Assembly (NCBI GenBank): GCA_046328995.1
Contig: JAXLVN010000003.1
Span: 431,784-495,783, forward strand
Direction of reading: 5' to 3'
DNA: 64,000 nt
Origin: Candidatus Kapaibacterium sp.
GTDB lineage: Bacteria > Bacteroidota > Ignavibacteria > Kapaibacteriales > UBA961
Under the pieces are notes generated by a model, which had not been told where the DNA came from, ran no database searches, and was given only the letters and a program-made list of their open reading frames with translations. Shown here in pieces: positions 1-64,000 of the stretch. The translations under genes and the position numbers were made by a program. Positions within the stretch are counted from its first letter, which is position 1, and every line of letters begins with the position of its first letter.

Positions 1-472
1 ACGGCTTGTCGGAGGCAAGGAGAGCGAGGAACTGCTGCTTCGTCATTCCTGATTGTGTTGGGGCGGCAGAATTGGCGGTTGTGACGGGGAGTCCGGCTGC
101 ATTCCATTTCATAATACCGCCTTGTAATTCATAGACTTCCTTGTATCCTGAAGATCGCATTTTACTCGCAGCCGCTGCGCTTCGAGCGCCGCTGAGGCAA
201 TAGACAAGCACCGGCTTCGATTTATCGACGTGAGCGATTTGTGTATCGAAAGAATCACCGTTCCAATCAATATTCATCGCGTTTTGGAGATGACCTTTCG
301 CGAATTCTGCCGGCGTACGAACGTCGATAATAGGTGCTGATGGCAATGCTTTGATTTTCGCAGCAAAGTCATTCGCTTCAAGCTTCGTTTGGGCGTTTTT
401 GGACTGTTCGCCTGTGCAGCTATTAGCGAGAAATGCGAGAATTACGAGAACGATAACGCTGTATTTTTTCAT
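1..472 (-). CDS. Rhodanese-domain lipoprotein; the 3' end is truncated by the window edge. Start codon at 470-472 overlaps the trxA stop in an ATGA arrangement.
   Basis: The reverse-complement translation begins [19 protein letters not shown], a lipoprotein signal with lipobox Cys. It continues ...[24 protein letters not shown]...[15 protein letters not shown], the rhodanese active-site Cys loop. Confidence 0.75.
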
Positions 473-780
473 GCAGTTGTATTGGAATATTGATTAATAA
501 TCTGTTCGAGTGTTCGAGCCGGTACCACGCCGGACTGCCGCCATTTAATTTCACCATTTTTGAAGAGAATCAGCGTCGGCACGCCACGAATTTGGTAGCT
601 TTCGGCTGCTTTTGGATTGGTATCGACATCAATTTTGATGATCATTGCTTTGTCACCGACATGAGTTTTGACTTCATCCAAAATCGGCGCCATCATCTTG
701 CACGGACCGCACCATTCAGCCGAAAAATCGACAAGTGTTGGCGTATCTCGTTGAATAAGCTCAGAGAATTTGGGTTTCAT
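469..780 (-). CDS. trxA: Thioredoxin
   Basis: 103 aa with the canonical WCGPC active site and thioredoxin-length fold. Confidence 0.9.
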
Positions 781-1234
781 GGGCTAATAAAATTGTAGGA
801 TGCATTGTTACTGTAGATTTAATTGAATTCGAAATTAAACACGCCGCTTCCGATTTCTGAATCACCCGTTCAGCGCGCTCGCGGTCTTTTTCATGGACGA
901 TGACCACGGTCGGTTCGAGGATAATTTCCGTCATAAGAAATTTCCCATCTACTTGCTCCAGCTTGCCCTTGGACTTACAGCTAAAGCGAAGAAACTCTAA
1001 TTTGGAATTCTCGGCAATTGCGAGGAAGGTTGTCATCAAACAGCTACTGACCGAGGCGGTAAAGAGATGTTCGGGTGACCAAATCCCGGGGATTCCTTTC
1101 GGGAATTCCGGTGGGGTGGCTACTTCGATGCAACTGCTTGCGTCGCCGGTCGAGAGCTTGAGTTCGGGCGAACACATCATGCCCTTGCGTTCTTGATTCC
1201 ATTCAACATCGATTGAATAATAATGAGCTTCCAT
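761..1234 (-). CDS. OsmC/Ohr-family peroxiredoxin-like protein
   Basis: 157 aa with two conserved Cys (..[10 protein letters not shown].. and ..[10 protein letters not shown]..), typical of the OsmC/Ohr fold. Overlaps trxA by 20 nt in the same orientation. Confidence 0.6.
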
Positions 1235-1268
1235 AGTTGTAATTATAGTATATGTAATGAGTTGTCAA

Positions 1269-1517
1269 TTATTTCTGCTGCACTTCTTCGTAGTCGATCA
1301 TATCGAGGTCATTCGTATTTGCAGGCGCTTGCGGCACCGCACAGCTTGATGTGCCGCAGCAGCCGGTATTAGTAACTGCTTGAAAGAGAAAGAATACAGC
1401 AATAAAACCCGAAAAAGTGTCATGCATTTGAATTGCCTGCACGCCGATAAAAATACCAAGCCCGAGACGCAGCCAGCGCATGAAATGCCAACCGGTAAGA
1501 ACGGTGTGAATAGTCAT
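1269..1517 (-). CDS. Small two-TM membrane protein with a C-terminal Cys cluster (CCGTSSC); DUF2892/YgaP-C-terminal-like
   Basis: 82 aa with two hydrophobic helices followed by TGCCGTSSC. Shares 4 nt with the downstream rhodanese gene, so likely in the same operon. Confidence 0.45.
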   Translation of the reverse strand: MTIHTVLTGWHFMRWLRLGLGIFIGVQAIQMHDTFSGFIAVFFLFQAVTNTGCCGTSSCAVPQAPANTNDLDMIDYEEVQQK

Positions 1518-1834
1518 GATAGCTTCCCTTGAAGACTCTGCCAGCTGCCACCATTATGGACATTCGTATAACCATTGGACTTGAGAATGCCTTTGGCTGT
1601 AGCACTGCGCATACCTGAGGCACAGCAGGTAATGATCGGCGTATTTTTGTCTTTGAATTTGCTGAGGTTATTGCTTAATTGATCCACCGGTATATTGATT
1701 GAATTTTTAATATGTCCGCTTGCATATTCACCGTTGGAGCGAACATCGACAATGAGGGCTCCCTGCGAGGCGAGCTCCCGGTAATCGACCGGAGTGCCGC
1801 CTCCGAATATCGTTTTGAAGAGTTGAATGATCAT
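1514..1834 (-). CDS. Rhodanese-domain protein (single domain). I prefer the internal start at 1834; the ORF runs on to 1894.
   Basis: ...IVDVRSNGEYASGHIKNSINIP...IITCCASGMRSATAKGIL, a CxxGxR active-site loop. The start at 1834 avoids a 49-nt overlap with the upstream gene. Confidence 0.7.
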   Translation of the reverse strand: MIIQLFKTIFGGGTPVDYRELASQGALIVDVRSNGEYASGHIKNSINIPVDQLSNNLSKFKDKNTPIITCCASGMRSATAKGILKSNGYTNVHNGGSWQSLQGKLS

Positions 1835-1845
1835 TAGAATAAGTA

Positions 1846-2121
1846 TTAAGATTGTAAATAATTTACATCGAGCCACGAGCCGCCGTTGTAGCATTCGATG
1901 CCTTGCTGAGACAGATACCGTTGCGCTTGTCCGCTGCGGTTACCCGAAGCACAGCAGAGGACTAACGGTAGGGTAAACTGCTTCAGCTCGTCAACACGCT
2001 GCGGTATCTCCTGCAAGGGGATGTTGATTGAACCAACGACATTGCCGCCCATGAATTCGCCATAGGACCGTACATCGACTACGGTGCCTTTTTTTTCTTT
2101 AATGATTTGTTCGAGAGTCAT
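1846..2121 (-). CDS. Rhodanese-domain protein (single domain)
   Basis: 91 aa: ..VVDVRSYGEF..GSINIP...LVLCCASGNRSGQAQRYL, a rhodanese catalytic loop. Confidence 0.75.
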   Translation of the reverse strand: MTLEQIIKEKKGTVVDVRSYGEFMGGNVVGSINIPLQEIPQRVDELKQFTLPLVLCCASGNRSGQAQRYLSQQGIECYNGGSWLDVNYLQS

Positions 2122-2442
2122 ATGTATTTCTCATAGAATGTTATTGAATGCATTGTATTACGTTGGCGGTGAATTTCTCTGAATCGCACTCACCCTTCAC
2201 TCTGTACGATGATGCTTCCGGATAGCACACCGATCGAGAGGCGGGGGAGAATTTACGGAATACTTCGCTCTGAGTGCGCGTCGCTGAAAGAGCAAATATC
2301 CGAGACTCATCATCGCCGGTAAATTCGATTGTATATCTCTGTGCTTTGTGTGGTTGCTTTAGGATCAGTAGCTTTTTATAGATGGAGATGGAGTTGGGTT
2401 TGATGTAATTTTCGCCCTTCTATACCTTGACCTTCGCCGCAC

Positions 2443-3918
2443 CTAGACTGCTTTATACTGAGCCATCATGCCCGATTCTTCATGTTCCAGATTATGGCAA
2501 TGGTAGAGGAATTTTCCAGTAAAGCCATCAAATGGAATCAATACACTTACTTTTTCACCCGGCATGCAGAGCACGGTGTCTTTCCAGCCGGCTTCGAGCG
2601 GTGAGAGAGCTTCTCTACCACCGGTGCGGCTGAGAATCTGAAACAGCACGCCATGGACATGCATCGGGTGCGGTTCTTTGCCATTGGAATTGTCAAAAGT
2701 CCATTTCTCCACTGTGCCGCGGGTGACCGTCACGTCAATACGTTGAGAATCATAGACATTGCCATTGATCGTGTGCTGCATCATTCCCGAGGAACTGTTC
2801 ATGGAATGCGTGTTCGCAATGTCAAAACTGCGGGAACTTGTTGCCATGGCTTCTGTTAAAGGAGCAATAGCCGAGAGCGAAGATGGCATCGAGAATGTAT
2901 CATTTCCGGTAGTGGTAATGGTAAATTTCATAATCTTGAATTCCTGCTGACCCTGTGAAGTACCTCCGTCAAAACCCTTGCTTACTAAATAGATCTCCGA
3001 GTAGGGAGCTAGTGTGCTGAAATCGACTATCAGATCCGCACGCTCCCCGGGACCGAGGATCAGAGAACGTACTTCTACCGGCCGTGGGAGTAGTCCGCCA
3101 TCATTTCCGATCACCGTAAACTTGGCATTGTTGGAGAGTGCGAGGTTGTAAATCCTTGCATTAGAACCATTAAGCACCCGAACTCGGTACTGCGCCGTGG
3201 TTACGTCCTGATACGGCGCGTAGAGTCCGTTGACGAGGATATACTCTCCCATATAGCCGGTCATTTGTTCCATCATGCTTGGCGCATAGGTAAATCTCCC
3301 CGATGCGATACGTTTATCCTGAATCACGAGGAAGAGTTCGCGGAGTCCATAGGGTAAATTCAGCGCTGATTCTTCGCTGTCATTGACCACCATGAGTCCT
3401 GCCAGCCCCTGAAATACCTGTTTTGCTGTGGTGCCTTCGGCATGCGGATGATACCAATACAGACCCGCCCGTTGTGCAATTGTGAATGAATAGGATGTTG
3501 ATTTTCCCTGACTTATGCTGTTATCCGGGTGCCCGTCCATAGTGGCCGGCACCTTGAGTCCATGCCAGTGAATATTGGTTGCTTCGCTGAGGGTATTCGA
3601 CAGGGTAATCGATACATTTTGTCCAGATTGCACGCGGATACTCGGTCCCAAAATACTGCCTGCCTGATAGCCAAAGCCGTTAATTGTGCCGAAACCCGGA
3701 AGGGGCATGGATACTTCCTGCGCTGCGAGTGTCATCGAAGAGTTACCGGTAGTCGGCGGCATCGTAAGCGGAGTCGTGAAATTACCCTCGGTTACAGATA
3801 CCGGATGTCCGGTGGCCATGGTATTTTCCGGCATGCATGACGATAGAAAGGGCACTGTGCCGCCGGCCAGGACTCCTGCTGAAGCCAACGATAGTTTAAG
3901 AAAGTCTTTGCGATTCAT
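2443..3918 (-). CDS. Multicopper oxidase (CueO/laccase-like) with a Tat-type signal. The ORF continues upstream to 4239, but I place the start at MNRKDFLK.
   Basis: Copper-ligand motifs HWHGLKVP...DGHP, HPH and, near the C-terminus, HCHNLEHEESGMM. The N-terminus MNRKDFLKLSLASAGVLAGG is a twin-arginine-like (RK) signal. Confidence 0.8.
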   Translation of the reverse strand: MNRKDFLKLSLASAGVLAGGTVPFLSSCMPENTMATGHPVSVTEGNFTTPLTMPPTTGNSSMTLAAQEVSMPLPGFGTINGFGYQAGSILGPSIRVQSGQNVSITLSNTLSEATNIHWHGLKVPATMDGHPDNSISQGKSTSYSFTIAQRAGLYWYHPHAEGTTAKQVFQGLAGLMVVNDSEESALNLPYGLRELFLVIQDKRIASGRFTYAPSMMEQMTGYMGEYILVNGLYAPYQDVTTAQYRVRVLNGSNARIYNLALSNNAKFTVIGNDGGLLPRPVEVRSLILGPGERADLIVDFSTLAPYSEIYLVSKGFDGGTSQGQQEFKIMKFTITTTGNDTFSMPSSLSAIAPLTEAMATSSRSFDIANTHSMNSSSGMMQHTINGNVYDSQRIDVTVTRGTVEKWTFDNSNGKEPHPMHVHGVLFQILSRTGGREALSPLEAGWKDTVLCMPGEKVSVLIPFDGFTGKFLYHCHNLEHEESGMMAQYKAV

Positions 3919-3991
3919 AGTTGTATGTTTCTTTTCGTCTTCAGAGAGGAACCTCGTCGCACGTCGGACAGTCGTCCATCTGACCGTACAA

Positions 3992-4633
3992 TCACCAGGC
4001 GCCGGTCTCTTTGGGACTATTGATAATGGTGTCGAATTCCGCTTGTGAGATAAATTGCGCTGTATAGGCGCCGCCGGAGAGTAATAGTTGACTGTAAAAT
4101 GAACGTAGATGATTCCTGCTGCCCTTGGTGAGATTTTCGTACACGAACCGTATATCTTGATTATCACTTTTTGCAAGCTGCTTGTGAAGATCAAAAATAT
4201 CGAGGTCTTCGATAGTCGCACCGACGGTATAGGCATCAAGCAAACTTTTGCTGCCTTGCGCTACCAATTGAGTGTATAATACCTGAAGTGCACTATCAGC
4301 GTACTCACCGGCTCCACGGCTCCCAACAGGGTCCGTGATAGAGTATTTGTTTAATACCGTCAGCACGGCATCGGTATGAGTCTGTTCACTCGATGCGATA
4401 TTTGAAAAAATTGTCGTATTCCACTTTATATAGAGAGCTGTATAGACATCCCGGGCGAGCTTTTCTTCTTCTCTCATATAGATCAGACCCTTGAGCTCAT
4501 CGGCGCTGATGGCTTCTTGAGGAAAGGCGTTGATCTGACTCGTCCTATCGGGATAGGGCGATGTGCTGTTGTTTTGACAGCCCTGAACCACAGCACCGAG
4601 GGCAACGATGAAGATGATAAGGTACGATTTCAT
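3992..4633 (-). CDS. DUF2202-like ferritin-like-domain lipoprotein. Start taken at MKSYLIIF.; the upstream ORF extension is ignored.
   Basis: Lipoprotein signal MKSYLIIFIVALGAVVQGC, then a four-helix ferritin-like pattern (..EEEKLARDVY..E..H). Lies immediately upstream of the MCO in the same orientation. Confidence 0.5.
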   Translation of the reverse strand: MKSYLIIFIVALGAVVQGCQNNSTSPYPDRTSQINAFPQEAISADELKGLIYMREEEKLARDVYTALYIKWNTTIFSNIASSEQTHTDAVLTVLNKYSITDPVGSRGAGEYADSALQVLYTQLVAQGSKSLLDAYTVGATIEDLDIFDLHKQLAKSDNQDIRFVYENLTKGSRNHLRSFYSQLLLSGGAYTAQFISQAEFDTIINSPKETGAW

Positions 4634-4683
4634 AGGATAGATAAATAGTTCATACAAATAAGCTTGTACCAATACGACATAGG

Positions 4684-4896
4684 TCAGGATCCTGTCGTCG
4701 AGGACTTTGGCTTTTGAAATAAATTCAGCAGCAGACCGCCCATGAGGGCGCCATAGGCGGTGCTGTTGAGGGGACGGGACGTGATAGCGCATGTGCCGCT
4801 TTCACACCCGACGAAGGAATAATACGCATAGCCACCGACGGCTCCGAGCAGTACTCCAATGATCGTCAATCTATAGGTTCGGAAGAATTTTTTCAT
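4684..4896 (-). CDS. Small two-TM membrane protein with a GCESGTC motif
   Basis: 70 aa: MKKFFRTYRLTIIGVLLGAVGGYAYYSFVGCESGTCAITS...GALMGGLLLNLF. Sits 5 nt downstream of the PDO-rhodanese gene in the same orientation. Confidence 0.45.
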   Translation of the reverse strand: MKKFFRTYRLTIIGVLLGAVGGYAYYSFVGCESGTCAITSRPLNSTAYGALMGGLLLNLFQKPKSSTTGS

Positions 4897-4901
4897 AGAG
4901 C

Positions 4902-6323
4902 TCAGAGGAGAGTCGTAGGGCAGACATAGTCGGAAATTTGAAATTCACCGGAACGCTTAATCGCAGCGAATCCGCCGTTGACGTCAATTAAGTTGTTGAA
5001 TCCACGTGCTTTGAGTATCGAGATGAATACCATCGAACGGTATCCGCCGGCGCAGTGGACATAGTAGGTGCGATCTTTGCTTATCAGACTCATGCTTTCA
5101 TCGATATAGTCGAGCGGGGCATTGACGGCGCCGATGATATGTTCGGAATTGAATTCACTCGCCTTCCGTACATCGAGAATATTAATACTTCCGGACGCAT
5201 GTGCTGCTGCAAATTCTTCGACATTCACTGTTGGAATGGTATCGAGAGAATAGCCCTCCTGCACCCAAGCAGCTGTGCCGCCTTTCAAAAATCCTATTGC
5301 ATGATCATACCCTACGCGTGCCAGCCTGGTGATGATTTCCTCTTCACGACCGGGCTCGGCTATGAGCAGAATATCCTGCGTAATATCCTTGACCAATGTG
5401 CCGACCCAGACGGCAAAGCTGCCGTCGATACCGATGTTTATCGATCCCGGAATAAAACCCTTGCTGAATTTTTCGGCGGCACGGGTGTCGATGACCACGG
5501 GTCTATTCGTCGAAATAACTGCTTCAAATTCCTTGGCATTGAGAAAATGCATGCCTCGCTCTAATACGTCGTCAAAGCTGTCGTAGCCGGTAATATTCAT
5601 CACCACATTTTTAGGGAAATAGCCCGGAGGCGGCATGAGCCCCGTGAGAATTTCATTGATAAAATCTTCTTCACTAAGATCCGGTCGCAGCGCATAATTC
5701 GTTTTTTTCTGATTGCCGAGCGTGTCGGACGTTTCTTTGCTCATGTTTTTACCGCATGCACTACCCGCGCCGTGAGCCGGATAGACGATCAGATCATCAC
5801 TGAGGGGCATGATTTTGCGATGCAGAGAGTCGTACAGATGCGCTGCTAACTTCTCCTGAGTCATTTCGGCTATCACATGCTGCGCAAGGTCGGGACGCCC
5901 TACATCACCAATAAACAACGTGTCTCCTGTGAAAATTGCCTGCTCTTTGCCGTTCTCATCAATCAAAAGATAACAGCTGCTTTCCATCGTGTGCCCCGGA
6001 GTATGAATGAGGCGGATGGTGGCATTTCCAAGCGTAAATTCCTGCCCATCTGTAGCGATGAGTGCGTCAAAACCCGTCTTCATGAGCGTCGGACCATAGA
6101 CAATCGTCGCACCGGTCGCTTTGGCCAAATCGATATGACCCGAAACGAAATCAGCATGAAAGTGCGTTTCAAATATATATTTTATGACAGAATTACGTTT
6201 TTTGGCAAGCTCCAGATACGGCTTGATTTCACGCAATGGATCGATGATGGCTGCTTCGCCGTTACTTTCAATATAATATGCGCCCTGAGCAAGGCAACCG
6301 GTATAGATCTGTTCGATATTCAT
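4902..6323 (-). CDS. Persulfide dioxygenase (MBL-fold, ETHE1/CstB-like) fused to two rhodanese domains
   Basis: N-terminal MBL metal-binding motifs (HFHADFVSGH, ..HTPGHT..), followed by two rhodanese modules (...VVIDTRAAEKF..GFIPGSINI...; ...ILDVRKASEFNSEHIIGAVNAP....YYVHCAGGYRSM). The 473-aa length fits CstB-type fusions. Confidence 0.8.
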   Translation of the reverse strand: MNIEQIYTGCLAQGAYYIESNGEAAIIDPLREIKPYLELAKKRNSVIKYIFETHFHADFVSGHIDLAKATGATIVYGPTLMKTGFDALIATDGQEFTLGNATIRLIHTPGHTMESSCYLLIDENGKEQAIFTGDTLFIGDVGRPDLAQHVIAEMTQEKLAAHLYDSLHRKIMPLSDDLIVYPAHGAGSACGKNMSKETSDTLGNQKKTNYALRPDLSEEDFINEILTGLMPPPGYFPKNVVMNITGYDSFDDVLERGMHFLNAKEFEAVISTNRPVVIDTRAAEKFSKGFIPGSINIGIDGSFAVWVGTLVKDITQDILLIAEPGREEEIITRLARVGYDHAIGFLKGGTAAWVQEGYSLDTIPTVNVEEFAAAHASGSINILDVRKASEFNSEHIIGAVNAPLDYIDESMSLISKDRTYYVHCAGGYRSMVFISILKARGFNNLIDVNGGFAAIKRSGEFQISDYVCPTTLL

Positions 6324-6377
6324 ACGTTGTTCCTTTATAGAATATGATGAGAGTACTGAGTAATTGTCAATTCGTAC

Positions 6378-6983
6378 CTATAAAATCTGCTTGTGCCCGA
6401 CATAGCGTACAATTGCCGCCGGACCCTGATGATACTTGCCTTCCTCGAGCGTAACATGCTCGGAAACAAGAAGGTCGGTATGCAACTCTTCGAAATCCTC
6501 TGCCAGGAGCGCTTCGGTGTAGAGCATCGTAGGGTCTTTAGGACCACCGGAACTAAACCCAAGCTGATCCGGATGAAATGCTTCGAGGATTATCGTGCCG
6601 CCGGGCTTGAGCCACTGCACCATCTTGCGATGAATCAGTCGCCGGTCGGCAGCAGAGAAGTGTGCGTAAATCAAGGCAATTGCATCAAACATAGCGGCGG
6701 GATATTCTTCCGTGAGAGCATCGGCGAAATGATATGAGAGTTCGACACCACGTGCCTGTGCCCATTGAAGTGCTTTTCGCTTACCCATCTCACTGAGGTC
6801 GAATGCCTCGACCGTCCAGCCTTGCTCGGCTGCATAGACGGCATTGCGTCCCTCACCCTCGCATGGGAAGAGTATATGCCCCGGACGAGGCAGCTTCCTC
6901 AGCTCACCGGCAAAAAACACATTGGGTTCGGTCCCGAATGCATATTCATGAGCGCTGTAGCGTTCGTTCCAAAAATTATTCAT
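6378..6983 (-). CDS. Class I SAM-dependent methyltransferase, TehB/thiol-methyltransferase-like
   Basis: 201 aa with motif I ..ILFPCEGEGRNAVYAAEQGWTVEAFDLSE.., closely resembling the TehB GxGxGRN motif, then a D/E-loop and motif II. Confidence 0.65.
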   Translation of the reverse strand: MNNFWNERYSAHEYAFGTEPNVFFAGELRKLPRPGHILFPCEGEGRNAVYAAEQGWTVEAFDLSEMGKRKALQWAQARGVELSYHFADALTEEYPAAMFDAIALIYAHFSAADRRLIHRKMVQWLKPGGTIILEAFHPDQLGFSSGGPKDPTMLYTEALLAEDFEELHTDLLVSEHVTLEEGKYHQGPAAIVRYVGHKQIL

Positions 6984-7007
6984 AGGTATAGTAATTTTGA
7001 AGAAACA

Positions 7008-7379
7008 TTACTTCTGCAAGAACATTTTAATAGCAATCATGACGAGCACCACCGCAAAGATTTTCCGAAGTATATCTTGTGGTATGTGTGATACATATTT
7101 AGCACTTATAAACGCACTGATAAAAAATGCCACACCCAATATTACCGCCGTCTTGATATCGGCATTGCCTGCTTTGTAGTACTGATAGGCGGCAAGCGAA
7201 CCGACCGGCATCACAAGCATCAATAACGTCGTGCCCTGCGCCATTTGCTGCGAGTAGCCGAGGAAGAGTACAAGTGCGGGAATTATGACGACCGCTCCGC
7301 CTAGCCCCAAAAAACCGCTGAGCATTCCACCTACAATCCCGATAAGGGCGATGATGATAAAGTTGTTGAGTTCCATCAT
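7008..7379 (-). CDS. TauE/SafE-family (sulfite/anion exporter) half-size membrane protein
   Basis: About 123 aa, four predicted TM helices, and the glycine-rich ..GIVGGMLSGFLGLGGAVVIIP.. signature of the TauE/SafE/DUF81 family. Confidence 0.6.
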   Translation of the reverse strand: MMELNNFIIIALIGIVGGMLSGFLGLGGAVVIIPALVLFLGYSQQMAQGTTLLMLVMPVGSLAAYQYYKAGNADIKTAVILGVAFFISAFISAKYVSHIPQDILRKIFAVVLVMIAIKMFLQK

Positions 7380-7582
7380 TCGGCCTTTTTCTTGGTCGAA
7401 ATTCCAAATGGCAGGTAGAGAGGGCATACGCCGACAAAACTTGTCAGTATAAAAACTCCGGATAAAATCAACAAGATAACGGCAGCGGTGCCGGTAATCT
7501 GATTGGCAAAATAAAGACTCACAATTGCAAGCGCTGCGATAATGCGAGCGGCTTTGTCGAGGGTTCCCATGTTCGGCTTCAT
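7376..7582 (-). CDS. DUF2892 (YgaP C-terminal-like) small membrane protein. Start taken at the internal MKPNMGTLDKA.
   Basis: About 68 aa: MKPNMGTLDKAARIIAALAIV....GVCPLYLPFGISTKK, the typical DUF2892 pattern. Stop overlaps the TauE start (ATGA). Confidence 0.6.
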   Translation of the reverse strand: MKPNMGTLDKAARIIAALAIVSLYFANQITGTAAVILLILSGVFILTSFVGVCPLYLPFGISTKKKAE

Positions 7583-7678
7583 GATAATAACGGAATAATG
7601 AATAAATACAATTGAACTGTTTGACTGACTTTCTGATACAAAACTACGGCTCTCACAAAACAATGTCTGTGATGTCTG

Positions 7679-8287
7679 TCACAGAAGGATAATTTTATTA
7701 CGGGAGAGGGTAATCAGCTCTTCATGTTCCATTATTTTGAGCACGCGACTCACTGCCTCACGGCTGACACCGAGTTCGTCAGCAAGCTGCTGATGCGTTA
7801 TCGCTACATCCTTTGACTGATACAAGGCCGTTTTTTGCCGAAGTAATTGCAGCAATCGTGAGTCGAGCTTCTGAAACGCAAGAGCATTGACGACGCCGAG
7901 CAATTCCTCAAATCTCTTTTGATAGAGCATAAACATGAAATCGCTCCATTCGGGGTACTCACGAATCCACTCACTTGCTTTCTGCACCGGAATCAGCAGC
8001 AATTCTACATCTTCCTCGACAATGGCCTTGATTTTACTGGTGTCGTGGTGAATTCCGGCAAGAAACGACATAATACAGCTCTCGCCCGGCTTGATGTAAT
8101 ACAGTAGAATTTCACGTCCTTCTTCGTCTGTCCGAACCACCTTGATACTACCTTTTATTACAATCGGTATTGAATGAATATACGAATTGATATCCAAAAT
8201 GACCGTTTCGGCCGGAAATGACTTTACATGACCCGAGGCGTATGCCGCTTCGTTCAAAAGCGGCTGAAAAATAGCTGTCTGATTCAT
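7679..8287 (-). CDS. Crp/Fnr-family transcriptional regulator. An alternative upstream start exists at 8317.
   Basis: N-terminal cNMP-binding-like beta-roll and C-terminal HTH (..ITHQQLADELGVSREAVSRVLKIMEHEELI..). Confidence 0.75.
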   Translation of the reverse strand: MNQTAIFQPLLNEAAYASGHVKSFPAETVILDINSYIHSIPIVIKGSIKVVRTDEEGREILLYYIKPGESCIMSFLAGIHHDTSKIKAIVEEDVELLLIPVQKASEWIREYPEWSDFMFMLYQKRFEELLGVVNALAFQKLDSRLLQLLRQKTALYQSKDVAITHQQLADELGVSREAVSRVLKIMEHEELITLSRNKIILL

Positions 8288-8749
8288 AGCAATTGTTTGG
8301 AGAAATGAATGGAACACTGTGCGCGCCGATTGCTGCGTGAAGGCAGGTGCAGCGCGCGCTTTGAGAACGGAAGATTACTTTGATTGTTCGAATTGTCCTG
8401 CTCCTGACCGTGTTTATGACCGGATGAAGCAAACGCACCCACTTCTCTGCATCCAAAACTACGGATGTTCAGCAGCTTGAACAATGACTTATGTCATATT
8501 TCGAGTCCGGTAGTAAAGCAGAGCACTGCGTCGTCTGCACATACAGTTTTTTTCGCCAAACTCACCTCCAGAGCCATAGGCGCAGCAGTGGCGCAAAAGG
8601 GGAGAGAATCGATGCTGTCAGCTGATAATATCGGACGATTTCCGGCTGCTGCTGCTATACAAGGAATCCGCGATTCGGGTGTTTTGTATAGACAAACCCC
8701 GAAAAAACTCGTATTTTGCGCAAAAAATTCCATCATCTGAAGGTCTGTC

Positions 8750-9382
8750 ATGTCTATTGTCATTGCTCTTGTCAGTTATCTCATCGGCGCAATTCCATTT
8801 GCTTATTTGCTTGTTCGCTACCGCACCGGTAAGGATATTAGAAGCGAGGGCAGCGGTAATGTCGGCGTGCTCAACAGCTACGAGGTCACGGCGAGTAAGT
8901 CGATAGGAATCATCGTGTTGGTGCTGGATCTGCTCAAGGGGTACGGCGCAGTGATGCTGGCTCGGTGGATCACCGGGAATGATTTTTTTAGTGCCGGACT
9001 CGCCGGTGTATTTGTCGTACTCGGTCATAATTTCAATATTTTTCTCCGTGGAAAAGGCGGACGCGGGCTCGCACCTGCCGCCGGTGTTTCGCTGGCAATT
9101 AACCCGATTACTCTGATTTTTTGGTGTCTCATGTGGCTCACGGGCTATTATGTCATTCGCAGAAATGTGCATGTCGGCAATGTATCGGGTACAATCGGCG
9201 CAGCACTGTTACTCGCGACAGCACCAACGCAAATCGTACGTGCTCTGATGCAATTACCATGCGAACCTCTCATGCAGCACACGATCCTGATGATGTTTAT
9301 CTGTATGCAAATTTTTATCCGGCATCTCGACCCAATGCGCGAACTCATGGCAGAGTGGAATAACGAACCCGATATCGAATAA
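8750..9382 (+). CDS. plsY: Glycerol-3-phosphate acyltransferase PlsY
   Basis: 210 aa, multi-TM, with motifs GSGNVGVLN, HNF and GGKG. Confidence 0.8.
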   Translation: MSIVIALVSYLIGAIPFAYLLVRYRTGKDIRSEGSGNVGVLNSYEVTASKSIGIIVLVLDLLKGYGAVMLARWITGNDFFSAGLAGVFVVLGHNFNIFLRGKGGRGLAPAAGVSLAINPITLIFWCLMWLTGYYVIRRNVHVGNVSGTIGAALLLATAPTQIVRALMQLPCEPLMQHTILMMFICMQIFIRHLDPMRELMAEWNNEPDIE

Positions 9383-9386
9383 CGAG

Positions 9387-12300
9387 TTATTGTATAAACA
9401 CCGCAGCCGGAAGCTCTACAATAAACGTTGCACCTTTCCCGATTTCACTCTCGCACCATACCTGACCATTCATCACTTCGACGAGCTTTTTGACAATCGA
9501 AAGTCCGAGACCCGAGGAATGTTCGCCGCCGGTCGGCTTCGCTGACAATCGCACATACCGCCCGAAGAGCTTTTTCTTGTCCTCTGCGCTCATGCCCGGA
9601 CCTTCGTCACGGACTTCAAGTCGAACCATACTATGGACTTGCGCTACACTCACTTCGACTGTTTTGTCTCCGGGAGAGAATTTAATAGCATTCGAGACTA
9701 AATTATCGAGAATTTCATGAATTGCCGATTGGTCGGCGAGCATCAGCGTTTCTTTCGGAGGAAGGGTTAATTTCAGACGGATATTCTTGGCTGAGGCACG
9801 CTCCATAAAGTCACGCACGATGCTTGTAGCGAGCGCGGAAGCGTCCATTTTTACGACATTGAGATTCACCTTGCCGGACTCTATCGCATTGACATCCAAG
9901 AGGTTAATTATAATATCCCGCATCCGACCTGCCGTCGTCTCAATTTTCTCCATCATACTTTTGACTTCGTCCGGCGGGAGCATCGTAAAGTAATTTTTGA
10001 CATTCGATGCCGTGAGCGCGATACCGGCGATGGGATTTTTGAGGTCATGCGCCACGATACCAAGCACTTCGGTTTTGTCCTCATTGAGTTGTTTTAGATT
10101 TCGATTCAACTCATCCATTTCAATAAGTGTATTTGCCAGCTCATGATTGACCTGCGCAAGTGATGCGTTGGCAATGGAAATTTCCTTGGTTCTTTCCTGC
10201 ACGGTGACTTCGAGTTCGGCTTTTCGTGCGACCAAGCTTCTTACTCTCAGATGATACACCGCAAAGCCCGCTCCGGCAAGTGCGAGAATTGCCATAATCC
10301 TGAACCACCAGGTTTGATAAAAAAATGGACTCACCGTAAAGCTGATTCGCGCCCCGGTTTCATTCCACACGCCATCATTATTGCAGGCAATCACCTGAAA
10401 CGTATATTTTCCCGGCGGGAGACTCGTATAATATGCGGTGCGACGATTACCGGCATCGATCCAATTGGAGGAATTTTCAAGGATTCTATACTTGAATTGT
10501 ACATTCGAAGGGATGAGCAGACTCAGGGCTGTGTAGGTGAATTCAATCTGATTTGTGCCGGCAGGGAAGAGGAGTGTATCTGCGGGGGCAAAGGAAATAC
10601 TGTCTGCGGTGATTTGTTCAATAACTACGTTGGGCAGAAGCGTGTTATTGCTCATCTTGCCGGTACGTACCACCGCCATACCGTGTACTGTCGGGAAGCA
10701 AATACGACCATCCTTCGTTTGCCATGCGGCCGGCATAAATCCTACCGTACACTCGGCTGATTTCATACCGTCCTGTTCGCGATACACCACCGGAACCACC
10801 TTTTTTGCCGTGCCGTTCATCACATGTTCGATGTCACGTTTGACAATGCGATAGACTCCCTTATTGCTGCTTATCCAGAAATTACCGCTTGCATCCTCGG
10901 TAATCGAATAGACCCTGTTGTCGAAGAGTCCGTCCTGCGAGGTAATGGTCGTGAATTTCCCGTCGAGGAGGCGGGTGAGACCATCGCGATGACTGCCGAA
11001 CCACAAGGCGCCCGATTTATCCTCATACATACAACGGATTTGATTCGACGGCAAGCCATTTTGCACGGTATAACTCGTAAACCTACCATTAGAATAGCAG
11101 CTCACGCCTCCACCATAACAGGATATCCACAACCTTCCTTGTTTATCTTCGAGCATACCCGCAATAATACCCGGCAAGAGTCCGCCGGATTTCGGCTCGG
11201 TTCGCATAATTGCATTATCTACTACTATCATAATTCCGTTCGACGTACCGATCCACAGCGTTCCTTTCTTGTCCTCATGGAACGAATAGGCAATATCGTT
11301 CTGTGACTTGCTGCCGAATGGTACGGACGTAAATTTTCCATTGGAATACTTATCCACACTGCCCGAACTTCCACCAATCCAAAGAGTTCCGTCACGAGCT
11401 TCATAGAGTGCCGTTATCGGATTATCGCTCGAGAGTCCATTGTTAGAATTATACGTTGTGCTGACAGTACCATTCATCCTGCTTAGCCCTTGGGACGTGG
11501 CCACCCACAATCCGTCCTTTGTCTCGATAATTGAGCGGATGTAATCGCCGGAGAGACCTTCTTTGGTCGTAAGCGTGGTAAAGACAGCATCACGCAATCT
11601 GTGCAATCCGCCGGTAAAGGTGCCTATCCACACGCTGCCTTCACGGTCTTCGAGAAGGGAAATCACCGGATCATCGGCAAGCTCTTCCGCTGTGAAATCT
11701 GCGAGAACACCATTGCTGTATCTCGATAATCCATGAGCAGTTGCTATCCACAATGTACCATCTCTGTCCGACAAAAGCTGCTGAACCGGATTGCCTGAAA
11801 AGCGTCCGATGAGTGTGGCTGTACTGCTATTACCGCCGGAGAGACGGACGACATTATCACTTGCCGACACCCACACATTGCCTGCTTTATCGCTGCAGAG
11901 TCCGGCGACCGGTACGGCGGGGAATTGCCCTGCCCGCACGGCTTTGCCGGAGCTATAGGTGTAGAGACCATCCGTAGCGCCTATCCACACGGTGCCGTCA
12001 GGCGTCTGGCAGAAGGAATATTTATATCCTTGAGTAATTTCATTAACCTTTAGTATTATATCAAGCTTGGATTGAAATATCCGGAGAACGCCGGTTGAAG
12101 TACCCACCCACACGGCACCGGAGGCATCGGTCCATAATTTATTGATCGATCGGGAGAGTTTTCCGGCATTTTTGTAGGGTGCAAGCGAACTAAACGTCGT
12201 ACCGTTGAATTGAAATAATCCCTGCGACTGCGTGCCGACAATCATGGTGCCGCTCAGGTCTTCGGTAAGAGCGACGATGCCGAGTGCAGAAAGCTCGGTG

Positions 12301-12548
12301 GTGGTATGGCCGTAATTGACAAATCGTACACCGTCGAAGCGCACGAGTCCTTCGTCGAAGGTGCCGAGCCATAGATAGCCGCTTTTGGATTGATAAAGCG
12401 CAGGTATCCCGTTGGATGGTAATCCGTTGCCGGATTTCCACTGGTCGTGGACATACTGATTGGGTGCTTTATTGCCATCGAGACCCCGGAGTACGGGGTG
12501 GGTGGAAAGAAATACAGTAAGTGTAAGCAGGGTAACAACTAATCTCAT
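9387..12548 (-). CDS. Sensor histidine kinase with an N-terminal signal peptide, a periplasmic beta-propeller repeat array, a Y_Y_Y domain, one TM, then HisKA and HATPase_c. No receiver or HTH domain.
   Basis: 1053 aa. Repeated ..G.LWIGT..GL..YS.G.F.. propeller blades; TM WWFRIMAILALAGAGFAVYHL; H-box IVAHDLKNPIAG; ATPase G-boxes ..DEGPGMS.. and GLGLSIVKKLVEVMNG. The ORF ends after HATPase_c. Confidence 0.8.
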   Translation of the reverse strand: MRLVVTLLTLTVFLSTHPVLRGLDGNKAPNQYVHDQWKSGNGLPSNGIPALYQSKSGYLWLGTFDEGLVRFDGVRFVNYGHTTTELSALGIVALTEDLSGTMIVGTQSQGLFQFNGTTFSSLAPYKNAGKLSRSINKLWTDASGAVWVGTSTGVLRIFQSKLDIILKVNEITQGYKYSFCQTPDGTVWIGATDGLYTYSSGKAVRAGQFPAVPVAGLCSDKAGNVWVSASDNVVRLSGGNSSTATLIGRFSGNPVQQLLSDRDGTLWIATAHGLSRYSNGVLADFTAEELADDPVISLLEDREGSVWIGTFTGGLHRLRDAVFTTLTTKEGLSGDYIRSIIETKDGLWVATSQGLSRMNGTVSTTYNSNNGLSSDNPITALYEARDGTLWIGGSSGSVDKYSNGKFTSVPFGSKSQNDIAYSFHEDKKGTLWIGTSNGIMIVVDNAIMRTEPKSGGLLPGIIAGMLEDKQGRLWISCYGGGVSCYSNGRFTSYTVQNGLPSNQIRCMYEDKSGALWFGSHRDGLTRLLDGKFTTITSQDGLFDNRVYSITEDASGNFWISSNKGVYRIVKRDIEHVMNGTAKKVVPVVYREQDGMKSAECTVGFMPAAWQTKDGRICFPTVHGMAVVRTGKMSNNTLLPNVVIEQITADSISFAPADTLLFPAGTNQIEFTYTALSLLIPSNVQFKYRILENSSNWIDAGNRRTAYYTSLPPGKYTFQVIACNNDGVWNETGARISFTVSPFFYQTWWFRIMAILALAGAGFAVYHLRVRSLVARKAELEVTVQERTKEISIANASLAQVNHELANTLIEMDELNRNLKQLNEDKTEVLGIVAHDLKNPIAGIALTASNVKNYFTMLPPDEVKSMMEKIETTAGRMRDIIINLLDVNAIESGKVNLNVVKMDASALATSIVRDFMERASAKNIRLKLTLPPKETLMLADQSAIHEILDNLVSNAIKFSPGDKTVEVSVAQVHSMVRLEVRDEGPGMSAEDKKKLFGRYVRLSAKPTGGEHSSGLGLSIVKKLVEVMNGQVWCESEIGKGATFIVELPAAVFIQ

Positions 12549-12589
12549 ACAATTCCATGGTAAGTAAACACGAGATACCCGATAGAGAA

Positions 12590-13513
12590 TTATTCATCGA
12601 CGGCGATAATAAGAAATTGCGACGGGAGCCAGAATTTTTCCGTATCGGTAATCTTGAGGGAGATGATTTTTTTCGCTTCGTCGTATTGTGGTGTCAGGAA
12701 TTTTGGATTGTGCGCCGAGACAATAGCATAGCGTTTACATTTCTTGACAAAGAGAATTTCCGATTGAGTCGTCACATCAAAGGTATTGAATTTCTTGATG
12801 TTGAGTTCTTTCGCCGGAGTGAGAGTCTCGCCATGTTTTCCGAGTACCCACAGGTCTGCACCGCCTACTTTTTGCACGAGTCCACGGCTGAGGAGCTCGT
12901 CCTCTGAGCCGATGGTATAATAGACAAACTTCGATTTCGGTGCCGTTTCGAGCGGTTGGGTGTCTGTTTTTTTCTCTGCCCGGCTGCCGGATGAGCGTGG
13001 GTGACCTGTCTGAACAACGGTGCTGTCCTGAGCTTTTAATTCATAAAAATCGGCGTATAATTTTCGGACATCCGACTCCTGGCTCACGCATTTTTCTTTC
13101 ATCGAGGCGAGCTTGACTTTGATAGCATTGGTATGGGAGGCGAGCTGTGGATTTTGGCGCTCGATTGCCATGATCTTGGATTCCAGATCCTGAATACGGG
13201 ATTTACTGGAGTTGATGACGTTGGACACCGAGTCGAGAGTGGAGAACCATACAGAAGTTTCCGCATCTTCTGCAGCGCCGTGTTTGAGCCCGGACTTTCC
13301 GTTTTCTCCGGTTAAATACAACAGTTTATCATAGACTTCATTGATAGTTGCCGTCGCATCGGCCATGACATCATTCAAGCTGTCTTTCTGGACTGTCATA
13401 TCGAGCATGGCGGCATACTGCGCCTTTTCATTCTGCATTTTTACGATTTCTTCTTTATTCGAGCAGCCGGCAAGCAATGTGATAGCCACGAACAGAGTCA
13501 CGATAGTTTTCAT
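12590..13513 (-). CDS. Hypothetical lipoprotein with a coiled-coil-rich N-terminal half
   Basis: MKTIVTLFVAITLLAGCSNK signal with lipobox. No recognisable catalytic motifs. Directly upstream of the sensor kinase (42-nt gap). Confidence 0.5.
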   Translation of the reverse strand: MKTIVTLFVAITLLAGCSNKEEIVKMQNEKAQYAAMLDMTVQKDSLNDVMADATATINEVYDKLLYLTGENGKSGLKHGAAEDAETSVWFSTLDSVSNVINSSKSRIQDLESKIMAIERQNPQLASHTNAIKVKLASMKEKCVSQESDVRKLYADFYELKAQDSTVVQTGHPRSSGSRAEKKTDTQPLETAPKSKFVYYTIGSEDELLSRGLVQKVGGADLWVLGKHGETLTPAKELNIKKFNTFDVTTQSEILFVKKCKRYAIVSAHNPKFLTPQYDEAKKIISLKITDTEKFWLPSQFLIIAVDE

Positions 13514-13856
13514 AATGTTCTCCTGTAAATTTCAGCAGTAATCCGCAGATGCGGTCATAAGTTGATGAAGTGACAGTAATGGAATGCAAATTACAAAAGG
13601 TGACCGTGGCAGCAAAGAAGTAATATGCAAAGGGTTGAAAAAGTCGATCGGTAGATGTCTATAGGAGTTCAGTGCCATTACCCGCCAAGCTCTGCTTGGA
13701 CGAGGTGGAAAAATGCTTATGATCATGATAGCCGGAACAGTCCGGCATCACGTAGTGAAACTGCTATCTCCTCTATCTTCACGGCCTGGACGGCCATGGG
13801 TGTCCGCAGGCGACGGCTTGGAATGTGATGAACTGAACCCATTAATTATAAGGCAG

Positions 13857-14339
13857 TTATTTTGATTTAGCCGGCAAGCTGCGCTTGAGCTGGGTCAGTG
13901 CGTGGGTGAGCGCGCGTTCATTGTCGAAGCCCGCAGGACGTATTCTCAGCAGGCGGCGTCGACCGGCGACTCTGACCTTGACGATACGGTAAGCGCCTTC
14001 GCGGGAGCGGCGTTCTTTGCCGAAGGTAATGCGGAGGATATCTTGCTTACGGAAGGTGCGCTCACGGAAGCGATTACGGAGGGTAATTCCTTCATTCGTA
14101 ATAATGATACGGCGATTCATGAATCGGCTGATCCCGGCACCGATGGCGGTGGTAATGACAAAGACGGCGAGGAGAACGACGATAGGGTCGTGGAGGGTAA
14201 CTGACAGTTGGCCGGAGTCGATCGTGCCGCGTAGCAGCGAATAGAGGACGAGTGCCACGGCATAGACGGCGATGGCTTGCCAGTAGAAGTCTATTCGATA
14301 GTAAAATTCTTTATCTTCTTGATTTGTAATCTGCTTCAT
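13857..14339 (-). CDS. Hypothetical membrane protein (two TM helices, Arg-rich C-terminus)
   Basis: 160 aa. Start overlaps the murG stop by 4 nt, suggesting co-transcription. Confidence 0.4.
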   Translation of the reverse strand: MKQITNQEDKEFYYRIDFYWQAIAVYAVALVLYSLLRGTIDSGQLSVTLHDPIVVLLAVFVITTAIGAGISRFMNRRIIITNEGITLRNRFRERTFRKQDILRITFGKERRSREGAYRIVKVRVAGRRRLLRIRPAGFDNERALTHALTQLKRSLPAKSK

Positions 14340-15457
14340 CGCGTTTCCCGTGTAGAATGTGAGGGCTGTTTGCTGGCAATTGTTATCAGGATTTCAGCAG
14401 CATCCCGGGCTGCATTCGGACGTGCAAGCGTGCCGGCTGCGGCGGCCATTGTATCGAGCGTGTCGGGTGATTCAAGGAGCAGATCGAGAACGAGGGGAAG
14501 GAATGCGTCCTGTAATTCAGCATCGCGTACCATGATCGCAGCGCCGGATGCGGTAAGTGCTTTGGCATTATACTCTTGTTCGTTGTTTGCTGCCGATGGA
14601 AGCGGCACGAGCACCGCCGGCTTGCGGGCGATTTTGAGCTCGGCGACGGTTCCTCCGCCGGCCCTACACAGCACCAAATCCGCCGCTGAATACGCCGATG
14701 CCATATCATCGATAAACGTTCGGCTGACGATACCGTCGGGCAGTGTTTCCGGCGGTGTATAATTTTTACCCGTTTGCCAGAGTACTTGAATGCCTCGGGC
14801 AGATAATATTTCCACAGAGGCCGCGACGGCATGATTAATCGACCGCGCCCCGAGACTACCGCCGAAGACAAAGAGAGTGGGCGTATGAACGCTGAGCCCG
14901 AAGGTCGCTCTGGCGTCATTCACCGGCGGTGCGGCGGTAAGCATTGAGTGCCGTACGGGATTACCTACGACATGCATACGGGCATGAAGTGAGGGAGGGA
15001 AGTATTCTTTAGACTCGCTAAATGCGAGAATAATGGCCTGCGCTTTTGGGGCGAGCAGGCGATTGGTCTTACCGGGCAGAACATTCGACTCGAGGAGCAT
15101 CATCGGTATCTTAAGAAACGACGACATGAGTCCCGCCGGATAGCTTATGTATGTGCCTCCACAGAGAATTACGTCGATATTGTGCTGCTTGCACAACGAG
15201 CGAATCATGAGGAGAGAACGGAAAATCCGAAGGGGAAGCACGGGTGTCGAGCGGTGAAATATCCCCTGAAATCCGGTCACGGGTATCGGTATAAAGCGAT
15301 AGCCGAGCTCGGGTATAACGCGCGCTTCGATACGATGCGGATTGCCGACGAAGATGACGGAACATTCGGTACCGAGCTTTGCCCGAACCTGCTCAATGAC
15401 CGCTACTGCCGGAAATAAATCGCCTCCCGTACCACCTGCTGCTACAAGAATATTCAT
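14336..15457 (-). CDS. murG: Undecaprenyldiphospho-muramoylpentapeptide beta-N-acetylglucosaminyltransferase MurG
   Basis: MNILVAAGGTGGDLFPAVAV...; a C-terminal GGS-containing donor-binding region; length about 373 aa. Confidence 0.8.
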   Translation of the reverse strand: MNILVAAGGTGGDLFPAVAVIEQVRAKLGTECSVIFVGNPHRIEARVIPELGYRFIPIPVTGFQGIFHRSTPVLPLRIFRSLLMIRSLCKQHNIDVILCGGTYISYPAGLMSSFLKIPMMLLESNVLPGKTNRLLAPKAQAIILAFSESKEYFPPSLHARMHVVGNPVRHSMLTAAPPVNDARATFGLSVHTPTLFVFGGSLGARSINHAVAASVEILSARGIQVLWQTGKNYTPPETLPDGIVSRTFIDDMASAYSAADLVLCRAGGGTVAELKIARKPAVLVPLPSAANNEQEYNAKALTASGAAIMVRDAELQDAFLPLVLDLLLESPDTLDTMAAAAGTLARPNAARDAAEILITIASKQPSHSTRETR

Positions 15458-15631
15458 AGTCAATACGTTACGACCAGCCGCTGAAAGAGAATTCCTGATA
15501 GCTGATTTCAATCGATGTCTTTACTGAATTCGCTACCACCTTTTTTCGCATTTAATAGCACGAAAATACCTATTTTTTCCGTAATTTGGATGTGGATGAC
15601 AAACGAAGTTTCCATAAAACAGTCTATCAGC

Positions 15632-16741
15632 ATGAAAATCTTTTCTCTCTTCGCGGTAATATCTATTCTCGTCAGTTCACAAGCCTTTGGGCAGGCATCG
15701 CTTGTGCGTAATCGCCTCCAGGCAGTAGCACTCGGAAAAGGAGAAGATGTCAAGAGGGAGCTGCCGGATATACTGGCTGAATTTCCCGATGATCCGGGTG
15801 TGCAATTCCTTCATGCTGTAGTACTTGAAGATGCAGCCCGCGCTCTGAAAATCTACGAGAAAATCGTCAAAGATCACCCCGAATGCGAGTGGGCCGATGA
15901 CTCCCAATGGCGGATCGTGCAATTCTATTCCCTCCGTAAAGATACCGTCCGCGCCAGAAAAGAACTCAAAACATATCGCGATAAATATCCGCAATCGGAG
16001 TTTCTCCTCAATGCCGCCGAAATGGTCAAAGCGACCGTCGGCGTGCCTAAAATTGATAAAACGACTGCTACAGCATCAGAACCCAAAACAGTAACAACTG
16101 ATGTAAAACCAGCCACTAAGCCAACCGTACCCGAAACAAAACCGGTTGCGAAGCCGCCTGCTCTCGCCGAGACAAAACCGGGCGTAAAGCCGACCGTAGC
16201 CGAAACAAAACCGGCAGCAAAGCCGACCGTAGCCGAAACAAAACCGGCCGCAAAGCCGACCGCCACCGAAACAAAACCGGTCGCAAAGCCGACCGCCACC
16301 GAGACGAAGCCGACCGCTAAGCCGGCCGCCACCGAGATAAAACCGGTACCAAAGCCCGGCACAAAGCCGACAACGGCGGAGACCAAGCCCGGCGCGAAGC
16401 CGACAACAGCTTCGACCAAGCCGAACGCTCCGGACGTGAAAGCGCCGCAAAAGCCAGGTACAGCTGATGTCAAGGCAGGGGCGAAGGCCGAACCCAAAGA
16501 ATCACCCAAAGAGATGTTTAGTTTGCAGGTAGGGAGCTATGATACCCGAGAAGCAGCAGAGAACGAAGTTAAGAATTACAAGCAAAAGCGTATGCGTGCC
16601 AGTGTAACTGAGAAAACAATCGACGGGGCCACGAAATATGCTGTTTTTATCGGTGAATACACCTCCAAAGAATCAGCCGAAAAGGCAAAGGAATTGGTGC
16701 AGAAAAGCTGTAATTGCACACCGTTTGTCGTGGGGAAATGA
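15632..16741 (+). CDS. Secreted TPR-like / Pro-Lys-Thr-rich repeat protein with a C-terminal SPOR (peptidoglycan-binding) domain
   Basis: Signal peptide MKIFSLFAVISILVSSQAFG; a long (AETKPAAKPTV)n linker; C-terminal ..FSLQVGSYDTREAAENEVKNYKQ......YAVFIGEYTSKESAEKAKEL, a SPOR-like fold. Confidence 0.6.
   Translation: MKIFSLFAVISILVSSQAFGQASLVRNRLQAVALGKGEDVKRELPDILAEFPDDPGVQFLHAVVLEDAARALKIYEKIVKDHPECEWADDSQWRIVQFYSLRKDTVRARKELKTYRDKYPQSEFLLNAAEMVKATVGVPKIDKTTATASEPKTVTTDVKPATKPTVPETKPVAKPPALAETKPGVKPTVAETKPAAKPTVAETKPAAKPTATETKPVAKPTATETKPTAKPAATEIKPVPKPGTKPTTAETKPGAKPTTASTKPNAPDVKAPQKPGTADVKAGAKAEPKESPKEMFSLQVGSYDTREAAENEVKNYKQKRMRASVTEKTIDGATKYAVFIGEYTSKESAEKAKELVQKSCNCTPFVVGK
16100..16440 (+). 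repeat. In-frame tandem repeat, period 30 nt (about 11 copies), encoding the AETKPAAKPT(V/A) linker
   Basis: Direct repetition of gccgaaacaaaaccggc[a/c]gcaaagccgacc... units is visible in the sequence. Confidence 0.8.
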
Positions 16742-16742
16742 T

Positions 16743-17870
16743 CTACCACGCTTCGAAAAAGCCGAGATACAGCTGCATTTCTTCATTCGAAAAACCTACA
16801 TCAAATCGCAAGTTGGCACGTTCATCCGGTAAAATTACAAAGCGTATTCCCGTTCCGCCGGTGAGCTTGATGCTGCGTAACGATAGATCGCTGAGCCGCC
16901 CGAAGACGTCACCAAGTCCCAGGAATCCTACCGCGCCGAAGCGCCACCAGAGAGGTGATCGATATTCACCCTGAACGGCAAGAGCGTTGTTGTCCCGAAA
17001 GCGACTGTTGAAATATCCTCTGAGCATGTACTCACCTCCTACATCCGATAATTTGTAGAATGGTGCACCTTCACTTACAAAACTTGCAATTGCTTGGTAC
17101 GTAAAGGCATCATCGTCGGTAAACCCGGGAAAATACTGCCGAAAATCGACATAAAGCTTACGATAAGAATACTCACTTCCCAAGGCACCTCCGTAAACAC
17201 TCAGCTTCGTATCAAAATAGCTGCCTGCCCGTGCTGAAAATAAATTATCACGCGTATCGAAATTTACGACTACGCCGAGACCCGATACAATTCCACCCGA
17301 ACTCCCAATAATTTTATGGGATTCGATAAGTCCTTGATTGCCGCTGGCCATTGAGTCTGATTGCTGAATGGAATCAAACCGAAAGTCAAATTGCCCGCCG
17401 ATATTCCAACCGTTACGAATACTGTGCGCATGAAGATTTGCGAGGAAATTGATAATAATTTTACATCCTTCGGGTGTGTAACTTTCTTTATCTAAAACAG
17501 TTGTGCGACTACCTCTGCCAAATAAATATGCAGGATATTTGCTGTATTTAAATGTCGAGGTAATGACCTTCGACTCGCCGTCAAGGTAGAATTCGGGATA
17601 AATGCCAATGCTGAATTGCTTGCGTTGACTGTATTCAGTGCTTGCCGTAATATTCGACGGGCGCGTACCTGCGATGGTATCAAGGCGAAAATAATAGAGT
17701 CCGCCTACACCACCGGCAAGCTTCGTCTCGGCCGTGTAGCTGATATAGGGAAAACCGGTAATACCCGAGCGACTCTTCGGAATCGTGTCGGCAGGGAGCT
17801 CAGCGTGCAGGAGATACGTCGCTGACAGGAGGGTAATGATGAACCATGAGAATCGAAAGAAAGTAAACAT
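16743..17870 (-). CDS. Outer-membrane beta-barrel protein of the Omp85/surface antigen D15 (BamA/TamA-like) family, lacking POTRA domains
   Basis: Signal peptide; alternating amphipathic beta-strands; C-terminal ...LYLGFFEAW with a terminal aromatic residue typical of OMP barrels. A G.G.RF-type strand pattern as in D15 barrels. Confidence 0.5.
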   Translation of the reverse strand: MFTFFRFSWFIITLLSATYLLHAELPADTIPKSRSGITGFPYISYTAETKLAGGVGGLYYFRLDTIAGTRPSNITASTEYSQRKQFSIGIYPEFYLDGESKVITSTFKYSKYPAYLFGRGSRTTVLDKESYTPEGCKIIINFLANLHAHSIRNGWNIGGQFDFRFDSIQQSDSMASGNQGLIESHKIIGSSGGIVSGLGVVVNFDTRDNLFSARAGSYFDTKLSVYGGALGSEYSYRKLYVDFRQYFPGFTDDDAFTYQAIASFVSEGAPFYKLSDVGGEYMLRGYFNSRFRDNNALAVQGEYRSPLWWRFGAVGFLGLGDVFGRLSDLSLRSIKLTGGTGIRFVILPDERANLRFDVGFSNEEMQLYLGFFEAW

Positions 17871-17891
17871 TATCGTATAGGTAAAAAGTAA

Positions 17892-20252
17892 TTATGAGCT
17901 GCTACGGAGCAGTTTTCGTGCTTCCCGTAAGCCATGCTCGATGGTTTCGGGTGGAATTTCCACCTCGAATCCCGTATGTGGCACACCACGCTGCTCGGCA
18001 ATACGCCGCTTGACTTCAATAAATGCCTCTTCCGCCTCCTTCGGGCGTGCTAAATATAATAATGAATATGCCTTAAGATGCAATGCATACGACTGTTTCG
18101 GTGCTTTTTGGAGCGAATAGTCCGCCCACGAAAGCGCCTCGGTAAATCGCTTGTCATTGCCGGCAATCTGAGAAAGCGTCGCTGCCGCACTTGCGGCAAT
18201 CGTCGCCGATAGAGTACCGAATTCTATCGCAAGCTTCAATGCCTGCTCGGCTTGTGTGGTGAGTTCCATACGGGCGAGCGTCTGCCCGAGTTGGAACCAC
18301 GCATAGCTGTTTTCCGGCTCTTCCTGCACATGCGTAATGAGTAAGTCATAATTTCGCTTGACTTTTTGCTCCATAACTTCCCGGCTCTGATCATAGCCCA
18401 GATGATAAATTTCCACTTCACTCATGATGACCTGTCCGCCGAGCGCGAGAATAGATGGGGTGATTTGCTCGTGAACACGACCCTGGAAATGTATTTTCGG
18501 GTAGCCGTAATTTTTGAATATTCGAGGGTAACTGCCACGATGAATTTCACTTACGCCTGAATTTTGTTTGTGCGGGCTCGTAATGATACACACAATTCCT
18601 CCGATTTCAGGCGGCATTGATTCGAGCATCTTTCGCAGGTGCAGCTTTGCATCAGGATGAAGGCGCTCATCGGCATCGAGATAGAGGATCCATTGTCCGG
18701 TGCATTCCTTGAGTGATGCATTCCGAGCTTCGGCAAAATCACCGGTCCATGGTTGTTCATAGACGGTAGCACCAAATGAACGTGCAATGCTCATGGTCGA
18801 ATCAGTCGAACCTGTGTCGAGAATGACAATTTCATCGACCACGCCTTCGACGCTTTTGAGGCAATCAGCGAGATTTTTTTCTTCATTTTTGACAATCATA
18901 CTCAGCGACAGCAATGGTCGTTTCGTCGGTGTGGCCGTACTACTCCGAGGTACCGACGGAGCGGTACTTTCTGCTGAAAAACGTACCGTGGGAAAACTAT
19001 CAGACTGCGGCGGATGTGGCGTGGCGGGTGTCTGGTGTGAACGTTGGATCTGTATCCGGGTCAGATAATTACGAATATCTTCTCTCGTTGGCTCAAGACT
19101 GCATGCCCGCTGCAAGAGCTCTTCAGCACGTTCCAAATCATCGGCTTTCATAGCGCAATTCGCGCAACCAATGAGGCAGGAAATATCCAGTGGATTCGCC
19201 GCCAAACCCCGTAGAAAATCCTGCTCGGCATCGTGCCACTGCCCGAGGGCTGCCTCGCTCCTGCCGATTCGAAAATGGATTTGTTCGATCGGAAGCTGAT
19301 ACTCACCTGCAATTTTAGCCAGCGGGTCACCTGCCGTACGCGCAGCAAGCAAAGCATGGTACGCACCAAGCGCTTCCTGATGTCTGCCGAGGGCAAAATT
19401 TGCCTCACCCATCACAAAGCAGGCAAGTGATTGATGTGGCAAGAGCGCAAGTGAACGTGACGCATAGTCGAGCGCGAGGGAATGCTCATGCTGCTGAAAT
19501 GCTATAATTCCTGCATAACAAAGCGCTTGTGGCAAATGAATGCTATTGTCCCCCGCAAAAGTAATTGCAGCGAGAATATCTGATGTTGCTGCTGCCGTAT
19601 TACCGAGGGCAAGGTGTGTCTTTGCGCGATGAAGGTACGAATAGGCATGAGTCGGCTTTTGCAGAATGGCATTATCAAGCAGGGCAATATTTCGTTTTTG
19701 CTTTTCGAGCATCTCCTGTGGAGAGAGATTGTACCCTTCATGGCTGAACTGTATCGAAGATGTTGAAATAGTAAGGTGTTGGGCGAGAATGGATTCTAAG
19801 ATCTGCTCATGAATAATTCCTTCGAATCGAATTGCCGGATGATTGCGGAAGAGGCGCAGGAGAGAGCTCGAGTAGGTGTCGATACTCCCGTCTGAGCGCT
19901 TGGCATGGGAGCGAACATCGATTAAAAAGCCGCCATCGGTCTCCGTGCTTGACCGGAGCGTGCGGAGAAGTTCGTCCGGATTGAGCAGACATTCGTCGGC
20001 ATCGATACTGAGTATCCATGGAAGCGAAGCCGCTGAGAGGGCTATATTTCGTGCATCGGAAAAGTCATTCTTCCATGGGTGATGGAGAATTTGGCAACCA
20101 TACCGTGAGGCGATTGCACATGTAGCGTCGGTCGAACCCGTATCGACGAGAATGATTTCACCGGCAACCTGCGCGACTGATTCGAGGCATTGCGCCAGCA
20201 ATTTTTCTTCGTTTTTGGCAATTATACAGACCGAGAGTAGAGATTCATCCAT
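17892..20252 (-). CDS. Dual glycosyltransferase family 2 protein with a central TPR region (GT2-TPR-GT2)
   Basis: Two copies of the GT2 N-terminal signature (..SVCIIAKNEEKLL...LVDTGSTD.. with ..DADE..; ..LSMIVKNEEKNL...LDTGSTD.. with ..DADE..), separated by TPR-like helical repeats. Confidence 0.7.
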   Translation of the reverse strand: MDESLLSVCIIAKNEEKLLAQCLESVAQVAGEIILVDTGSTDATCAIASRYGCQILHHPWKNDFSDARNIALSAASLPWILSIDADECLLNPDELLRTLRSSTETDGGFLIDVRSHAKRSDGSIDTYSSSLLRLFRNHPAIRFEGIIHEQILESILAQHLTISTSSIQFSHEGYNLSPQEMLEKQKRNIALLDNAILQKPTHAYSYLHRAKTHLALGNTAAATSDILAAITFAGDNSIHLPQALCYAGIIAFQQHEHSLALDYASRSLALLPHQSLACFVMGEANFALGRHQEALGAYHALLAARTAGDPLAKIAGEYQLPIEQIHFRIGRSEAALGQWHDAEQDFLRGLAANPLDISCLIGCANCAMKADDLERAEELLQRACSLEPTREDIRNYLTRIQIQRSHQTPATPHPPQSDSFPTVRFSAESTAPSVPRSSTATPTKRPLLSLSMIVKNEEKNLADCLKSVEGVVDEIVILDTGSTDSTMSIARSFGATVYEQPWTGDFAEARNASLKECTGQWILYLDADERLHPDAKLHLRKMLESMPPEIGGIVCIITSPHKQNSGVSEIHRGSYPRIFKNYGYPKIHFQGRVHEQITPSILALGGQVIMSEVEIYHLGYDQSREVMEQKVKRNYDLLITHVQEEPENSYAWFQLGQTLARMELTTQAEQALKLAIEFGTLSATIAASAAATLSQIAGNDKRFTEALSWADYSLQKAPKQSYALHLKAYSLLYLARPKEAEEAFIEVKRRIAEQRGVPHTGFEVEIPPETIEHGLREARKLLRSSS

Positions 20253-20358
20253 GAGAAACACGCATCGTAAAGATAGAACTAACAACTTGATTTATCAAAA
20301 TTAACGAACATTCCGCCAATTAAAAAATATACTGTCCGAATGATGAAATTTGACCCAT

Positions 20359-20389
20359 AAAAAAAACCGCACAGATCGAATCTATGCGG
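20359..20389 (-). terminator. Rho-independent terminator downstream of tRNA-Pro
   Basis: The minus strand reads ccgcatagattcgatctgtgcgg followed by a run of eight T. Confidence 0.6.
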
Positions 20390-20402
20390 TTTGATTTGCT
20401 CG

Positions 20403-20476
20403 TCGGTGTGGCGGGATTTGAACCCACGACCCCTACTACCCCAAAGTAGTGCGCTACCGGGCTGCGCTACACACCG
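20403..20476 (-). tRNA. tRNA-Pro (anticodon GGG), 74 nt, CCA not encoded
   Basis: Hand-folded cloverleaf: acceptor CGGTGTG/CACACCG, D-stem GCGC, anticodon stem CTACT/AGTAG with loop TTGGGGT, T-arm GTGGG-TTCAAAT-CCCGC. Confidence 0.8.
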
Positions 20477-20541
20477 TTTTTTGCACCGCGAAAATACGGC
20501 TTACGGCGCGAACTACCAAGTTTTTGCATGGAAGGGTCGAT

Positions 20542-21435
20542 TTAATACTGTTTCTTTTTGTAATTGAGCACCTTGAGTGATTCAAAAAATTTCTCGACTT
20601 TGGGGATTGCTGACGGAGGATTAACATCAAAATACCAGAAGTTCTCGGTGTCACCGCGATTCATGCCAAGTTGCATAACACCCTGGGACTTATGCTCGGC
20701 GATGAGCCAGTTAACGACGACTTTGTAGTTCAGGTTGTCCTTAAATCCGAACTTCTGCGTACGGTCAAAAAAGAAGGTCGGCTTGCCGCTCAGCACAGCC
20801 GTCAGTCGGAAGCCGTATAATCCCCGATAATTGACCTGAGCGGTATCTGTCTTCTCGGAGACCGTACATCCAAGGATAATGGGGCGGTCTGCCGGCTCGA
20901 GTTCGCTGAGGCTTTGCAGCGCGAGAATCGTAGCAGCTTTGTGGTGTCCATGTGTCTCGGGGGTAGGCAAGAGACAGAATATATAGTCATACTTTTCACG
21001 AAGGATGAGTTCTTTGAGCTTTTCGCGAACCCATTTCACATTCCATACTTGCGTCAGTACCGTGTCGCAGTCTAGGGTATAATGGGTGTCTTTTTGATCA
21101 AAGAAATAGTAATTCCGGATACCGATAATTTTCCCGCCGGCCATGATTTCACGTTTGCGGATCGTGGGGAGGAGTTCGCGTCCTACCGCTTCATCGGTGA
21201 GCTCAGCACCATAAATATCTTCAGCAAGGGTCGAATATTTAAACCCCGCCTCACCATTGGTGACAAGAGCGAGATCGACCTTGCCTTTAAGATCATGGGT
21301 AATTTTATACACCGACGCTGCAAATCCTGTTTCATCATCGGGATGCGCGGTGACGATCAGCACTTTAGGAGCATTCTCCGCAGCATGCGCTGAGAGGGAG
21401 ACGAGAGCGAAGAGAAGGAGGAAGATTTTTTTCAT
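20542..21435 (-). CDS. PIG-L/LmbE-family N-acetylglucosaminyl deacetylase-like protein, secreted
   Basis: Signal peptide MKKIFLLLFALVSLSAHA, then the ..LIVTAHPDDE.. metal-binding motif characteristic of the PIG-L family. Confidence 0.6.
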   Translation of the reverse strand: MKKIFLLLFALVSLSAHAAENAPKVLIVTAHPDDETGFAASVYKITHDLKGKVDLALVTNGEAGFKYSTLAEDIYGAELTDEAVGRELLPTIRKREIMAGGKIIGIRNYYFFDQKDTHYTLDCDTVLTQVWNVKWVREKLKELILREKYDYIFCLLPTPETHGHHKAATILALQSLSELEPADRPIILGCTVSEKTDTAQVNYRGLYGFRLTAVLSGKPTFFFDRTQKFGFKDNLNYKVVVNWLIAEHKSQGVMQLGMNRGDTENFWYFDVNPPSAIPKVEKFFESLKVLNYKKKQY

Positions 21436-21551
21436 AGGATGGAGGGATAGTTGTGGAAGTTATTGTACTTATAAATTAGATTCGTTGTTTAATTCTTTAA
21501 AATTGATAAAGTTATATGAGGAAATGGAAGCAGAAATACTTAATACAGTTT

Positions 21552-22268
21552 CTAAAGTTTTCCACGCAAATGTAAAAAACCAAACCAACTCCACGAACCA
21601 TCGACAAAGGAGTGGGTTTTCTCTCGAAAGCTAATGGTATAGGTATCTTTAGTCGTACCGAGATACGTATTATTCATATAGTTAAGTTCAAGTTCAAATT
21701 TACGGATTGTTTCAATTTGTTTTGAGGTTAAATATGAGGAATTAGAACTAAAAGTAGGATCATCCGATTGCCATTTTGCATAGTATTTACCCTTGCGTTT
21801 GTGGATAGTCAGGGTGTCAGATTCAAAATTAAAGCAACCACTGGTTTGCATTGTAATTGTATACCTTTCTTTGTCTTGCAATTGATCGATGATAGGAATG
21901 TACGTTTCTTTCTTATAATCGAGCGAATCAGCGCAAATACTAGTATTATAAGACTTAAAGGTCGAAATATAGATTGTTTTGGATTCTTCTTTTTTATAAA
22001 TTGATCTATAATGAATCGTATATAGTCCTGTATCTAAAGGGCTTAGAGTGTGAATCGCGTTCGTTCCATCGAGTGTTCGAAATGGCATGTTATTTTTTAA
22101 AACAATGATAGAATCATATAATAATGGAGGTATTCCAAAATATGACACCCTGTTATTGGTAATTTCAATCTGCAAGCTAGCATAAGGCTGACCTGTCGTA
22201 GACTTCATTCCCAGAGAGCTGAAAATTAATGCAACTAATAAAAACACTAGTATATTACAATTTTTCAT
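21552..22268 (-). CDS. Hypothetical secreted protein
   Basis: Signal peptide MKNCNILVFLLVALIFSSLG; no recognisable motifs. Confidence 0.4.
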   Translation of the reverse strand: MKNCNILVFLLVALIFSSLGMKSTTGQPYASLQIEITNNRVSYFGIPPLLYDSIIVLKNNMPFRTLDGTNAIHTLSPLDTGLYTIHYRSIYKKEESKTIYISTFKSYNTSICADSLDYKKETYIPIIDQLQDKERYTITMQTSGCFNFESDTLTIHKRKGKYYAKWQSDDPTFSSNSSYLTSKQIETIRKFELELNYMNNTYLGTTKDTYTISFREKTHSFVDGSWSWFGFLHLRGKL

Positions 22269-22386
22269 TTTGTAAATTGCTCATTGTATGACGATAAGTA
22301 AAGCTCGGTATAATAACTGACATTCATACTATCAGTTTTCATCATGAAGCGACTTTTGCGACTTTTGCGTTAAATTCTAAACACCC

Positions 22387-23388
22387 TCACCCCAAAATCG
22401 TCCTCCACGCCCCTATAATATCCGCCTCTTCCTCTTCATGCGTATAACGCTCGCTCATGTATTCGGCTGCCGTTTTGGCTCGCGTTTGTAGAGCGGAAGG
22501 GTCGGTGTCATATTCTTTGAGAAGCTTTTCCATGACGGTAATAAACCCAATACTGTCATGCGCTTGCACGGGGAAGCTGAGTTCGGGAAGCATGAATTCC
22601 TGAGCGCCGTAGCCGTGATATCCTGCCACAATACAACCGCACATCATCGCCTCTGCGGGAGGTAATTGAAAGCCCTCAATCGTTCCAAACGTCAGAAAAA
22701 ACGCCGACTCACGCATGATGCGCGCGACGTCGGGTTCCATGAGTCCGTCAATCGGCGCGAGCGTCCACCCCTTGAGCGCACCCTTGAATTTCAGCCCATT
22801 AATCACACGCTGAATATCCATGAAATTCTTGCGCGGCATGAACGCAATTTGTTTCTTTTTCTTCGGTTCGTAATAATACTCATCATGGTTAATTCCCAAG
22901 TGGATACGGTGCACAGGATGCTGCGGAAAGACGCCCTGAACGAAGGCGCGGTTATGTTCGGACACGACAAACGTAGCCAGCACATCAGGACTCAGATACG
23001 GCGTTTCAAGTCGTTCAATCGCAAGCGGATGATGATCAAAAGTATAATGCGCGTTCTGATTGAGAATCACTTTTTTGAGCCGGCTGACATCGAGCCGTAC
23101 TTTGCGGCGGATACCGAGGAAATCTTTTCGTTCCATCACCACTTCCCGGGCAGCATGCGCGCCATAAATCTCGGGAAGAACGATAAACTCGCTCTCAGCA
23201 AGCGTTTGCGGGGAGTAATGAACGACAGGAGTCGAATTCTTGAACCACGTACAGCGAAAACCACGCTTCATGTGAAGCACAGCCGCCGAAATCCCATGTT
23301 TATTCAAAATATCAACATGCCGGTACAGCACGCGGATACCGCCAATAGGAGAATTATCATCCGGACTAAGAACGAGTACCTGGGGCAT
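22387..23388 (-). CDS. Glycosyltransferase, GT4-like (group 1)
   Basis: C-terminal ..GTIEGFQLPPAEAMMCGCIVAG.. matches the GT4 E-x7-E / EGFGL-PP-EAMA-G signature. Confidence 0.5.
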   Translation of the reverse strand: MPQVLVLSPDDNSPIGGIRVLYRHVDILNKHGISAAVLHMKRGFRCTWFKNSTPVVHYSPQTLAESEFIVLPEIYGAHAAREVVMERKDFLGIRRKVRLDVSRLKKVILNQNAHYTFDHHPLAIERLETPYLSPDVLATFVVSEHNRAFVQGVFPQHPVHRIHLGINHDEYYYEPKKKKQIAFMPRKNFMDIQRVINGLKFKGALKGWTLAPIDGLMEPDVARIMRESAFFLTFGTIEGFQLPPAEAMMCGCIVAGYHGYGAQEFMLPELSFPVQAHDSIGFITVMEKLLKEYDTDPSALQTRAKTAAEYMSERYTHEEEEADIIGAWRTILG

Positions 23389-23497
23389 GGAAGAAAAGAA
23401 AGAGGATTAGTAAAGTAACTATTTTGAATGTGTTAGACTGACTTAATTAAAATATCTTATTTGCGCTCGAAAATTAAAGCTGCGATGAGTCCAAAGA

Positions 23498-23524
23498 ATT
23501 ACTCTCACCAGTGGTGAGAGTAAT
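23498..23524. repeat. Perfect 27-nt palindrome (12-bp stem, 3-nt loop) in an AT-rich 425-nt intergenic region
   Basis: attactctcacc-agt-ggtgagagtaat. Confidence 0.6.
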
Positions 23525-23812
23525 GAGGAATCTAATATTTATTCTAACGTTGACACTCTAAAATTATAAGTACATACGGTTAAACCTTAGTAGAACGGCG
23601 TCAAGGTAAGAGAACACCTTATTACCTTATCGTATAAATTCTAACTGGCCGGATATACTGATGTACTAAAAATAAGGTTGTTGTTCGGGGTGGAACTACT
23701 TGCTACTAAGGTTGTTATGCGTATTCGTACGTATAAGTCTATTTCAACGAGTATAGAACTAACTTGTAGTAAAAAAACGGAACAACAATGCATTTTTTAT
23801 TATTTACTTTAT

Positions 23813-25180
23813 CTACACCTTCTCCCGCTCAAACGGAAATTCACCCCGAATCTTCGCCTGCACGAAATACACCACAATGCCGCTTGCGAGCACAATCAAA
23901 CCCCAAAAAGTAACTGGAATGTCGAGAATTGTGGTGGCCATTGTCGCGCTGAAGAGCCATATCCACAAGAGAATTGCCATGATAGCCGGCAAAGGATAGA
24001 GCCACATTTTAAAAGGTATGCGATCGGATGACCACTTTTGCCTTAGGAGCATCACACCCACAGCGCCGCCGATGAATTGGATGATGATACGCATGGCGAG
24101 TATTGCGCTGATAATTTCTTTCATTTTGAACATCAAACTAAACACAAATGCTGTTCCACAAAGGACTAAGAGCGATACATACGGGAAATCTTTTGTCGGG
24201 TGTAATTTCGCAAAAACTTTAAAAAATGCGCCTTCGACTGCCGCAGCATACGGAATCCGTGAATAGCCGACCACCACCGCAAAGAGCGACGAAAAGGCAA
24301 TCAGCAGAATCAGCGCAGTCGCATAAAGAGCAGCTGTATGACCGTAGAGCCTTTCGATAAACGTGCTGACAATGAACTGCGAATTCTGGAGTTCCTGCCA
24401 CGGCACGACGCCATACACACTAAGATTCAAAGCAAGATAGAGAAAAGCAATGCCGATAATGGAGATAAAAATACTCCGCGGGATATTCTTCTCAGGATTG
24501 CGAATTTCGCCACCAAGATGACAAACATTATAATACCCAAGATAGGAGTACACCGTTTTGACGGTCGCATTACCCAGAAGACCAAAAAATGCCCAGGAAA
24601 AATCGACCGAATTCTCGGGATAGGTAAAGGCAAGGGAAGAATTAAAATGCGTCGCTCCGCCGAAAATTAACCATCCCATTGTACCAAGGACAGCAGCCCA
24701 AAGCACAACGGATATTTTCCCGATATCACCGACTTTGCGATAGAGGAGTATCGTGATAAAAATCACTAAACCGCCCGAAAGCATTTTGGACTCGATGGGT
24801 GTTAATTCTACTAAATAATTGAAATACATGGCAAATCCAATCGCACCCGAAGCAACCACAAGCGGCGCTTGGATAATCGTCTGCCAGATGAACAAAAAGG
24901 ACATCAGCTTGCCCCAGCGATCGCGCCCAAAGGTCTCGCGGAGAAAGATAAAACTACCACCCGCCTGCGGCATTGCAGCGCCGAGTTCAGCCCAGACAAA
25001 GCCATCAACGAGCGCAAGCGCAGCGCCGGCAACCCATGCCCAAATCGCCTGCGGACCGGCCATAATCTGCACAACAATCGGAAGTACGACAAATGGTCCG
25101 ATACCAACCATATCGATCATATTTAAGGCGGTTGCCTGTATGAGGCCAAGTTCGCGGCGGAGTGCGGGTTTTGTGTTCAT
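23813..25180 (-). CDS. APC-superfamily amino acid permease
   Basis: 455 aa, about 12 TM helices, N-terminal ..GLIQATALNMIDMVGIGPFV.. typical of APC transporters. Confidence 0.7.
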   Translation of the reverse strand: MNTKPALRRELGLIQATALNMIDMVGIGPFVVLPIVVQIMAGPQAIWAWVAGAALALVDGFVWAELGAAMPQAGGSFIFLRETFGRDRWGKLMSFLFIWQTIIQAPLVVASGAIGFAMYFNYLVELTPIESKMLSGGLVIFITILLYRKVGDIGKISVVLWAAVLGTMGWLIFGGATHFNSSLAFTYPENSVDFSWAFFGLLGNATVKTVYSYLGYYNVCHLGGEIRNPEKNIPRSIFISIIGIAFLYLALNLSVYGVVPWQELQNSQFIVSTFIERLYGHTAALYATALILLIAFSSLFAVVVGYSRIPYAAAVEGAFFKVFAKLHPTKDFPYVSLLVLCGTAFVFSLMFKMKEIISAILAMRIIIQFIGGAVGVMLLRQKWSSDRIPFKMWLYPLPAIMAILLWIWLFSATMATTILDIPVTFWGLIVLASGIVVYFVQAKIRGEFPFEREKV

Positions 25181-25420
25181 ATTATGTTGAATATGCAGTT
25201 AATTAACGTGAATCGGAATAACGATAGAGAGACATTCGAGAAGCCCGAATGGGCATCAATTTCAATAGCCACCGATTGCATCGATGGCTATTGATGTTCA
25301 TCCCTTTCAGGGATGGAGCACGTTCAAACTCTATCGTGCATCCACTTAACGTATTTATTTTCTGTAATGTTATGCCGGAAAGTTCTCCCGAACTCACGTA
25401 TTATATCCATTCCACCTCCA

Positions 25421-26962
25421 TCACTCCCACTCAATCGTCGCCGGCGGCTTGCTGGAAATATCATAGCAGACTCGATTGATGCCACGTACTTCGTTGATAA
25501 TCCGATTGCTCATGCGCGCAAGTACTTCGTATGGCATGTGATACCAATCTGCCGTCATGCCGTCGGTGCTGGTCACCGCGCGGAGTGCGCACACATTTTC
25601 GTAGGTGCGTTCATCGCCCATGACGCCAACGCTTTGGACGGGCAGAAGCACCGCAAATGCTTGCCATATCGAACTATACAAGCCGGCAGTACGAATTTCC
25701 TCAAGGTAAATATCATCTGCCTTGCGGAGAATATTCAGACGTTCTTCGGTGATTTCGCCGAGAACGCGGATTGCGAGTCCGGGACCGGGGAACGGATGAC
25801 GTTCGATGAACCATTCAGGAATGCCAAGCAGGCGACCGACATTGCGCACTTCGTCTTTGAAGAGTTCGCGGAACGGTTCGATAAGCGCGAGATTCATCTG
25901 CTCGGGCAGACCGCCTACATTATGATGCGACTTAATCGTCACCGACGGACCCTTCACGCTAACCGATTCAATTACATCAGGATAAAGCGTGCCTTGAGCA
26001 AGGAATTTTGCATCGCCGAATTTCTTTGCTTCGACTTCGAAGACATCAATAAAGGTCTTGCCGATGATTTTACGTTTTTGTTCCGGATCGGCAACATTCG
26101 CAAGGCGGGAGAGGAATAAGTCACTCGCATCGACCACATCTATACTCATTGAAAAATGTTCGCGGAAGAGCCGCTCGATCGTCGTACTCTCATCGGTGCG
26201 CATGAGTCCGGAGTCCACGTGAATACAGTGTAATTGATCGCCAATCGCTTTGTGGAGCAGTACGGCAGCAACCGTCGAGTCCACACCACCGGAGAGCGCG
26301 CAGATCACACCGCCTGTGCCGACTTTAGATCTGATCTCAGCAAGTTGTGATTCTACAAATGCTTCCGCGTTCCAATTATCCGTACATCCGCAGATGATAC
26401 GCACAAAATTGGAGAGGATAGTCTTTCCTTCCTGACTGTGATGCACCTCGGGGTGGAACAGCGTGCCCCAGATGCGATGTTCTTTATGGCGGAAACAGCA
26501 CAGGGGAGAAGTAGCAGTGTGGGCAATTACTTCGCACCCTGCCGCAAGCTGATTAATATGATCGCCATGACTCATCCACACAATACTGTGCGCACTGATA
26601 TTCTGCAATAATGGATCGTCGTGGATGACACTCAGTTCGGCGCGTCCGAATTCACGATGATCAGACGCAATCACTTCACCGCCAAGCTGATAGGTAATTA
26701 ACTGCGAACCATAACAGATACCGAGAATCGGCACGCCAAGCTCATACACCGCCGTCGTCGAATGAGGCGCTCCCTCACCATACACACTCGCCGGACCACC
26801 CGAGAGAATTATTCCTTTCGGATGTAAAGAACGGAGCTTTTCAGCGGAAATATTAAAGGGATGAATCTCGGCATACACGCCGCACTCGCGCACACGACGC
26901 GCGATAAGCTGCGTAACTTGTGAACCAAAATCGAGAATAATTATACGTTCTGAATGATACAT
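25421..26962 (-). CDS. guaA: GMP synthase (glutamine-hydrolysing)
   Basis: GATase1 domain (..LDFGSQ.., catalytic ..GICYG..), ATP-PPase SGGVDS motif, C-terminal ...KPPATIEWE. Confidence 0.9.
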
Positions 26963-27028
26963 ATCTGCCTTAAAAATAGTAGAATACAAAAAATTTCATG
27001 AATTAATCGCGCGCTTTATTCCTCACCC

Positions 27029-28810
27029 TTACTGAATCACCTGACTAATAAGCGCAACGCTAAAAATTGATAATAAAAACCAACCGACAAAACCCTCAAT
27101 CACCGCTAAATACCGTGCAATGCCGAGCACGGGAATTTCTCCAAAACCTAGAGTAGAGAAGGCATTTAAGCTTGTCGTCGAGGCGTCTAAAAAGCGCATG
27201 AACACGGTCGAACATATCGTCGAGAAGACAATCACTGCGATTCCGCAGCCGATTATGGTGCGTTTGATACCGCGCCGCGTCTGCCACAAGCCGGCCATTG
27301 CCGAGATCCGGCGGATGAACCATCGCTTTGTCCTATACGTAAGCAATTCGAATGAAAAGAGTTGGCGATTGAATAATTTAAAATACCAGGGCAGATGTTG
27401 ATTATGCGTTTCGCAGTATTTACGGTATTGCTTATACTTTTCCTTCGTCGTCACCCGCACTTCGGTTTGCTCGTTGAAGAGCTCGAGAATGGTCTTATTC
27501 CTCGCGAAATAGTCCATATACAGCCGCACTTTATGAAAAAAACTCTCCCGTGCGTAGAGTCCGCTTTGGTACGGCATAAAAAAGTAAATCACTGCAAAGA
27601 CAGCCATCACCCAGGCGCTCCAGAAAAGTGCTTTCACGGGATTGGCGCCATAGTCGCAGAAGGTTTGCAAAAAGGCATTCATGAGCCAGTTGAAAAAACG
27701 GTTGAGCGTGAAATTCCGACGCACTTCGTGGGAGAGAAAGATGGTCTCGATGTCTTTCCACTCGATATAGCATTTATTGGCCGAGAGCATATTACCCTGT
27801 GCTTTGAAGGCAGTGTAAAAGGTTGAATAGGCAGTAATTAGCGTACTGTATAAGAATTCGTCCTTGAGCTCGGCGACGGAATTTCCGGTGATGAATTCTC
27901 CGGTTTCGGGGGCTTGAATGGCAATTTTTTTACCGGCAAATGAGGTCCATTGAACTTTCGCCGCCACGGTATTAAAGGAAAATGCTTCGAGGAGGAGAAC
28001 ATTTTTGAAGGTGCATCCATAACACATGAATTGATTCTGTATGGTGCTTTGAGCGAGCTTGATAGGAGCGGTGGAGATATTATTCATGAAGCGCAAGTTG
28101 TTGTAAATACTTGTGCCTAAGTCCACGAACCACCGGCGGTCATTCGCATATTCTGCGGGCAGAATGAACGTGCATTTGGAAATTTCGAGATCGACAGGAT
28201 TGGTGCGATTAATAAATTCGAGGATTTGCGGGAATTCACTCGTCTTGCGGATGACATACTTAAGCGTGTCGAATCCGGGATTGCGCACTAAATACGGATT
28301 AACGGTAAGAGTGCAGGAATTCAGGGTAATATGATCGCGCACTTCCTGCCGGATGAACCGACATCCATTCTGAAATTCACAGTGATGAAATTCCGTAAAA
28401 TCGACCGTATTATTAACGAGAATAACGACTTGCTTGAACGTACAATCGCGGAACTTGAGGCGTAAACTGTTGCATTTGAGGAAGGATACTCTGTCTTCGA
28501 AGACAAAGTCACGCACGAGATACCAAAAATCATCGGCGATGCTGCAGTTATCAAAGACGACGGCATATTTCACATGGATTTTGCGGCCGCCGTTGTCATA
28601 GCGGATATCATGTGCATTGTCGATCTCACGATTGAATTTGAAAGTACAATTCTTGAAATAAATCGTTTGAACGCTGTTGTGCATCTGCGGCTCGCCATGC
28701 TCGAGTTCATCGAAGGTTTGCATGAAATTCAGCGTCGCACCTTCCTGCACCCGCGCACCCGCCTGCAGGCATCCAAACAAGAAAAACAGCAGATAAAGGA
28801 GCTTTTTCAC
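27029..28810 (-). CDS. Membrane protein with a C-terminal cation-channel pore module (TM - pore helix - TLGFGE filter - TM) and a large N-terminal Cys-ladder beta-helix-like ectodomain
   Basis: Signal peptide; about 450 aa with recurring F..C.F rungs (FKNCTFKF, FDNCSIADDF, FRDCTFKQ, FHHCEFQNGCRF, LNSCTLTV, ISKCTFIL, GCTFKNV); one TM, a roughly 100-aa loop, then IIGCGIAVIVF...NAFSTLGFGEIPVLGIARYLAVIEGFVGWFLLSIF (K-channel-like P-loop). Confidence 0.6.
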   Translation of the reverse strand: MKKLLYLLFFLFGCLQAGARVQEGATLNFMQTFDELEHGEPQMHNSVQTIYFKNCTFKFNREIDNAHDIRYDNGGRKIHVKYAVVFDNCSIADDFWYLVRDFVFEDRVSFLKCNSLRLKFRDCTFKQVVILVNNTVDFTEFHHCEFQNGCRFIRQEVRDHITLNSCTLTVNPYLVRNPGFDTLKYVIRKTSEFPQILEFINRTNPVDLEISKCTFILPAEYANDRRWFVDLGTSIYNNLRFMNNISTAPIKLAQSTIQNQFMCYGCTFKNVLLLEAFSFNTVAAKVQWTSFAGKKIAIQAPETGEFITGNSVAELKDEFLYSTLITAYSTFYTAFKAQGNMLSANKCYIEWKDIETIFLSHEVRRNFTLNRFFNWLMNAFLQTFCDYGANPVKALFWSAWVMAVFAVIYFFMPYQSGLYARESFFHKVRLYMDYFARNKTILELFNEQTEVRVTTKEKYKQYRKYCETHNQHLPWYFKLFNRQLFSFELLTYRTKRWFIRRISAMAGLWQTRRGIKRTIIGCGIAVIVFSTICSTVFMRFLDASTTSLNAFSTLGFGEIPVLGIARYLAVIEGFVGWFLLSIFSVALISQVIQ

Positions 28811-28870
28811 GCAGTAAGCAATCCTAAGTTATGCAATGAGTTGTGTACGAAATCCGGCCGCCGTTACCTC

Positions 28871-30268
28871 TCAATGAAAAAACCGTTTCATCACATCATT
28901 ATAGAGTACAAATGCCATTAAGCCGAGGAGTAGAAACATTCCAATTTGCTGAAACGCCATCTTTGCCTTCACCGATACTTCGCGGCGCAGAACTGCTTCA
29001 ATGATAATGAACACCAAGTGTCCGCCATCGAGGGCAGGGATGGGAAGAATATTGAGCACAGCGATGGAAACAGATAATTTAGCAACGAGTTCGATGAAAT
29101 CCCAGAACCCGCGTTGTGCGACTTGTCCCGCAATTTGCATAATTTGCAAAGGTCCGCCGATGGTCTCCTTAAATGACACCACACCGCTGAAAATTTTCCC
29201 GATAATTCCAAAGAACATACCGACTTGATGTACGGTTTCATTCCAACCAATAGCGAGCGATTCGCCAAAGGTATAGCTTTTTTGCACTGCCGGTCCATCA
29301 AAAATCATCGCATGTCCGAGTCCTACCCGCCAGCGTTTGACGCCTTCATCATAGGTAGGTGACATCGTCGCCCTCTTTTCCTCTGTACCATGTTTCCAGA
29401 CAAGCTCAAGGGGCTTGCCTTGATTCTCGGTAATGAGCGTGATAAACTGTTCAGCACCGATCACCGGAACTGCATTCGCCGAAAGTAATGTATCGCCTGT
29501 CTGAACGCCTGCTTTCCCGGCAGGCATATTAGCCTCGACGGCGACTACGATAATTTTAGAACCGACAGGGAACATGCCGAGACCTTTTTTCTGCGTCAAG
29601 GCATCTAAAAACAAACGTCCATTCGTTGTTAAGCGTTCGGTGCGTCCGCCACGTTCTATGGTAACTGTGCGATCGGCACCCACATCTTTGATGGTTAATT
29701 CTTCAATTAAATTTTCCCAGGAAGTAATCCGCGATTCACCAATAGAGGTGATTTTATCACCGGACTGAAAACCGGTTTTTTCTGCAACTGAATTTTTCTC
29801 AACATACCCGATCGAGGTAATAGGATGAATTTCCTTGCCATTAAATACAGCCACCGCGAAGAACACGCTAATGGCGAGCAAAAAATTCATAATCACACCG
29901 GCACTAATTACAAATGCTTTTTGGAGGGCATTTTTAGAACGGAACTCATAGGGTTGAGGCGCGGTTTTGAGCTGTTCGGAGTCCATACTTTCATCAATCA
30001 TCCCGACAATTTTCACATACCCGCCAATAGGTAAAAGACAAAGGCGATAATCGGTATGACCGCCGCCGTCCCAATCGTCGGCTAATTTCCCGAAGGTGAA
30101 GCCGGTGATTTTATTCCAGCCGAAAAGGCGCATACCCATACCGAGTGCGAACACATCAGCACGCATACCGCACATACGGGCAGCGGCGAAGTGGCCGAAC
30201 TCGTGAAGGGAAACGATAATTCCTAAAGCACCAATAAATGCAAGTATTTCCTGAATCGAAAAGCCCAT
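28871..30268 (-). CDS. rseP: RIP metalloprotease RseP (site-2 protease)
   Basis: HEFGHF zinc motif at the N-terminus, PDZ region, LDGG motif near the C-terminus; conserved dxr-rseP neighbourhood. Confidence 0.85.
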   Translation of the reverse strand: MGFSIQEILAFIGALGIIVSLHEFGHFAAARMCGMRADVFALGMGMRLFGWNKITGFTFGKLADDWDGGGHTDYRLCLLPIGGYVKIVGMIDESMDSEQLKTAPQPYEFRSKNALQKAFVISAGVIMNFLLAISVFFAVAVFNGKEIHPITSIGYVEKNSVAEKTGFQSGDKITSIGESRITSWENLIEELTIKDVGADRTVTIERGGRTERLTTNGRLFLDALTQKKGLGMFPVGSKIIVVAVEANMPAGKAGVQTGDTLLSANAVPVIGAEQFITLITENQGKPLELVWKHGTEEKRATMSPTYDEGVKRWRVGLGHAMIFDGPAVQKSYTFGESLAIGWNETVHQVGMFFGIIGKIFSGVVSFKETIGGPLQIMQIAGQVAQRGFWDFIELVAKLSVSIAVLNILPIPALDGGHLVFIIIEAVLRREVSVKAKMAFQQIGMFLLLGLMAFVLYNDVMKRFFH

Positions 30269-30331
30269 AGTATAATCCTAGTTAAGTAGTAATTGTTCTA
30301 AAATTGTGATGAACGCACCGACGTGTATCGT

Positions 30332-31489
30332 TCACCGCACGTTCAGGCATTCGTTCCGCGCAAAACGCCGGGTTTCGGCATCGGCGGCGGCAATGTCCCC
30401 TAATGACGGATGAGAACGGCTCTGTACCTGTTGCAAGCTGCTGCCGATAATCACCGGAATATCGATATACCGTATCGATTCCTTTAAAAACGCCTGTACT
30501 GCTATCTCATTAGCTGCATTGAGGATAGCAGGAGCTGTGCCGCCCATGGCAAGCGCATCAAAGGCAAGCTGCAGGCAAGGAAATTTCTCGAAATCCGGCG
30601 GAAAAAAGGTTAATTGACCCATCGCCGCCAAGTCTAAGCGCGGAAAATTCATCGGCTTGTGATGCGGGAAATGCAACGCATATCCAATCGGTACCCGCAT
30701 GTCCGGCGTGCCAAGCTGCGCTTTCACACTTCCATCCTGAAACTGCACCATCGAATGAATAATACTCTGCGGATGCACGAGCACATCAATTTTCTCGGGC
30801 GGTAAATCAAAAAGCCACTTGGCTTCAATCACCTCAAAACCCTTATTCATCAGCGTTGCCGAATCGATCGTAATTTTATTACCCATCGACCAGTTAGGAT
30901 GACGCAATGCCTGCGCAAGAGTTATCGACGGAAAGTCTTCTTTGGCTACCCCGCGAAACGGACCACCCGAAGCCGTCAAAATTATCTTTTCAATTTCCGA
31001 AGTATCCTCACCAGCCAAACACTGCAGAATCGCGCTATGTTCGCTGTCAACAGCAAGCAGCGGCACGTTCTTTTCCCGTGCTGCGCGCGTGATAATTTCA
31101 CCGGCGCTGACGAGCGTTTCTTTATTGGCAAGCGCAATATGAGCGCCATTTTCAATTGCAGCGAGCGTTGGCATGACTCCACTGAAGCCGACAAGTGCCG
31201 ACATGACAATATCATTGCGACTGTCACCTGCGGCTGCAATCACGCCTTCTTCGCCGCAGAGGATTTCTCCGGTGAAGCTTGTCATGCGCTTGAATTCCTG
31301 ATAGCATTCCTCATTCGAAATCGCCACACCGCGCGGATGATACCGCTTGATTTGTTCGTCGAGTTCGGCAATTTTGGAATTGACGGTCAGATAATTAATA
31401 TCCCACTCATCGCGTGTAAGATCCAATATCTCAAGCGTTTGGCAGCCAATCGAACCGGTCGAACCGAGTATGGAAATTGATCTGTTCAT
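30332..31489 (-). CDS. dxr: 1-deoxy-D-xylulose 5-phosphate reductoisomerase
   Basis: ILGSTGSIGCQTLEI NADPH-binding N-terminus; length 385 aa. Confidence 0.9.
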   Translation of the reverse strand: MNRSISILGSTGSIGCQTLEILDLTRDEWDINYLTVNSKIAELDEQIKRYHPRGVAISNEECYQEFKRMTSFTGEILCGEEGVIAAAGDSRNDIVMSALVGFSGVMPTLAAIENGAHIALANKETLVSAGEIITRAAREKNVPLLAVDSEHSAILQCLAGEDTSEIEKIILTASGGPFRGVAKEDFPSITLAQALRHPNWSMGNKITIDSATLMNKGFEVIEAKWLFDLPPEKIDVLVHPQSIIHSMVQFQDGSVKAQLGTPDMRVPIGYALHFPHHKPMNFPRLDLAAMGQLTFFPPDFEKFPCLQLAFDALAMGGTAPAILNAANEIAVQAFLKESIRYIDIPVIIGSSLQQVQSRSHPSLGDIAAADAETRRFARNECLNVR

Positions 31490-31498
31490 GAGCTTGAT

Positions 31499-33139
31499 TT
31501 ATGAAAAATCCTGGGTAATATCACGCTGCTGCCGGGTAGAATAGAATTTAAACTCATTCGGCCGCACGACATCACTTTGCTGCAGTTTTATCTTGAGGAA
31601 ATGTTTAATCATCAGGCGTGAGAGCTTGGAAATCGACCCTTCGAGCAGGTATTCTGCCATCGTCGGATGCACAAGCAGAAGCAACGAAAATTCCCGTGAA
31701 CCCATGCGGAAGGTATGCAGCCAGCGTTCTATCGCATTGAAAATCACCGATCGTGACTGCACGCGACCCGTGCCGGCGCAGGTCGGACAATTATCACTCA
31801 GGCGTTCGGTAATATTCTGACGCACCCGTTGACGGGTAATCTGCATAAGTCCCAGCGGAGTAAGCGGATACACCGTCGATTTCGCGCGGTCGCGATTCAT
31901 CTCCCGTCGCATTTCATTAAATACTTTCTTGCGGTTTTCCTCAAACGCCATGTCGATAAAGTCGATAAGAATAATACCTGCTGCATCACGCAACCGGAGC
32001 TGCTGCGCCACGGCATAGACGGCTTCAAGATTGGTTTTGAGAGAGTTACGCTCTTGCTCGTGGTCGCTCGACGCACGGCCGGAATTCACATCCACGACAA
32101 ACATCGCCTCGGTCTGATCAAGTACGATCGAGCCGCCGCTAGGAAGTGTAATTTTGCGGGCATATGTGTCAGAAATCGCCTTTTCAAGTCGGTACGCGTC
32201 GAAAATCGGCTTTTTACCGGTATATAATTCTACTTTGGATGCCAGATCCGGTGAAGCCCAATTGAGGTAATTGGTGACTTCATTGTATAATTTCTTGGAA
32301 TCGACTGCCACGCGCATCACATCATTCGTAAATAAATCACGAATCACGCTTCCGGTGAGGTTTTTATCGCGGTAGAGGAGGGCAGGGTGGTTGTTGGATT
32401 TCTTTACATTTTCCTCAACTTCTTTCCAGATATCGAGTAAATGTTCCCAATCGCGGCGGAGTTCGGTTTCGCTCTTTTCTTCGGCAGCGGTCCGGATAAT
32501 ACATCCAAATCCTTCCGGCAGAATAGACTTAGCAAGTCGGCGAAGTCGCTTGCGTTCTTTAATAGACTGAATTTTTCTCGACACACCAATCGCAGACTCA
32601 AATGGCATAAGCACCACATAGCGCCCGGCCATCGACACTTTTGTGCTTACGCGCACGCCTTTGGAGGAATATGCCTCGCGCACGACCTGAACGATGATAT
32701 TTTGCTTGGGTTGGAGACCAATCGACACCACGCCCGAACGTTTGGTAGAGAACGTCGGCAGCGGTTTTACGGATTTTTTGGACTTCGACGGAGATTTACG
32801 GAGCGCCATCGCAGCCGAATCGGTGAGTTTTGCGTCGGCAATCGGCGGGAGGAACGGTTCGTCGTCATCCTCATCGTCATCTTCTTCTTCGGTAATGAAC
32901 GAATCTTCGAGCGAAGAGTCCACATCCGAGAAATGCAGGAATCCATCCTGACCAATACCAATATCGATAAAAGCGGCATTCATTCCTTGAATGACTTTGC
33001 CTACTCTACCCATGTAAATATTGCCAACTAAACGCTCTTTATCGGGAATTTCTATAAAAAGTTCGGCAAGGTCGCCGTTTTCGGTAATCGCTATTCGCAC
33101 CTCATTGAGGGCGGCGTTTATAATAATTTCTTTCTTCAT
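31499..33139 (-). CDS. rng: Ribonuclease E/G family protein (RNase G-like) with an acidic insert
   Basis: S1 domain (..GNIYMGRVGKVIQGMNAAFIDIG..), DNase-I-like catalytic region, Zn-link CPTCAGTG; insert EEEDDDEDDDE. Start taken at MKKEII. Confidence 0.8.
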   Translation of the reverse strand: MKKEIIINAALNEVRIAITENGDLAELFIEIPDKERLVGNIYMGRVGKVIQGMNAAFIDIGIGQDGFLHFSDVDSSLEDSFITEEEDDDEDDDEPFLPPIADAKLTDSAAMALRKSPSKSKKSVKPLPTFSTKRSGVVSIGLQPKQNIIVQVVREAYSSKGVRVSTKVSMAGRYVVLMPFESAIGVSRKIQSIKERKRLRRLAKSILPEGFGCIIRTAAEEKSETELRRDWEHLLDIWKEVEENVKKSNNHPALLYRDKNLTGSVIRDLFTNDVMRVAVDSKKLYNEVTNYLNWASPDLASKVELYTGKKPIFDAYRLEKAISDTYARKITLPSGGSIVLDQTEAMFVVDVNSGRASSDHEQERNSLKTNLEAVYAVAQQLRLRDAAGIILIDFIDMAFEENRKKVFNEMRREMNRDRAKSTVYPLTPLGLMQITRQRVRQNITERLSDNCPTCAGTGRVQSRSVIFNAIERWLHTFRMGSREFSLLLLVHPTMAEYLLEGSISKLSRLMIKHFLKIKLQQSDVVRPNEFKFYSTRQQRDITQDFS

Positions 33140-33289
33140 CGGGAATGTTCGTGCGTAAAATAGATTGCTGTGCGCCAAATATACGGAAAAATACACTCTT
33201 AGCAGGGCATCGGTAGGAAATTACTTGGTTGCTTCTCAGAGTTAACTACTTGGTGAAGTATGAAGTAACGGAGAAACCGCCTAAAAATA

Positions 33290-33400
33290 AAATTGGTCAA
33301 GCTGACCGTAACACTCTGAGAGCAAACTGACCGTTGCTTCCTTCCGGACCTGGCGGGGTTGGGTTCGTCTCAGTCGCACGGGACTTGACCAAGCGCAAAA
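33290..33400 (-). ncRNA. ffs: Signal recognition particle RNA, small (4.5S) type
   Basis: The minus strand contains CAGGUCCGGAAGGAAGCA, the conserved SRP domain-IV motif. It is embedded in a closed helix (GGTCAAG ... CTTGACC) and followed by a T-rich tract. Confidence 0.8.
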
Positions 33401-33618
33401 CTACGGAAAATTGCCCATTCTGCCAAAAAAAGGGTAAAAATAACTTTCAGAGAGAAGGAGAAGTGAGTTCGGTTCTGCATCTTCCCACCGCGCGTCTGCG
33501 GTCACCCATGGCCGTCCAAGCCGAGAGGAGAAAGGCATTTTCGTTATGTCGGTAGAGGCGCGATGCACCCGTGTCTCTACAGGATCATCCGGATTTATCC
33601 GGTGGAGGAAAGATTACT

Positions 33619-34359
33619 TCACCACGCCCGAATAACCTCCACTCCAAACGAACGCCCCACAGCCGTCGAAATCGTCCCGGTCAGATCATGCGCCAGTATT
33701 TCAATCGTCACGCCGCGGGAGACTGACCACCGCGCGCCGAGATTCATAACGAGATGAAGAGTATTGGTTGCTGCCGGAGAGGCGAGGATGATTTCCGGCA
33801 GAAGTGCTATCGTCGGCCCGATGGATTGTTCGACACCGGCATATCCTGCAAGCGCATGCGCTCCGCCGTAGAATCCGCCATGAAGAGCGGTCGCGCCGAG
33901 GGGTGAACGGAAATTTTTACTGATTGAAATCCAGCCGCTCATCGAATGTGATTGCAGGTACTCCTGACTGAAGAGTCCGTTGGACCGGGAGGAAATGCCG
34001 ATGGCGATGGCAGGGAAGGTGCGCTTTTCGTCCACAAGGCGGTACCTCGCGCTGATGGCGGGCATCAATACTTCAACCGGCGCGGCGCTGATGGCATTCC
34101 GTGCTGTAGCAGTGAGAGCGAGATTGAAATTTTTAAAAATTGCAGCCGAGAAGTCTGCCGTGAGATTACCCTGCGGCGCAATTCGTATTCCAAGGCAGTA
34201 GGTGGAGACAGGAAGTACACCGGCAGTAGGCATATCCACGATTGATCGGGACTCGAATAATGCAGCGCTGCCGGCAGTCGCCTGCGCTCTGGTCGTGGGG
34301 ATATGGGCGAAAGCAACAAAAAGGCAGAACACGAGAAAACAGGAGGATGAACGACACAT
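33619..34359 (-). CDS. Hypothetical outer-membrane beta-barrel protein
   Basis: Signal peptide, alternating beta-strand pattern, C-terminal ...GVEVIRAW with a terminal Trp. Confidence 0.45.
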   Translation of the reverse strand: MCRSSSCFLVFCLFVAFAHIPTTRAQATAGSAALFESRSIVDMPTAGVLPVSTYCLGIRIAPQGNLTADFSAAIFKNFNLALTATARNAISAAPVEVLMPAISARYRLVDEKRTFPAIAIGISSRSNGLFSQEYLQSHSMSGWISISKNFRSPLGATALHGGFYGGAHALAGYAGVEQSIGPTIALLPEIILASPAATNTLHLVMNLGARWSVSRGVTIEILAHDLTGTISTAVGRSFGVEVIRAW

Positions 34360-34473
34360 AGATGTTAATTAACCCCACAAAACGGAACTTTTACCGTTCT
34401 CGGAAAGTATGCAGAAAAGTGAAAAAGAGTACGCCATATCCATATTTCTCCAACGCTTTTTCCTACTTGTACT

Positions 34474-34725
34474 ATGACTGATGTATTTACAACGTTTTCT
34501 GAAGTGTATCGTGCGCTTGAGCAGTACATGCTTTCCGTCGGTGCGCCGCCACGCCAAATCTCACTCCCTACGGTTCTCTACTTTCAATTACTCGAGATTC
34601 AGGCAGAGCAGGCAATGCTTGCCGAGTCGGAATTCCCGTGTTATATTTATCTGACGACGGACTACGGCGATATCCCTGTCGTGCTCGACGACCAGCTTCC
34701 GGGTGATTATATCTCTTTGGAATAA
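34474..34725 (+). CDS. Hypothetical small cytoplasmic protein (83 aa)
   Basis: Only ORF in a 460-nt gap. Non-repetitive, protein-like composition; no motif. Confidence 0.3.
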   Translation: MTDVFTTFSEVYRALEQYMLSVGAPPRQISLPTVLYFQLLEIQAEQAMLAESEFPCYIYLTTDYGDIPVVLDDQLPGDYISLE

Positions 34726-34819
34726 TTGATACTTCACGATGATGTGTTCGCACAGCGCCGCACCACGTGCGATGAATATTCTCTGCACCGGTGCGACGTT
34801 GCATTACGAGCCATCATAC

Positions 34820-36028
34820 TTATTCCTTCACCAATTTCTGCATCACCGATTCACGACCGCATTCAGCGCGAAGGAGATAGACTCCGCTTGCCAGATTGCT
34901 TGTTGGGATATGTGCGACGTCATCCGAACATTCAACAGACTGCATCAATTCACCCATGACGTTTACGAGGGTCAGACGGATGGTGCGCCCATGCCATTGA
35001 GCCGGAAAACGCAGGGATGTGCCTGTATTTCCTGCGGGTTGCGGGAAAATTTTCACTGAATTTTGCGCTTCGTATTCTTCTTCTTCTACACCAACGGGCG
35101 TATAGGGCTGGCGATAGATGCCGTCATCGGTGCCGGCGATCAGATAATCTTTGGTAATGATGAGACTATTGACACTCGGATTACCTAAATTTTGACGGAA
35201 TTGCTGCCACGAGCGGCCACTGTCAGCCGAGGCAAAGACGCCGTCTTTACCCGTACCGACATAGAGATAATTATATTTTCCACCCATGGTGATTGCACGG
35301 ATTTCGCGTCCTGCGATGCCGGCACTGATGTCGGTCCAGGAGCTGCCGCTGCTGAGTGAACGGAATGCGCCGCCGCCAAGTGTACCGGCATACACAAGGG
35401 AAGTGCTTGGAGAATAGAGAGCTTTGACAAATGGATTCGTAACACCGGTATCGGACTTGAGCCATGTGGCGCCGTTATCAGCCGAACGGAAAATACCATT
35501 GCCGAAGGTGCCGGCAAAAATGGTTTCTCCATTCATTACCATAGAATAAATCCATTCATTGCTTAGCCCTTTTGCTTGCCAATTTGCTCCATTGTCTGTC
35601 GAGACATAGATGCCTGTCACATTCGTACCGGCAAAGAGATAGGCGCCGTCACGTACCATGAGCGACTGTACGGAAATTCCTTTCGGAATATTGCCGTTGG
35701 CATCGGTCCAGTTCTGTCCGTTGTCGTCCGAGCGAAGCACACCTTCGCCGGCTGTCCCGCAGAACATTTTATCGCCTTTTGCGATCAGCGTGAAAATCGT
35801 GCGTGTCGGTAATGCTATGCGTTTCCAAGTGTTACCATCGGATTCGAGCTGATAGACACCTTCATTAGTGCCCGCGAAAAGAACGCCGTCTTTCTCGGCA
35901 AAGCAGTAAGCGGAGGTGCCTTGGAAGGACATTTTTTCCCAATTCTGCGCCGATACAGTATTGTTCAAACACAGAAAGAAGGCAAGAAGCAGGGGTAAAA
36001 ACGCAGGTAAACGTCGTAGAATAGTCAT
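34820..36028 (-). CDS. BNR/sortilin-Vps10-like repeat protein with a T9SS C-terminal sorting domain
   Basis: Repeated ..S.D.G.TW.. BNR motifs (SDDNGQNW, STDNGANW, SADNGATW, SADSGRSW). The C-terminal 80 aa (KIFPQPAG...GVYLLRAECGRESVMQKLVKE) matches the T9SS type-A CTD pattern. Confidence 0.7.
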   Translation of the reverse strand: MTILRRLPAFLPLLLAFFLCLNNTVSAQNWEKMSFQGTSAYCFAEKDGVLFAGTNEGVYQLESDGNTWKRIALPTRTIFTLIAKGDKMFCGTAGEGVLRSDDNGQNWTDANGNIPKGISVQSLMVRDGAYLFAGTNVTGIYVSTDNGANWQAKGLSNEWIYSMVMNGETIFAGTFGNGIFRSADNGATWLKSDTGVTNPFVKALYSPSTSLVYAGTLGGGAFRSLSSGSSWTDISAGIAGREIRAITMGGKYNYLYVGTGKDGVFASADSGRSWQQFRQNLGNPSVNSLIITKDYLIAGTDDGIYRQPYTPVGVEEEEYEAQNSVKIFPQPAGNTGTSLRFPAQWHGRTIRLTLVNVMGELMQSVECSDDVAHIPTSNLASGVYLLRAECGRESVMQKLVKE

Positions 36029-36387
36029 GATAATTCCCTCAAATACTGAGTAAAAAGAGTTGTTGATTATTTTTCATGTGCAAATTTACGGTAATACGGG
36101 AAATGTTGGTAGGAAACACTGTATTTCAGCGATAAAAGTAAGCAGACAAGCACCCGGTACGAGTATCCGAGCCTTGAATGACGGCAACGCACGCACGTAT
36201 GAAGTATCGAAAAATCAAGATATCGTGCTCCGGCGAAGGAGAGGGCGGTAGATAGTGCTCCGTAAATAAACTCTATATTTGTAAGGGATAAATTAAATAA
36301 CAGTCCTGTTATTTACATACATGACTTTTCAGAACAATCTCTCACAACACATACATTCATATTATCAATAATTGAATCATTCAGCAT

Positions 36388-39300
36388 ATGAGAATACTTG
36401 GTACTCTTTTGTTCATGGCTTGTATCGTTTTGCAATTAAACGCTAATGCGCAGTCCTCCGGCTGGGCGGATTCGGCGGGCTACAAGCAGCAAATTATGCC
36501 GACGAAGTCGATTCGTCAGGTGCTCTATTCTCCAAGTGGAGACAGACTCTATAGTGTCCATCTCGATACACTCTATAGAATTAGTCATTGGGATGCTGTA
36601 ACGGGGAAACTGCTTCGGAAGCAATCTATTGATTCTTCAGGATATAAGTTACTGTACTCAGTGACAATCGCAAATGATGGATTGACTTACACGGTTTGTG
36701 GTTTGCAGGTGAATGATAGTTGTACAGCTAAAATCTATTCTCTCAACACTGATGTTCTTTTGAATAGCGTAACGTTGAAGTTAAAAAACAGCTCTGAAGT
36801 ACAGGCAAGTACGGCTATCTATGACTCAACGCTTAGAATTTTGCGGGTAAGGTTCGAGGCAAGTGATGTCTATGGCATGCCGCCAAGCGGATCTCGATAC
36901 GGCGGCGTATTTGAATACAGTCTTGTTGATGGTAAACAACAGTTAAAACATTCAGAAAATGGTGTAACGAACAAATGGAGTACTGCTAGTGGAATAAATG
37001 TGTCAGCATGGGTTGGATTTTACCATAAAGTAATACTTAGCTACAAAGGTGAGGTTATAGAAGATACCCGGTGGATGAAATCTATACTTTGGAATGACAC
37101 TATCCCAATTCGAGAAGACCTGCCATTTGATATTCTAGGTTCGCATCCTATATTTAGTCAGTATGCACTGAATTATTTCCCTTTACTTACTCCCGACGGG
37201 AAGCACTTTTGTATGATTGATCATCAGGTGTTGCGTCACAGAACTCTCTCGCCATATGCGTTGGTGTCCACGATTACATTGCCATTTATACCGACTTTTG
37301 CCCAAGTGGCTCCTACGAATAATCATATTCTTATGAGTTCGGGACGTTCTATTATCCTTTATGACATTTTTGCCAATTCTATCACCGATACGCTTTCTCT
37401 GACATTCGAGAGTATTTCGGCGTCATTCAGGCCTCAATCGCATACGGTGGTATTTGCATCACGTGACGGATACATGCGCACTCTTGAGTTGCCTTTTTCA
37501 ATGCCTAGTATTCCCAATGACTTTCGTGCGGACAGTACGACAGCATATACTGATTCTGCCATTACCTTTACCGTGACAACACGCCGAGTACCTCTTCGCC
37601 TTCGATGGGATTTTGGCGATACTACCACGGATTCGACCCTAAGTGTTATTCACCGATATAAATCGCCCGGCACATATTCTGTTCAATTATTTATCACCGA
37701 CTCATCCGGCACGATAGATACGATTATGAAGAAAGACTATATTTCAATACTTCCATCGTTGATTCCTGATTTTAGCGGAACGCCGCAGTATGGCATATCT
37801 CAGCTTGACGTGCAATTCACCGATAAATCCAAAGGGAATATTATTACATGGTTGTGGGATTTTGGAGATAAACAGGTCGATTCCGTGCAGAATCCGAAGC
37901 ATACATACAGTGGTCATCGCTATTACAATGTGACGTTGACTATCAGCGACGGATTTACGGTTGCTACAATTGTGAAACCTATGTTTATCAATCTCGATAC
38001 AATTCCAAGTAACTCGATAATGGTACGGCAAAGGTGGATTTCTGGTGCTCTCTCATATATTGGTACCCCGGGAAATTGGAGGCGAATCGAAAACACATTC
38101 TCAAAAGGAATTCTTGGTAATGATTCCAAACTCTATGTATATAGTCGAGAATGTGGTGTTGAATCGTATAAAGGTCCTGATCCAACTCCTTTAGTATCGT
38201 ATAATTGGCAACAAAGTATTTCGGTATTTGACAGTTCGACAAGTCAGTGGAAAATCGATAAATCCTATTCACCCCCTGATTACTCACCTATGAATATCTG
38301 TCAAGGAACAAACTCGGCATACAGTGGATTCCAAATTATTCGATATAGAAATCGGTATGTTACATCTTTTACTGGCTGGGTGAGGTCATTGTCATATATT
38401 ACCATTCCTTCAATAATGTTCTTTTCTAATGGGCGAGTTTTTACACCCTCCGGCTGGACACATGACTTCAATGGTGCATTTTTGCCGGACGGCACTGATA
38501 TCTACCTCTTCAATCACGGTACTTCTACCTCCATTCAGTTTTTTATTGAAGATAGTGTTCTCATCGCCCGAGACTCGATGGTCGGTGAAGTAATGAAGCC
38601 GCTCGTATCCATTGATTCACAGAATGTTAGTATTATTTCTAACCTTTATTCCGGCAAGGGGGATAGTACGCGATGGATGATTGTACGCACCTATTCATCA
38701 GAAGGGCTGCTGCTTAGTGAGAAGAAGATTGTAAAAACGCGGACTATCCATTTGACTGATGCAGCGAACTTCGGTTTGGGGGATTTTCTAGTCACCGGTT
38801 GGGTTACTTCAACCGACTCTCTTGGAATTAAGCACGACTCCGGGTATATCGCCAAGCTTGGTTCAGACGGTCGCATCGCCTGGGAGTATTGTGCACCAGC
38901 GTGGAAACAATTTAAGAAAATAGAAAAACTCAGCACGGGACACTATGCCGCTTGGGGCATTCCTCTCGATGGATTTAATCATGGTTTCCTTGCTTTCCGA
39001 AGCGACGGAACAATCCTTTCGGACAATCGGCTTGTCGGCGCACAGAACGGATTTTCGCCGTCGGATTTTGTGGTTGGTGCAGGTACCAATTCGCTGTGGT
39101 TCATAGGTTCGGAAAGTGTGCCGAATCAGGGTCAGCGAGCAGCGGTGTATTTATGTACGAATCCCATGTCAGCAGTGACTTCCGTAGCTGAGGGAGAGGC
39201 GTCGGATCGTGCACCGTCAACATTCTCGGCGGAGGTATTTCCGCTTCCTGCCGTTGACCGAATGACGGTACGGCTGAGCATTCCCCGCGCAGCAAACGTG

Positions 39301-39474
39301 CGTGTATCGATGGTATCGGCTCTTGGCACGGAGCAGGAATATCCGGCGGAACATGTCAATGCAGGTATGAATGAATTCACGCTATCGACCGCTGCCCTCC
39401 CGACCGGGATGTACATTCTCTGTATTCGTTTCGATAGCGAAAGGTGCGTGTGTCCGGTAGTTGTCCTTCGATGA
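36388..39474 (+). CDS. Large secreted protein (paralog A) with two PKD domains and a T9SS C-terminal sorting domain
   Basis: Signal peptide; WDFGDTTTDS...YKSPGTYSVQL and WLWDFGDKQVDSV..HTY..YYNVTLTISDG PKD signatures; C-terminal VFPLPAVDRMTVRLS...GMYILCIRFD T9SS CTD. Confidence 0.75.
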   Translation: MRILGTLLFMACIVLQLNANAQSSGWADSAGYKQQIMPTKSIRQVLYSPSGDRLYSVHLDTLYRISHWDAVTGKLLRKQSIDSSGYKLLYSVTIANDGLTYTVCGLQVNDSCTAKIYSLNTDVLLNSVTLKLKNSSEVQASTAIYDSTLRILRVRFEASDVYGMPPSGSRYGGVFEYSLVDGKQQLKHSENGVTNKWSTASGINVSAWVGFYHKVILSYKGEVIEDTRWMKSILWNDTIPIREDLPFDILGSHPIFSQYALNYFPLLTPDGKHFCMIDHQVLRHRTLSPYALVSTITLPFIPTFAQVAPTNNHILMSSGRSIILYDIFANSITDTLSLTFESISASFRPQSHTVVFASRDGYMRTLELPFSMPSIPNDFRADSTTAYTDSAITFTVTTRRVPLRLRWDFGDTTTDSTLSVIHRYKSPGTYSVQLFITDSSGTIDTIMKKDYISILPSLIPDFSGTPQYGISQLDVQFTDKSKGNIITWLWDFGDKQVDSVQNPKHTYSGHRYYNVTLTISDGFTVATIVKPMFINLDTIPSNSIMVRQRWISGALSYIGTPGNWRRIENTFSKGILGNDSKLYVYSRECGVESYKGPDPTPLVSYNWQQSISVFDSSTSQWKIDKSYSPPDYSPMNICQGTNSAYSGFQIIRYRNRYVTSFTGWVRSLSYITIPSIMFFSNGRVFTPSGWTHDFNGAFLPDGTDIYLFNHGTSTSIQFFIEDSVLIARDSMVGEVMKPLVSIDSQNVSIISNLYSGKGDSTRWMIVRTYSSEGLLLSEKKIVKTRTIHLTDAANFGLGDFLVTGWVTSTDSLGIKHDSGYIAKLGSDGRIAWEYCAPAWKQFKKIEKLSTGHYAAWGIPLDGFNHGFLAFRSDGTILSDNRLVGAQNGFSPSDFVVGAGTNSLWFIGSESVPNQGQRAAVYLCTNPMSAVTSVAEGEASDRAPSTFSAEVFPLPAVDRMTVRLSIPRAANVRVSMVSALGTEQEYPAEHVNAGMNEFTLSTAALPTGMYILCIRFDSERCVCPVVVLR

Positions 39475-39630
39475 TGGAACGATGGAATGTTGGAATGTTG
39501 GTAAGATTTTAATGTAGAATAGGTATTATAACAACTTAATGAGAAAAAAGAAAGATAGCGCACTGTTTGAGATATAGTGAAAACTTATTGGAAAGATTAG
39601 TAAAAGCTCCAAGAACTTTCAGGAGAATAT

Positions 39631-42600
39631 ATGAAAATCATTTATCTATTTTTTATAGCCATATTATGCATTGTAGATCATCAATCTTCCAATGCGCAGT
39701 CCTCCGGCTGGGCGGATTCGGCGGGCTACAAGCAGCAAATTATGCCTCTCAAATCTATCATGCAGGTGCAGTATTCACCGGGAGGAGATACGTTGTACAC
39801 GGTGAGCCGGGACTCGCTCTACAGGATCGATCACTGGGATGCTGTGACGGGTAAGCTGCTGAAAAGACAGACAATAGTAGCGAAAAAGTTAGTGAAGATG
39901 CTGTCGGTAACCTTGTCAATGGATAGACAGACTTATGTCGTCTGTGGTACCGAATCAACCAATACGCTTCATTTTCTCATTTATTCAATGACGACCGACA
40001 GCTTGATGTTTGAAATTAAGCCCCAAAGGTCATTTGGCAATAGCAATTCATATGTGGATTGTTCGGGAGATGTCGAGACGTCGTTGGGCATCATTACCAT
40101 ATATTTCACGCTTGTGGATAATCAACTAGGCCCTGATGGTCCGAGCGGTAGTCGTAACGGCCAGATTTCGCGCTACAAAATTCAGGATACTACCCTACAA
40201 TTGATAGGGACGCATTTGGGAGCGGTAAAAAAAGTCGCCTATACACCAAACAAAAACATCTACACATGGATATCCTACCAGGTAGTAAAAAAGTATTTTA
40301 GATCTAGCCTGTTAAACCATTCTGAATCTATGAACTACAACTGTTCAATGAACGATTCTCTTGTGATACAAAACGAACTACAATTTGAATGGGAGGGTTC
40401 TAATGTTGTAAATAGTGATTATGCATTGAGTTATTATCCGGTGCTGACGCCGGACGGTGCACATTGTTTTTTTATAGAAGGACCACATCTGCATCAGTGG
40501 TCAGTGGCTCCTTTTGCATTTCTCTCGACGAAGAATATTGGATTTAGCTCTACGTATGTGCTTGCCGAACCTGAGGGTACCCATGTCATGTTTGTCAAAG
40601 GTAAGACCTTATATTTTTACCATATAGCGTCATCGACAATGTCAGATACCTTTCAATTGACTTCACCACCGGTAATGTGTGCATTCCGTCCAAATACTAG
40701 GGAAATGGCATATTGTACAGCGTCAGGGAACCTATGTATCAGTAATCTCAAGTATCGAATTCCCTCGATTCGTACTACATTTACAGCGACACACACACTT
40801 CTGTACAAAGATTCGACAACAGTTTTCTCCGTAGTCAGGAGCAAGAAGTATCGGCACTATGAGTGGAATTTTGGCGATGGTAGGCTAGGAAAGGGTGAAG
40901 TGGTGCCGCATATATATCAAACGAGCGGAACATATACTATCGTATTGATAGCCACCGACAGTCTAGGGCAGAGTGATACAATAGAGCGCAGAGACTACGT
41001 GCGGGTATTGCCGATGTTAGAACCACGCTTTACCGGCTCGATTCGCTATGGCAACGCTCCTCTTACGACACAGTTTACCGATGAGTCTTTAGGAGCAATC
41101 ACCTCGTGGGAATGGAATTTTGATGATGGAACGAAAGATACTGTGCCGCATCCGAAGCATACTTTTCAGGAACGACGGTATTATTCTATCACATTGAAAA
41201 TCTCGGACGGACTAAGTACCAAAGTGCTGACCAAGTTTGCTTTTGTGAATGCAGATACGATGTATGTGAATACTGTGCGTATTCATACACGACTAATCGA
41301 TGCTACGCAAAATCTAATACGAGGAATAGAAGGGTCATATCAATCCGATGATTGGTATAAAAACAAATATACAAAGGGCGGACTTACGGAAGCAGGAGAT
41401 CTCATTGTTTATAGATCTGAATGTTATACTCGTGTAGGTAGTTATGGTGCTACATTCTATTATCCCAAGCAAGGAATATTGTCAATCTCTGCCGATGCGA
41501 AACAATCAAGTACGTTTTTTTCTCAATTGGCTCATAATCCAAGTTCGTCAAATATTTGTGATATTACTTTTACTAATCCCGGTCAAATGATAATCCGTCC
41601 CCGAGATGGCTCGTATATATCTTCGTTTGATCCAATTTATTGGACTGCACCGAGTGGTCAATCGCCTCATGGAATATATATTTCCAAAGTAGGATTTTTT
41701 AAGCCTATCGGGTGGTCGAGTAATTTCGATGCTGCATTCCTACCGAATGGTAACGATGTGTATGTCTTTCGTACTGTCAAAGGAACAATCATAGATTTCT
41801 TCAAATCTGATACCATCCTCATCGCCCGTGACTCGATGGTCGGTGAAGTTATGAAGCCACTCGTTTCGATTGATTCTCAACAGGTAAGCATCATTTCTAA
41901 TCTCAATTCCGGCACAGGTGACAGTGCTCGATGGATCGTACAGCGGACGTATTCATCAGCAGGACAACTCCTTGAGGAAAAACATATCCTGAAGAATATC
42001 AGCAATGTACGTCTGATGGATGCAGCAAGTCTCGGCTGGGGAGAATTTCTCCTTTCAGGATGGGTCACGACGACCGATTCCCTCGGTGTTCGCCGTGACT
42101 CGGCATACCTCGCCAAGCTTGGTTCTGATGGCCGCCTTGCATGGGAGTATCTGACGCCTACGTGGCGGCAATTCAAGAAAGTAGAAAAACTGAGCACCGG
42201 GCATTATGCAGTCTGGGGAATTCCGCAGGATGGCTTTAATCATGGCTTTGTAGCGGTGAAGAGCGACGGAACAATCCTTTCGGACAATCGGCTTGTCGGC
42301 GCACAGAACGGATTTTCGCCGTCGGATTTTGTGGTTGGTGCAGGTACCAATTCGCTGTGGTTCATAGGTTCGGAAAATGTGCCGAATCAGGGACAACGGG
42401 GAGCGGTGTATTTTTGTACGAATCCCATGTCAGCAGTGACTTCCGTAGCTGAGGGAGAGGCCTCAAACGGCTTTCCGGCATCATTGTCGGCGACGGTGTA
42501 TCCACAGCCCGCCGTTCATAGTATGACAGTACGACTGACTGCGCCGCGAGGAGGAAAAGTTCGGGTTGCAATTGTATCAGCTTTGGGCACCGAACAGGTG

Positions 42601-42735
42601 TATCCGGAGGAAGAAGTCGAAGCAGGGACAAGAGAATTCATGATATCAACAGCAGCATTATCGACCGGAATGTACACACTCTGCCTACGTATGGACGGCG
42701 AAATGTGCGTGCGTCCGGTGGTGGTGGTGCGGTGA
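39631..42735 (+). CDS. Large secreted protein (paralog B of 36388..39474) with two PKD domains and a T9SS C-terminal sorting domain
   Basis: Same architecture as A: WNFGDG..GEVVPHIYQTSGTYTIVL and WEWNFDDGTKDTVPHPKHTF..YYSITLKISDG PKD signatures; C-terminal VYPQPAVHSMTVRLT...GMYTLCLRMD T9SS CTD. Confidence 0.75.
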   Translation: MKIIYLFFIAILCIVDHQSSNAQSSGWADSAGYKQQIMPLKSIMQVQYSPGGDTLYTVSRDSLYRIDHWDAVTGKLLKRQTIVAKKLVKMLSVTLSMDRQTYVVCGTESTNTLHFLIYSMTTDSLMFEIKPQRSFGNSNSYVDCSGDVETSLGIITIYFTLVDNQLGPDGPSGSRNGQISRYKIQDTTLQLIGTHLGAVKKVAYTPNKNIYTWISYQVVKKYFRSSLLNHSESMNYNCSMNDSLVIQNELQFEWEGSNVVNSDYALSYYPVLTPDGAHCFFIEGPHLHQWSVAPFAFLSTKNIGFSSTYVLAEPEGTHVMFVKGKTLYFYHIASSTMSDTFQLTSPPVMCAFRPNTREMAYCTASGNLCISNLKYRIPSIRTTFTATHTLLYKDSTTVFSVVRSKKYRHYEWNFGDGRLGKGEVVPHIYQTSGTYTIVLIATDSLGQSDTIERRDYVRVLPMLEPRFTGSIRYGNAPLTTQFTDESLGAITSWEWNFDDGTKDTVPHPKHTFQERRYYSITLKISDGLSTKVLTKFAFVNADTMYVNTVRIHTRLIDATQNLIRGIEGSYQSDDWYKNKYTKGGLTEAGDLIVYRSECYTRVGSYGATFYYPKQGILSISADAKQSSTFFSQLAHNPSSSNICDITFTNPGQMIIRPRDGSYISSFDPIYWTAPSGQSPHGIYISKVGFFKPIGWSSNFDAAFLPNGNDVYVFRTVKGTIIDFFKSDTILIARDSMVGEVMKPLVSIDSQQVSIISNLNSGTGDSARWIVQRTYSSAGQLLEEKHILKNISNVRLMDAASLGWGEFLLSGWVTTTDSLGVRRDSAYLAKLGSDGRLAWEYLTPTWRQFKKVEKLSTGHYAVWGIPQDGFNHGFVAVKSDGTILSDNRLVGAQNGFSPSDFVVGAGTNSLWFIGSENVPNQGQRGAVYFCTNPMSAVTSVAEGEASNGFPASLSATVYPQPAVHSMTVRLTAPRGGKVRVAIVSALGTEQVYPEEEVEAGTREFMISTAALSTGMYTLCLRMDGEMCVRPVVVVR

Positions 42736-42873
42736 TGGAATGATTGCAGAGAGTTATGCGGAGCGTACAGATAGAGGCTGGTGTTTTGAGTAAATTTAAC
42801 GTCCGCGATTTCGGCAAATCTCCGTAATTTGCACCTGAAATTACATTGTTATATTCTCAGTACGGAGTTGATT

Positions 42874-43374
42874 ATGTTTCGAAAAATTGACGATTTCCTC
42901 AGCAGCTGGACGCATGAACATGATGCGACTATGAAGGTATTGCAAGCACTTACCGATGACTCGCTCTCGCAGCGCGTCTATGACGGCGGACGCACACTCG
43001 GCTATCTTGCCTGGCATATTACCCTCACTCTCTCGGAAATGATGAATCGCACCGGCCTCATCGTCCAAGGACCCGCCCACGATGCACCTGCTCCATCGTC
43101 AGCCGCCGATATTGCTGCTGCATACTCTGCGTCCTCGGCGTCGCTCGTCCAAGAAATTAAGGATAAATGGACCGATGAGACCCTTACTGAAACAGATGAC
43201 ATGTATGGTGAAATATGGCCACGCGGCATTACTCTTGCTGTGCTGATCAATCATCAGGCGCATCACAGAGGACAAGTTACCGTGCTCATGCGTCAAGCCG
43301 GACTCAGCGTTCCGGGCGTCTATGGTCCGTCGAAAGAAGAATGGGTGGCCTATGGTATGGAGCCGTTAAACTAA
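42874..43374 (+). CDS. DinB/YfiT-like (DinB_2) metal-dependent hydrolase superfamily protein
   Basis: About 166 aa four-helix-bundle type with His ligands (..LAWHITLTLSE.., ..INHQAHHRGQ..). Confidence 0.55.
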   Translation: MFRKIDDFLSSWTHEHDATMKVLQALTDDSLSQRVYDGGRTLGYLAWHITLTLSEMMNRTGLIVQGPAHDAPAPSSAADIAAAYSASSASLVQEIKDKWTDETLTETDDMYGEIWPRGITLAVLINHQAHHRGQVTVLMRQAGLSVPGVYGPSKEEWVAYGMEPLN

Positions 43375-43498
43375 GAAAATAGAGCTCAATCTCCATGGCT
43401 CTGCGAACTTTGCGAACCCCTTGCAAACTTTGCCGTTAAAAGTCGGTTGACTATTCTAAAATTTATATAATTGATAGTATAGAGGTTCAAAACTGCGT

Positions 43499-44506
43499 AT
43501 GAAAATAGCGATACTAACCGGTGGTGGTGATTGTTCGGGAATGAATGCTTTTGTGCGGGCTGCTGCACGTTCGGCGCTGAATATGCGCGCGGAAACCTCC
43601 GTTTGGGGTGTCATTGACGGATGGAAAGGGTTGATATATAATAATTACCGTAAATTGGACAAGCTCGCCGTCGCCGGAATCGCCTCCTCCGGCGGAACAA
43701 TCCTCGGCACCGTGCGCGTACCCGAGCTCGCGACGGACACTTCCCTTCAGGAAACCATTGCCCAAAATCTCCATGATAATCACTTCGATTATCTGCTCGT
43801 CTGCGGTGGCAATGGCAGCGTAAAAGCTGCGAATACCATCAATTCTGTTATTCATCGTGAAGGTTTGCGCACGAAAATCCTCGTCGCGCCGGGTTCGATT
43901 GATAATGATGTAGCCAATAACACAGGTTCGTCCCTCGGCTTCTACAGCGCGCTCGACAAAAGTCTGGAAATGCTTGAATGGATTCGGGATACAGCCAGCG
44001 CGCACCGGCGCGTGTATCTCATTAAATCGATGGGACGTGACTCGGCGTACTTGGCGTATTATGCCGGAATTGCCACGGGCGCTGAATATGTAATTTGTCC
44101 AAATGAAAATGTAGATTACGAGCTCGTCGCCTCCATGATCGACGAACGTGACCGCGATACGAGAATCATCGTCGCCGAAGGATACGAAAAATCCGTCAAC
44201 GAAATCCGGGAAATCCTCGAACAAATCTTCCGCAAGCGGAATCAAATCCACGAGATACGCACCGTGGACATGAGTTACTTCCAGCGCGGCGGCAAAGCAG
44301 CAGTCACGGATATTCTCCGCGCAAGCTGGGTAGCATTCCGCATGGTAAAAGATGCGTTTAATAAATGCGGGAGTGGGTTTTATACTGCTTTTTATACCGG
44401 ACACAAGCCGCCGGTAATCCCGCTCGACATCGCTGCTGATGACTCGCAGACAAGCCATATCGATATACCGGATGATATTCTGGAATTGGCGCTGGCGCTG
44501 CGGTAA
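43499..44506 (+). CDS. pfkA: ATP-dependent 6-phosphofructokinase
   Basis: MKIAILTGGGDCSGMNA...; ..LLVCGGNGS..; ..PGSIDND.. catalytic motifs; 335 aa. Confidence 0.85.
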   Translation: MKIAILTGGGDCSGMNAFVRAAARSALNMRAETSVWGVIDGWKGLIYNNYRKLDKLAVAGIASSGGTILGTVRVPELATDTSLQETIAQNLHDNHFDYLLVCGGNGSVKAANTINSVIHREGLRTKILVAPGSIDNDVANNTGSSLGFYSALDKSLEMLEWIRDTASAHRRVYLIKSMGRDSAYLAYYAGIATGAEYVICPNENVDYELVASMIDERDRDTRIIVAEGYEKSVNEIREILEQIFRKRNQIHEIRTVDMSYFQRGGKAAVTDILRASWVAFRMVKDAFNKCGSGFYTAFYTGHKPPVIPLDIAADDSQTSHIDIPDDILELALALR

Positions 44507-44539
44507 AGTATTTAAATTGTTAGAAATAGTAAGAACGAT

Positions 44540-44646
44540 TGTCATTCTGAGTGAGTCTTCGAACGAAGAATCGTACCTTGCTTTATGTCATGCTTGACGT
44601 TACTTCGAGCGTCGATTCTTCGTTCGACGACTCCCTACCAATGACA
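44540..44646. repeat. Long imperfect inverted repeat (34-nt arms, 39-nt spacer) downstream of pfkA; a possible bidirectional terminator or structured RNA
   Basis: tgtcattctgagtgagtcttcgaacgaagaatcg ... cgattcttcgttcgacgactccctaccaatgaca; the inner 15 nt are a perfect complement. Confidence 0.55.
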
Positions 44647-44683
44647 GTTTTATAACTTGTTCTTTTTATATGACTTGCATTTG

Positions 44684-44790
44684 CTGTGACAGAAAGAGTT
44701 TCCCACAGAGTTTCACAGAGTTTTTCACAGAGTTCACAGCGGAATACTGCTGAGTGTGACTCTGTGAGCATACCCTGTGTAACCCTGTGG
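44684..44790. promoter_or_regulatory. Cluster of direct and inverted TCACAGAG / CCCTGTG motifs about 150 nt upstream of the ABC-2 permease gene; a candidate multi-site regulator binding region
   Basis: ctgtgac..cccacagagtttcacagagtttttcacagagttcacagc...gtgtgactctgtgagc..accctgtgtaaccctgtggg. Confidence 0.35.
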
Positions 44791-44931
44791 GAGGATTTCT
44801 TCCGACTACATATAGCGGGATCCTCTTTTGCAAGTACTTGCTGTGTCATTACTTGCTTTTTTGAAAGTCTTTAATTAGGCCTTCAGAACGACATGCATGA
44901 GTAATTGTAGAGTAATGTTTGGTAAATACTT

Positions 44932-45750
44932 ATGAAGCCATTGCCCATCCGAAAATACCTCGCCGTTCTCCGCGTGGGCATTTCCCGCACGATGGAATAC
45001 CGCGTGAATCTTATCGCGAGTTCACTCTTGTGGACCGTGATTTCCGTTTTTGTACAGGCAAGCGTATGGAAAGCGGTATATTATTCCTCCGGCAAGCACG
45101 TAGCCGGCGTTTCTGCTGACACCATGCTTCTCTACATCGTTTGTGCGTCGCTGTGCCTGGCGTTTACTCATTCCAAAAGCGTTGAACGCACGGCGGCGGA
45201 GGAAATCCGCAATGGCGAACTCAACAAATACCTCCTCAAGCCGATTTCCCATCTTTTGTATACGTTTTCCGCTTCGATTGCCGACCGCGCATCGACGGTG
45301 ATTTCGATACTTGTGCTTTCGACGGCGGTGGCTGTGCCGCTTGTACTGTATGGTGTAATTACTTTGTCCATAGCAAGTTGCGCCATAGCTGTCGGATTCC
45401 TGTTTCTAGCCATCATCCTCCGTTTTTTAATGAGTATGATGATCACCTACATCGCATTTTGGCTTGACGAGACATGGACGTTCCACGTTGTGCTCGATAT
45501 TTGCCTCTGGTTTTTATCCGGCATGATGCTCCCGATGAGTATTCTTCCCGAATCGGTGCGGCATGTGTCGGATCTCCTTCCTTTTCAATTCCTTGCGTAC
45601 ATTCCCGCGGGCCTGCTCTCCGGCAGTATTCCCATCGTCGATTCGTGGAAATTACTCCTTATTGCCACATCATGGATTCTCATTCTCTGGGCTGCAACAA
45701 TGGCGCTCTGGCGACGGGGGATTGTAAAATTTGGGGCGTATGGAGGGTGA
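44932..45750 (+). CDS. ABC-2-family transporter permease-like membrane protein; no partner ATPase in the window
   Basis: 272 aa, 6 TM; N-terminal ..LRVGISRTMEYRVNLIASSLLW.. resembles the ABC-2 permease family of unknown substrate (COG4587-like). Confidence 0.5.
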   Translation: MKPLPIRKYLAVLRVGISRTMEYRVNLIASSLLWTVISVFVQASVWKAVYYSSGKHVAGVSADTMLLYIVCASLCLAFTHSKSVERTAAEEIRNGELNKYLLKPISHLLYTFSASIADRASTVISILVLSTAVAVPLVLYGVITLSIASCAIAVGFLFLAIILRFLMSMMITYIAFWLDETWTFHVVLDICLWFLSGMMLPMSILPESVRHVSDLLPFQFLAYIPAGLLSGSIPIVDSWKLLLIATSWILILWAATMALWRRGIVKFGAYGG

Positions 45751-45891
45751 GAGAACAAGAATTTATTGGGTTCGCATCATCGAATTCCCAATCACAGTCT
45801 GTGGACACCCGTTGCCGTCCAGGCGTTCAAGAAATTCGGAATACTCTTATAATCTGTTGTAAAGCTTTAGAATATATGACGTTGTTTTTTT

Positions 45892-46819
45892 AATGAAGTT
45901 GTTTAGGATTTCGATTGTAGCTTAAATTTTCCAATTTTCCTTAGAAAGATGACCGAGAAAGCCAACAGATGGAGCGAGAACCATGTATCAGCTTGCGTTT
46001 CGTAGCGTACGAATAACGCTTTATAAGCATCTATCCATGCGTTGGTTCTTTCAATTGCGGTTCGTCGTTTATAGAGCTCTTGATCGACAAACTCTTCGCG
46101 GTCATAGACAGAACCATTACGTGGATTGAGGTCAATATTTGCAATGATACCGTTTTCTTGACATACTTGCCGGACTTCAGCGGTATCAAAGCCTGCGTCT
46201 GCATTGAGAAATAAACCGTCAATTTCAATATCTGCTTCTCGGAGCAGCTTAAAAATTTGATTCATGAATTCAGCAATCTTGTAAACATCGTGATGATTGC
46301 CTTCAATCGGTTGACACACGGAAACAGGTATGCCTGAATTATCCGATAAAAGTAGTATATTCGTTGTGTTACCTGACTTTCGATGCTGATAACCGACCGC
46401 TTGTCCACCGCGTTTGACGAGGGTTTGACTCCCGTCAAGTTGAATACTTGAGAGGTCAAGGCAGTGTTTAAATCGTCGTAGAAGTCCAACCCAAAGACGA
46501 CGAAATGAACCATCAGCAACCCATCTGCGAAAATGGTAATAGACAGTAACCCATCGTAGTTGGGCAGACTCTGCTAACTCTCGCATCGGTAACAAACGCC
46601 ATTGACAGCCCGTTTTAAGGCGATACAATATTGCCTGAACCACCATGATAATATCTTTAGATTTGCTGCCACGGCTGCCAATCGACAGATACGGCAAATA
46701 GTATTCTTCTATATGTGCTCTACTCAACATAGTTCCCTCTTTGATTAATTTAGTTTGTTGTTATCCTAATCTAATCATTTGGGAACTATGTCCTTTAAAA
46801 AATACTAAACAACTTCAAT
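45892..46819 (-). mobile_element. IS5-family (IS4/IS5 DDE) insertion sequence, about 930 bp, apparently intact
   Basis: A single transposase ORF flanked by imperfect terminal inverted repeats aaTGAAGTTGTTTAG (45892-45906) and CTAAACAACTTCAat (46805-46819). Confidence 0.7.
45903..46730 (-). CDS. IS5-family DDE transposase
   Basis: 275 aa with N-terminal ..ILYRLKTGCQWRLLP.. (HTH characteristic of IS5/IS1182 transposases) and a DDE region ..LDGSQT...LLSDNSG...NADAGFD....RTAIERTNAW.. Confidence 0.8.
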   Translation of the reverse strand: MLSRAHIEEYYLPYLSIGSRGSKSKDIIMVVQAILYRLKTGCQWRLLPMRELAESAQLRWVTVYYHFRRWVADGSFRRLWVGLLRRFKHCLDLSSIQLDGSQTLVKRGGQAVGYQHRKSGNTTNILLLSDNSGIPVSVCQPIEGNHHDVYKIAEFMNQIFKLLREADIEIDGLFLNADAGFDTAEVRQVCQENGIIANIDLNPRNGSVYDREEFVDQELYKRRTAIERTNAWIDAYKALFVRYETQADTWFSLHLLAFSVIFLRKIGKFKLQSKS

Positions 46820-46831
46820 GAGAAAAATCAA

Positions 46832-48256
46832 ATGAACAAATTACTTTTTCTTTTCATACTTGTCCTATCAACTATTTCCATTGGTTATGGGCAAACTGCT
46901 TCAGATTATACCGAATCCGGCAATGTGAAATTTGACAATCAAGATTATAAAGGTGCTATTGAAGAATATACCAAAGCCCTACAACTCAATCCAAAACTTG
47001 ACTCAGTCATTATCGATATAGGATTATCTAAGTATTACATACAAGATTATGTCGGCGCATTGGAAGACCTTACAAAGGCCATCGCACTCAACCCTCGCAA
47101 TGCAGTAGCTTACTATAATAGAGGGTTAGTTAAATTATCGAAAGAAGATTACACAGCTGCAATAGTCGATTTTTCAAAAGCTATAGAATACGATTCTGTA
47201 TTATCAGAGGCATATCATCTCAGAGGGTGGGGCAAAAATCTCATGAAGGACTACAGCGGTGCTATCGTGGATATTTCAAAATCTATTAAGTTGGATTCAA
47301 GTACTTCAATGACTTTTTTTCGAAGAGGATTGGTAGAAAAGCAGTTGCAGAATTATAAAAATTCCGAAGAAGATTTTACGAGCGCAATCGCTCTTGATTC
47401 TACCGTTGCAGAATATTATAATTACAGAGGAGTTGTTCGGAATATTAGTGGTGATACCCTAAGCGCGTTTAACGATTACACGAAGGCAATCGAGCTTGAT
47501 TCCATGAATTACTATGCACGTCGTAACAGAGCCATACTAAAAAATGCAGCCAAAGATTATAGCGGAGCTTTGATCGACTATAATAAAGCAATAGAAATAA
47601 ATCCAAAGTATTCAGCTGCATTTAATGGGAGGGGAATTACAAAGTCTTTAATGAAAGATTATTCTGCTTCAATTCTAGACTATACAAAAGCTATTGATTT
47701 AGAAACAGATAATTATATAGCATATTTCAATAGAGGACTGTCTTATAAGGGTTTGAAAAATCATCTCTATGCAATAGCCGATTTTTCAAAAACAATCGCT
47801 ATCAATCCAACTGATTTTAGTGCCTTTGCGGAAAGAGGACGTTCAAAAATTGAGATAAAGGACTACACCGGCGCAATAGAAGATTATACAAAAGTTATAC
47901 AACATGATTCCAGCAATACAACTGCTCTCAATAATCGAGGATATGCAAAGTACGAACTTCATGACTATGATGGTGCAATTCAAGATTGTTCACTAGCTAT
48001 TTCTAAAGATGCAAAATTTTCAGTGGCATACACCACAAGAGCGGATGCGAAAGCCAAATTGAAAGACTACACCGGTGCAATGATAGATTACTCAAAAGCA
48101 TTAGAATTAGATCCAAAAGATTCAGATGCGTATTTGGGTAGAGGTAGTATCAAACATACATTGAATGATACAGTTGGAGCATGTGCTGATTGGAGAAAAG
48201 CGGGTGAATTAGGTAAAGGTGAAGCAGATAGCTTTATCAAAGAACATTGCAAATGA
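46832..48256 (+). CDS. Secreted tetratricopeptide-repeat protein (about 12 TPR units)
   Basis: Signal peptide MNKLLFLFILVLSTISIGYG, then a repeated 34-aa A..Y/DY.GAI.D..KAIELDP pattern. Confidence 0.75.
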   Translation: MNKLLFLFILVLSTISIGYGQTASDYTESGNVKFDNQDYKGAIEEYTKALQLNPKLDSVIIDIGLSKYYIQDYVGALEDLTKAIALNPRNAVAYYNRGLVKLSKEDYTAAIVDFSKAIEYDSVLSEAYHLRGWGKNLMKDYSGAIVDISKSIKLDSSTSMTFFRRGLVEKQLQNYKNSEEDFTSAIALDSTVAEYYNYRGVVRNISGDTLSAFNDYTKAIELDSMNYYARRNRAILKNAAKDYSGALIDYNKAIEINPKYSAAFNGRGITKSLMKDYSASILDYTKAIDLETDNYIAYFNRGLSYKGLKNHLYAIADFSKTIAINPTDFSAFAERGRSKIEIKDYTGAIEDYTKVIQHDSSNTTALNNRGYAKYELHDYDGAIQDCSLAISKDAKFSVAYTTRADAKAKLKDYTGAMIDYSKALELDPKDSDAYLGRGSIKHTLNDTVGACADWRKAGELGKGEADSFIKEHCK

Positions 48257-48437
48257 AGCAAGATGAAATTCATATAACAAATCAGGTGTTGATATATTTA
48301 TCTACTTGAAATATCAATGTAGTAAATGTTTGCTCTAATTGCCCAATCCACCAAATCGCACCGAATATATCACCATCTTTCCAAAAAGCCGTATTTTTGA
48401 GCACATTTCAGCTCATTAACTATCGGAATATTGAATA

Positions 48438-50120
48438 ATGAATCATACCTCACGTTCGCTTGCCGAACACGAAACAACGCTCAATCAAGCAATTACCGCT
48501 AATAAAACCCGTGAATTCTATGCTCATTGGCCCGAGCCGCCGAGTGGAAAAATCTATGGCGAGACCGCTAATGCAGACGGTCAAGCCGCCTTCGAAGCCC
48601 GCTTAAACAAAGCATTTGTCGGCTTGGATTCCCTTAATTCTTCCGGCACCGTCGGCGAAGAATCCTCGCCCTTCGGCTTTCCGCTTGGTATTACGTATCC
48701 TTATCTCTCCGTCGAAACGCTTGCCTCCAATGCCACAGCCGTCGCCAAAGAATGGCGCGCAATTTCCCCGAAAGAACGTGCATTGATTCTCATTGAATGC
48801 TTAGAACGCGCCTCCAAACATTTCTTTGAAATCGGTTATGCCACGATGCACACTACTGGGCAGGGTTTTGTGATGGCATTTCAGGCGTCGGGTCCGCACG
48901 CATTCGACCGCGCCTTAGAAGCAATTGCCATGGGATATTCCGCACTGGAGATGTTCAATCCCACCGCGGAATGGACCAAGCCAATGGGTAAAATGGCAGT
49001 GACGCTCCGTAAAAAATTCGTAGCCGTGCCAAAAGGTGTGAATTGCACCATCGGTTGCTCGACCTTCCCGCTGTGGAATTCCCTTCCCGGGATGTTCGCT
49101 TCGCTTATTACCGGCAATACGACAATTGCCAAAACGCATCCGAAAGTTACGCTGCCGATGGCGATTTTTGTGGCTAGCTGTCAGCAGACGCTGACCGAAC
49201 TCGGTATTAATCCGCATATTATACAACTCGGGGCAGATTCATCCATCTCGCCGATGACGTTTGATATTGCGTGGCATCCGGCAGTGACGACGATTGATTA
49301 TACCGGCAGCGCAACGATTGGTTCTAAGCTCGAACGCCTCATCGTCGGCTCGAATAAAGTCCTGTTTACTGAAAAGGTTGGCGTCAATTGCTGTTTAATC
49401 GAAAGCACCGATAATCTCGATGCAGTTCTCGATAATCTCGCCTTTGGAATTACCCTCTACAGCGGTCAGATGTGCACCGCTCCGCAGAATTTCTTTATCC
49501 CGAAAAATGGTGTGATGGAAAATGGCACTCTCATCCCTCTAAGCGACGTAGCAAGCCGCCTCGCCGCCAAAATTGACGGATTGGTATTCAATGAAAAAAT
49601 CGGTCCGGGCACGCTCGGCGCGCTCCAAAATCCTGCTACCCTTGAACGCCTGCACGAGGCATCACAGCTTGGCGGAACGATCGTTCGACCAAGTGCGCCG
49701 GTAGCTCAGCAGGGATTTGCCGGCTCGCGCACCGTATCGCCGCTGATCATGCAAGTAACGGAAAATCAAAAAGATATTTACGAAAAAGAGTGGTTTGGTC
49801 CGATTGGATTTGTGATTCCTGTCGAAGATTTTAATCAAGGAATTGACCTCATGGCTGAGTCTGCCAAGACGCATGGAGCACTCTCGGCGGCAGTCTATAC
49901 GACGGACGATGCGAAGAAGGAACATGCGGAAAATGAACTTCTCTACGCAGGCGCGCCGGTAGCATTTAATTTCACCGGACCAATTTGGGTGAATCAATCG
50001 GCTGCCTTCAGTGATTTCCACGGAACGGGCGCTAATCCCGCCGGCAGCGCATCCTTTGCCGATTTGAGTTTTGTTTGTAATCGGTATAATGTGATTGGAA
50101 GTCGTGAGAAGATTGGGTAA
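48438..50120 (+). CDS. Aldehyde dehydrogenase superfamily protein, PaaN-like (ring-opening / semialdehyde dehydrogenase type)
   Basis: 560 aa; catalytic-Cys motif ..LYSGQMCTAPQNFFIP.. and divergent Glu region ..NCCLIESTDN..; the length and N-terminal extension resemble PaaN rather than canonical 480-aa ALDHs. Confidence 0.5.
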   Translation: MNHTSRSLAEHETTLNQAITANKTREFYAHWPEPPSGKIYGETANADGQAAFEARLNKAFVGLDSLNSSGTVGEESSPFGFPLGITYPYLSVETLASNATAVAKEWRAISPKERALILIECLERASKHFFEIGYATMHTTGQGFVMAFQASGPHAFDRALEAIAMGYSALEMFNPTAEWTKPMGKMAVTLRKKFVAVPKGVNCTIGCSTFPLWNSLPGMFASLITGNTTIAKTHPKVTLPMAIFVASCQQTLTELGINPHIIQLGADSSISPMTFDIAWHPAVTTIDYTGSATIGSKLERLIVGSNKVLFTEKVGVNCCLIESTDNLDAVLDNLAFGITLYSGQMCTAPQNFFIPKNGVMENGTLIPLSDVASRLAAKIDGLVFNEKIGPGTLGALQNPATLERLHEASQLGGTIVRPSAPVAQQGFAGSRTVSPLIMQVTENQKDIYEKEWFGPIGFVIPVEDFNQGIDLMAESAKTHGALSAAVYTTDDAKKEHAENELLYAGAPVAFNFTGPIWVNQSAAFSDFHGTGANPAGSASFADLSFVCNRYNVIGSREKIG

Positions 50121-50160
50121 TGGAATTCCGGTGAAATTTCATGTGGGTTCGTATAAAATC

Positions 50161-50343
50161 GTAGGGGCAACCCTTGCGGTTGCCCAAAAACGTCCTGACC
50201 GCACAGAGCCGGGGCAACCATAAAGGATTGCCCCTACGGCGGTTAATCAGATGATAAGGGGATTTTGTAGGGGCAACCCTTGCCGTTGCCCAACAACGTA
50301 ATGCCCGAACAGCGCCGGGGCAACCGTAAAGGATTGCCCCTAC
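50161..50343. repeat. Two tandem copies (50161-50237, 50267-50343; about 85% identical) of a 77-nt palindromic REP/MITE-like element with termini GTAGGGGCAA...TTGCCCCTAC
   Basis: gtaggggcaacccttgcggttgccc....ccggggcaaccataaaggattgcccctac and a near-identical second copy; nested inverted repeats. Confidence 0.8.
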
Positions 50344-50396
50344 GTCGGTTAATTAATAAATCATATTTTATAGACCAATATTTTAATTGTCAAAAA

Positions 50397-51326
50397 ATGA
50401 AAAATATTCTTCTTCTTGCTTTTATTTTTCTCGGAGTTAGTTCCATGAGCGCGCAGGACACGACCTGGAAAAAGGGTGGTGTGGTGACGCTGAATTTCAA
50501 TCAGGTGAGTTTGGTGAATTGGGCGGCCGGCGGTGACGGTTCGTACTCGATTACGGGGTTGTTCAATTACTTTGCCAATCACAAGTCCGAGAATACATCG
50601 TGGGATAATACGCTCGATTTGGCGTATGGACTCATTAAAACGTCGGATAATCCTATTCGCAAAAACGAAGACCGTATCGAGCTTAATTCGAAGTATGGTA
50701 AGAGGGCTACGGAAGACTTTTTCTACACGGCGCTCCTTAATCTGCGCAGTCAATTTGATAATGGATATGCGTATCCCAATGATTCTACAATAGTTTCACG
50801 CTTTGCAGCTCCGGCCTACGTGACATTTGCTCTCGGTATGGACTACAAGCCGCTTCCGTATTTCTCCTTATTCCTCTCTCCTGCGACGGGTAAATTGACC
50901 ATTGTCGGTGATCAACGCCTTGCAGATTCAGGCGCTTATGGTGTGGATAAAGCGACGTTTGGCCCATCTGGAAACAAACTCACCGACGGTAAAACGACGC
51001 GGTTTGAATTCGGTGCGTTCATGGTCGCGAAATTCCAAAAAGAAGTGATGACCAATGTCAGCGTTACCTCCAATCTCACGTTGTTTAATAATTACACGGA
51101 TAAAGTGAGTTCGAACCGTACAAACATCGACGTCAACTGGGATTTGCTTATCTCCATGAAAGTCAACGAGTACATCTCGGCGACGATTGCAACGAATGTG
51201 ATTTATGACCACGATATTCCGGTGCCGATTTATGAGACGATCAGCGGTGTGAAGACGAAAATCGGAACGGGTCCGCGGACGCAATTCAAGCAGTCGTTGG
51301 GGATAGGGTTTGGGTATAAATTGTAG
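50397..51326 (+). CDS. DUF3078-family outer-membrane beta-barrel protein
   Basis: Signal peptide MKNILLLAFIFLGVSSMSAQ; ..WKKGGVVTLNFNQVSLVNWAAGG.. N-terminal signature of DUF3078; C-terminal ..GIGFGYKL. Confidence 0.6.
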   Translation: MKNILLLAFIFLGVSSMSAQDTTWKKGGVVTLNFNQVSLVNWAAGGDGSYSITGLFNYFANHKSENTSWDNTLDLAYGLIKTSDNPIRKNEDRIELNSKYGKRATEDFFYTALLNLRSQFDNGYAYPNDSTIVSRFAAPAYVTFALGMDYKPLPYFSLFLSPATGKLTIVGDQRLADSGAYGVDKATFGPSGNKLTDGKTTRFEFGAFMVAKFQKEVMTNVSVTSNLTLFNNYTDKVSSNRTNIDVNWDLLISMKVNEYISATIATNVIYDHDIPVPIYETISGVKTKIGTGPRTQFKQSLGIGFGYKL

Positions 51327-51368
51327 GGGGATTTGCGGTAATCGTTTGATTGGTAAGTAGTTTTATGC

Positions 51369-51469
51369 GTAGGGGCGAATTGCATTCGCCCCTTTCGTTT
51401 TGTATGACCGAGGCGAAAGCAATACGCCCTATTTTCAGCACGACCAGGGCGAATGCAATTCGCCCCTAC
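51369..51469. repeat. Third, divergent member of the GTAGGGGC...GCCCCTAC palindromic element family (101 nt), with 25-nt perfect terminal inverted repeats
   Basis: gtaggggcgaattgcattcgcccct ... aggggcgaatgcaattcgcccctac; lies between the convergent ends of DUF3078 and the SBP gene. Confidence 0.75.
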
Positions 51470-51483
51470 GGCAGACTATAGTA

Positions 51484-52746
51484 TTATTTCCCACCCATCT
51501 CCACTTCCACAATCCTCCTCCGCGCTGCTTCAAGCGCCTCACGCGCTGATTTCTTGCGATAGACGGCATTCATAATTTCCTCTTCGAGGATGCGTTCAGC
51601 GTCTAAGAAGTGGGGCGATGCCGGTAGGGGACGTGCATTGCGAACCTGCTCGAGAAAATTTAGTTGATGGTCAGAGTATTGTGCCGCGGTGTGCGGAGAA
51701 AACACCGCTTTATCCGCCGGAAAACCTGCATCGGATACCGTTTTGCAAAACGCGCTTGATTGAGGATACGACGTCAGAAATTGGATTAATAATTCCGCTT
51801 CTCTGCTATGCGTTGACTGCGAAGAGCGTGCAAGACAATCACCGCCGAGAATGCTGTAGCCGGTGAAACCAATATCCGAAGTGGGAATTTGTCCCAACAC
51901 CACAAACGCTGTATCTTCATGAATTTCATGAGCCTTGTCGAGCAGCCATTGTCCTGTAATCCATGCTCCTATCTTTCCTTGCAGGAGTTTATCGTCGAGC
52001 GTGCGGGACTGTTCCTGCGTGCCACCGTCGCACAACTCTAAGTAAAATTCCAACCCCATAACTGCTGCCGGGTCGAAGGTACTGCTAAGTGGATTCTTTG
52101 TAAAGAGAGTACTGCCGGCACTCCAAATCACCGGGAGCGCTTTTTTGAGCACATTGTGAGGTTCGGCGGAGTTTATTCCCCAAAATCCTGCCGTTCCACG
52201 TTGCTTTTTCATCGCACGGAGCATATCCCATGTATATTTACCATAATCTAATTTAGTTCGAGCCGGGAACGAATCCACATTCGGAATCAGTTTACGCGAA
52301 ATCACCATCGCGCGGGTATTCATTGTCCATGGCAGGGCGTAGATATGTGCTTGCGTGGTAAGGGATTGCAGGGCAGGTGAGAAGTAGCGGCTCGTGTCCT
52401 GAGCCAGCGAGTCTGAGAGCGGACTGAGCGCGCCGGATGCGATAAATTCGGGCATCCATTCGAAGCCGAGGTGGACGACGTCGGGCGCTGTGCGAGAGTT
52501 AAAACCGAGCATGAGTTTGGTTTTGCCGTCGGACCATTGCAAATCCGTGAGCTCGACATGGATCGTCGGATGGAGTTTTTCGAATTGTGTAATCAGCGTC
52601 ATCAGTGCTTGCTTTTGGCGCGGTTCACTCCAGAAATGCCAGAGGGTAATCGTCGTTTTGGACGGAGAACTGTGTGAATTGCAGGAAAGGCCAATACATG
52701 CAACACAAAGCATGACAACGATAGACACCGTTCGCAGCTTAGTCAT
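51484..52746 (-). CDS. ABC transporter substrate-binding lipoprotein (family 1, sugar/maltodextrin-like); no permease or ATPase partner in the window
   Basis: Lipoprotein signal ...CVACIGLSCN; ..TITLWHFWSE.. N-terminal motif typical of family-1 solute-binding proteins. Confidence 0.6.
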   Translation of the reverse strand: MTKLRTVSIVVMLCVACIGLSCNSHSSPSKTTITLWHFWSEPRQKQALMTLITQFEKLHPTIHVELTDLQWSDGKTKLMLGFNSRTAPDVVHLGFEWMPEFIASGALSPLSDSLAQDTSRYFSPALQSLTTQAHIYALPWTMNTRAMVISRKLIPNVDSFPARTKLDYGKYTWDMLRAMKKQRGTAGFWGINSAEPHNVLKKALPVIWSAGSTLFTKNPLSSTFDPAAVMGLEFYLELCDGGTQEQSRTLDDKLLQGKIGAWITGQWLLDKAHEIHEDTAFVVLGQIPTSDIGFTGYSILGGDCLARSSQSTHSREAELLIQFLTSYPQSSAFCKTVSDAGFPADKAVFSPHTAAQYSDHQLNFLEQVRNARPLPASPHFLDAERILEEEIMNAVYRKKSAREALEAARRRIVEVEMGGK

Positions 52747-54583
52747 GAGAGTCCTGTGCTATTGGCAGCTTGAGCGCATTGGTATCGAGCTTGAGCTGCG
52801 TCGAGTCGGACTGCGGATAGAAGAATTTTTGGAGCATTTTCTGTGCAATAGGAGCAGAAATTGCACCACCGAGACCGGCGTTTTCGACCATGACACACAT
52901 TGCGATTCGTGGCTTTTCCTTGGGGGCAAAGCAGATGAACCATGCGTGGTCGTTGCCGTGAGGATTCTGCGCAGTACCGGTTTTTCCGCAGACATTGACG
53001 CCATTGAGGCGGGCGGCGGCGGCTGTTCCTCCGGGTACATTCACTACATCATACATTGCATTTTGGATGAGGGCGAAGATGTCGGGATTGACATTTATTG
53101 TTCGGTGAGCGAACGGAATGACTTCCATTTTCTTTGTCTTACGATTATAAATCGAGTTCACGAAATGCGGTTGGTAAATAGTACCGCCATTGGCAAGCGC
53201 TGCGCAATACACGGCCATTTGGGTGGGAGTAACGAGTAATTCACCTTGTCCGATACCGAGATTAACGAGCCGTCCATCCATTTCACGTTCACTTAAGCCG
53301 TGTCTTTTATAGTAATTAAAAGAAGGAAGCAAGCCCGGTGTGTCTTCGGGAATATCGATGTAGGTCTTTTCTCCGAAGCCGAACATCCGACCATACTGTG
53401 TGAATTTTTCGATACCGAGTCGAGGTCCCATGGAGTTAAAAAACGAATTGCACGATACATGGATGGCGCGCTGTGCATTGACCACGCCGTGAGCATGACC
53501 ACCGTGGCATTTCCAGGTGCGGCCACCATACGTGAATCCTCCTGTACAGGTAAAAGTAGTCTTCGGCGTAATGACACCTTCCTGCAGGCAGGCAGCAGCC
53601 ATGAGCATTTTCCAAGTCGAGCCGGGTGGGTAGGCGGCGAGAGTAGCGCGATTAAAGAGTGGTTTTGATTCATCCTGAAGGAGCTTTCCATAGACATTGC
53701 CGGGGGTGCGACCGCTAAAGGCGCGGAGATCGAAGTCCGGCTTAGAGGCAAAGGTAATGAGTTCACCATTATTCGGGTCAAGCGCGACTATGGCTCCATG
53801 GCGTCCCTCGAGGAGCTGTTCGGCTAATTCCTGCATATCTTTATCGATGCCGAGATGAAGGTCGAATCCCTCTTCCGGAAGAATATCGTTCGCGCCTTCC
53901 TGAAAGCTTGCTACTTTTTGTCCTGTTGCGTTAACGGCTACCATTTGTACGCCTTTGGCGCCGCGGAGGTAGTTTTCATATGTTTTCTCCATACCCGAGT
54001 AACCGACGATATCTCCCGGAGAGTAGTAATCGCCCATCGTTTTAAGCTGTGCTTCGGATATCTGCCGGGTAAAGCCGAGGGTATGGGACATGTTGGCGGT
54101 CGATTCGTAGAGGCGCTTGAACTCAACAACGATATCGACACCGGGGAGAAGGTCGTGATTTTCTTCCAGAGCAGCGAGCGTCTGAAAGTCTGCATCTCTG
54201 TATATTTTATTGGGTTTTACACGTGAGAGTATTTTCGACTCTTCGTATGCCTGCCGCACTTCAGCGGTATCGACCTGAAGGATCGAGGCGAGGAGCGGTA
54301 TAGATTCGGGGCGGAATTCATTTGGAGTAATGGTCACGGAAAAAGAAGGCGCGTTATGAACGATAATTTTCCCGTTCCGGTCAAAGATATTGCCGCGGAA
54401 GGGGTCGATCATAATCTGTTTAATGGCCTGTGTCTCGGCTTTTAATCGATAGACATTCCCTTGAATAATCTGTAAATAACCCAGACGGGCTACGAAAATT
54501 GAGAGAATAAAGAAGCAAACTGTTCGGAAAATAACACGACGCACCGGCGTTCCAAAATCAGAATCAAGAAGCGTAGGTTTCAT
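52739..54583 (-). CDS. mrdA: Penicillin-binding protein 2 (peptidoglycan D,D-transpeptidase)
   Basis: N-terminal TM plus dimerisation domain; transpeptidase motifs STWK (..PGSTWKM..), SCN (..HVSCNSFF..) and KTGT (..CGKTGTAQ..). Confidence 0.85.
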   Translation of the reverse strand: MKPTLLDSDFGTPVRRVIFRTVCFFILSIFVARLGYLQIIQGNVYRLKAETQAIKQIMIDPFRGNIFDRNGKIIVHNAPSFSVTITPNEFRPESIPLLASILQVDTAEVRQAYEESKILSRVKPNKIYRDADFQTLAALEENHDLLPGVDIVVEFKRLYESTANMSHTLGFTRQISEAQLKTMGDYYSPGDIVGYSGMEKTYENYLRGAKGVQMVAVNATGQKVASFQEGANDILPEEGFDLHLGIDKDMQELAEQLLEGRHGAIVALDPNNGELITFASKPDFDLRAFSGRTPGNVYGKLLQDESKPLFNRATLAAYPPGSTWKMLMAAACLQEGVITPKTTFTCTGGFTYGGRTWKCHGGHAHGVVNAQRAIHVSCNSFFNSMGPRLGIEKFTQYGRMFGFGEKTYIDIPEDTPGLLPSFNYYKRHGLSEREMDGRLVNLGIGQGELLVTPTQMAVYCAALANGGTIYQPHFVNSIYNRKTKKMEVIPFAHRTINVNPDIFALIQNAMYDVVNVPGGTAAAARLNGVNVCGKTGTAQNPHGNDHAWFICFAPKEKPRIAMCVMVENAGLGGAISAPIAQKMLQKFFYPQSDSTQLKLDTNALKLPIAQDSHD

Positions 54584-54681
54584 GGAAATTTCAGGGGTAA
54601 TAGATACAACAGAACCGACATGGGGATCAGGCGCAGAATTAGTACAAAATTAAGGATGTTTTCTCAGTCATGCACGGAGAA

Positions 54682-56127
54682 TTATTCGAGTGGGAGATTT
54701 TTTGGGGGTAATTTGGTGGGACGCTCGTCGAGATTATACGCAAAAGCCGAAAATGCAAAGATGATGGCCAGCAAGAACATACCCTCACGTTGATCGAAAA
54801 CACTACCGACAAAGTTAATAACTCCAATACCGACAAGCCCTACCGATGAACTAATTGCAAAGAAAAGGCGGCGTCTGTCGTGAGATGTCCAGGCTATTCG
54901 CCAGTTACGGATTACAATTGACAGTAAAATTCCAAAAAACAGTGCAGCCAAAGGAATACCCATCTTTTCAGCTGAGCCAAGATAATTGTTGTGAGCATAG
55001 CTACCGATGGTGGTGGTGCGGCTGATTGCATCATACCGGTTATGCGTCGTCTGCAAGCCACCGCCGCCTAGTGGATACTCTTCAATGCCTTTACGGAGTG
55101 ACTCGTTTTCATAGATTCTACTCAGATACGAGGGATCGGTCGCAAATTGAGCCGATGATGTGAAGCGAGTGTTGATGATATTGAGAATGAGTGTGGCTTT
55201 GCTGTTGAAAAAGATAAAACCAATACTTCCTACACTGAAACTAACCAGCAATATACCGATAAGCAGTTGAATCCGAAGGGTCTTGCGTAGTAATAGAATC
55301 ATCAGCAGTACGCCAACTGCATATCCTACCCATGCTGCGCGAGCAAGGGATATCAGGAGTACCGTAAAACAAAAAAAATGAAAGACCAGCAAGAGAATTT
55401 TGGGGATTTTTTTGGAGGTAAAGAGCACTGCCAGCAACGATGCCAGACTGGCAACGGTAAATACGCTTGCACCATTTCGAACGCCGACATATAAAAGCTG
55501 TGATGCAAATTTAAAATTTGAAAGGGCTGTTTTGTAGAGGTAAATAGCTGAAACACCTTGAATAATAAGAACAACAGTACAGACACCCAAGAGAATTGTT
55601 TGAGATTTTCTGTCCGCACAGATTTCACGGAGAGGGAGATAATACAAGATAATCAGATGCAATTGCCAGGTCTTGAGCCAGAATAACAGCTCCACATCAT
55701 TGGCGAGGGCAATCAAGCCGTTGATAGTCAAAAAGCCGAGAAAAATCATAAACATCAGATCAATCCAATGCGTTATGAGTTTTTTACGCTTCAAAATGAC
55801 ATGACTGAATATCCATGCAAAGAGCGACGCGTGATACGCCATCGCAAATAGAATAAGAGCACTCGACTCTTCGGTGATGGTTTTTGTATAGAAAAAATAG
55901 CTCGACAGCAGAACAGAATACAGCCACACTTTAGGAGAAAGTATATAGACCGATAGAGCGAGAATTCCTGCAATGATGATCGCACTTGCTACTTCTCCCA
56001 TGAGCATAAAAGTAGGGAAAATAAGCAGGGAAATGATTACAAATGCTGCACTTGCCGACCAGAAGGACAGAGTTTTGGAAGTCGTTTCGATGTGTTCATA
56101 TACACGTGTCAGTAGGGTGGATTTCAT
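54682..56127 (-). CDS. O-antigen ligase/polymerase family (Wzy_C/WaaL-like) integral membrane protein
   Basis: 481 aa, at least 10 TM; ..ISLARAAWVGYAVG.. and ..YAHNNYLGSAEKMGIPLAA.. match the O-antigen ligase family signatures. Confidence 0.6.
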   Translation of the reverse strand: MKSTLLTRVYEHIETTSKTLSFWSASAAFVIISLLIFPTFMLMGEVASAIIIAGILALSVYILSPKVWLYSVLLSSYFFYTKTITEESSALILFAMAYHASLFAWIFSHVILKRKKLITHWIDLMFMIFLGFLTINGLIALANDVELLFWLKTWQLHLIILYYLPLREICADRKSQTILLGVCTVVLIIQGVSAIYLYKTALSNFKFASQLLYVGVRNGASVFTVASLASLLAVLFTSKKIPKILLLVFHFFCFTVLLISLARAAWVGYAVGVLLMILLLRKTLRIQLLIGILLVSFSVGSIGFIFFNSKATLILNIINTRFTSSAQFATDPSYLSRIYENESLRKGIEEYPLGGGGLQTTHNRYDAISRTTTIGSYAHNNYLGSAEKMGIPLAALFFGILLSIVIRNWRIAWTSHDRRRLFFAISSSVGLVGIGVINFVGSVFDQREGMFLLAIIFAFSAFAYNLDERPTKLPPKNLPLE

Positions 56128-57428
56128 GATTCACTCTCCAAAATAAAGTGCTGCCGCGTGAGCACATAGGTCGCAATGAGTATTCCAATCTCAAGCAGTA
56201 AGATTGCAATTGCCATGCCTATATGAAGATACGTATAGGTCAGTACCAGCATGAGGATAATTCCCACAATACTTGCCGAGCTGTGAAGCGTAGAAAACAG
56301 CTTGAAATTTCCACTGATAATAAAATAATGAACCCTGAAAATATTGAAATTTGCCACGGCTGCACCGGAGATGAGCAGGCGAAACGTACTGATAATTTCG
56401 GGATTGGATTTGCCGGATATCAGGTGAATAATCCAGGGAGCCATCGTGAGACACCCAATGAGCATCACGGCCGTATAATAAGATGCGTAGCGCTGAAATG
56501 TCCGGAGCATTCCGACGGCATGTGCACGATTTACCGAATATAAATGATTAAGCCGGGGCAGCACTGCATTGAGCAGCGTCATGAGGGGAAAGACCTGAAA
56601 AATACCCGTCACACGCTGTGCGACAGAGTAGTAACCGGTAATTGTTTCGGAGGCGAACAAGCTAAAAATAAACACCCGCGCCTGAGTGTAGAGATTGATC
56701 GACACACCGGATACGAACGTGTTCCACCCCTCGGCAAGCTGCAGTCTCATCTCATCCATCGTGGGCATACGAAAATACACTTCCAGCTTTCGCCGGGCAA
56801 TCACAATACTCGATAGGCCAATGACAATCAGGCCGGTAGAATTGATAATCGGAACATAAATATAATCCGCTTCCTGCTGCACAAAGAGAAGCGTGAGACC
56901 CAAAACTATCGCTCGTGCCGTAATATTCAGCAGTGAAATGTAGCGCATTTTCTCGAGTCCCTGAAAGAGCCAGATAGGAAACAGCACATCGCCGATAATT
57001 GCTCCAAAACTCCATAAATAAAGGGGCCTCTCCCGTTCAAACTTCGGGAAAGAATACGTGAGCCCAAGTACAATACAAAAAGTAAGTAGCATGAATATCG
57101 ACTTTAGCACCATCACCGCACTATAGACCTCACCTACTTTGCTGCTGTCTGCCCGATGAATGGATATCTGCCGCGAGGAAGAGTACGAGAATCCATAATT
57201 GGTTAAGAGCAGAAATATCCCGAGAAACGAAGATGCAGTTTCTGTAAGACCATATTTTTCAGTGCCTAATGTTCGTATGAGATAGGGAAGCAATATCAGT
57301 GGAAATACATAGCCCAGCACCTGTACTGTCGAGAGTGACAGGAAATTCTCCAAAATTTGCCGGGAATTTCGCCCCTGTAGCCGAGAGGTAATTTCCGATA
57401 GTTTATTCCAGCCGTTGGGCAATGCCAT
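56124..57428 (-). CDS. Oligosaccharide/polysaccharide flippase (Wzx, MOP superfamily)
   Basis: 434 aa, 12 TM; N-terminal ..NFLSLSTVQVLGYVFPLILLPYLIRTLGTEKYG.. typical of Wzx. Confidence 0.65.
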   Translation of the reverse strand: MALPNGWNKLSEITSRLQGRNSRQILENFLSLSTVQVLGYVFPLILLPYLIRTLGTEKYGLTETASSFLGIFLLLTNYGFSYSSSRQISIHRADSSKVGEVYSAVMVLKSIFMLLTFCIVLGLTYSFPKFERERPLYLWSFGAIIGDVLFPIWLFQGLEKMRYISLLNITARAIVLGLTLLFVQQEADYIYVPIINSTGLIVIGLSSIVIARRKLEVYFRMPTMDEMRLQLAEGWNTFVSGVSINLYTQARVFIFSLFASETITGYYSVAQRVTGIFQVFPLMTLLNAVLPRLNHLYSVNRAHAVGMLRTFQRYASYYTAVMLIGCLTMAPWIIHLISGKSNPEIISTFRLLISGAAVANFNIFRVHYFIISGNFKLFSTLHSSASIVGIILMLVLTYTYLHIGMAIAILLLEIGILIATYVLTRQHFILESES

Positions 57429-58257
57429 GCAAAAAACCTTTGAGTAAACTTTTTCGAGTGGCAGAATCGCCTGTGTTACGGAGTATTTTAAGAAAGTAGT
57501 ACAGCGGCCTCACCAGCTTAACGGGGAATGTACCATATCTCATGTCAAGAAGGATGATGTTGCGGAGTTCGTAGTATGCCTTCCATGGAGGCGATGTTCG
57601 GGTGACATACGGAATCTTCCGCTCCATCCGAGCAGCAATGATAATCAACGCCCGATATCCTGCACGGTGAGCTCGGATAAAATAATCGGAGTCGTCGGCA
57701 AAGATAAAAAACCTCGCATCGGGCAGACCGATTGATTCTATTACCGAGCGATGGAGTAGGGGTCCTTCAAAGGTCAGCCCTTCGGCATCAAGAGTTTTCG
57801 CGCCGAGAATTGATTGTGGAGTAATCATCTTTTTCCACAATGATTTGAATGGATTCGTAAAGTTAAATTCGAGCGTATCCTGCGGCAAGGCATCGCTGGC
57901 GGCCTCAAAACGAAATGGAGCGCGAATACGGGACGAAGGGGAGATACCGAGGAGCTGCTCAAGGCAGTCGGGCATGGGCACGACATCATCATCCATGCAC
58001 CATATCCAGTCATAGCCGTGCTCGAATCCATAGCCGATACCTCTGGCGAATCCGCCGGCGCCCCCGCAATTCGGCTGCGTGATGACGGTGAGGTCCGTCT
58101 GCTGTTCGAGCCAGGCAAGAGTCCCATCCGTGCTTGAATTATTGATAATAATAATCTCATCGAGTTTTCGCGATTGCCCGCGAAGCCCTGCGATCGTCTC
58201 TTTCAGTAAGTCGAGTCGATTGTACGTGACGACCATAGCCGCGATTGTTTCAGTCAC
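57403..58257 (-). CDS. Glycosyltransferase family 2
   Basis: ..AAMVVTYNRLDLLKETI...IIINNSSTDGT.. and ..WCMDDD.. DxD motif. Confidence 0.7.
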   Translation of the reverse strand: MTETIAAMVVTYNRLDLLKETIAGLRGQSRKLDEIIIINNSSTDGTLAWLEQQTDLTVITQPNCGGAGGFARGIGYGFEHGYDWIWCMDDDVVPMPDCLEQLLGISPSSRIRAPFRFEAASDALPQDTLEFNFTNPFKSLWKKMITPQSILGAKTLDAEGLTFEGPLLHRSVIESIGLPDARFFIFADDSDYFIRAHRAGYRALIIIAARMERKIPYVTRTSPPWKAYYELRNIILLDMRYGTFPVKLVRPLYYFLKILRNTGDSATRKSLLKGFLHGIAQRLE

Positions 58258-58269
58258 AAGCAGCGCCTT

Positions 58270-59046
58270 TTATTCTTTGGTAAAATGAAACAGTCCGCAC
58301 GCGTAATTCGATGCTGCTAATACTGATTGCTCCATTGTCGGGAAATAATGATTCTCATCGTCAATTCCCGAGAGCCGCACTAGCTTGAGGTCCGAGAAAT
58401 ACTCGAGTATCGTTTCGGGGGCATGAATTCGATGGGCATTGTAACAGAGTCGGGGCTTGCCGACCGGTAACGAAAAATACAGATTACCACCCTTGGCAAG
58501 GACACGGGCGAGCTCTTTACAAGCTTTCTTGGTACCCTCGGGGTCGAGTGGGTCACCGTAGCGTCCGAGTCCAATGTGTTCTGCCACGTGCAGGCAGGAG
58601 AGGGAAGGAACAGAATTATCCTCAAACGGCATGGCAAGAATGCTCCCCGCCCGGGAGTCGAAATTCGTTAAATCAGCTAGCAATGGTCTGATATCTATGA
58701 ATGTTACGTGCGTTACAGACGTGAGCATTCCGACATAGTCGATCCGTGAAGCCACATCGACATGCCAGGGAGTTTTCGAATCGACCACATTCCGAAACGC
58801 CCATATATCCTGATAAAAGTAATGCCGTAGAAACGGCGTCGTGGACGTCTTGTCATGAATATTCGGATACGAATCGATGAATCGCGTTTTTTCAGCGCCG
58901 GGCATGCGTTTGTAGCGCAGCCAGTCGCCGATAAAACCCACCATATTCGGTAGTGCCCGCACGAGCTTGACGGGATCGACAAACGCGCTGATCCAGCGAT
59001 AGCACAGGTAAGCGAAATTTTTTAAGGGGTTGTTGAATCGAACCAT
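58270..59046 (-). CDS. Putative class I SAM-dependent methyltransferase (DUF268-like) of the polysaccharide cluster
   Basis: ..HVDVASR..VTFIDIRP....MPFEDNSVPSLSCLHVAEHIGLGRYGDP....LKGGNLYFSLPVG, a Methyltransf_11-like pattern. Confidence 0.45.
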   Translation of the reverse strand: MVRFNNPLKNFAYLCYRWISAFVDPVKLVRALPNMVGFIGDWLRYKRMPGAEKTRFIDSYPNIHDKTSTTPFLRHYFYQDIWAFRNVVDSKTPWHVDVASRIDYVGMLTSVTHVTFIDIRPLLADLTNFDSRAGSILAMPFEDNSVPSLSCLHVAEHIGLGRYGDPLDPEGTKKACKELARVLAKGGNLYFSLPVGKPRLCYNAHRIHAPETILEYFSDLKLVRLSGIDDENHYFPTMEQSVLAASNYACGLFHFTKE

Positions 59047-59279
59047 ACGTTACGTCTTGAGTAATAAATTAAACCTTCTGTTGCCACAAATGAGCTTCGA
59101 ATGACTGAATTGACGTGTATAATTTAAGGAATAAGATTGAATCTCCACGTACCGATTCATCATTATTTCCGACTATTGAAGTTTGGCCCTTCATACATGA
59201 TACCATAGTTTTAATCATGACGAAGATAGTTGCTTGGAGCAAATTACTGACATACATCACGCGTTGATACAACAAATCA

Positions 59280-61577
59280 TCAACGAATAACAGAGAATTT
59301 TGCAGTCTTTACTCCATTGGGAGTATAGGCGTTACAGTAATACATACCGGAAGCATACTCATTGGCATAGAACGAAAAAACAGTGTACTTTCCGGCAGAA
59401 AATTCCTGCCCCGGCAGCTCAAAGACCTTTTCTCCGCTCGTGGTTACAATCTCGAATCGAATTATACCGGTCTCGGGCACTTCAATCGATATTGAACTCA
59501 TTTCTTCAACAACATTCGGTTGAATAGAAATCATATAGTCAGAAACGAGAGTTCTCGTCGTGTCTATCAAGTCGGGAGTACCCAAGCCGAGCTCAATAAG
59601 GGTAAAAGAATGAGGAGGCAGATGAATTTTCCCGTTAAACGGCTGCGAGCGTGACAGCGGAATAATTTTATCGGGGTTGTCAGGAGTATTGGCGTCCACC
59701 ACATCGTCGCTGTAGATTTGCGATATGAGCGCATTCCGCTGTACATACGGAAAGGGAAACCGTATATCGACTTCCATGGAATCCGTCGGATGAGAGTTTA
59801 CCAGGGTATAGACAATCGTGTCTTCAGAATAAGATGCATGGGCATTCAGCCATGGTACATTAGTCCAAAAATCATAATTGTAGGTAGAAGACTCAACATC
59901 AATTTTAAGAGAATTTTTCCGGGAATAGTCATTAAACATCCGTAAGACATGATACGATGGGTCACCATAAATAACTCGTTCACCGGTGGATGAATTGCCA
60001 CTTTGAATCACACCGAAATACACGGTTTTATTCACAAGTGATATCGTTGAAGCATGATGAAGCAGTACATTAAACATCATCGCATTCCAGATGCCGGCCT
60101 GGAGACTGTAGAGTTGTTCACGGCGCTGTGTTTCGTTGGTTTGGTATAATAACTGCAGCCATTCTGTAAGGGCGATTTTGGTGTTTTTTCTCAGACCGCT
60201 TTCGTGGAGAGTTTTTTCGAGGTAATTAAACCAATAATCGACAAAATAGGGGTTGAACATTTGCATCCGATAGATGCTGTCTTTTGAATAATTATAGGCA
60301 AGTTCATTCCCCATCACATAATGCACACTGAAGAGATCGATATGTTCAGCGGCTATTTTTATAATGGTGTCATTCCATTCTTTACCCCACATGTCACCGT
60401 TAATCATAATTTGAATGGTACTATCGACTTTCTTCATAGCTCTACAGAAGTCTATATATCTATTGGCATAATTAACGGCTGTCGTATGACCGATTTCCCA
60501 GGCACCGTACTGTTCGTTGCCTATTTCCCAGAATTTTACGTTATAGGGTAAAGCATGACCATTTTTTGCTCGTAATGCTCCATATTTTGTGGTGGAATCT
60601 CCGTTACAGTATTCTACCCAATTGGCTGCGTCTTCCGGGGTACCATTCCCAAAACCTACGGTAAGCTGAGGTTCTGCACCGATTTCTTTACAAAAATCCA
60701 TATACTCATCAGTACCGAAATCAATTCTCTGATAGGCACCGATCCAGTCAATATTCGGTGACGGCCGCTGATCAATATCGCCTATTGAATATTCCCAAAA
60801 TCCGACCGGTTGGTCTGAAAAGCATCCACCCATAAAACGGATAACGGATGGTTTCCACGTGTTATACAAATTGAATTGCTCGCGCCGGATGCCATGAAAA
60901 TTGTCTTGTGCCATCACCGACGCTTCGTCCACCTCCAGTACGCCCACAGTATCGATGTAGATGACAAATTGACATTGGAATACATTTTTAATTGGTGGGA
61001 ATCGCATCGTTAGTTTCTGCCATGAATTGGTACATGTACCAAGGACTGCAGATGTGTATATTTCTTTGCCGTCAAGACTTACCAGCGCTGTGTATATGTT
61101 GCCCTTAAAACTGTCACTTCTGCAATAAACATAACATTCCGTACCGATGATGCTCGGTAATTGAATCTGTTGGGCAATGCCAAAGTTTTGTTCGGTGGTA
61201 TTCTCAATTCGCTGGTAGTACGTTCCATGTACATTGTATCCGCCATCAAGCAACGTACATTTCCCTGAATCATTCCGGGATTCCGGCCATTGTTTCCAAT
61301 GCTTGGAGAGACCATCTCCCTGATTGTCGGGCATATCAAATCCACGATTCAGGAGTTCCTGCGCCGATAATGAATTCTGTCCATTGATCACATCGTCGAT
61401 ATACTCTAAGAATCCACCATGCATTTCAGGTGAAATTGGAGTGAGGTTAGCACGGGTGGTGTCGCTGGTTCTAATCGTCGCGTGTAAATTCTGACCATGA
61501 AGCGAGGAATACTCCAGCATAGGCGCAGACAGAAGTACCAAGAACCTAAGGAGTGAATAAGTGTAAAATTTTACCAT
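59280..61577 (-). CDS. Glycoside hydrolase, GH51-like (alpha-L-arabinofuranosidase-type) with a T9SS C-terminal sorting domain
   Basis: ..VKFWEIGNEQYG.. (catalytic acid/base GNE motif of clan GH-A / GH51) and a later ..IALTEW.. nucleophile-type motif; C-terminal 80 aa (..ISIEVPETGIIRFEIVTTSGEKVFEL...GMYYCNAYTPNGVKTAKFSVIR) is a T9SS CTD. Confidence 0.55.
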   Translation of the reverse strand: MVKFYTYSLLRFLVLLSAPMLEYSSLHGQNLHATIRTSDTTRANLTPISPEMHGGFLEYIDDVINGQNSLSAQELLNRGFDMPDNQGDGLSKHWKQWPESRNDSGKCTLLDGGYNVHGTYYQRIENTTEQNFGIAQQIQLPSIIGTECYVYCRSDSFKGNIYTALVSLDGKEIYTSAVLGTCTNSWQKLTMRFPPIKNVFQCQFVIYIDTVGVLEVDEASVMAQDNFHGIRREQFNLYNTWKPSVIRFMGGCFSDQPVGFWEYSIGDIDQRPSPNIDWIGAYQRIDFGTDEYMDFCKEIGAEPQLTVGFGNGTPEDAANWVEYCNGDSTTKYGALRAKNGHALPYNVKFWEIGNEQYGAWEIGHTTAVNYANRYIDFCRAMKKVDSTIQIMINGDMWGKEWNDTIIKIAAEHIDLFSVHYVMGNELAYNYSKDSIYRMQMFNPYFVDYWFNYLEKTLHESGLRKNTKIALTEWLQLLYQTNETQRREQLYSLQAGIWNAMMFNVLLHHASTISLVNKTVYFGVIQSGNSSTGERVIYGDPSYHVLRMFNDYSRKNSLKIDVESSTYNYDFWTNVPWLNAHASYSEDTIVYTLVNSHPTDSMEVDIRFPFPYVQRNALISQIYSDDVVDANTPDNPDKIIPLSRSQPFNGKIHLPPHSFTLIELGLGTPDLIDTTRTLVSDYMISIQPNVVEEMSSISIEVPETGIIRFEIVTTSGEKVFELPGQEFSAGKYTVFSFYANEYASGMYYCNAYTPNGVKTAKFSVIR

Positions 61578-61664
61578 GTTAAAATCTTATATCTGGTAGT
61601 AAATAATAATAGGTAAGGATGAAATTTACTCGATAATCAATGAAAAAACGTGATTTACAGACAA

Positions 61665-62357
61665 TTACACGTCTGCTCTCTCCCGCGCCCACCGCGTAAT
61701 TATCTCGGCCTGCTCTTCCGGCAAAAGCGAGGATGTATCCAACAGCCGGGCATCCGACGCCTGCCGGAGCGGTGAAATCTCCCGATTGCTGTCATAGCGG
61801 TCGCGTTCTTCAATTTCTATGGCAATTATTTCTGCCGAAGTATCAATTCCTTTTCGCTGCAATTCACTTGCTCGTCGCTTGGCACGTTCGTCAATCGACG
61901 CAGTCATGAATACTTTGAGCTCTGCCTGAGGAAAAACAACCGTACCAATATCCCGGCCATCCATCACCACACCACCGCGAATACCAATTGCACGCTGTGC
62001 TGCTACCATCGCATCACGGACTGCTGCCGATGCACTCACGCGGCTTACATGCTGCGTCACCTCCGGCAGTCGAATTTCGGCACTCACATCTTGTCCGTCA
62101 AGCAGTGTGCGCTGCCCGGTCGGACTTTGTTCAAGCGTAACACTTATTGTACCCACAAGGGCTGCTAATTCATTGTCATCAAGAGAGATACCCTTGCGAA
62201 CCGCCGCGAGGGTCACTGCGCGGTACATAGCGCCGGTATCGATATAGATATAGCCCAACTTCTCGGCGACCATGCGTGCCGTGGTCGATTTGCCGGAACC
62301 GGCAGGACCGTCTAAAGCGATGATTATTCCCACGTGTGATTCGGTTGTTGATGTCAC
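61665..62357 (-). CDS. cmk: Cytidylate kinase
   Basis: ..IIALDGPAGSGKSTTARMVAEKLGYIYIDTGAMYRA.. P-loop and CMP-binding signature. Confidence 0.9.
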   Translation of the reverse strand: MTSTTESHVGIIIALDGPAGSGKSTTARMVAEKLGYIYIDTGAMYRAVTLAAVRKGISLDDNELAALVGTISVTLEQSPTGQRTLLDGQDVSAEIRLPEVTQHVSRVSASAAVRDAMVAAQRAIGIRGGVVMDGRDIGTVVFPQAELKVFMTASIDERAKRRASELQRKGIDTSAEIIAIEIEERDRYDSNREISPLRQASDARLLDTSSLLPEEQAEIITRWARERADV

Positions 62358-63058
62358 TGTACTAAACTATTAATCATTGAAATTGTCTGTGCCCGGTCGC
62401 TGAAGTCGGCTACCACCGCATCGGCACCCAATGCTCGGAGTTCATCTGCCGAATACCGTCCGGTCGCCACGGCAAGTATTGGAATTCCATTGGCTTGAGC
62501 ACAAGCCACATCGCCCGGGGCATCGCCGATGACGAGTGTATTTCTGGCAGTAAATTCAGTATTGGCATACGCTGCATGGGCTCGCTCAATCGCAAGAGGA
62601 GGGAGCATTCGTCGGTCATGATGATCACATCCGAATGCGCCTATCGGGAAATACTGCCCGAGACCAATCGGAGCAAGCTTGAAATACGCGCATTCCCGGT
62701 TGTTTCCGGTAAGCAGTGCAAGTGCCAGGGAATCATCGTCGTGGCAGTATTCGATGAGCTCCCGCGCGCCTGAGAGTGCCGATACGGTGAGAGTGGTGCT
62801 GTGTACCGGGGTGATTTCGCGGAGTCCGGCGAGGAATTTCTCGGTAACAGAATCGAGTGCGGAGGTTGATAATCCAAGGTTTGCGACGATTTCGGCAATT
62901 ATCTGCCGGTCGGTCTTTCCGGAGAGCAGCGGGACAGCCGTTTCGGGGATTTCATAGCCAAATGCCTGCAGTGCTGCATGACGCATTATCGCTCGCTGAG
63001 CGCTGCGTTTCATGGTAATAAGCGTCGAATCAATATCAAAGAGCAGGAGTTTTTTCAC
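62354..63058 (-). CDS. HAD-superfamily hydrolase (subfamily IA, phosphatase-like)
   Basis: Motif I LLFDIDSTL; motif IV ..LVIGDAPGDVACAQANG..; stop overlaps the cmk start (ATGA). Confidence 0.7.
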   Translation of the reverse strand: MKKLLLFDIDSTLITMKRSAQRAIMRHAALQAFGYEIPETAVPLLSGKTDRQIIAEIVANLGLSTSALDSVTEKFLAGLREITPVHSTTLTVSALSGARELIEYCHDDDSLALALLTGNNRECAYFKLAPIGLGQYFPIGAFGCDHHDRRMLPPLAIERAHAAYANTEFTARNTLVIGDAPGDVACAQANGIPILAVATGRYSADELRALGADAVVADFSDRAQTISMINSLVQ

Positions 63059-63156
63059 GGATAGAAAGCCGCAGAATCGGCTGAATATGTTGGCGGTTCG
63101 GGTATAATACGGTAAATTTGCCGCCGCCGATAAGCATTACGAATTACCAAAAAACT

Positions 63157-64000
63157 ATGATTATATTGGGCAAAAATACGAAGCCGCCGCTAACTATCAT
63201 CATTGTCAATTACAATGTGAGAGATTTTTTGCTGCAATGTCTGCGTTCGATCGAACGTGCCGCCACGCATACCGATGTCGAGGTCATTGTCGTGGACAAT
63301 CATTCTTCCGATGGCTCGGCGGCGTTCCTCAAGCCCCTTTTCCCACAGGTCACATGGATAGAATTGCAGGAAAATTTGGGATTCGGCAAGGGAAATAATG
63401 TGGGAATTGCCCGGGCGCAGGGAGAATACACGCTGCTGCTTAATCCCGATACAATACTCTCCGACGATACCCTCATCGTGATGAAAGACTACATGGATTC
63501 CCATCCTGAAGTCGGTATTTCCGGTTGTAAAGTACTCAATGCAGACGGCTCTTTTCAGGTGCAATGCCGCCGCGGATTCCCTACTCCGTGGGCGAGCTTC
63601 TGTAAGCTCTTCGGACTCCAGAAACTTTTCCCGACCTCACCGCTGTTTGCGCGGTACAATCAGACGTTCCGTTCTGAAAACGACGAGTATTATGTCGATG
63701 CACTCATAGGTGCATTTATGTATTGCCGCACCCCGATGCTGCAGTCACTCGGCGGATTCGACGAAGATTTTTTTATGTACGGTGAGGACCTTGACCTCTG
63801 CTTCCGTGCGTCGAAAGCAGGATGGAAAACGGCATATTATCCCAAAACTACGACCCTCCATTTCAAGGGAGAAAGCACGCGCCGCAGCTCGATGAATGAG
63901 GTTAAAGTGTTCTATGAAGCGATGGTTATCTTCGCGCGCAAGCATTATGGTCGATCGAAACTCTTTCTCTTCCTCCTTCAGGCAGGTATCTGGCTCCGGT
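63157..64000 (+). CDS. Glycosyltransferase family 2 (3' end beyond the window)
   Basis: My own translation from the ATG at 63157: MIILGKNTKPPLTIIIVNYNVRDFLLQCLRSI...VVDNHSSDGS...; later ..YGEDLDLCFRA.., the GT2 ED motif. The frame is open to the window end. Confidence 0.7.
   Translation, partial: MIILGKNTKPPLTIIIVNYNVRDFLLQCLRSIERAATHTDVEVIVVDNHSSDGSAAFLKPLFPQVTWIELQENLGFGKGNNVGIARAQGEYTLLLNPDTILSDDTLIVMKDYMDSHPEVGISGCKVLNADGSFQVQCRRGFPTPWASFCKLFGLQKLFPTSPLFARYNQTFRSENDEYYVDALIGAFMYCRTPMLQSLGGFDEDFFMYGEDLDLCFRASKAGWKTAYYPKTTTLHFKGESTRRSSMNEVKVFYEAMVIFARKHYGRSKLFLFLLQAGIWLR

Follow-up and report, generated by a model that had tools for sequence, protein, structure and literature searches.

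The closest described system is HalA, the anti-phage effector of Hailong (PDB 9nyi; NCBIfam NF051894; Tan et al. 2025, Nature 643:794). HalA joins pentapeptide repeats to an IRK K+-channel domain (PMC13586616), and the protein is a tetrameric DNA-gated channel that has a cytoplasmic crown and reportedly admits Na+ (PMC13434031). Therefore, a GFG or GYG signature is no guarantee of K+ selectivity. We read the gene described here as encoding an inner-membrane cation channel subunit in which an exported solenoid is joined to a K+-channel-type pore, with gating proposed to take place from the periplasm, and we give this reading a probability of about 0.6.

The gene lies within a window (the whole stretch of DNA that was analysed, 64,000 nucleotides from Candidatus Kapaibacterium sp.) in which its neighbors are housekeeping genes: RNase G, dxr, rseP, guaA (rseP and guaA being the adjacent ones) and an amino-acid permease. 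The open reading frame is real, and its 593-aa product aligns end to end with eight close homologues at 34-99% identity. These eight came from a word-index protein search; the wider family was seen by a full HMMER scan, which returned 545 homologous clusters (50% identity) at E <= 1e-30, so that the family comprises at least 545 clusters. Almost all of them are from Bacteroidota, Ignavibacteria and Kapabacteria, which gives the homologue distribution to which the earlier note had pointed as a check. Homologues that are named in their sources are called “hypothetical protein.” No Pfam or NCBIfam model of the whole protein was found, nor was the family found in the literature under pentapeptide plus K+ channel or under the TLGFG signature. 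The sets of relatives used below comprise 133 full-length sequences, 86 sequences for Cys conservation, 80 for profile scans, AF2 modelling and comparison of loci, and 10 that were checked individually. The features of the gene and the evidence for each are listed in the table.

Features of the gene and its predicted product, with positions in the window
Feature	Residues	Position	Strand	Basis
Whole gene (593 aa; GTG start; stop codon 27029-27031)		27029..28810	(-)	ORF list
Predicted signal peptide (KKLLYLLFFLFGCLQAGA)	1-19	28754..28810	(-)	Direct reading of sequence; hydrophobic N-terminus in relatives
Predicted periplasmic right-handed beta-solenoid, pentapeptide-repeat-like	25-310	27881..28738	(-)	
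Buried Cys rungs of the solenoid model	C55, C89, C113, C123, C144, C166, C213, C266			
Three predicted periplasmic juxtamembrane helices	312-388	27647..27877	(-)	AF2 helices 318-338, 341-365, 369-388; conservation profile
TM0, extra transmembrane helix, predicted outside to inside	391-411	27578..27640	(-)	Hydropathy maximum 2.06; AF2 helix 391-411
Basic helical linker, predicted cytoplasmic	412-514	27269..27577	(-)	Charge count; AF2 helices pLDDT 66-88
M1, outer pore helix	515-540	27191..27268	(-)	Pfam Ion_trans_2 alignment 524-590; NaK alignment; hydropathy
Putative pore helix (LDASTTSLNAFS)	541-552	27155..27190	(-)	hhalign to KcsA 62-74; HMMER to NaK2K, AKT5
Selectivity-filter signature TLGFGE	553-558	27137..27154	(-)	Sequence; motif conservation
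M2, inner helix	564-592	27035..27121	(-)	AF2 helix 564-592; conservation

The C-terminal module had been likened to a two-transmembrane-helix K+ channel, and comparison across the family bore this out. The protein contains three strongly hydrophobic segments (residues 391-414, 517-543 and 567-593), and TLGFGE, which has the form T-x-G-[Y/F]-G, lies between the second and the third. T-L-G-[F/Y]-G was present in 131 of the 133 full-length relatives, and the filter, the putative pore helix and M2 were the best conserved segments of the protein, with S547, G555, G557, G573, G576 and W577 invariant and with N549 and F551 of the putative pore helix conserved at 90% or more. The chain terminates about 1-3 aa past M2, and all members of the full-length set end 31-38 aa past the filter. 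In one relative, P0111, the filter motif is no longer present.

Profile searches pointed to the same module. Pfam Ion_trans_2 (PF07885) covered residues 524-590 (model positions 4-76 of 79) with 16.9 bits (E = 0.006), which is under its curated cutoff of 22.5 bits, and matched 70 of the 80 relatives at E < 0.01 (best E = 3.8e-9). Among the 10 relatives checked individually, 9 scored 16-25 bits, 3 exceeding the cutoff (23.0-24.6 bits), and 1 gave no match; judged by these scores, the family as a whole is at the edge of the Ion_trans_2 model. Alignment with hhalign placed residues 540-574 on the pore helix, TVGYGD and the start of M2 of KcsA (E = 4.9e-4) and also matched NaK (E = 3.6e-3), with the pore helix and filter in register with both channels over KcsA residues 62-97 and NaK residues 37-90. 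When the C-terminal profile was compared with PDB sequences, five of the six matches were NaK2K and AKT5, and the matches of one member (P0040) were mostly K+ channels and extended from M1 through the pore loop to M2. Matches to solved K+ channels were weak throughout (HMMER E = 0.08-4; hhalign probability of 32% or less). Taken one sequence at a time, the pore homology to K+ channels is weak; across the family, it is consistent. In the AF2 monomers, DSSP assigned one unbroken helix across M1 and the putative pore helix (residues 515-551 in the first model and 515-552 in the second, in which the pore region had a pLDDT of 89-94), and there were no K+ channels among the fold matches listed for the AF2 model.

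Three features bear on the orientation of the protein, namely, its N-terminus, TM0 and the charge of the loop that follows TM0. The short hydrophobic N-terminus has A-G-A at its end, after which the signal peptide is probably cleaved, and a signal-peptide-like hydrophobic N-terminus was found in 116 of the 133 full-length relatives. A lipoprotein reading, based on an LFGC lipobox, was rejected, the Cys not being conserved even in close homologues. Within TM0, all relatives share F405, and at least 90% have Y409. The TM0-M1 loop has a net charge of +14 in the 593-aa protein (residues 413-518; family median, +6), and the family median for the exported domain is -4.5. A signal peptide together with TM0 would place the solenoid in the periplasm, and the basic loop is consistent with this orientation, so the prediction of the earlier note that the N-terminal domain lies outside the cell is upheld as a prediction.

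The same loop is the basis of the first alternative, namely, that the protein is a K+-type channel gated by voltage, by lipids or by the basic linker (with anionic lipids or nucleotides as possible agents) and that the solenoid merely serves as a spacer or as an assembly or localization domain. The linker is strongly basic and helical and occupies the position of the Kir slide helix, and HalA itself is gated from the cytoplasmic side. However, within the membrane module conservation is lowest in the linker, whose length varies from ~45 to 105 aa across the family, whereas conservation of the predicted periplasmic juxtamembrane helices almost equals that of the pore. The segments SANxCYxExKDIET and FLKxFCDYGTxPxKS within these helices are the most conserved extracytoplasmic motifs of the family. 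We therefore regard a bystander role for the solenoid as unlikely and favor gating from the periplasmic side.

The exported part comprises ~370 aa (residues 20-390), ~285 aa of which are solenoid and ~77 aa helical, and is thus smaller than the 450-aa ectodomain originally described. The AF2 model built from 80 sequences (pLDDT 91, pTM 0.82), which replaced an earlier run from 9 sequences in which the membrane part had a pLDDT of 67, gave a right-handed beta-solenoid with stacked interior residues; the N-domain is confidently modelled as this fold, in agreement with the beta-helix ectodomain that the earlier note had put forward and on whose folding as a repeat solenoid it had made its reading depend. 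The Cys ladder was also recovered, in a reduced form. The motif hydrophobic-x-x-C-x-hydrophobic occurs six times in residues 25-310, compared with 1.3 times expected from 5,000 shuffles (P = 0.0004), and C113 and C266 form two looser rungs beyond these six. The count of “seven or more F..C.F rungs” was overstated because the strict form occurs only three times (at F52, F120 and F141) and the form with any hydrophobic residue six times. Successive ladder Cys residues are 34, 24, 10, 21, 22, 47 and 53 aa apart, so that the proposed rung spacing of about 20-25 aa holds for three of the seven intervals and fails for the other four (34, 10, 47 and 53 aa). The Cys residues at 89, 113, 123, 144, 166 and 213 are retained in 56-81% of 86 relatives and are otherwise replaced by S, V, I, N or T; given this free substitution, a disulfide ladder was rejected.

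The solenoid repeats are degenerate. Simple hydrophobic autocorrelation showed no strong repeat period, and Pentapeptide_3 (PF13576) gave no match to the 593-aa protein at E <= 1. The same model matched 17 of the 80 relatives (best E = 1.7e-11), and its match in P0104 (31.2 bits; cutoff, 27) maps to residues 120-155 of the 593-aa protein. The HMM searches suggested in the earlier note, for the pore and for pentapeptide repeats, were therefore positive among relatives (above the cutoff in 3 of 10 for the pore) and fell short with the 593-aa protein itself.

A further alternative is that the pore-like module does not conduct and is an anchor or tetramerization scaffold displaying a periplasmic beta-helix that binds or processes envelope polysaccharide, in the manner of pectin-lyase-fold enzymes, adhesins or NosD. 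However, the high conservation of the filter, the putative pore helix and M2 exceeds what a membrane anchor would require, and apart from the N-terminal Met, F104 and F125 are the only solenoid residues conserved at 90% or more across the family. An enzyme was rejected because the solenoid has no conserved polar residue anywhere along it. Paralogues occur in some genomes, in tandem or as multiple copies. Between paralogues, the exported domain is 24-46% identical, compared with 48-72% for the membrane module; the solenoid surface diverges fastest, a sensor-like pattern of evolution. A non-conducting scaffold is thus distinctly improbable, and a conducting pore under the influence of its exported domain remains our preferred reading.

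HalA (9nyi) was the top Foldseek match of the model (E = 3.2e-3; probability 0.91), with low TM-scores of 0.15 and 0.24. The HalA profile NF051894 gave no match to the 593-aa protein and matched the solenoid of 5 of the 80 relatives; the best of these matches scored 24.7 and 23.6 bits, about one-tenth of the cutoff of 250 bits, and they covered only model positions 52-124 of 338. An assignment of HalA profile matches to the channel module of the TLGYG subgroup was rejected, the matches being located in the solenoid. PDB sequence searches, including those for the HalA pore, did not retrieve HalA. Near the gene, where rseP and guaA are found, neither HalB nor any other nucleotidyltransferase is encoded. 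Across the 80 loci there was no conserved gene neighbor, and the best neighbor cluster, in 14 of 80, is consistent with common gene order inside one lineage. It is very unlikely that the protein is a HalA-like abortive-infection or guard effector, in which a periplasmic polymer would hold the channel shut until phage or envelope damage removed it and the channel opened and depolarized the cell: the top Foldseek match, the five profile matches, the use of the same two building blocks and the multiple paralogues favor it, but the profile matches are confined to the repeat region and lie far under the cutoff, a PADLOC defence-system scan and tblastn against plasmid and phage collections gave no match, the neighbors are housekeeping genes with no conserved partner among them, and the family is apparently confined to one bacterial group.

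Under the preferred reading, the signal peptide would export the beta-solenoid and the three conserved helices into the periplasm, TM0 would bring the chain back to the cytoplasm, and the basic helical linker would lead into the K+-channel-type module of M1, pore helix, TLGFGE and M2, with no cytoplasmic C-terminal domain to follow. The channel is probably tetrameric and K+ preferring, in which case its four solenoids would together crown the pore on the side of the selectivity filter. Ion flow might then be controlled by a periplasmic or envelope ligand that binds to this crown or is lost from it, and the juxtamembrane helices, lying over an outer mouth that is almost without a turret, could relay the signal. 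Such a design would parallel that of DNA-gated HalA, with the crown on the opposite face of the membrane.

To our knowledge, the bacterial K+-type channels characterized so far are regulated from the cytoplasm, for example through RCK domains, cyclic-nucleotide-binding domains or the DNA-binding crown of HalA. It is conceivable, although we put it forward only tentatively, that this family is the first among prokaryotic K+-type pore-loop channels to be gated from the periplasm, an “inside-out HalA” whose exported four-solenoid crown sits over the filter mouth and, as long as a periplasmic ligand or envelope polymer is bound to it, keeps the channel either closed or open. If so, envelope state, surface contact or phage attack could be converted directly into a change in membrane potential. 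The family combines a diversifying beta-helix, on the predicted outer face, with a very conserved pore in at least 545 clusters of Bacteroidota and their relatives, and if the solenoid gates the pore, these bacteria would be able to pass cues from the envelope or from outside the cell directly on to the membrane potential.

Like KcsA, NaK/NaK2K and KirBac (PF07885), this family has M1, pore helix, T-x-G-[Y/F]-G-[D/E] and M2 in that order, with comparable spacing of filter and M2 and with conserved glycines 18-21 residues past the filter. It differs from these two-transmembrane-helix channels in scoring at or below the Pfam cutoff, in having hardly any turret to separate M1 from the pore helix and no cytoplasmic C-terminal domain, and in its extra TM0 and large exported domain. 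Compared with the pentapeptide-repeat proteins MfpA, Qnr, AlbG and C. botulinum 6fls, its repeats are degenerate and its coils longer (~21-24 aa against 20 aa), and the domain is predicted to be exported and is tethered to a putative channel. Ionotropic glutamate receptors, including GluR0, are tetrameric pore-loop channels under the control of an extracytoplasmic ligand-binding domain. Their sensor has a periplasmic-binding-protein fold, and their pore is inverted, the loop entering from the cytoplasm, whereas this family would have a pore in the usual orientation and a beta-solenoid as its sensor.

The architecture had been called unusual, and this is only partly so. HalA already combines a pentapeptide-repeat beta-helix crown, N-terminal to a K+-channel-type pore, in a single polypeptide that forms a tetramer in which the crown gates the channel; the predicted periplasmic placement of the solenoid is what differs, and we found no description of such a placement. 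In HalA, the crown lies in the cytoplasm, where it binds oligo-dA that the partner HalB synthesizes, whereas this family has a signal peptide, TM0 and a larger, predicted periplasmic solenoid and is found among housekeeping neighbors, with no HalB partner. The two systems would offer a natural comparison, in which the same two modules would be set on opposite sides of the membrane.

The minus-strand ORF described in an earlier note on this DNA is present and lies in a run of housekeeping genes on the same strand (RNase G, dxr, rseP, the ORF itself, guaA, and an amino-acid permease), with rseP and guaA flanking it directly. The note read its product, the window protein, as a K+-type pore joined through an extra transmembrane helix to an exported Cys-ladder beta-solenoid, and this structural reading proved largely right, except that the exported part is ~370 aa long, ~285 aa of it solenoid, rather than 450 aa. 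Elsewhere in the window, one protein carries a type IX secretion sorting domain, in keeping with a Bacteroidota-group host.

Features of the window, of the window protein, and of related loci
Feature	Coordinates	Remarks
ORF	21552-22268 (-)	238 aa; no Pfam match at E<=1e-5
ORF	22387-23388 (-)	333 aa; no Pfam match at E<=1e-5
guaA	25421-26989 (-)	
Window gene	27029-28810 (-)	GTG start; 593 aa
rseP	28871-30268 (-)	
ORF	33619-34359 (-)	246 aa; no Pfam match at E<=1e-5
Protein with sorting domain	34820-36028 (-)	402 aa; Sortilin/BNR-like repeats, C-terminal Por_Secre_tail
Adjacent ORFs	36388-39474 (+), 39631-42735 (+)	1028 and 1034 aa; lower-GC stretch (0.415-0.45)
Solenoid, AF2	residues 26-308	low-confidence loop at 178-195
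Juxtamembrane helices	residues 318-338, 341-365, 369-388	strongest extracytoplasmic motifs of family
Transmembrane-length segments	residues 391-414, 517-543, 567-593	three in all
Filter signature TLGFGE	residues 553-558	protein ends at 593
Head-to-tail family gene pairs	L026 3479-7121; L027 4310-7809; L043 5096-8253	loci in other genomes

Word-index searches found 8 homologues (34 to 99% identity), all full length, some from MAGs labelled Candidatus Kapaibacterium and, where named, called “hypothetical protein.” An exhaustive HMMER scan with the alignment of these 8 as the query gave 825, 646, and 545 clusters (50% identity) at E<=1e-3, E<=1e-10, and E<=1e-30, respectively, most matches being 560 to 620 aa long and aligning end to end, and a motif scan that took a single genome for each species detected the family in 156 species. 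Nearly all of the 80 loci listed belong to the Bacteroidota (Cytophagales, Bacteroidales/Marinilabiliales, Flavobacteriales, and Saprospiraceae), the Ignavibacteria, and the Kapabacteria/Chlorobiota, and the cultured hosts are Ancylomarina salipaludis and Plebeiibacterium sediminum. The window protein represents a sizeable, unannotated family of the Bacteroidota-Ignavibacteria-Kapabacteria group. Two loci (L027 and L062) are in MAGs that carry the label Candidatus Competibacteraceae (Gammaproteobacteria), which could reflect mis-binning or rare horizontal transfer; every other listed locus with a classification finer than “bacterium” belongs to Bacteroidota and relatives. There was no conserved gene neighbourhood, the commonest neighbour cluster occurring at 14 of the 80 loci, as expected if gene order is shared within a single lineage.

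The Pfam model Ion_trans_2 aligned with residues 524 to 590 of the window protein (model positions 4 to 76 of 79), scoring 16.9 bits against a cutoff of 22.5 bits. It matched 70 of 80 relatives at E<0.01 (best, 3.8e-9), and when ten relatives were scanned singly, nine scored 16 to 25 bits, one had no match, and three exceeded the cutoff. With hhalign, the family profile matched KcsA (E=4.9e-4, probability 32%), placing F540-F574 onto the pore helix, TVGYGD, and the start of the inner helix M2, and NaK (E=3.6e-3) over residues 529 to 579. Five of six matches of a C-terminal profile to PDB sequences were K+ channels (AKT5, E=0.66; NaK2K, 2.6 to 3.7), and the family member P0040 matched NaK variants across the outer helix M1, the pore loop, and M2 (E=0.08 and above). 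Of 133 full-length representatives, 131 have the filter T-L-G-[F/Y]-G; all of the representatives end 31 to 38 aa past it, and S547, G555, G557, G573, G576, W577, F583, and Q590 are invariant among 86 sequences. No score is strong by itself, but a signature in register and such extreme conservation jointly make homology to K+-channel pores the clear reading of these sequences. The complete GFG/GYG filter suggests a preference for K+, which we can only infer, since HalA, the effector of the Hailong anti-phage system, reportedly admits Na+ (PMC13434031). One full-length relative, P0111, has ILLAAG where TLGFG is expected and may conduct no ions or have altered selectivity.

Between M1 and the pore helix there is practically no turret, M1 being 1 to 2 residues shorter at this junction than in NaK. 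In both AF2 models DSSP assigns a single helix to M1 plus the pore helix (515-551 in one, 515-552 in the other), then a loop (553-563) and a helix (564-592), and K+ channels were absent among their listed fold matches. It is the sequence that argues for a re-entrant pore loop: M1 (519-540) and M2 (567-589) are each of membrane-spanning length, so that the 26-residue stretch between them would have both its ends on one side of the membrane, and it holds an amphipathic helix of 12 residues together with the filter, the arrangement seen in KcsA and NaK.

The N-terminus of the window protein, KKLLYLLFFLFGCLQAGA, resembles a Sec signal peptide with an A-x-A cleavage site, and a hydrophobic N-terminus is found in 116 of 133 representatives, the remaining ones looking like truncated gene calls. 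With the signal peptide cleaved, as predicted, the solenoid and the next three helices should be periplasmic. TM0, the extra helix before the pore module, is predicted to run from outside to inside and M1 from inside to outside, with the pore loop facing the periplasm and M2 ending in the cytoplasm, which would be the canonical K+-channel orientation. The TM0-M1 loop has a net charge of +14 in the window protein (family median, +6), and the exported region has a family median of -4.5. The juxtamembrane helices carry the motifs SANxCYxExKDIET and, directly before TM0, FLKxFCDYGTxPxKS. Conservation is poor in the cytoplasmic TM0-M1 linker, which varies from ~45 to 105 aa; in members P0026 and P0120 it is ~45 to 50 aa versus ~100 aa, so that most of the basic linker would be dispensable in some lineages. 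We infer that the conserved juxtamembrane helices, and not this linker, would couple the crown (the solenoid domains) to the outer mouth or filter, and putative gating of the channel from outside is plausible. The first of the juxtamembrane helices (residues 299 to 348, ~27767-27916) bear a slight likeness to a TPR-like hairpin in PDB 8ebf, “Cytoplasmic membrane protein,” at a nonsignificant E=0.056.

An AF2 model made with 80 family sequences (pLDDT 91, pTM 0.82) renders the exported domain as short, regularly repeating strands, in keeping with the repeat solenoid that had been proposed. It aligned over ~200 to 250 residues with right-handed parallel beta-helices (tailspikes, GH110, PL6 lyases, NosD, and PfbA; scores of 12-15.4), over 193/216 residues at 3.0 A with the pentapeptide-repeat protein 6fls (13.7), and also with AlbG (12.5) and EfsQnr (12.4). 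Sequence evidence agrees with the modelled fold: Pentapeptide_3 matched 17 of 80 relatives (best, 1.7e-11), Pentapeptide_4 matched 7, and Beta_helix matched 2; the Pentapeptide_3 match in member P0104 is above the cutoff and corresponds to window protein residues 120 to 155, the Cys-ladder core; and further matches were to MfpA (E=0.02) and, with P0040 as the query, QnrB1 (E=0.007). Seven or more F..C.F rungs spaced 20 to 25 aa apart had been claimed. Only three are literal, and the ladder Cys spacings are 34, 24, 10, 21, 22, 47, and 53 aa, but the pattern itself is above chance, with hydrophobic-x-x-C-x-hydrophobic occurring 6 times in residues 25 to 310 versus 1.3 expected (P=0.0004). In F-x-x-C-x-F, two pentapeptides follow one another: the first supplies its central hydrophobic residue, the second its small residue (Cys) and its central Phe, and the Cys side chains therefore point into the core. 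Obligatory disulfides are disfavoured, the ladder Cys being freely exchanged for S, V, I, N, or T.

In the solenoid, two core Phe residues (F104 and F125) are the sole positions conserved at >=90%, the N-terminal Met aside. Paralogues occur in some genomes, either in tandem or dispersed, the dispersed ones including two copies each in Saccharicrinis (L060/L075) and Raineya (L031/L072). Paralogue pairs share 24 to 46% identity in the solenoid versus 48 to 72% in the membrane module, a pattern that hints at heteromers or differing ligand specificities. Low conservation of the solenoid and its greatest paralogue divergence would suit a binding surface better than an enzyme.

The best PDB match of the 80-sequence model in Foldseek was 9nyi_A, “HalA in complex with oligodeoxyadenylate” (E=3.2e-3, probability 0.91), with 405 alignment columns against a 333-aa chain and TM-scores of only 0.15 and 0.24. 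The NCBIfam HalA model matched 5 of 80 relatives (best, 1.2e-5) at about one tenth of its 250-bit cutoff, and these matches fall in the solenoid (P0040 residues 86-170 and P0046 residues 132-198 versus model positions 52-124 of 338), that of P0040 overlapping its Qnr match. We rejected the idea that the family is HalA itself, given its housekeeping setting, a crown predicted on the opposite side of the membrane, and neither a neighbouring gene for the HalA partner HalB nor a PADLOC match. In HalA, the crown, which has oligo-dA bound at subunit interfaces, holds the channel closed (PMC13434031). What the two share is a two-module design, a pentapeptide crown and a K+ pore, and with HalA as precedent this design was therefore already known. 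The architecture described here varies that design, first characterised in HalA, in a new way, with the crown facing the periplasm: unlike HalA, the family has a signal peptide and TM0, which are predicted to place its crown across the membrane from that of HalA.

Follow-up and report, generated by a model that had tools for sequence, protein, structure and literature searches.

Probable homologous recombination between head-to-tail copies of a variable, putative T9SS surface protein gene in Candidatus Kapaibacterium

Two neighbouring genes of a Candidatus Kapaibacterium MAG, referred to here as A and B, encode proteins of the same architecture that are only 47% identical and saturated at synonymous sites. 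How do genes that have diverged this far come to share stretches of identical nucleotides? An initial annotation of the region had proposed ongoing gene conversion or recombination between the copies, with cassette-like variation of a secreted surface protein or a nucleotide-level constraint, such as a recombination site, as further possibilities. Below, the window denotes the whole 64-kb stretch of DNA that was analysed (64,000 nucleotides), which lies on a contig of 544 kb. The relatives compared are nine contigs carrying the same locus (L001-L003, L007, L089-L093) and the distant homologs L004 and L008.

The two genes and their surroundings

Both ORFs were recovered as originally described, on the + strand and with a common architecture (Table 1). 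From the N-terminus onwards the parts are a predicted signal peptide, an all-beta region, two PKD domains, a second all-beta region and, at the C-terminus, a putative T9SS domain; the first all-beta region of A looks like a WD40-type propeller. Both proteins are assigned to the PKD-domain families, with two stretches of each scoring above the curated Pfam cut-offs for PKD_4 (PF18911; 87.6 bits in A and 82.7 bits in B, cut-off 27) and PKD (PF00801; 60.3 and 63.0 bits, cut-off 23.5), and a PDB profile search matched the PKD domains of ColH at E = 8e-16. By inspection, each N-terminus consists of M-K/R and a hydrophobic stretch and reaches ...NA before QSSGW, and residues 2-15 form a helix in the AlphaFold model.

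As to the designation as a T9SS surface protein, the C-terminal domain lies where a sorting domain is expected (residues 950-1018 of A and 956-1025 of B, covering model positions 1-68 of 75), while the scores were only sub-threshold: Por_Secre_tail (PF18962) reached 19.2 bits in A and 25.2 bits in B against a Pfam cut-off of 27, and TIGR04183 reached 16.9 in A against a cut-off of 23. In a HMMER representative search the last ~95 residues also hit numerous unrelated proteins at their C-terminal ends, consistent with a shared sorting domain. A and B are regarded as putative T9SS cargo, with a probable sorting domain whose matches fall below curated cut-offs.

Table 1 Features of the A/B locus, in positions of the window
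Feature	Position	Strand	Description
BNR-like gene, neighbour	34820-36028		C-terminal domain match exactly at cut-off, 27.0 bits
TATATTTG, match to TAnnTTTG	36274-36281	+	Motif scan; upstream of A
Gene A, 1028 aa	36388-39474	+	ORF; identical to MFN8360700.1 (Candidatus Kapaibacterium sp. MAG)
Signal-peptide coding part of A, MRILGTLLFMACIVLQLNA	36388-36444	+	Predicted cleavage after ...NA, before QSSGW
56-nt exact block, copy 1	36445-36500	+	Encodes mature-protein start NAQSSGWADSAGYKQQIMP; 61% GC
Small near-identical patch in A, 41 nt	38560-38600	+	2 mismatches, 20-nt exact run
Probable converted tract in A, 200 nt	39001-39200	+	97% identity to B, 6 mismatches
A-B spacer, 156 nt	39475-39630	+	31% GC
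Gene B, 1034 aa	39631-42735	+	ORF with A's architecture; identical to MFN8360701.1
Signal-peptide coding part of B, MKIIYLFFIAILCIVDHQSS	39631-39690	+	Ends ...NA before QSSGW
56-nt exact block, copy 2	39691-39746	+	0 mismatches to copy 1
Partner of small patch in B	41818-41858	+	
Partner of 200-nt tract in B, 200 nt	42262-42461	+	96-97% identity in L007, L091, L092

TAnnTTTG occurs once in the region upstream of A, where it is conserved in L007, L001 and L003. Given the Bacteroidota -7 motif TAnnTTTG, we take TATATTTG at this position to be the probable promoter. The A-B spacer contained no TAnnTTTG and no terminator-like hairpin, and had no match in any related locus; since a terminator between the genes is absent, B is probably co-transcribed with A. 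The signal-peptide coding part of A has no nucleotide homology to that of B and is 93-97% identical in L001. That of B is unique to this genome, all other B-type genes having signal peptides closer to A's; neither it nor the spacer has a counterpart in any related contig. The neighbours scanned were the BNR-like protein, DinB and an IS5 transposase ~3 kb downstream of B, and PFK and an ABC-2 membrane protein were named via precomputed Pfam hits on orthologous loci.

Near-identical tracts within diverged genes

The first shared stretch begins the mature protein. It had been reported as 57 nt long; the identity of its two copies was borne out, whereas its length is 56 nt and its coordinates had been placed 2-4 nt off. 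The block occurs exactly twice, 3246 nt apart from start to start, with 0 matches expected from shuffled windows, and is richer in GC than the gene bodies (41-42%). The identical blocks towards the 3′ end proved larger than first described, forming a 200-nt tract with exact runs of 115 nt (39001-39115 = 42262-42376) and 47 nt (39154-39200 = 42415-42461). On each side of this tract A is of a specific type found in no other contig. A small near-identical patch lies further upstream, and the more conserved 3′ third of the genes starts around 38560-38600. Nucleotide identity outside the tracts is 31-75%, falling to 31-59% in the central part, in agreement with the diverged centre noted at the outset.

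Codon usage separates the tracts sharply from the rest of the genes. Among codons for the same amino acid (Met and Trp left out), the identical codon was used at 164/388 positions (42%) outside the tracts and at 74/79 (94%) inside, and the share of identical fourfold-degenerate sites rose from 34% to 92%. The longest runs of identical codons were 41, 17 and 16; the maximum across 20,000 permutation trials was a 20-codon run, with no run of at least 30 (probability 0). The divergence profile is non-uniform by segment: codons 19-38 have a pS (Nei-Gojobori) of 0.083 and codons 871-938 one of 0.079, whereas every other segment lies at 0.57-0.93. dN/dS was below 1 in every segment, and positive selection was not demonstrated.

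Comparison with relatives gives the same picture. Within the 3′ tract the A-B identity is 0.99, that of A and L003 0.81-0.84 and that of B and L007 0.96, the values at 39004-39123 being 0.99, 0.84 and 0.96; the corresponding values for the gene bodies are 0.31-0.59, ~0.84 and ~0.97. Over the 3′ tract, identity is 78-85% in L001, L002 and L003 and 57-60% in L004 and L008. The tracts thus show the marks of paralog gene conversion, namely low pS, A and B as closest partners, and nucleotides that are not conserved elsewhere. Synonymous divergence ~10 times lower in the tracts, greater similarity there of A to B (99%) than to L003 (81-84%) and the lack of nucleotide conservation in other homologs support recombination or gene conversion between the copies as the source of the identical tracts, as had been suggested from the sequence alone.

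One locus with diverged allele classes

Each of the nine related contigs has a single copy at this locus, in the order BNR-like gene, PKD gene, DinB and PFK; among these and the present genome, both copies occur together in the present genome alone. The two-copy arrangement is known from one MAG contig. The two genes correspond to separate allele classes of this one locus that have diverged deeply. The earlier term tandem paralogs hides this relationship.

The single copy of the relatives is A-like, B-like or of a third type, and types switch at the conserved blocks. Nucleotide identity between gene B and its single-copy counterparts in L007, L091 and L092 is 95%, and the body of A is 84% identical to L003. 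The third body type, found in L001, L002, L089 and L090, is 69% identical to A and about 45% to B, and in these four genes it is joined to a signal peptide that is A-like, while the stretch at 36505-36624 and the 3′ end are B-like. L001 and L002 change allele type across the 56-nt block.

L007 is near-clonal with the window (~99% identity in the neutral flanks) and carries only a B-type gene, A being absent. The alignment of its gene follows the upstream region of the window up to the 56-nt block, where it passes over to B. With only 67-78% identity to A in the signal-peptide and promoter-proximal region, L007 cannot have arisen from the two-copy arrangement by simple deletion. A 3.25-kb unit delimited by the block distinguishes the two-copy from the one-copy form. 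The suggestion that this block is a recombination site survives in the weaker sense of an anchor for homologous recombination, given its place at the edges of the copy-number polymorphism and the switch in L001 and L002.

The gene is dispensable, since an insertion sequence interrupts the B-type gene of L093 and, in L003, a deletion of 88 nt shifts the reading frame of the gene. Mosaicism extends to the neighbouring putative T9SS gene.

Recombination and the alternatives

We consider it likely that homologous recombination, in the form of paralog gene conversion plus allelic exchange, has shaped this locus, whose product is a putative T9SS surface protein that is hypervariable and dispensable. 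In the population one version normally occupies the locus; in this strain two lie head to tail. Conservation at the protein level of the first 18 mature codons and of parts of the last 300 would leave nucleotide homology sufficient for homologous recombination, presumably of the RecA type. Non-reciprocal gene conversion between the neighbours would then have copied, in recent times, at least two tracts within this genome. Transfer of the 200-nt tract most likely ran from B to A, judging from a few alleles; the tract is probably native to the B type, because its B version is 96-97% identical in L007, L091 and L092. Imported DNA may swap the variable body between strains via the same anchors, giving rise to mosaic alleles and changes in copy number. 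The protein would be exposed at the surface through T9SS, and fluctuating or frequency-dependent selection, for example by phages or predators, may maintain the diversity. The conserved blocks are best read as crossover anchors.

The arrangement of the 5′ ends invites a different reading, programmed cassette switching, in which the promoter and signal peptide of A make up a single expression site, with B behind it as a reserve cassette. Deletion, duplication or import at the 56-nt block would then change the expressed mature body, and the locus might be a low-copy analogue of the pilE/pilS or vls systems. The A-B homology indeed starts at the predicted signal-peptide cleavage site, the only TAnnTTTG motif is upstream of A and not in the spacer, single-copy B-type genes all stand behind the A-position upstream region with signal peptides nearer to A's, and the unit that separates one-copy from two-copy forms is bounded by a 56-nt direct repeat. 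However, B starts with an intact ATG and its signal peptide is good, features that a silent cassette does not need, and without an intervening terminator B is probably transcribed together with A. Searches of the 64-kb window by tblastn and blastn returned no copies beyond these two; the cassette-like variation proposed initially was not supported in the form of a programmed system. The 5′ end of L007 is too different from that of A for a fresh switch product, a switch by deletion would be irreversible, and the analysis brought up neither a dedicated cis element nor, among the ORFs scanned in or beside the locus, a recombinase. We regard programmed switching as decidedly unlikely. A minimal arrangement of expression site and reserve cassette, in which the 56-nt and 3′ blocks act as portable handles for swapping, stacking and deleting whole mature-protein bodies behind one promoter and signal peptide, is also unlikely; if true, it would give Kapabacteria a heritable switch of a T9SS surface protein, for example for phage escape.

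Segmental non-reciprocal transfer between copies of surface genes is a feature of Neisseria pilE/pilS, Borrelia vlsE and Anaplasma msp2, where conserved flanks bound the variable segments. In these systems numerous silent, truncated cassettes accompany a single expression site, and switching is programmed and occurs at high frequency. Unlike in those systems, both copies here are complete, there are just two, and nothing hints at programmed switching.

A tandem array seen once in a MAG could also reflect an assembly or polishing artefact, with two strain alleles joined head to tail or similar regions homogenised. The locus is strain-variable, many related contigs end nearby, and each allele type is single-copy in other samples. 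Such a join, however, would require a unique stretch of 207 nt (39484-39690) that encodes, among other things, a distinct and plausible signal peptide and that none of the single-copy contigs contains. The 3′ end of A shares no long exact k-mer with B (about 70% identity), which makes a graph mis-join at this point unlikely. The B versions of both tracts are moreover 96-100% identical in the independent assemblies L007, L091 and L092, and the contig itself is long (544 kb). We therefore think an artefact quite improbable.

The remaining possibility is that a DNA or RNA function, such as a regulatory RNA, a binding site or a recombinase core site, preserves the blocks at the nucleotide level. 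The 56-nt block is GC-rich (61% vs 41-42%) and differs little among close relatives (0 mismatches in L007, 2 in L001, 4-5 in L002 and L003), and 39096-39200 is nearly unchanged across A, B, L007 and L001. Against this, the peptide ESGWVDSxGYxQQ is retained in the distant homologs L004 and L008 although about a third of the nucleotides have changed (~19 mismatches in the block of L004). Over 39001-39095, L001-L003 differ by 15-22%, with many synonymous sites unlike those of A and B, although L001 is 93% B-like on both sides of this stretch. No Rfam match was found in the region, no inverted or dyad repeats occur at the blocks, and the ORFs scanned in or beside the locus include no site-specific recombinase. 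Nucleotide constraint is very improbable, and we discount it because the tract nucleotides are not conserved in other homologs.

Dedicated variation systems were not supported: site-specific inversion or a shufflon, with no relevant invertase-type inverted repeats in 33000-47000 or around both 5′ regions and no site-specific recombinase among the neighbours named above; a diversity-generating retroelement, since the six tract mismatches (G/A, T/A, G/A, A/G, C/G, A/T) are not adenine-specific and the locus and neighbouring ORFs scanned hold no reverse transcriptase; and a pilE/pilS or vlsE-type system, B being a complete ORF in a window without silent donor cassettes.

Homologous recombination at conserved blocks, the preferred reading, has precedents. 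In the tandem, surface-related lipoprotein paralogs (lpl) of S. aureus, a highly conserved nucleotide stretch in each ORF is a site of homologous recombination, flanking variable regions have incongruent histories, and copy number and arrangement depend on the strain (Tsuru & Kobayashi 2008, PMC2568036). The lpl-type pattern is found here, in a cluster of at most two: a conserved block is present in all alleles, types switch across it and the copy-number junction lies at it. Unlike lpl, two copies occur in one genome only, the nine other contigs having one, and the anchors lie at both ends of the mature protein instead of in the middle; the phylum and protein family also differ.

Surface virulence factors of P. 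gingivalis occur as discrete variant alleles or domains whose mosaic is unrelated to strain phylogeny, which has been ascribed to homologous recombination or gene conversion, with negative frequency-dependent selection suggested (Dashper et al. 2017, PMC5266723). Here too, alleles of a putative surface protein form a mosaic in a member of the Bacteroidota. P. gingivalis, however, is a host-associated pathogen in which T9SS cargo is experimentally established, whereas the present case is an uncultured environmental Kapaibacterium with a sub-threshold T9SS match and two allele classes physically in tandem. For Plasmodium falciparum DBLMSP/DBLMSP2, maintained allelic dimorphism is described (PMC10919680), with deeply diverged allele classes of a surface protein that coexist within the species and gene conversion between neighbouring paralogs that moves sequence between these classes; the setting differs in being eukaryotic, with meiotic recombination, immune-driven selection and unrelated proteins.

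Taken together, this is a known kind of surface-protein evolution, met in a new lineage, and it reveals no new mechanism. It provides a clear and statistically strong case of paralog gene conversion and allelic mosaicism in a surface protein of the Kapabacteria, an FCB-group lineage that is uncultured and not host-associated. In practice, the locus can serve as a strain-typing marker, and metagenome assemblies are likely to break there. Between flanks that are about 99% identical, strains differ in gene bodies to the point of synonymous saturation; this divergence, together with repeated inactivation by an insertion sequence or a frameshift and the mosaic neighbouring putative T9SS gene, suggests that the cell surface is under strong fluctuating selection, exerted in an environmental community plausibly by phages or grazers.

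Genes A and B and their family

Genes A and B lie head to tail, and each is a complete ORF (coordinates are collected in the table). Their products (NCBI MFN8360700.1 for A and MFN8360701.1 for B, on a 544-kb contig of a Candidatus Kapaibacterium sp. MAG) each contain two PKD domains scoring well over the Pfam cut-offs. Por_Secre_tail, the T9SS sorting domain, was detected at the extreme C-terminus at 19.2 bits in A and 25.2 bits in B, under the Pfam cut-off of 27, and TIGR04183 matched A at 16.9 bits, under its cut-off of 23. Both N-termini show a plausible signal peptide with ...NA directly before QSSGW, placing a glutamine as the first residue after predicted cleavage in A, B and all close homologs. 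An N-terminal glutamine (pyroglutamate) rule has been described for secreted Bacteroidota proteins, and the predicted mature start of A and B fits it. Comparison with PDB sequence profiles gave a strong match of the family profile to the PKD domains of collagenase ColH and of the Methanosarcina surface-layer protein 1L0Q, and a weak match to WD40 propellers over residues 43-128. The AlphaFold2 model, built from a 7-sequence alignment, was all-beta but poor (mean pLDDT 47); the domain calls are based on Pfam and the PDB sequence profiles, not on this model.

The family has very few members. When the C-terminal 484 residues were run exhaustively with HMMER against 1.84 billion representatives, 14 proteins were recovered at E ≤ 1e-10, 10 of them at E ≤ 1e-30, and most were ~1000 aa long. 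Many further weak matches covered no more than the last ~95 residues and fell at the C-terminal ends of unrelated proteins, and full-length relatives of A and B are few. The metagenome_contigs collection seems to hold no relatives, since no match came from an exact-pattern scan with the degenerate 5' block, nor from a protein-pattern scan using the C-terminal alignment. A scan of genome_contigs with the full-length alignment was dominated by generic PKD proteins, with no true family member among the matches listed.

Upstream of A there is a sole TAnnTTTG motif, which is kept in relatives. B is probably co-transcribed with A, because the spacer carries neither this motif nor a terminator-like hairpin. 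Two 10-nt arms spaced 2 nt apart (TAAATAACAG / CTGTTATTTA) form a perfect palindromic pair downstream of the putative -7 promoter motif and ahead of the A start codon; this could be an operator-like site. The related contig L007 has a different sequence at the promoter-proximal stretch (67% identity across 36306-36455).

Coordinates of features at and around the A/B locus
Feature	Positions	Strand	Remarks
tRNA	20403-20476	-	Rfam
Bacterial small SRP RNA	33292-33390	-	Rfam, 64 bits
BNR/Sortilin-like protein	34820-36028	-	402 aa; T9SS tail match 27.0 bits, exactly the Pfam cut-off
TAnnTTTG motif	36274		putative -7 promoter motif
Palindromic pair	36294-36315		2 x 10 nt
Gene A	36388-39474	+	1028 aa
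Predicted cleavage site (NA/QSSGW)	36442-36450 (A), 39688-39696 (B)		Gln first mature residue
56-nt block	36445-36500 and 39691-39746		exact copies
200-nt tract in A	39001-39200		six mismatches to B
115-nt exact run	39001-39115 = 42262-42376
47-nt exact run	39154-39200 = 42415-42461
A-B spacer	39475-39630		156 nt
Gene B	39631-42735	+	1034 aa
B patch	~41280-41680		diverged from other B-type genes
Inverted repeat	44540-44646		34 nt, 85% complementary, 39 nt between arms
IS5-family insertion sequence	45885-46826		apparently intact
IS5 transposase	45903-46730	-	NF033580, 130 bits
IS5 terminal inverted repeats	45885-45911 / 46800-46826		27 nt

Near-identical tracts in diverged genes

The A and B proteins are 47% identical overall, and the initial annotation was right that the central portion has diverged, with a nucleotide identity of 31-59%. 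The identical block that it quoted, just after the signal-peptide part, is real: it is 56 nt long and present in exactly two copies with 0 mismatches, and shuffled sequence gave no matches to it. In the codon alignment the longest exact runs were 115, 56, 47 and 20 nt, the 115- and 47-nt runs being parts of one 200-nt tract near the 3' end.

Among codons specifying the same amino acid, the same codon was used in 42% of cases outside the tracts (164/388) and in 94% inside (74/79). Identity at fourfold-degenerate sites was 34% outside the tracts, near saturation, compared to 92% inside. A segment-wise check with Nei-Gojobori pS likewise bore out the claim of non-uniform divergence, with values of 0.57-0.93 outside the tracts and of 0.083 (codons 19-38) and 0.079 (codons 871-938) within them. 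The longest runs of identical codons were 41, 17 and 16, against a maximum of 20 over 20,000 permutations. The contrast between the tracts and the rest of the genes does not stem from amino-acid conservation.

The tracts are also GC-rich (61% in the 56-nt block and 53% in the 200-nt tract, together with their B partners; 41-42% in the gene bodies and 31% in the spacer). Either GC-biased conversion or just the make-up of constrained codons might account for this.

Single-copy relatives and the origin of the tracts

Nine related contigs (L001, L002, L003, L007 and L089-L093) share the gene order of the window, namely the BNR/Sortilin-like protein (402 aa, with a T9SS tail), the PKD gene, DinB and PFK. 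Each carries exactly one PKD gene at the locus (9/9). The single gene of L007, L091 and L092 has 95% nucleotide identity to B, and that of L003 has 84% identity to the A body. L002 and the mutually identical L001, L089 and L090 have another, third type of body, with 69% identity to A and ~45% to B. By these comparisons, A and B represent two ancient classes of allele at a locus that usually has one copy. L007 is nearly the same strain as that of the window (96-100% identity in flanking 150-nt windows) and lacks gene A. Because its alignment passes from the upstream region of the window into B from the 56-nt block onward, the one- and two-copy forms differ by a 3.25-kb unit with the 56-nt direct repeat at its borders. 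Recent tandem duplication was rejected, as synonymous sites are saturated between A and B and the strains varying in copy number are ~99% identical in their flanks.

The genes of L001 and L002 are mosaics, with an A-like signal peptide (93% and 87%, respectively), B-like sequence at 36505-36624, their own body type and then a B-like 3' end (93%). Within the 200-nt tract A is 99% identical to B and 81-84% identical to L003, with the A-specific sequence type flanking both sides, and B has 96-97% identity to L007, L091 and L092. This is most simply read as a B-to-A conversion in the window lineage. The stretch 39096-39200 and the 56-nt block are nearly unchanged across several allele types, a pattern that fits crossovers in the population being anchored there. 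B shows 97-100% identity to L007, L091 and L092 over most of the gene; its internal patch differs from them by 9-33% (67-91% identity), matches no sampled allele and was probably imported from an unsampled type.

An assembly artefact behind the tandem is unlikely. The A-B junction requires 207 nt of unique sequence (39484-39690, spacer and B signal peptide) that matches no related locus, no long k-mer is common to A and B at the 3' end of A, and the tracts of B were confirmed in independent assemblies. The signal peptides of all other B-type genes are closer to that of A than to that of B.

Converted tracts and allele mosaics uphold the initial proposal of gene conversion or recombination, whereas its cassette-like element was not supported. 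Although A/B homology begins at the predicted signal-peptide cleavage site and the locus has a single promoter motif, B is a complete gene, there are just two copies in the window and no dedicated element for switching was found, making a programmed cassette switch highly improbable.

The suggestion that the blocks are held by a DNA- or RNA-level function is contradicted, because such a function would predict their retention in other homologs, which do not keep them. Across 39001-39095, many synonymous sites of L001, L002 and L003 depart from A and B, with L001 being B-like on both sides, and the distant homologs L004 and L008 keep the peptide ESGWVDSxGYxQQ with about one third of the 56 nucleotides changed. 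A known RNA family was likewise rejected: an Rfam search of the window found none at A or B, the only matches being the SRP RNA and a tRNA elsewhere. A DGR was discarded since the six mismatches in the 200-nt tract are not adenine-specific, and an invertible promoter or shufflon since no inverted repeats suggest inversion.

Recombination, selection and known parallels

In the most likely model, one of conversion and allelic exchange, purifying selection on the first 18 mature residues and on parts of the C-terminal region would create islands of nucleotide similarity. Homologous recombination at these islands would act as gene conversion where the partners are the neighbours A and B; where imported DNA pairs with the resident locus, it would replace alleles and add or remove a copy. 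Further rounds of exchange would make the islands still more alike, and the variable bodies would persist as distinct types. The pathway of recombination, secretion by the T9SS and the selective agent are inferred.

Wherever dS was measurable dN/dS was 0.1-0.5 and gave no sign of positive selection. In L093 (1847-4132), from another sample, the B-type gene is truncated after ~185 codons, with a gene for a 559-aa DDE transposase immediately behind it, so that it has been inactivated by an insertion sequence; the same truncated protein (entry P0122) is encoded in two further contigs. In L003, a MAG labelled Ignavibacteria, the A-type gene (9264-12268) lacks 88 nt relative to window positions 37036-37124 and is frameshifted into two ORFs, a probable pseudogene. 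The adjacent BNR-like gene is mosaic itself, with patches of 76-83% identity to L007 (34806-35105 and 35406-35855) against a 99% background, and a dS of 0.56 compared to 0.03 for the adjacent orf246. The L093 insertion, the L003 deletion, the divergence of the B patch, the mosaicism of the BNR-like gene and the dN/dS range together fit a PKD protein that is dispensable, exposed and under fluctuating selection.

Further downstream, behind the ABC-2 membrane gene, the window carries the IS5-family element and L002, at the equivalent position, an IS110-family transposase; this site is a possible hot spot for insertions. An inverted repeat just downstream of the PFK gene, matched by L002 in both orientations, could be either a terminator or a small repetitive element.

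Among described patterns, the lpl tandem paralog cluster of S. aureus comes closest; in it, a conserved nucleotide region within each ORF serves homologous recombination, shuffling the flanking variable regions and rearranging copies (PMC2568036). A case from the same wide group of bacteria is P. gingivalis, whose surface proteins occur as discrete variants in mosaic through allelic exchange and gene conversion (PMC5266723). Plasmodium DBLMSP, where dimorphic alleles are combined with paralog conversion, offers a eukaryotic parallel (PMC10919680). The finding at the A/B locus is real, statistically solid and mechanistically ordinary, extending a process of known type to a new lineage and a new protein family.
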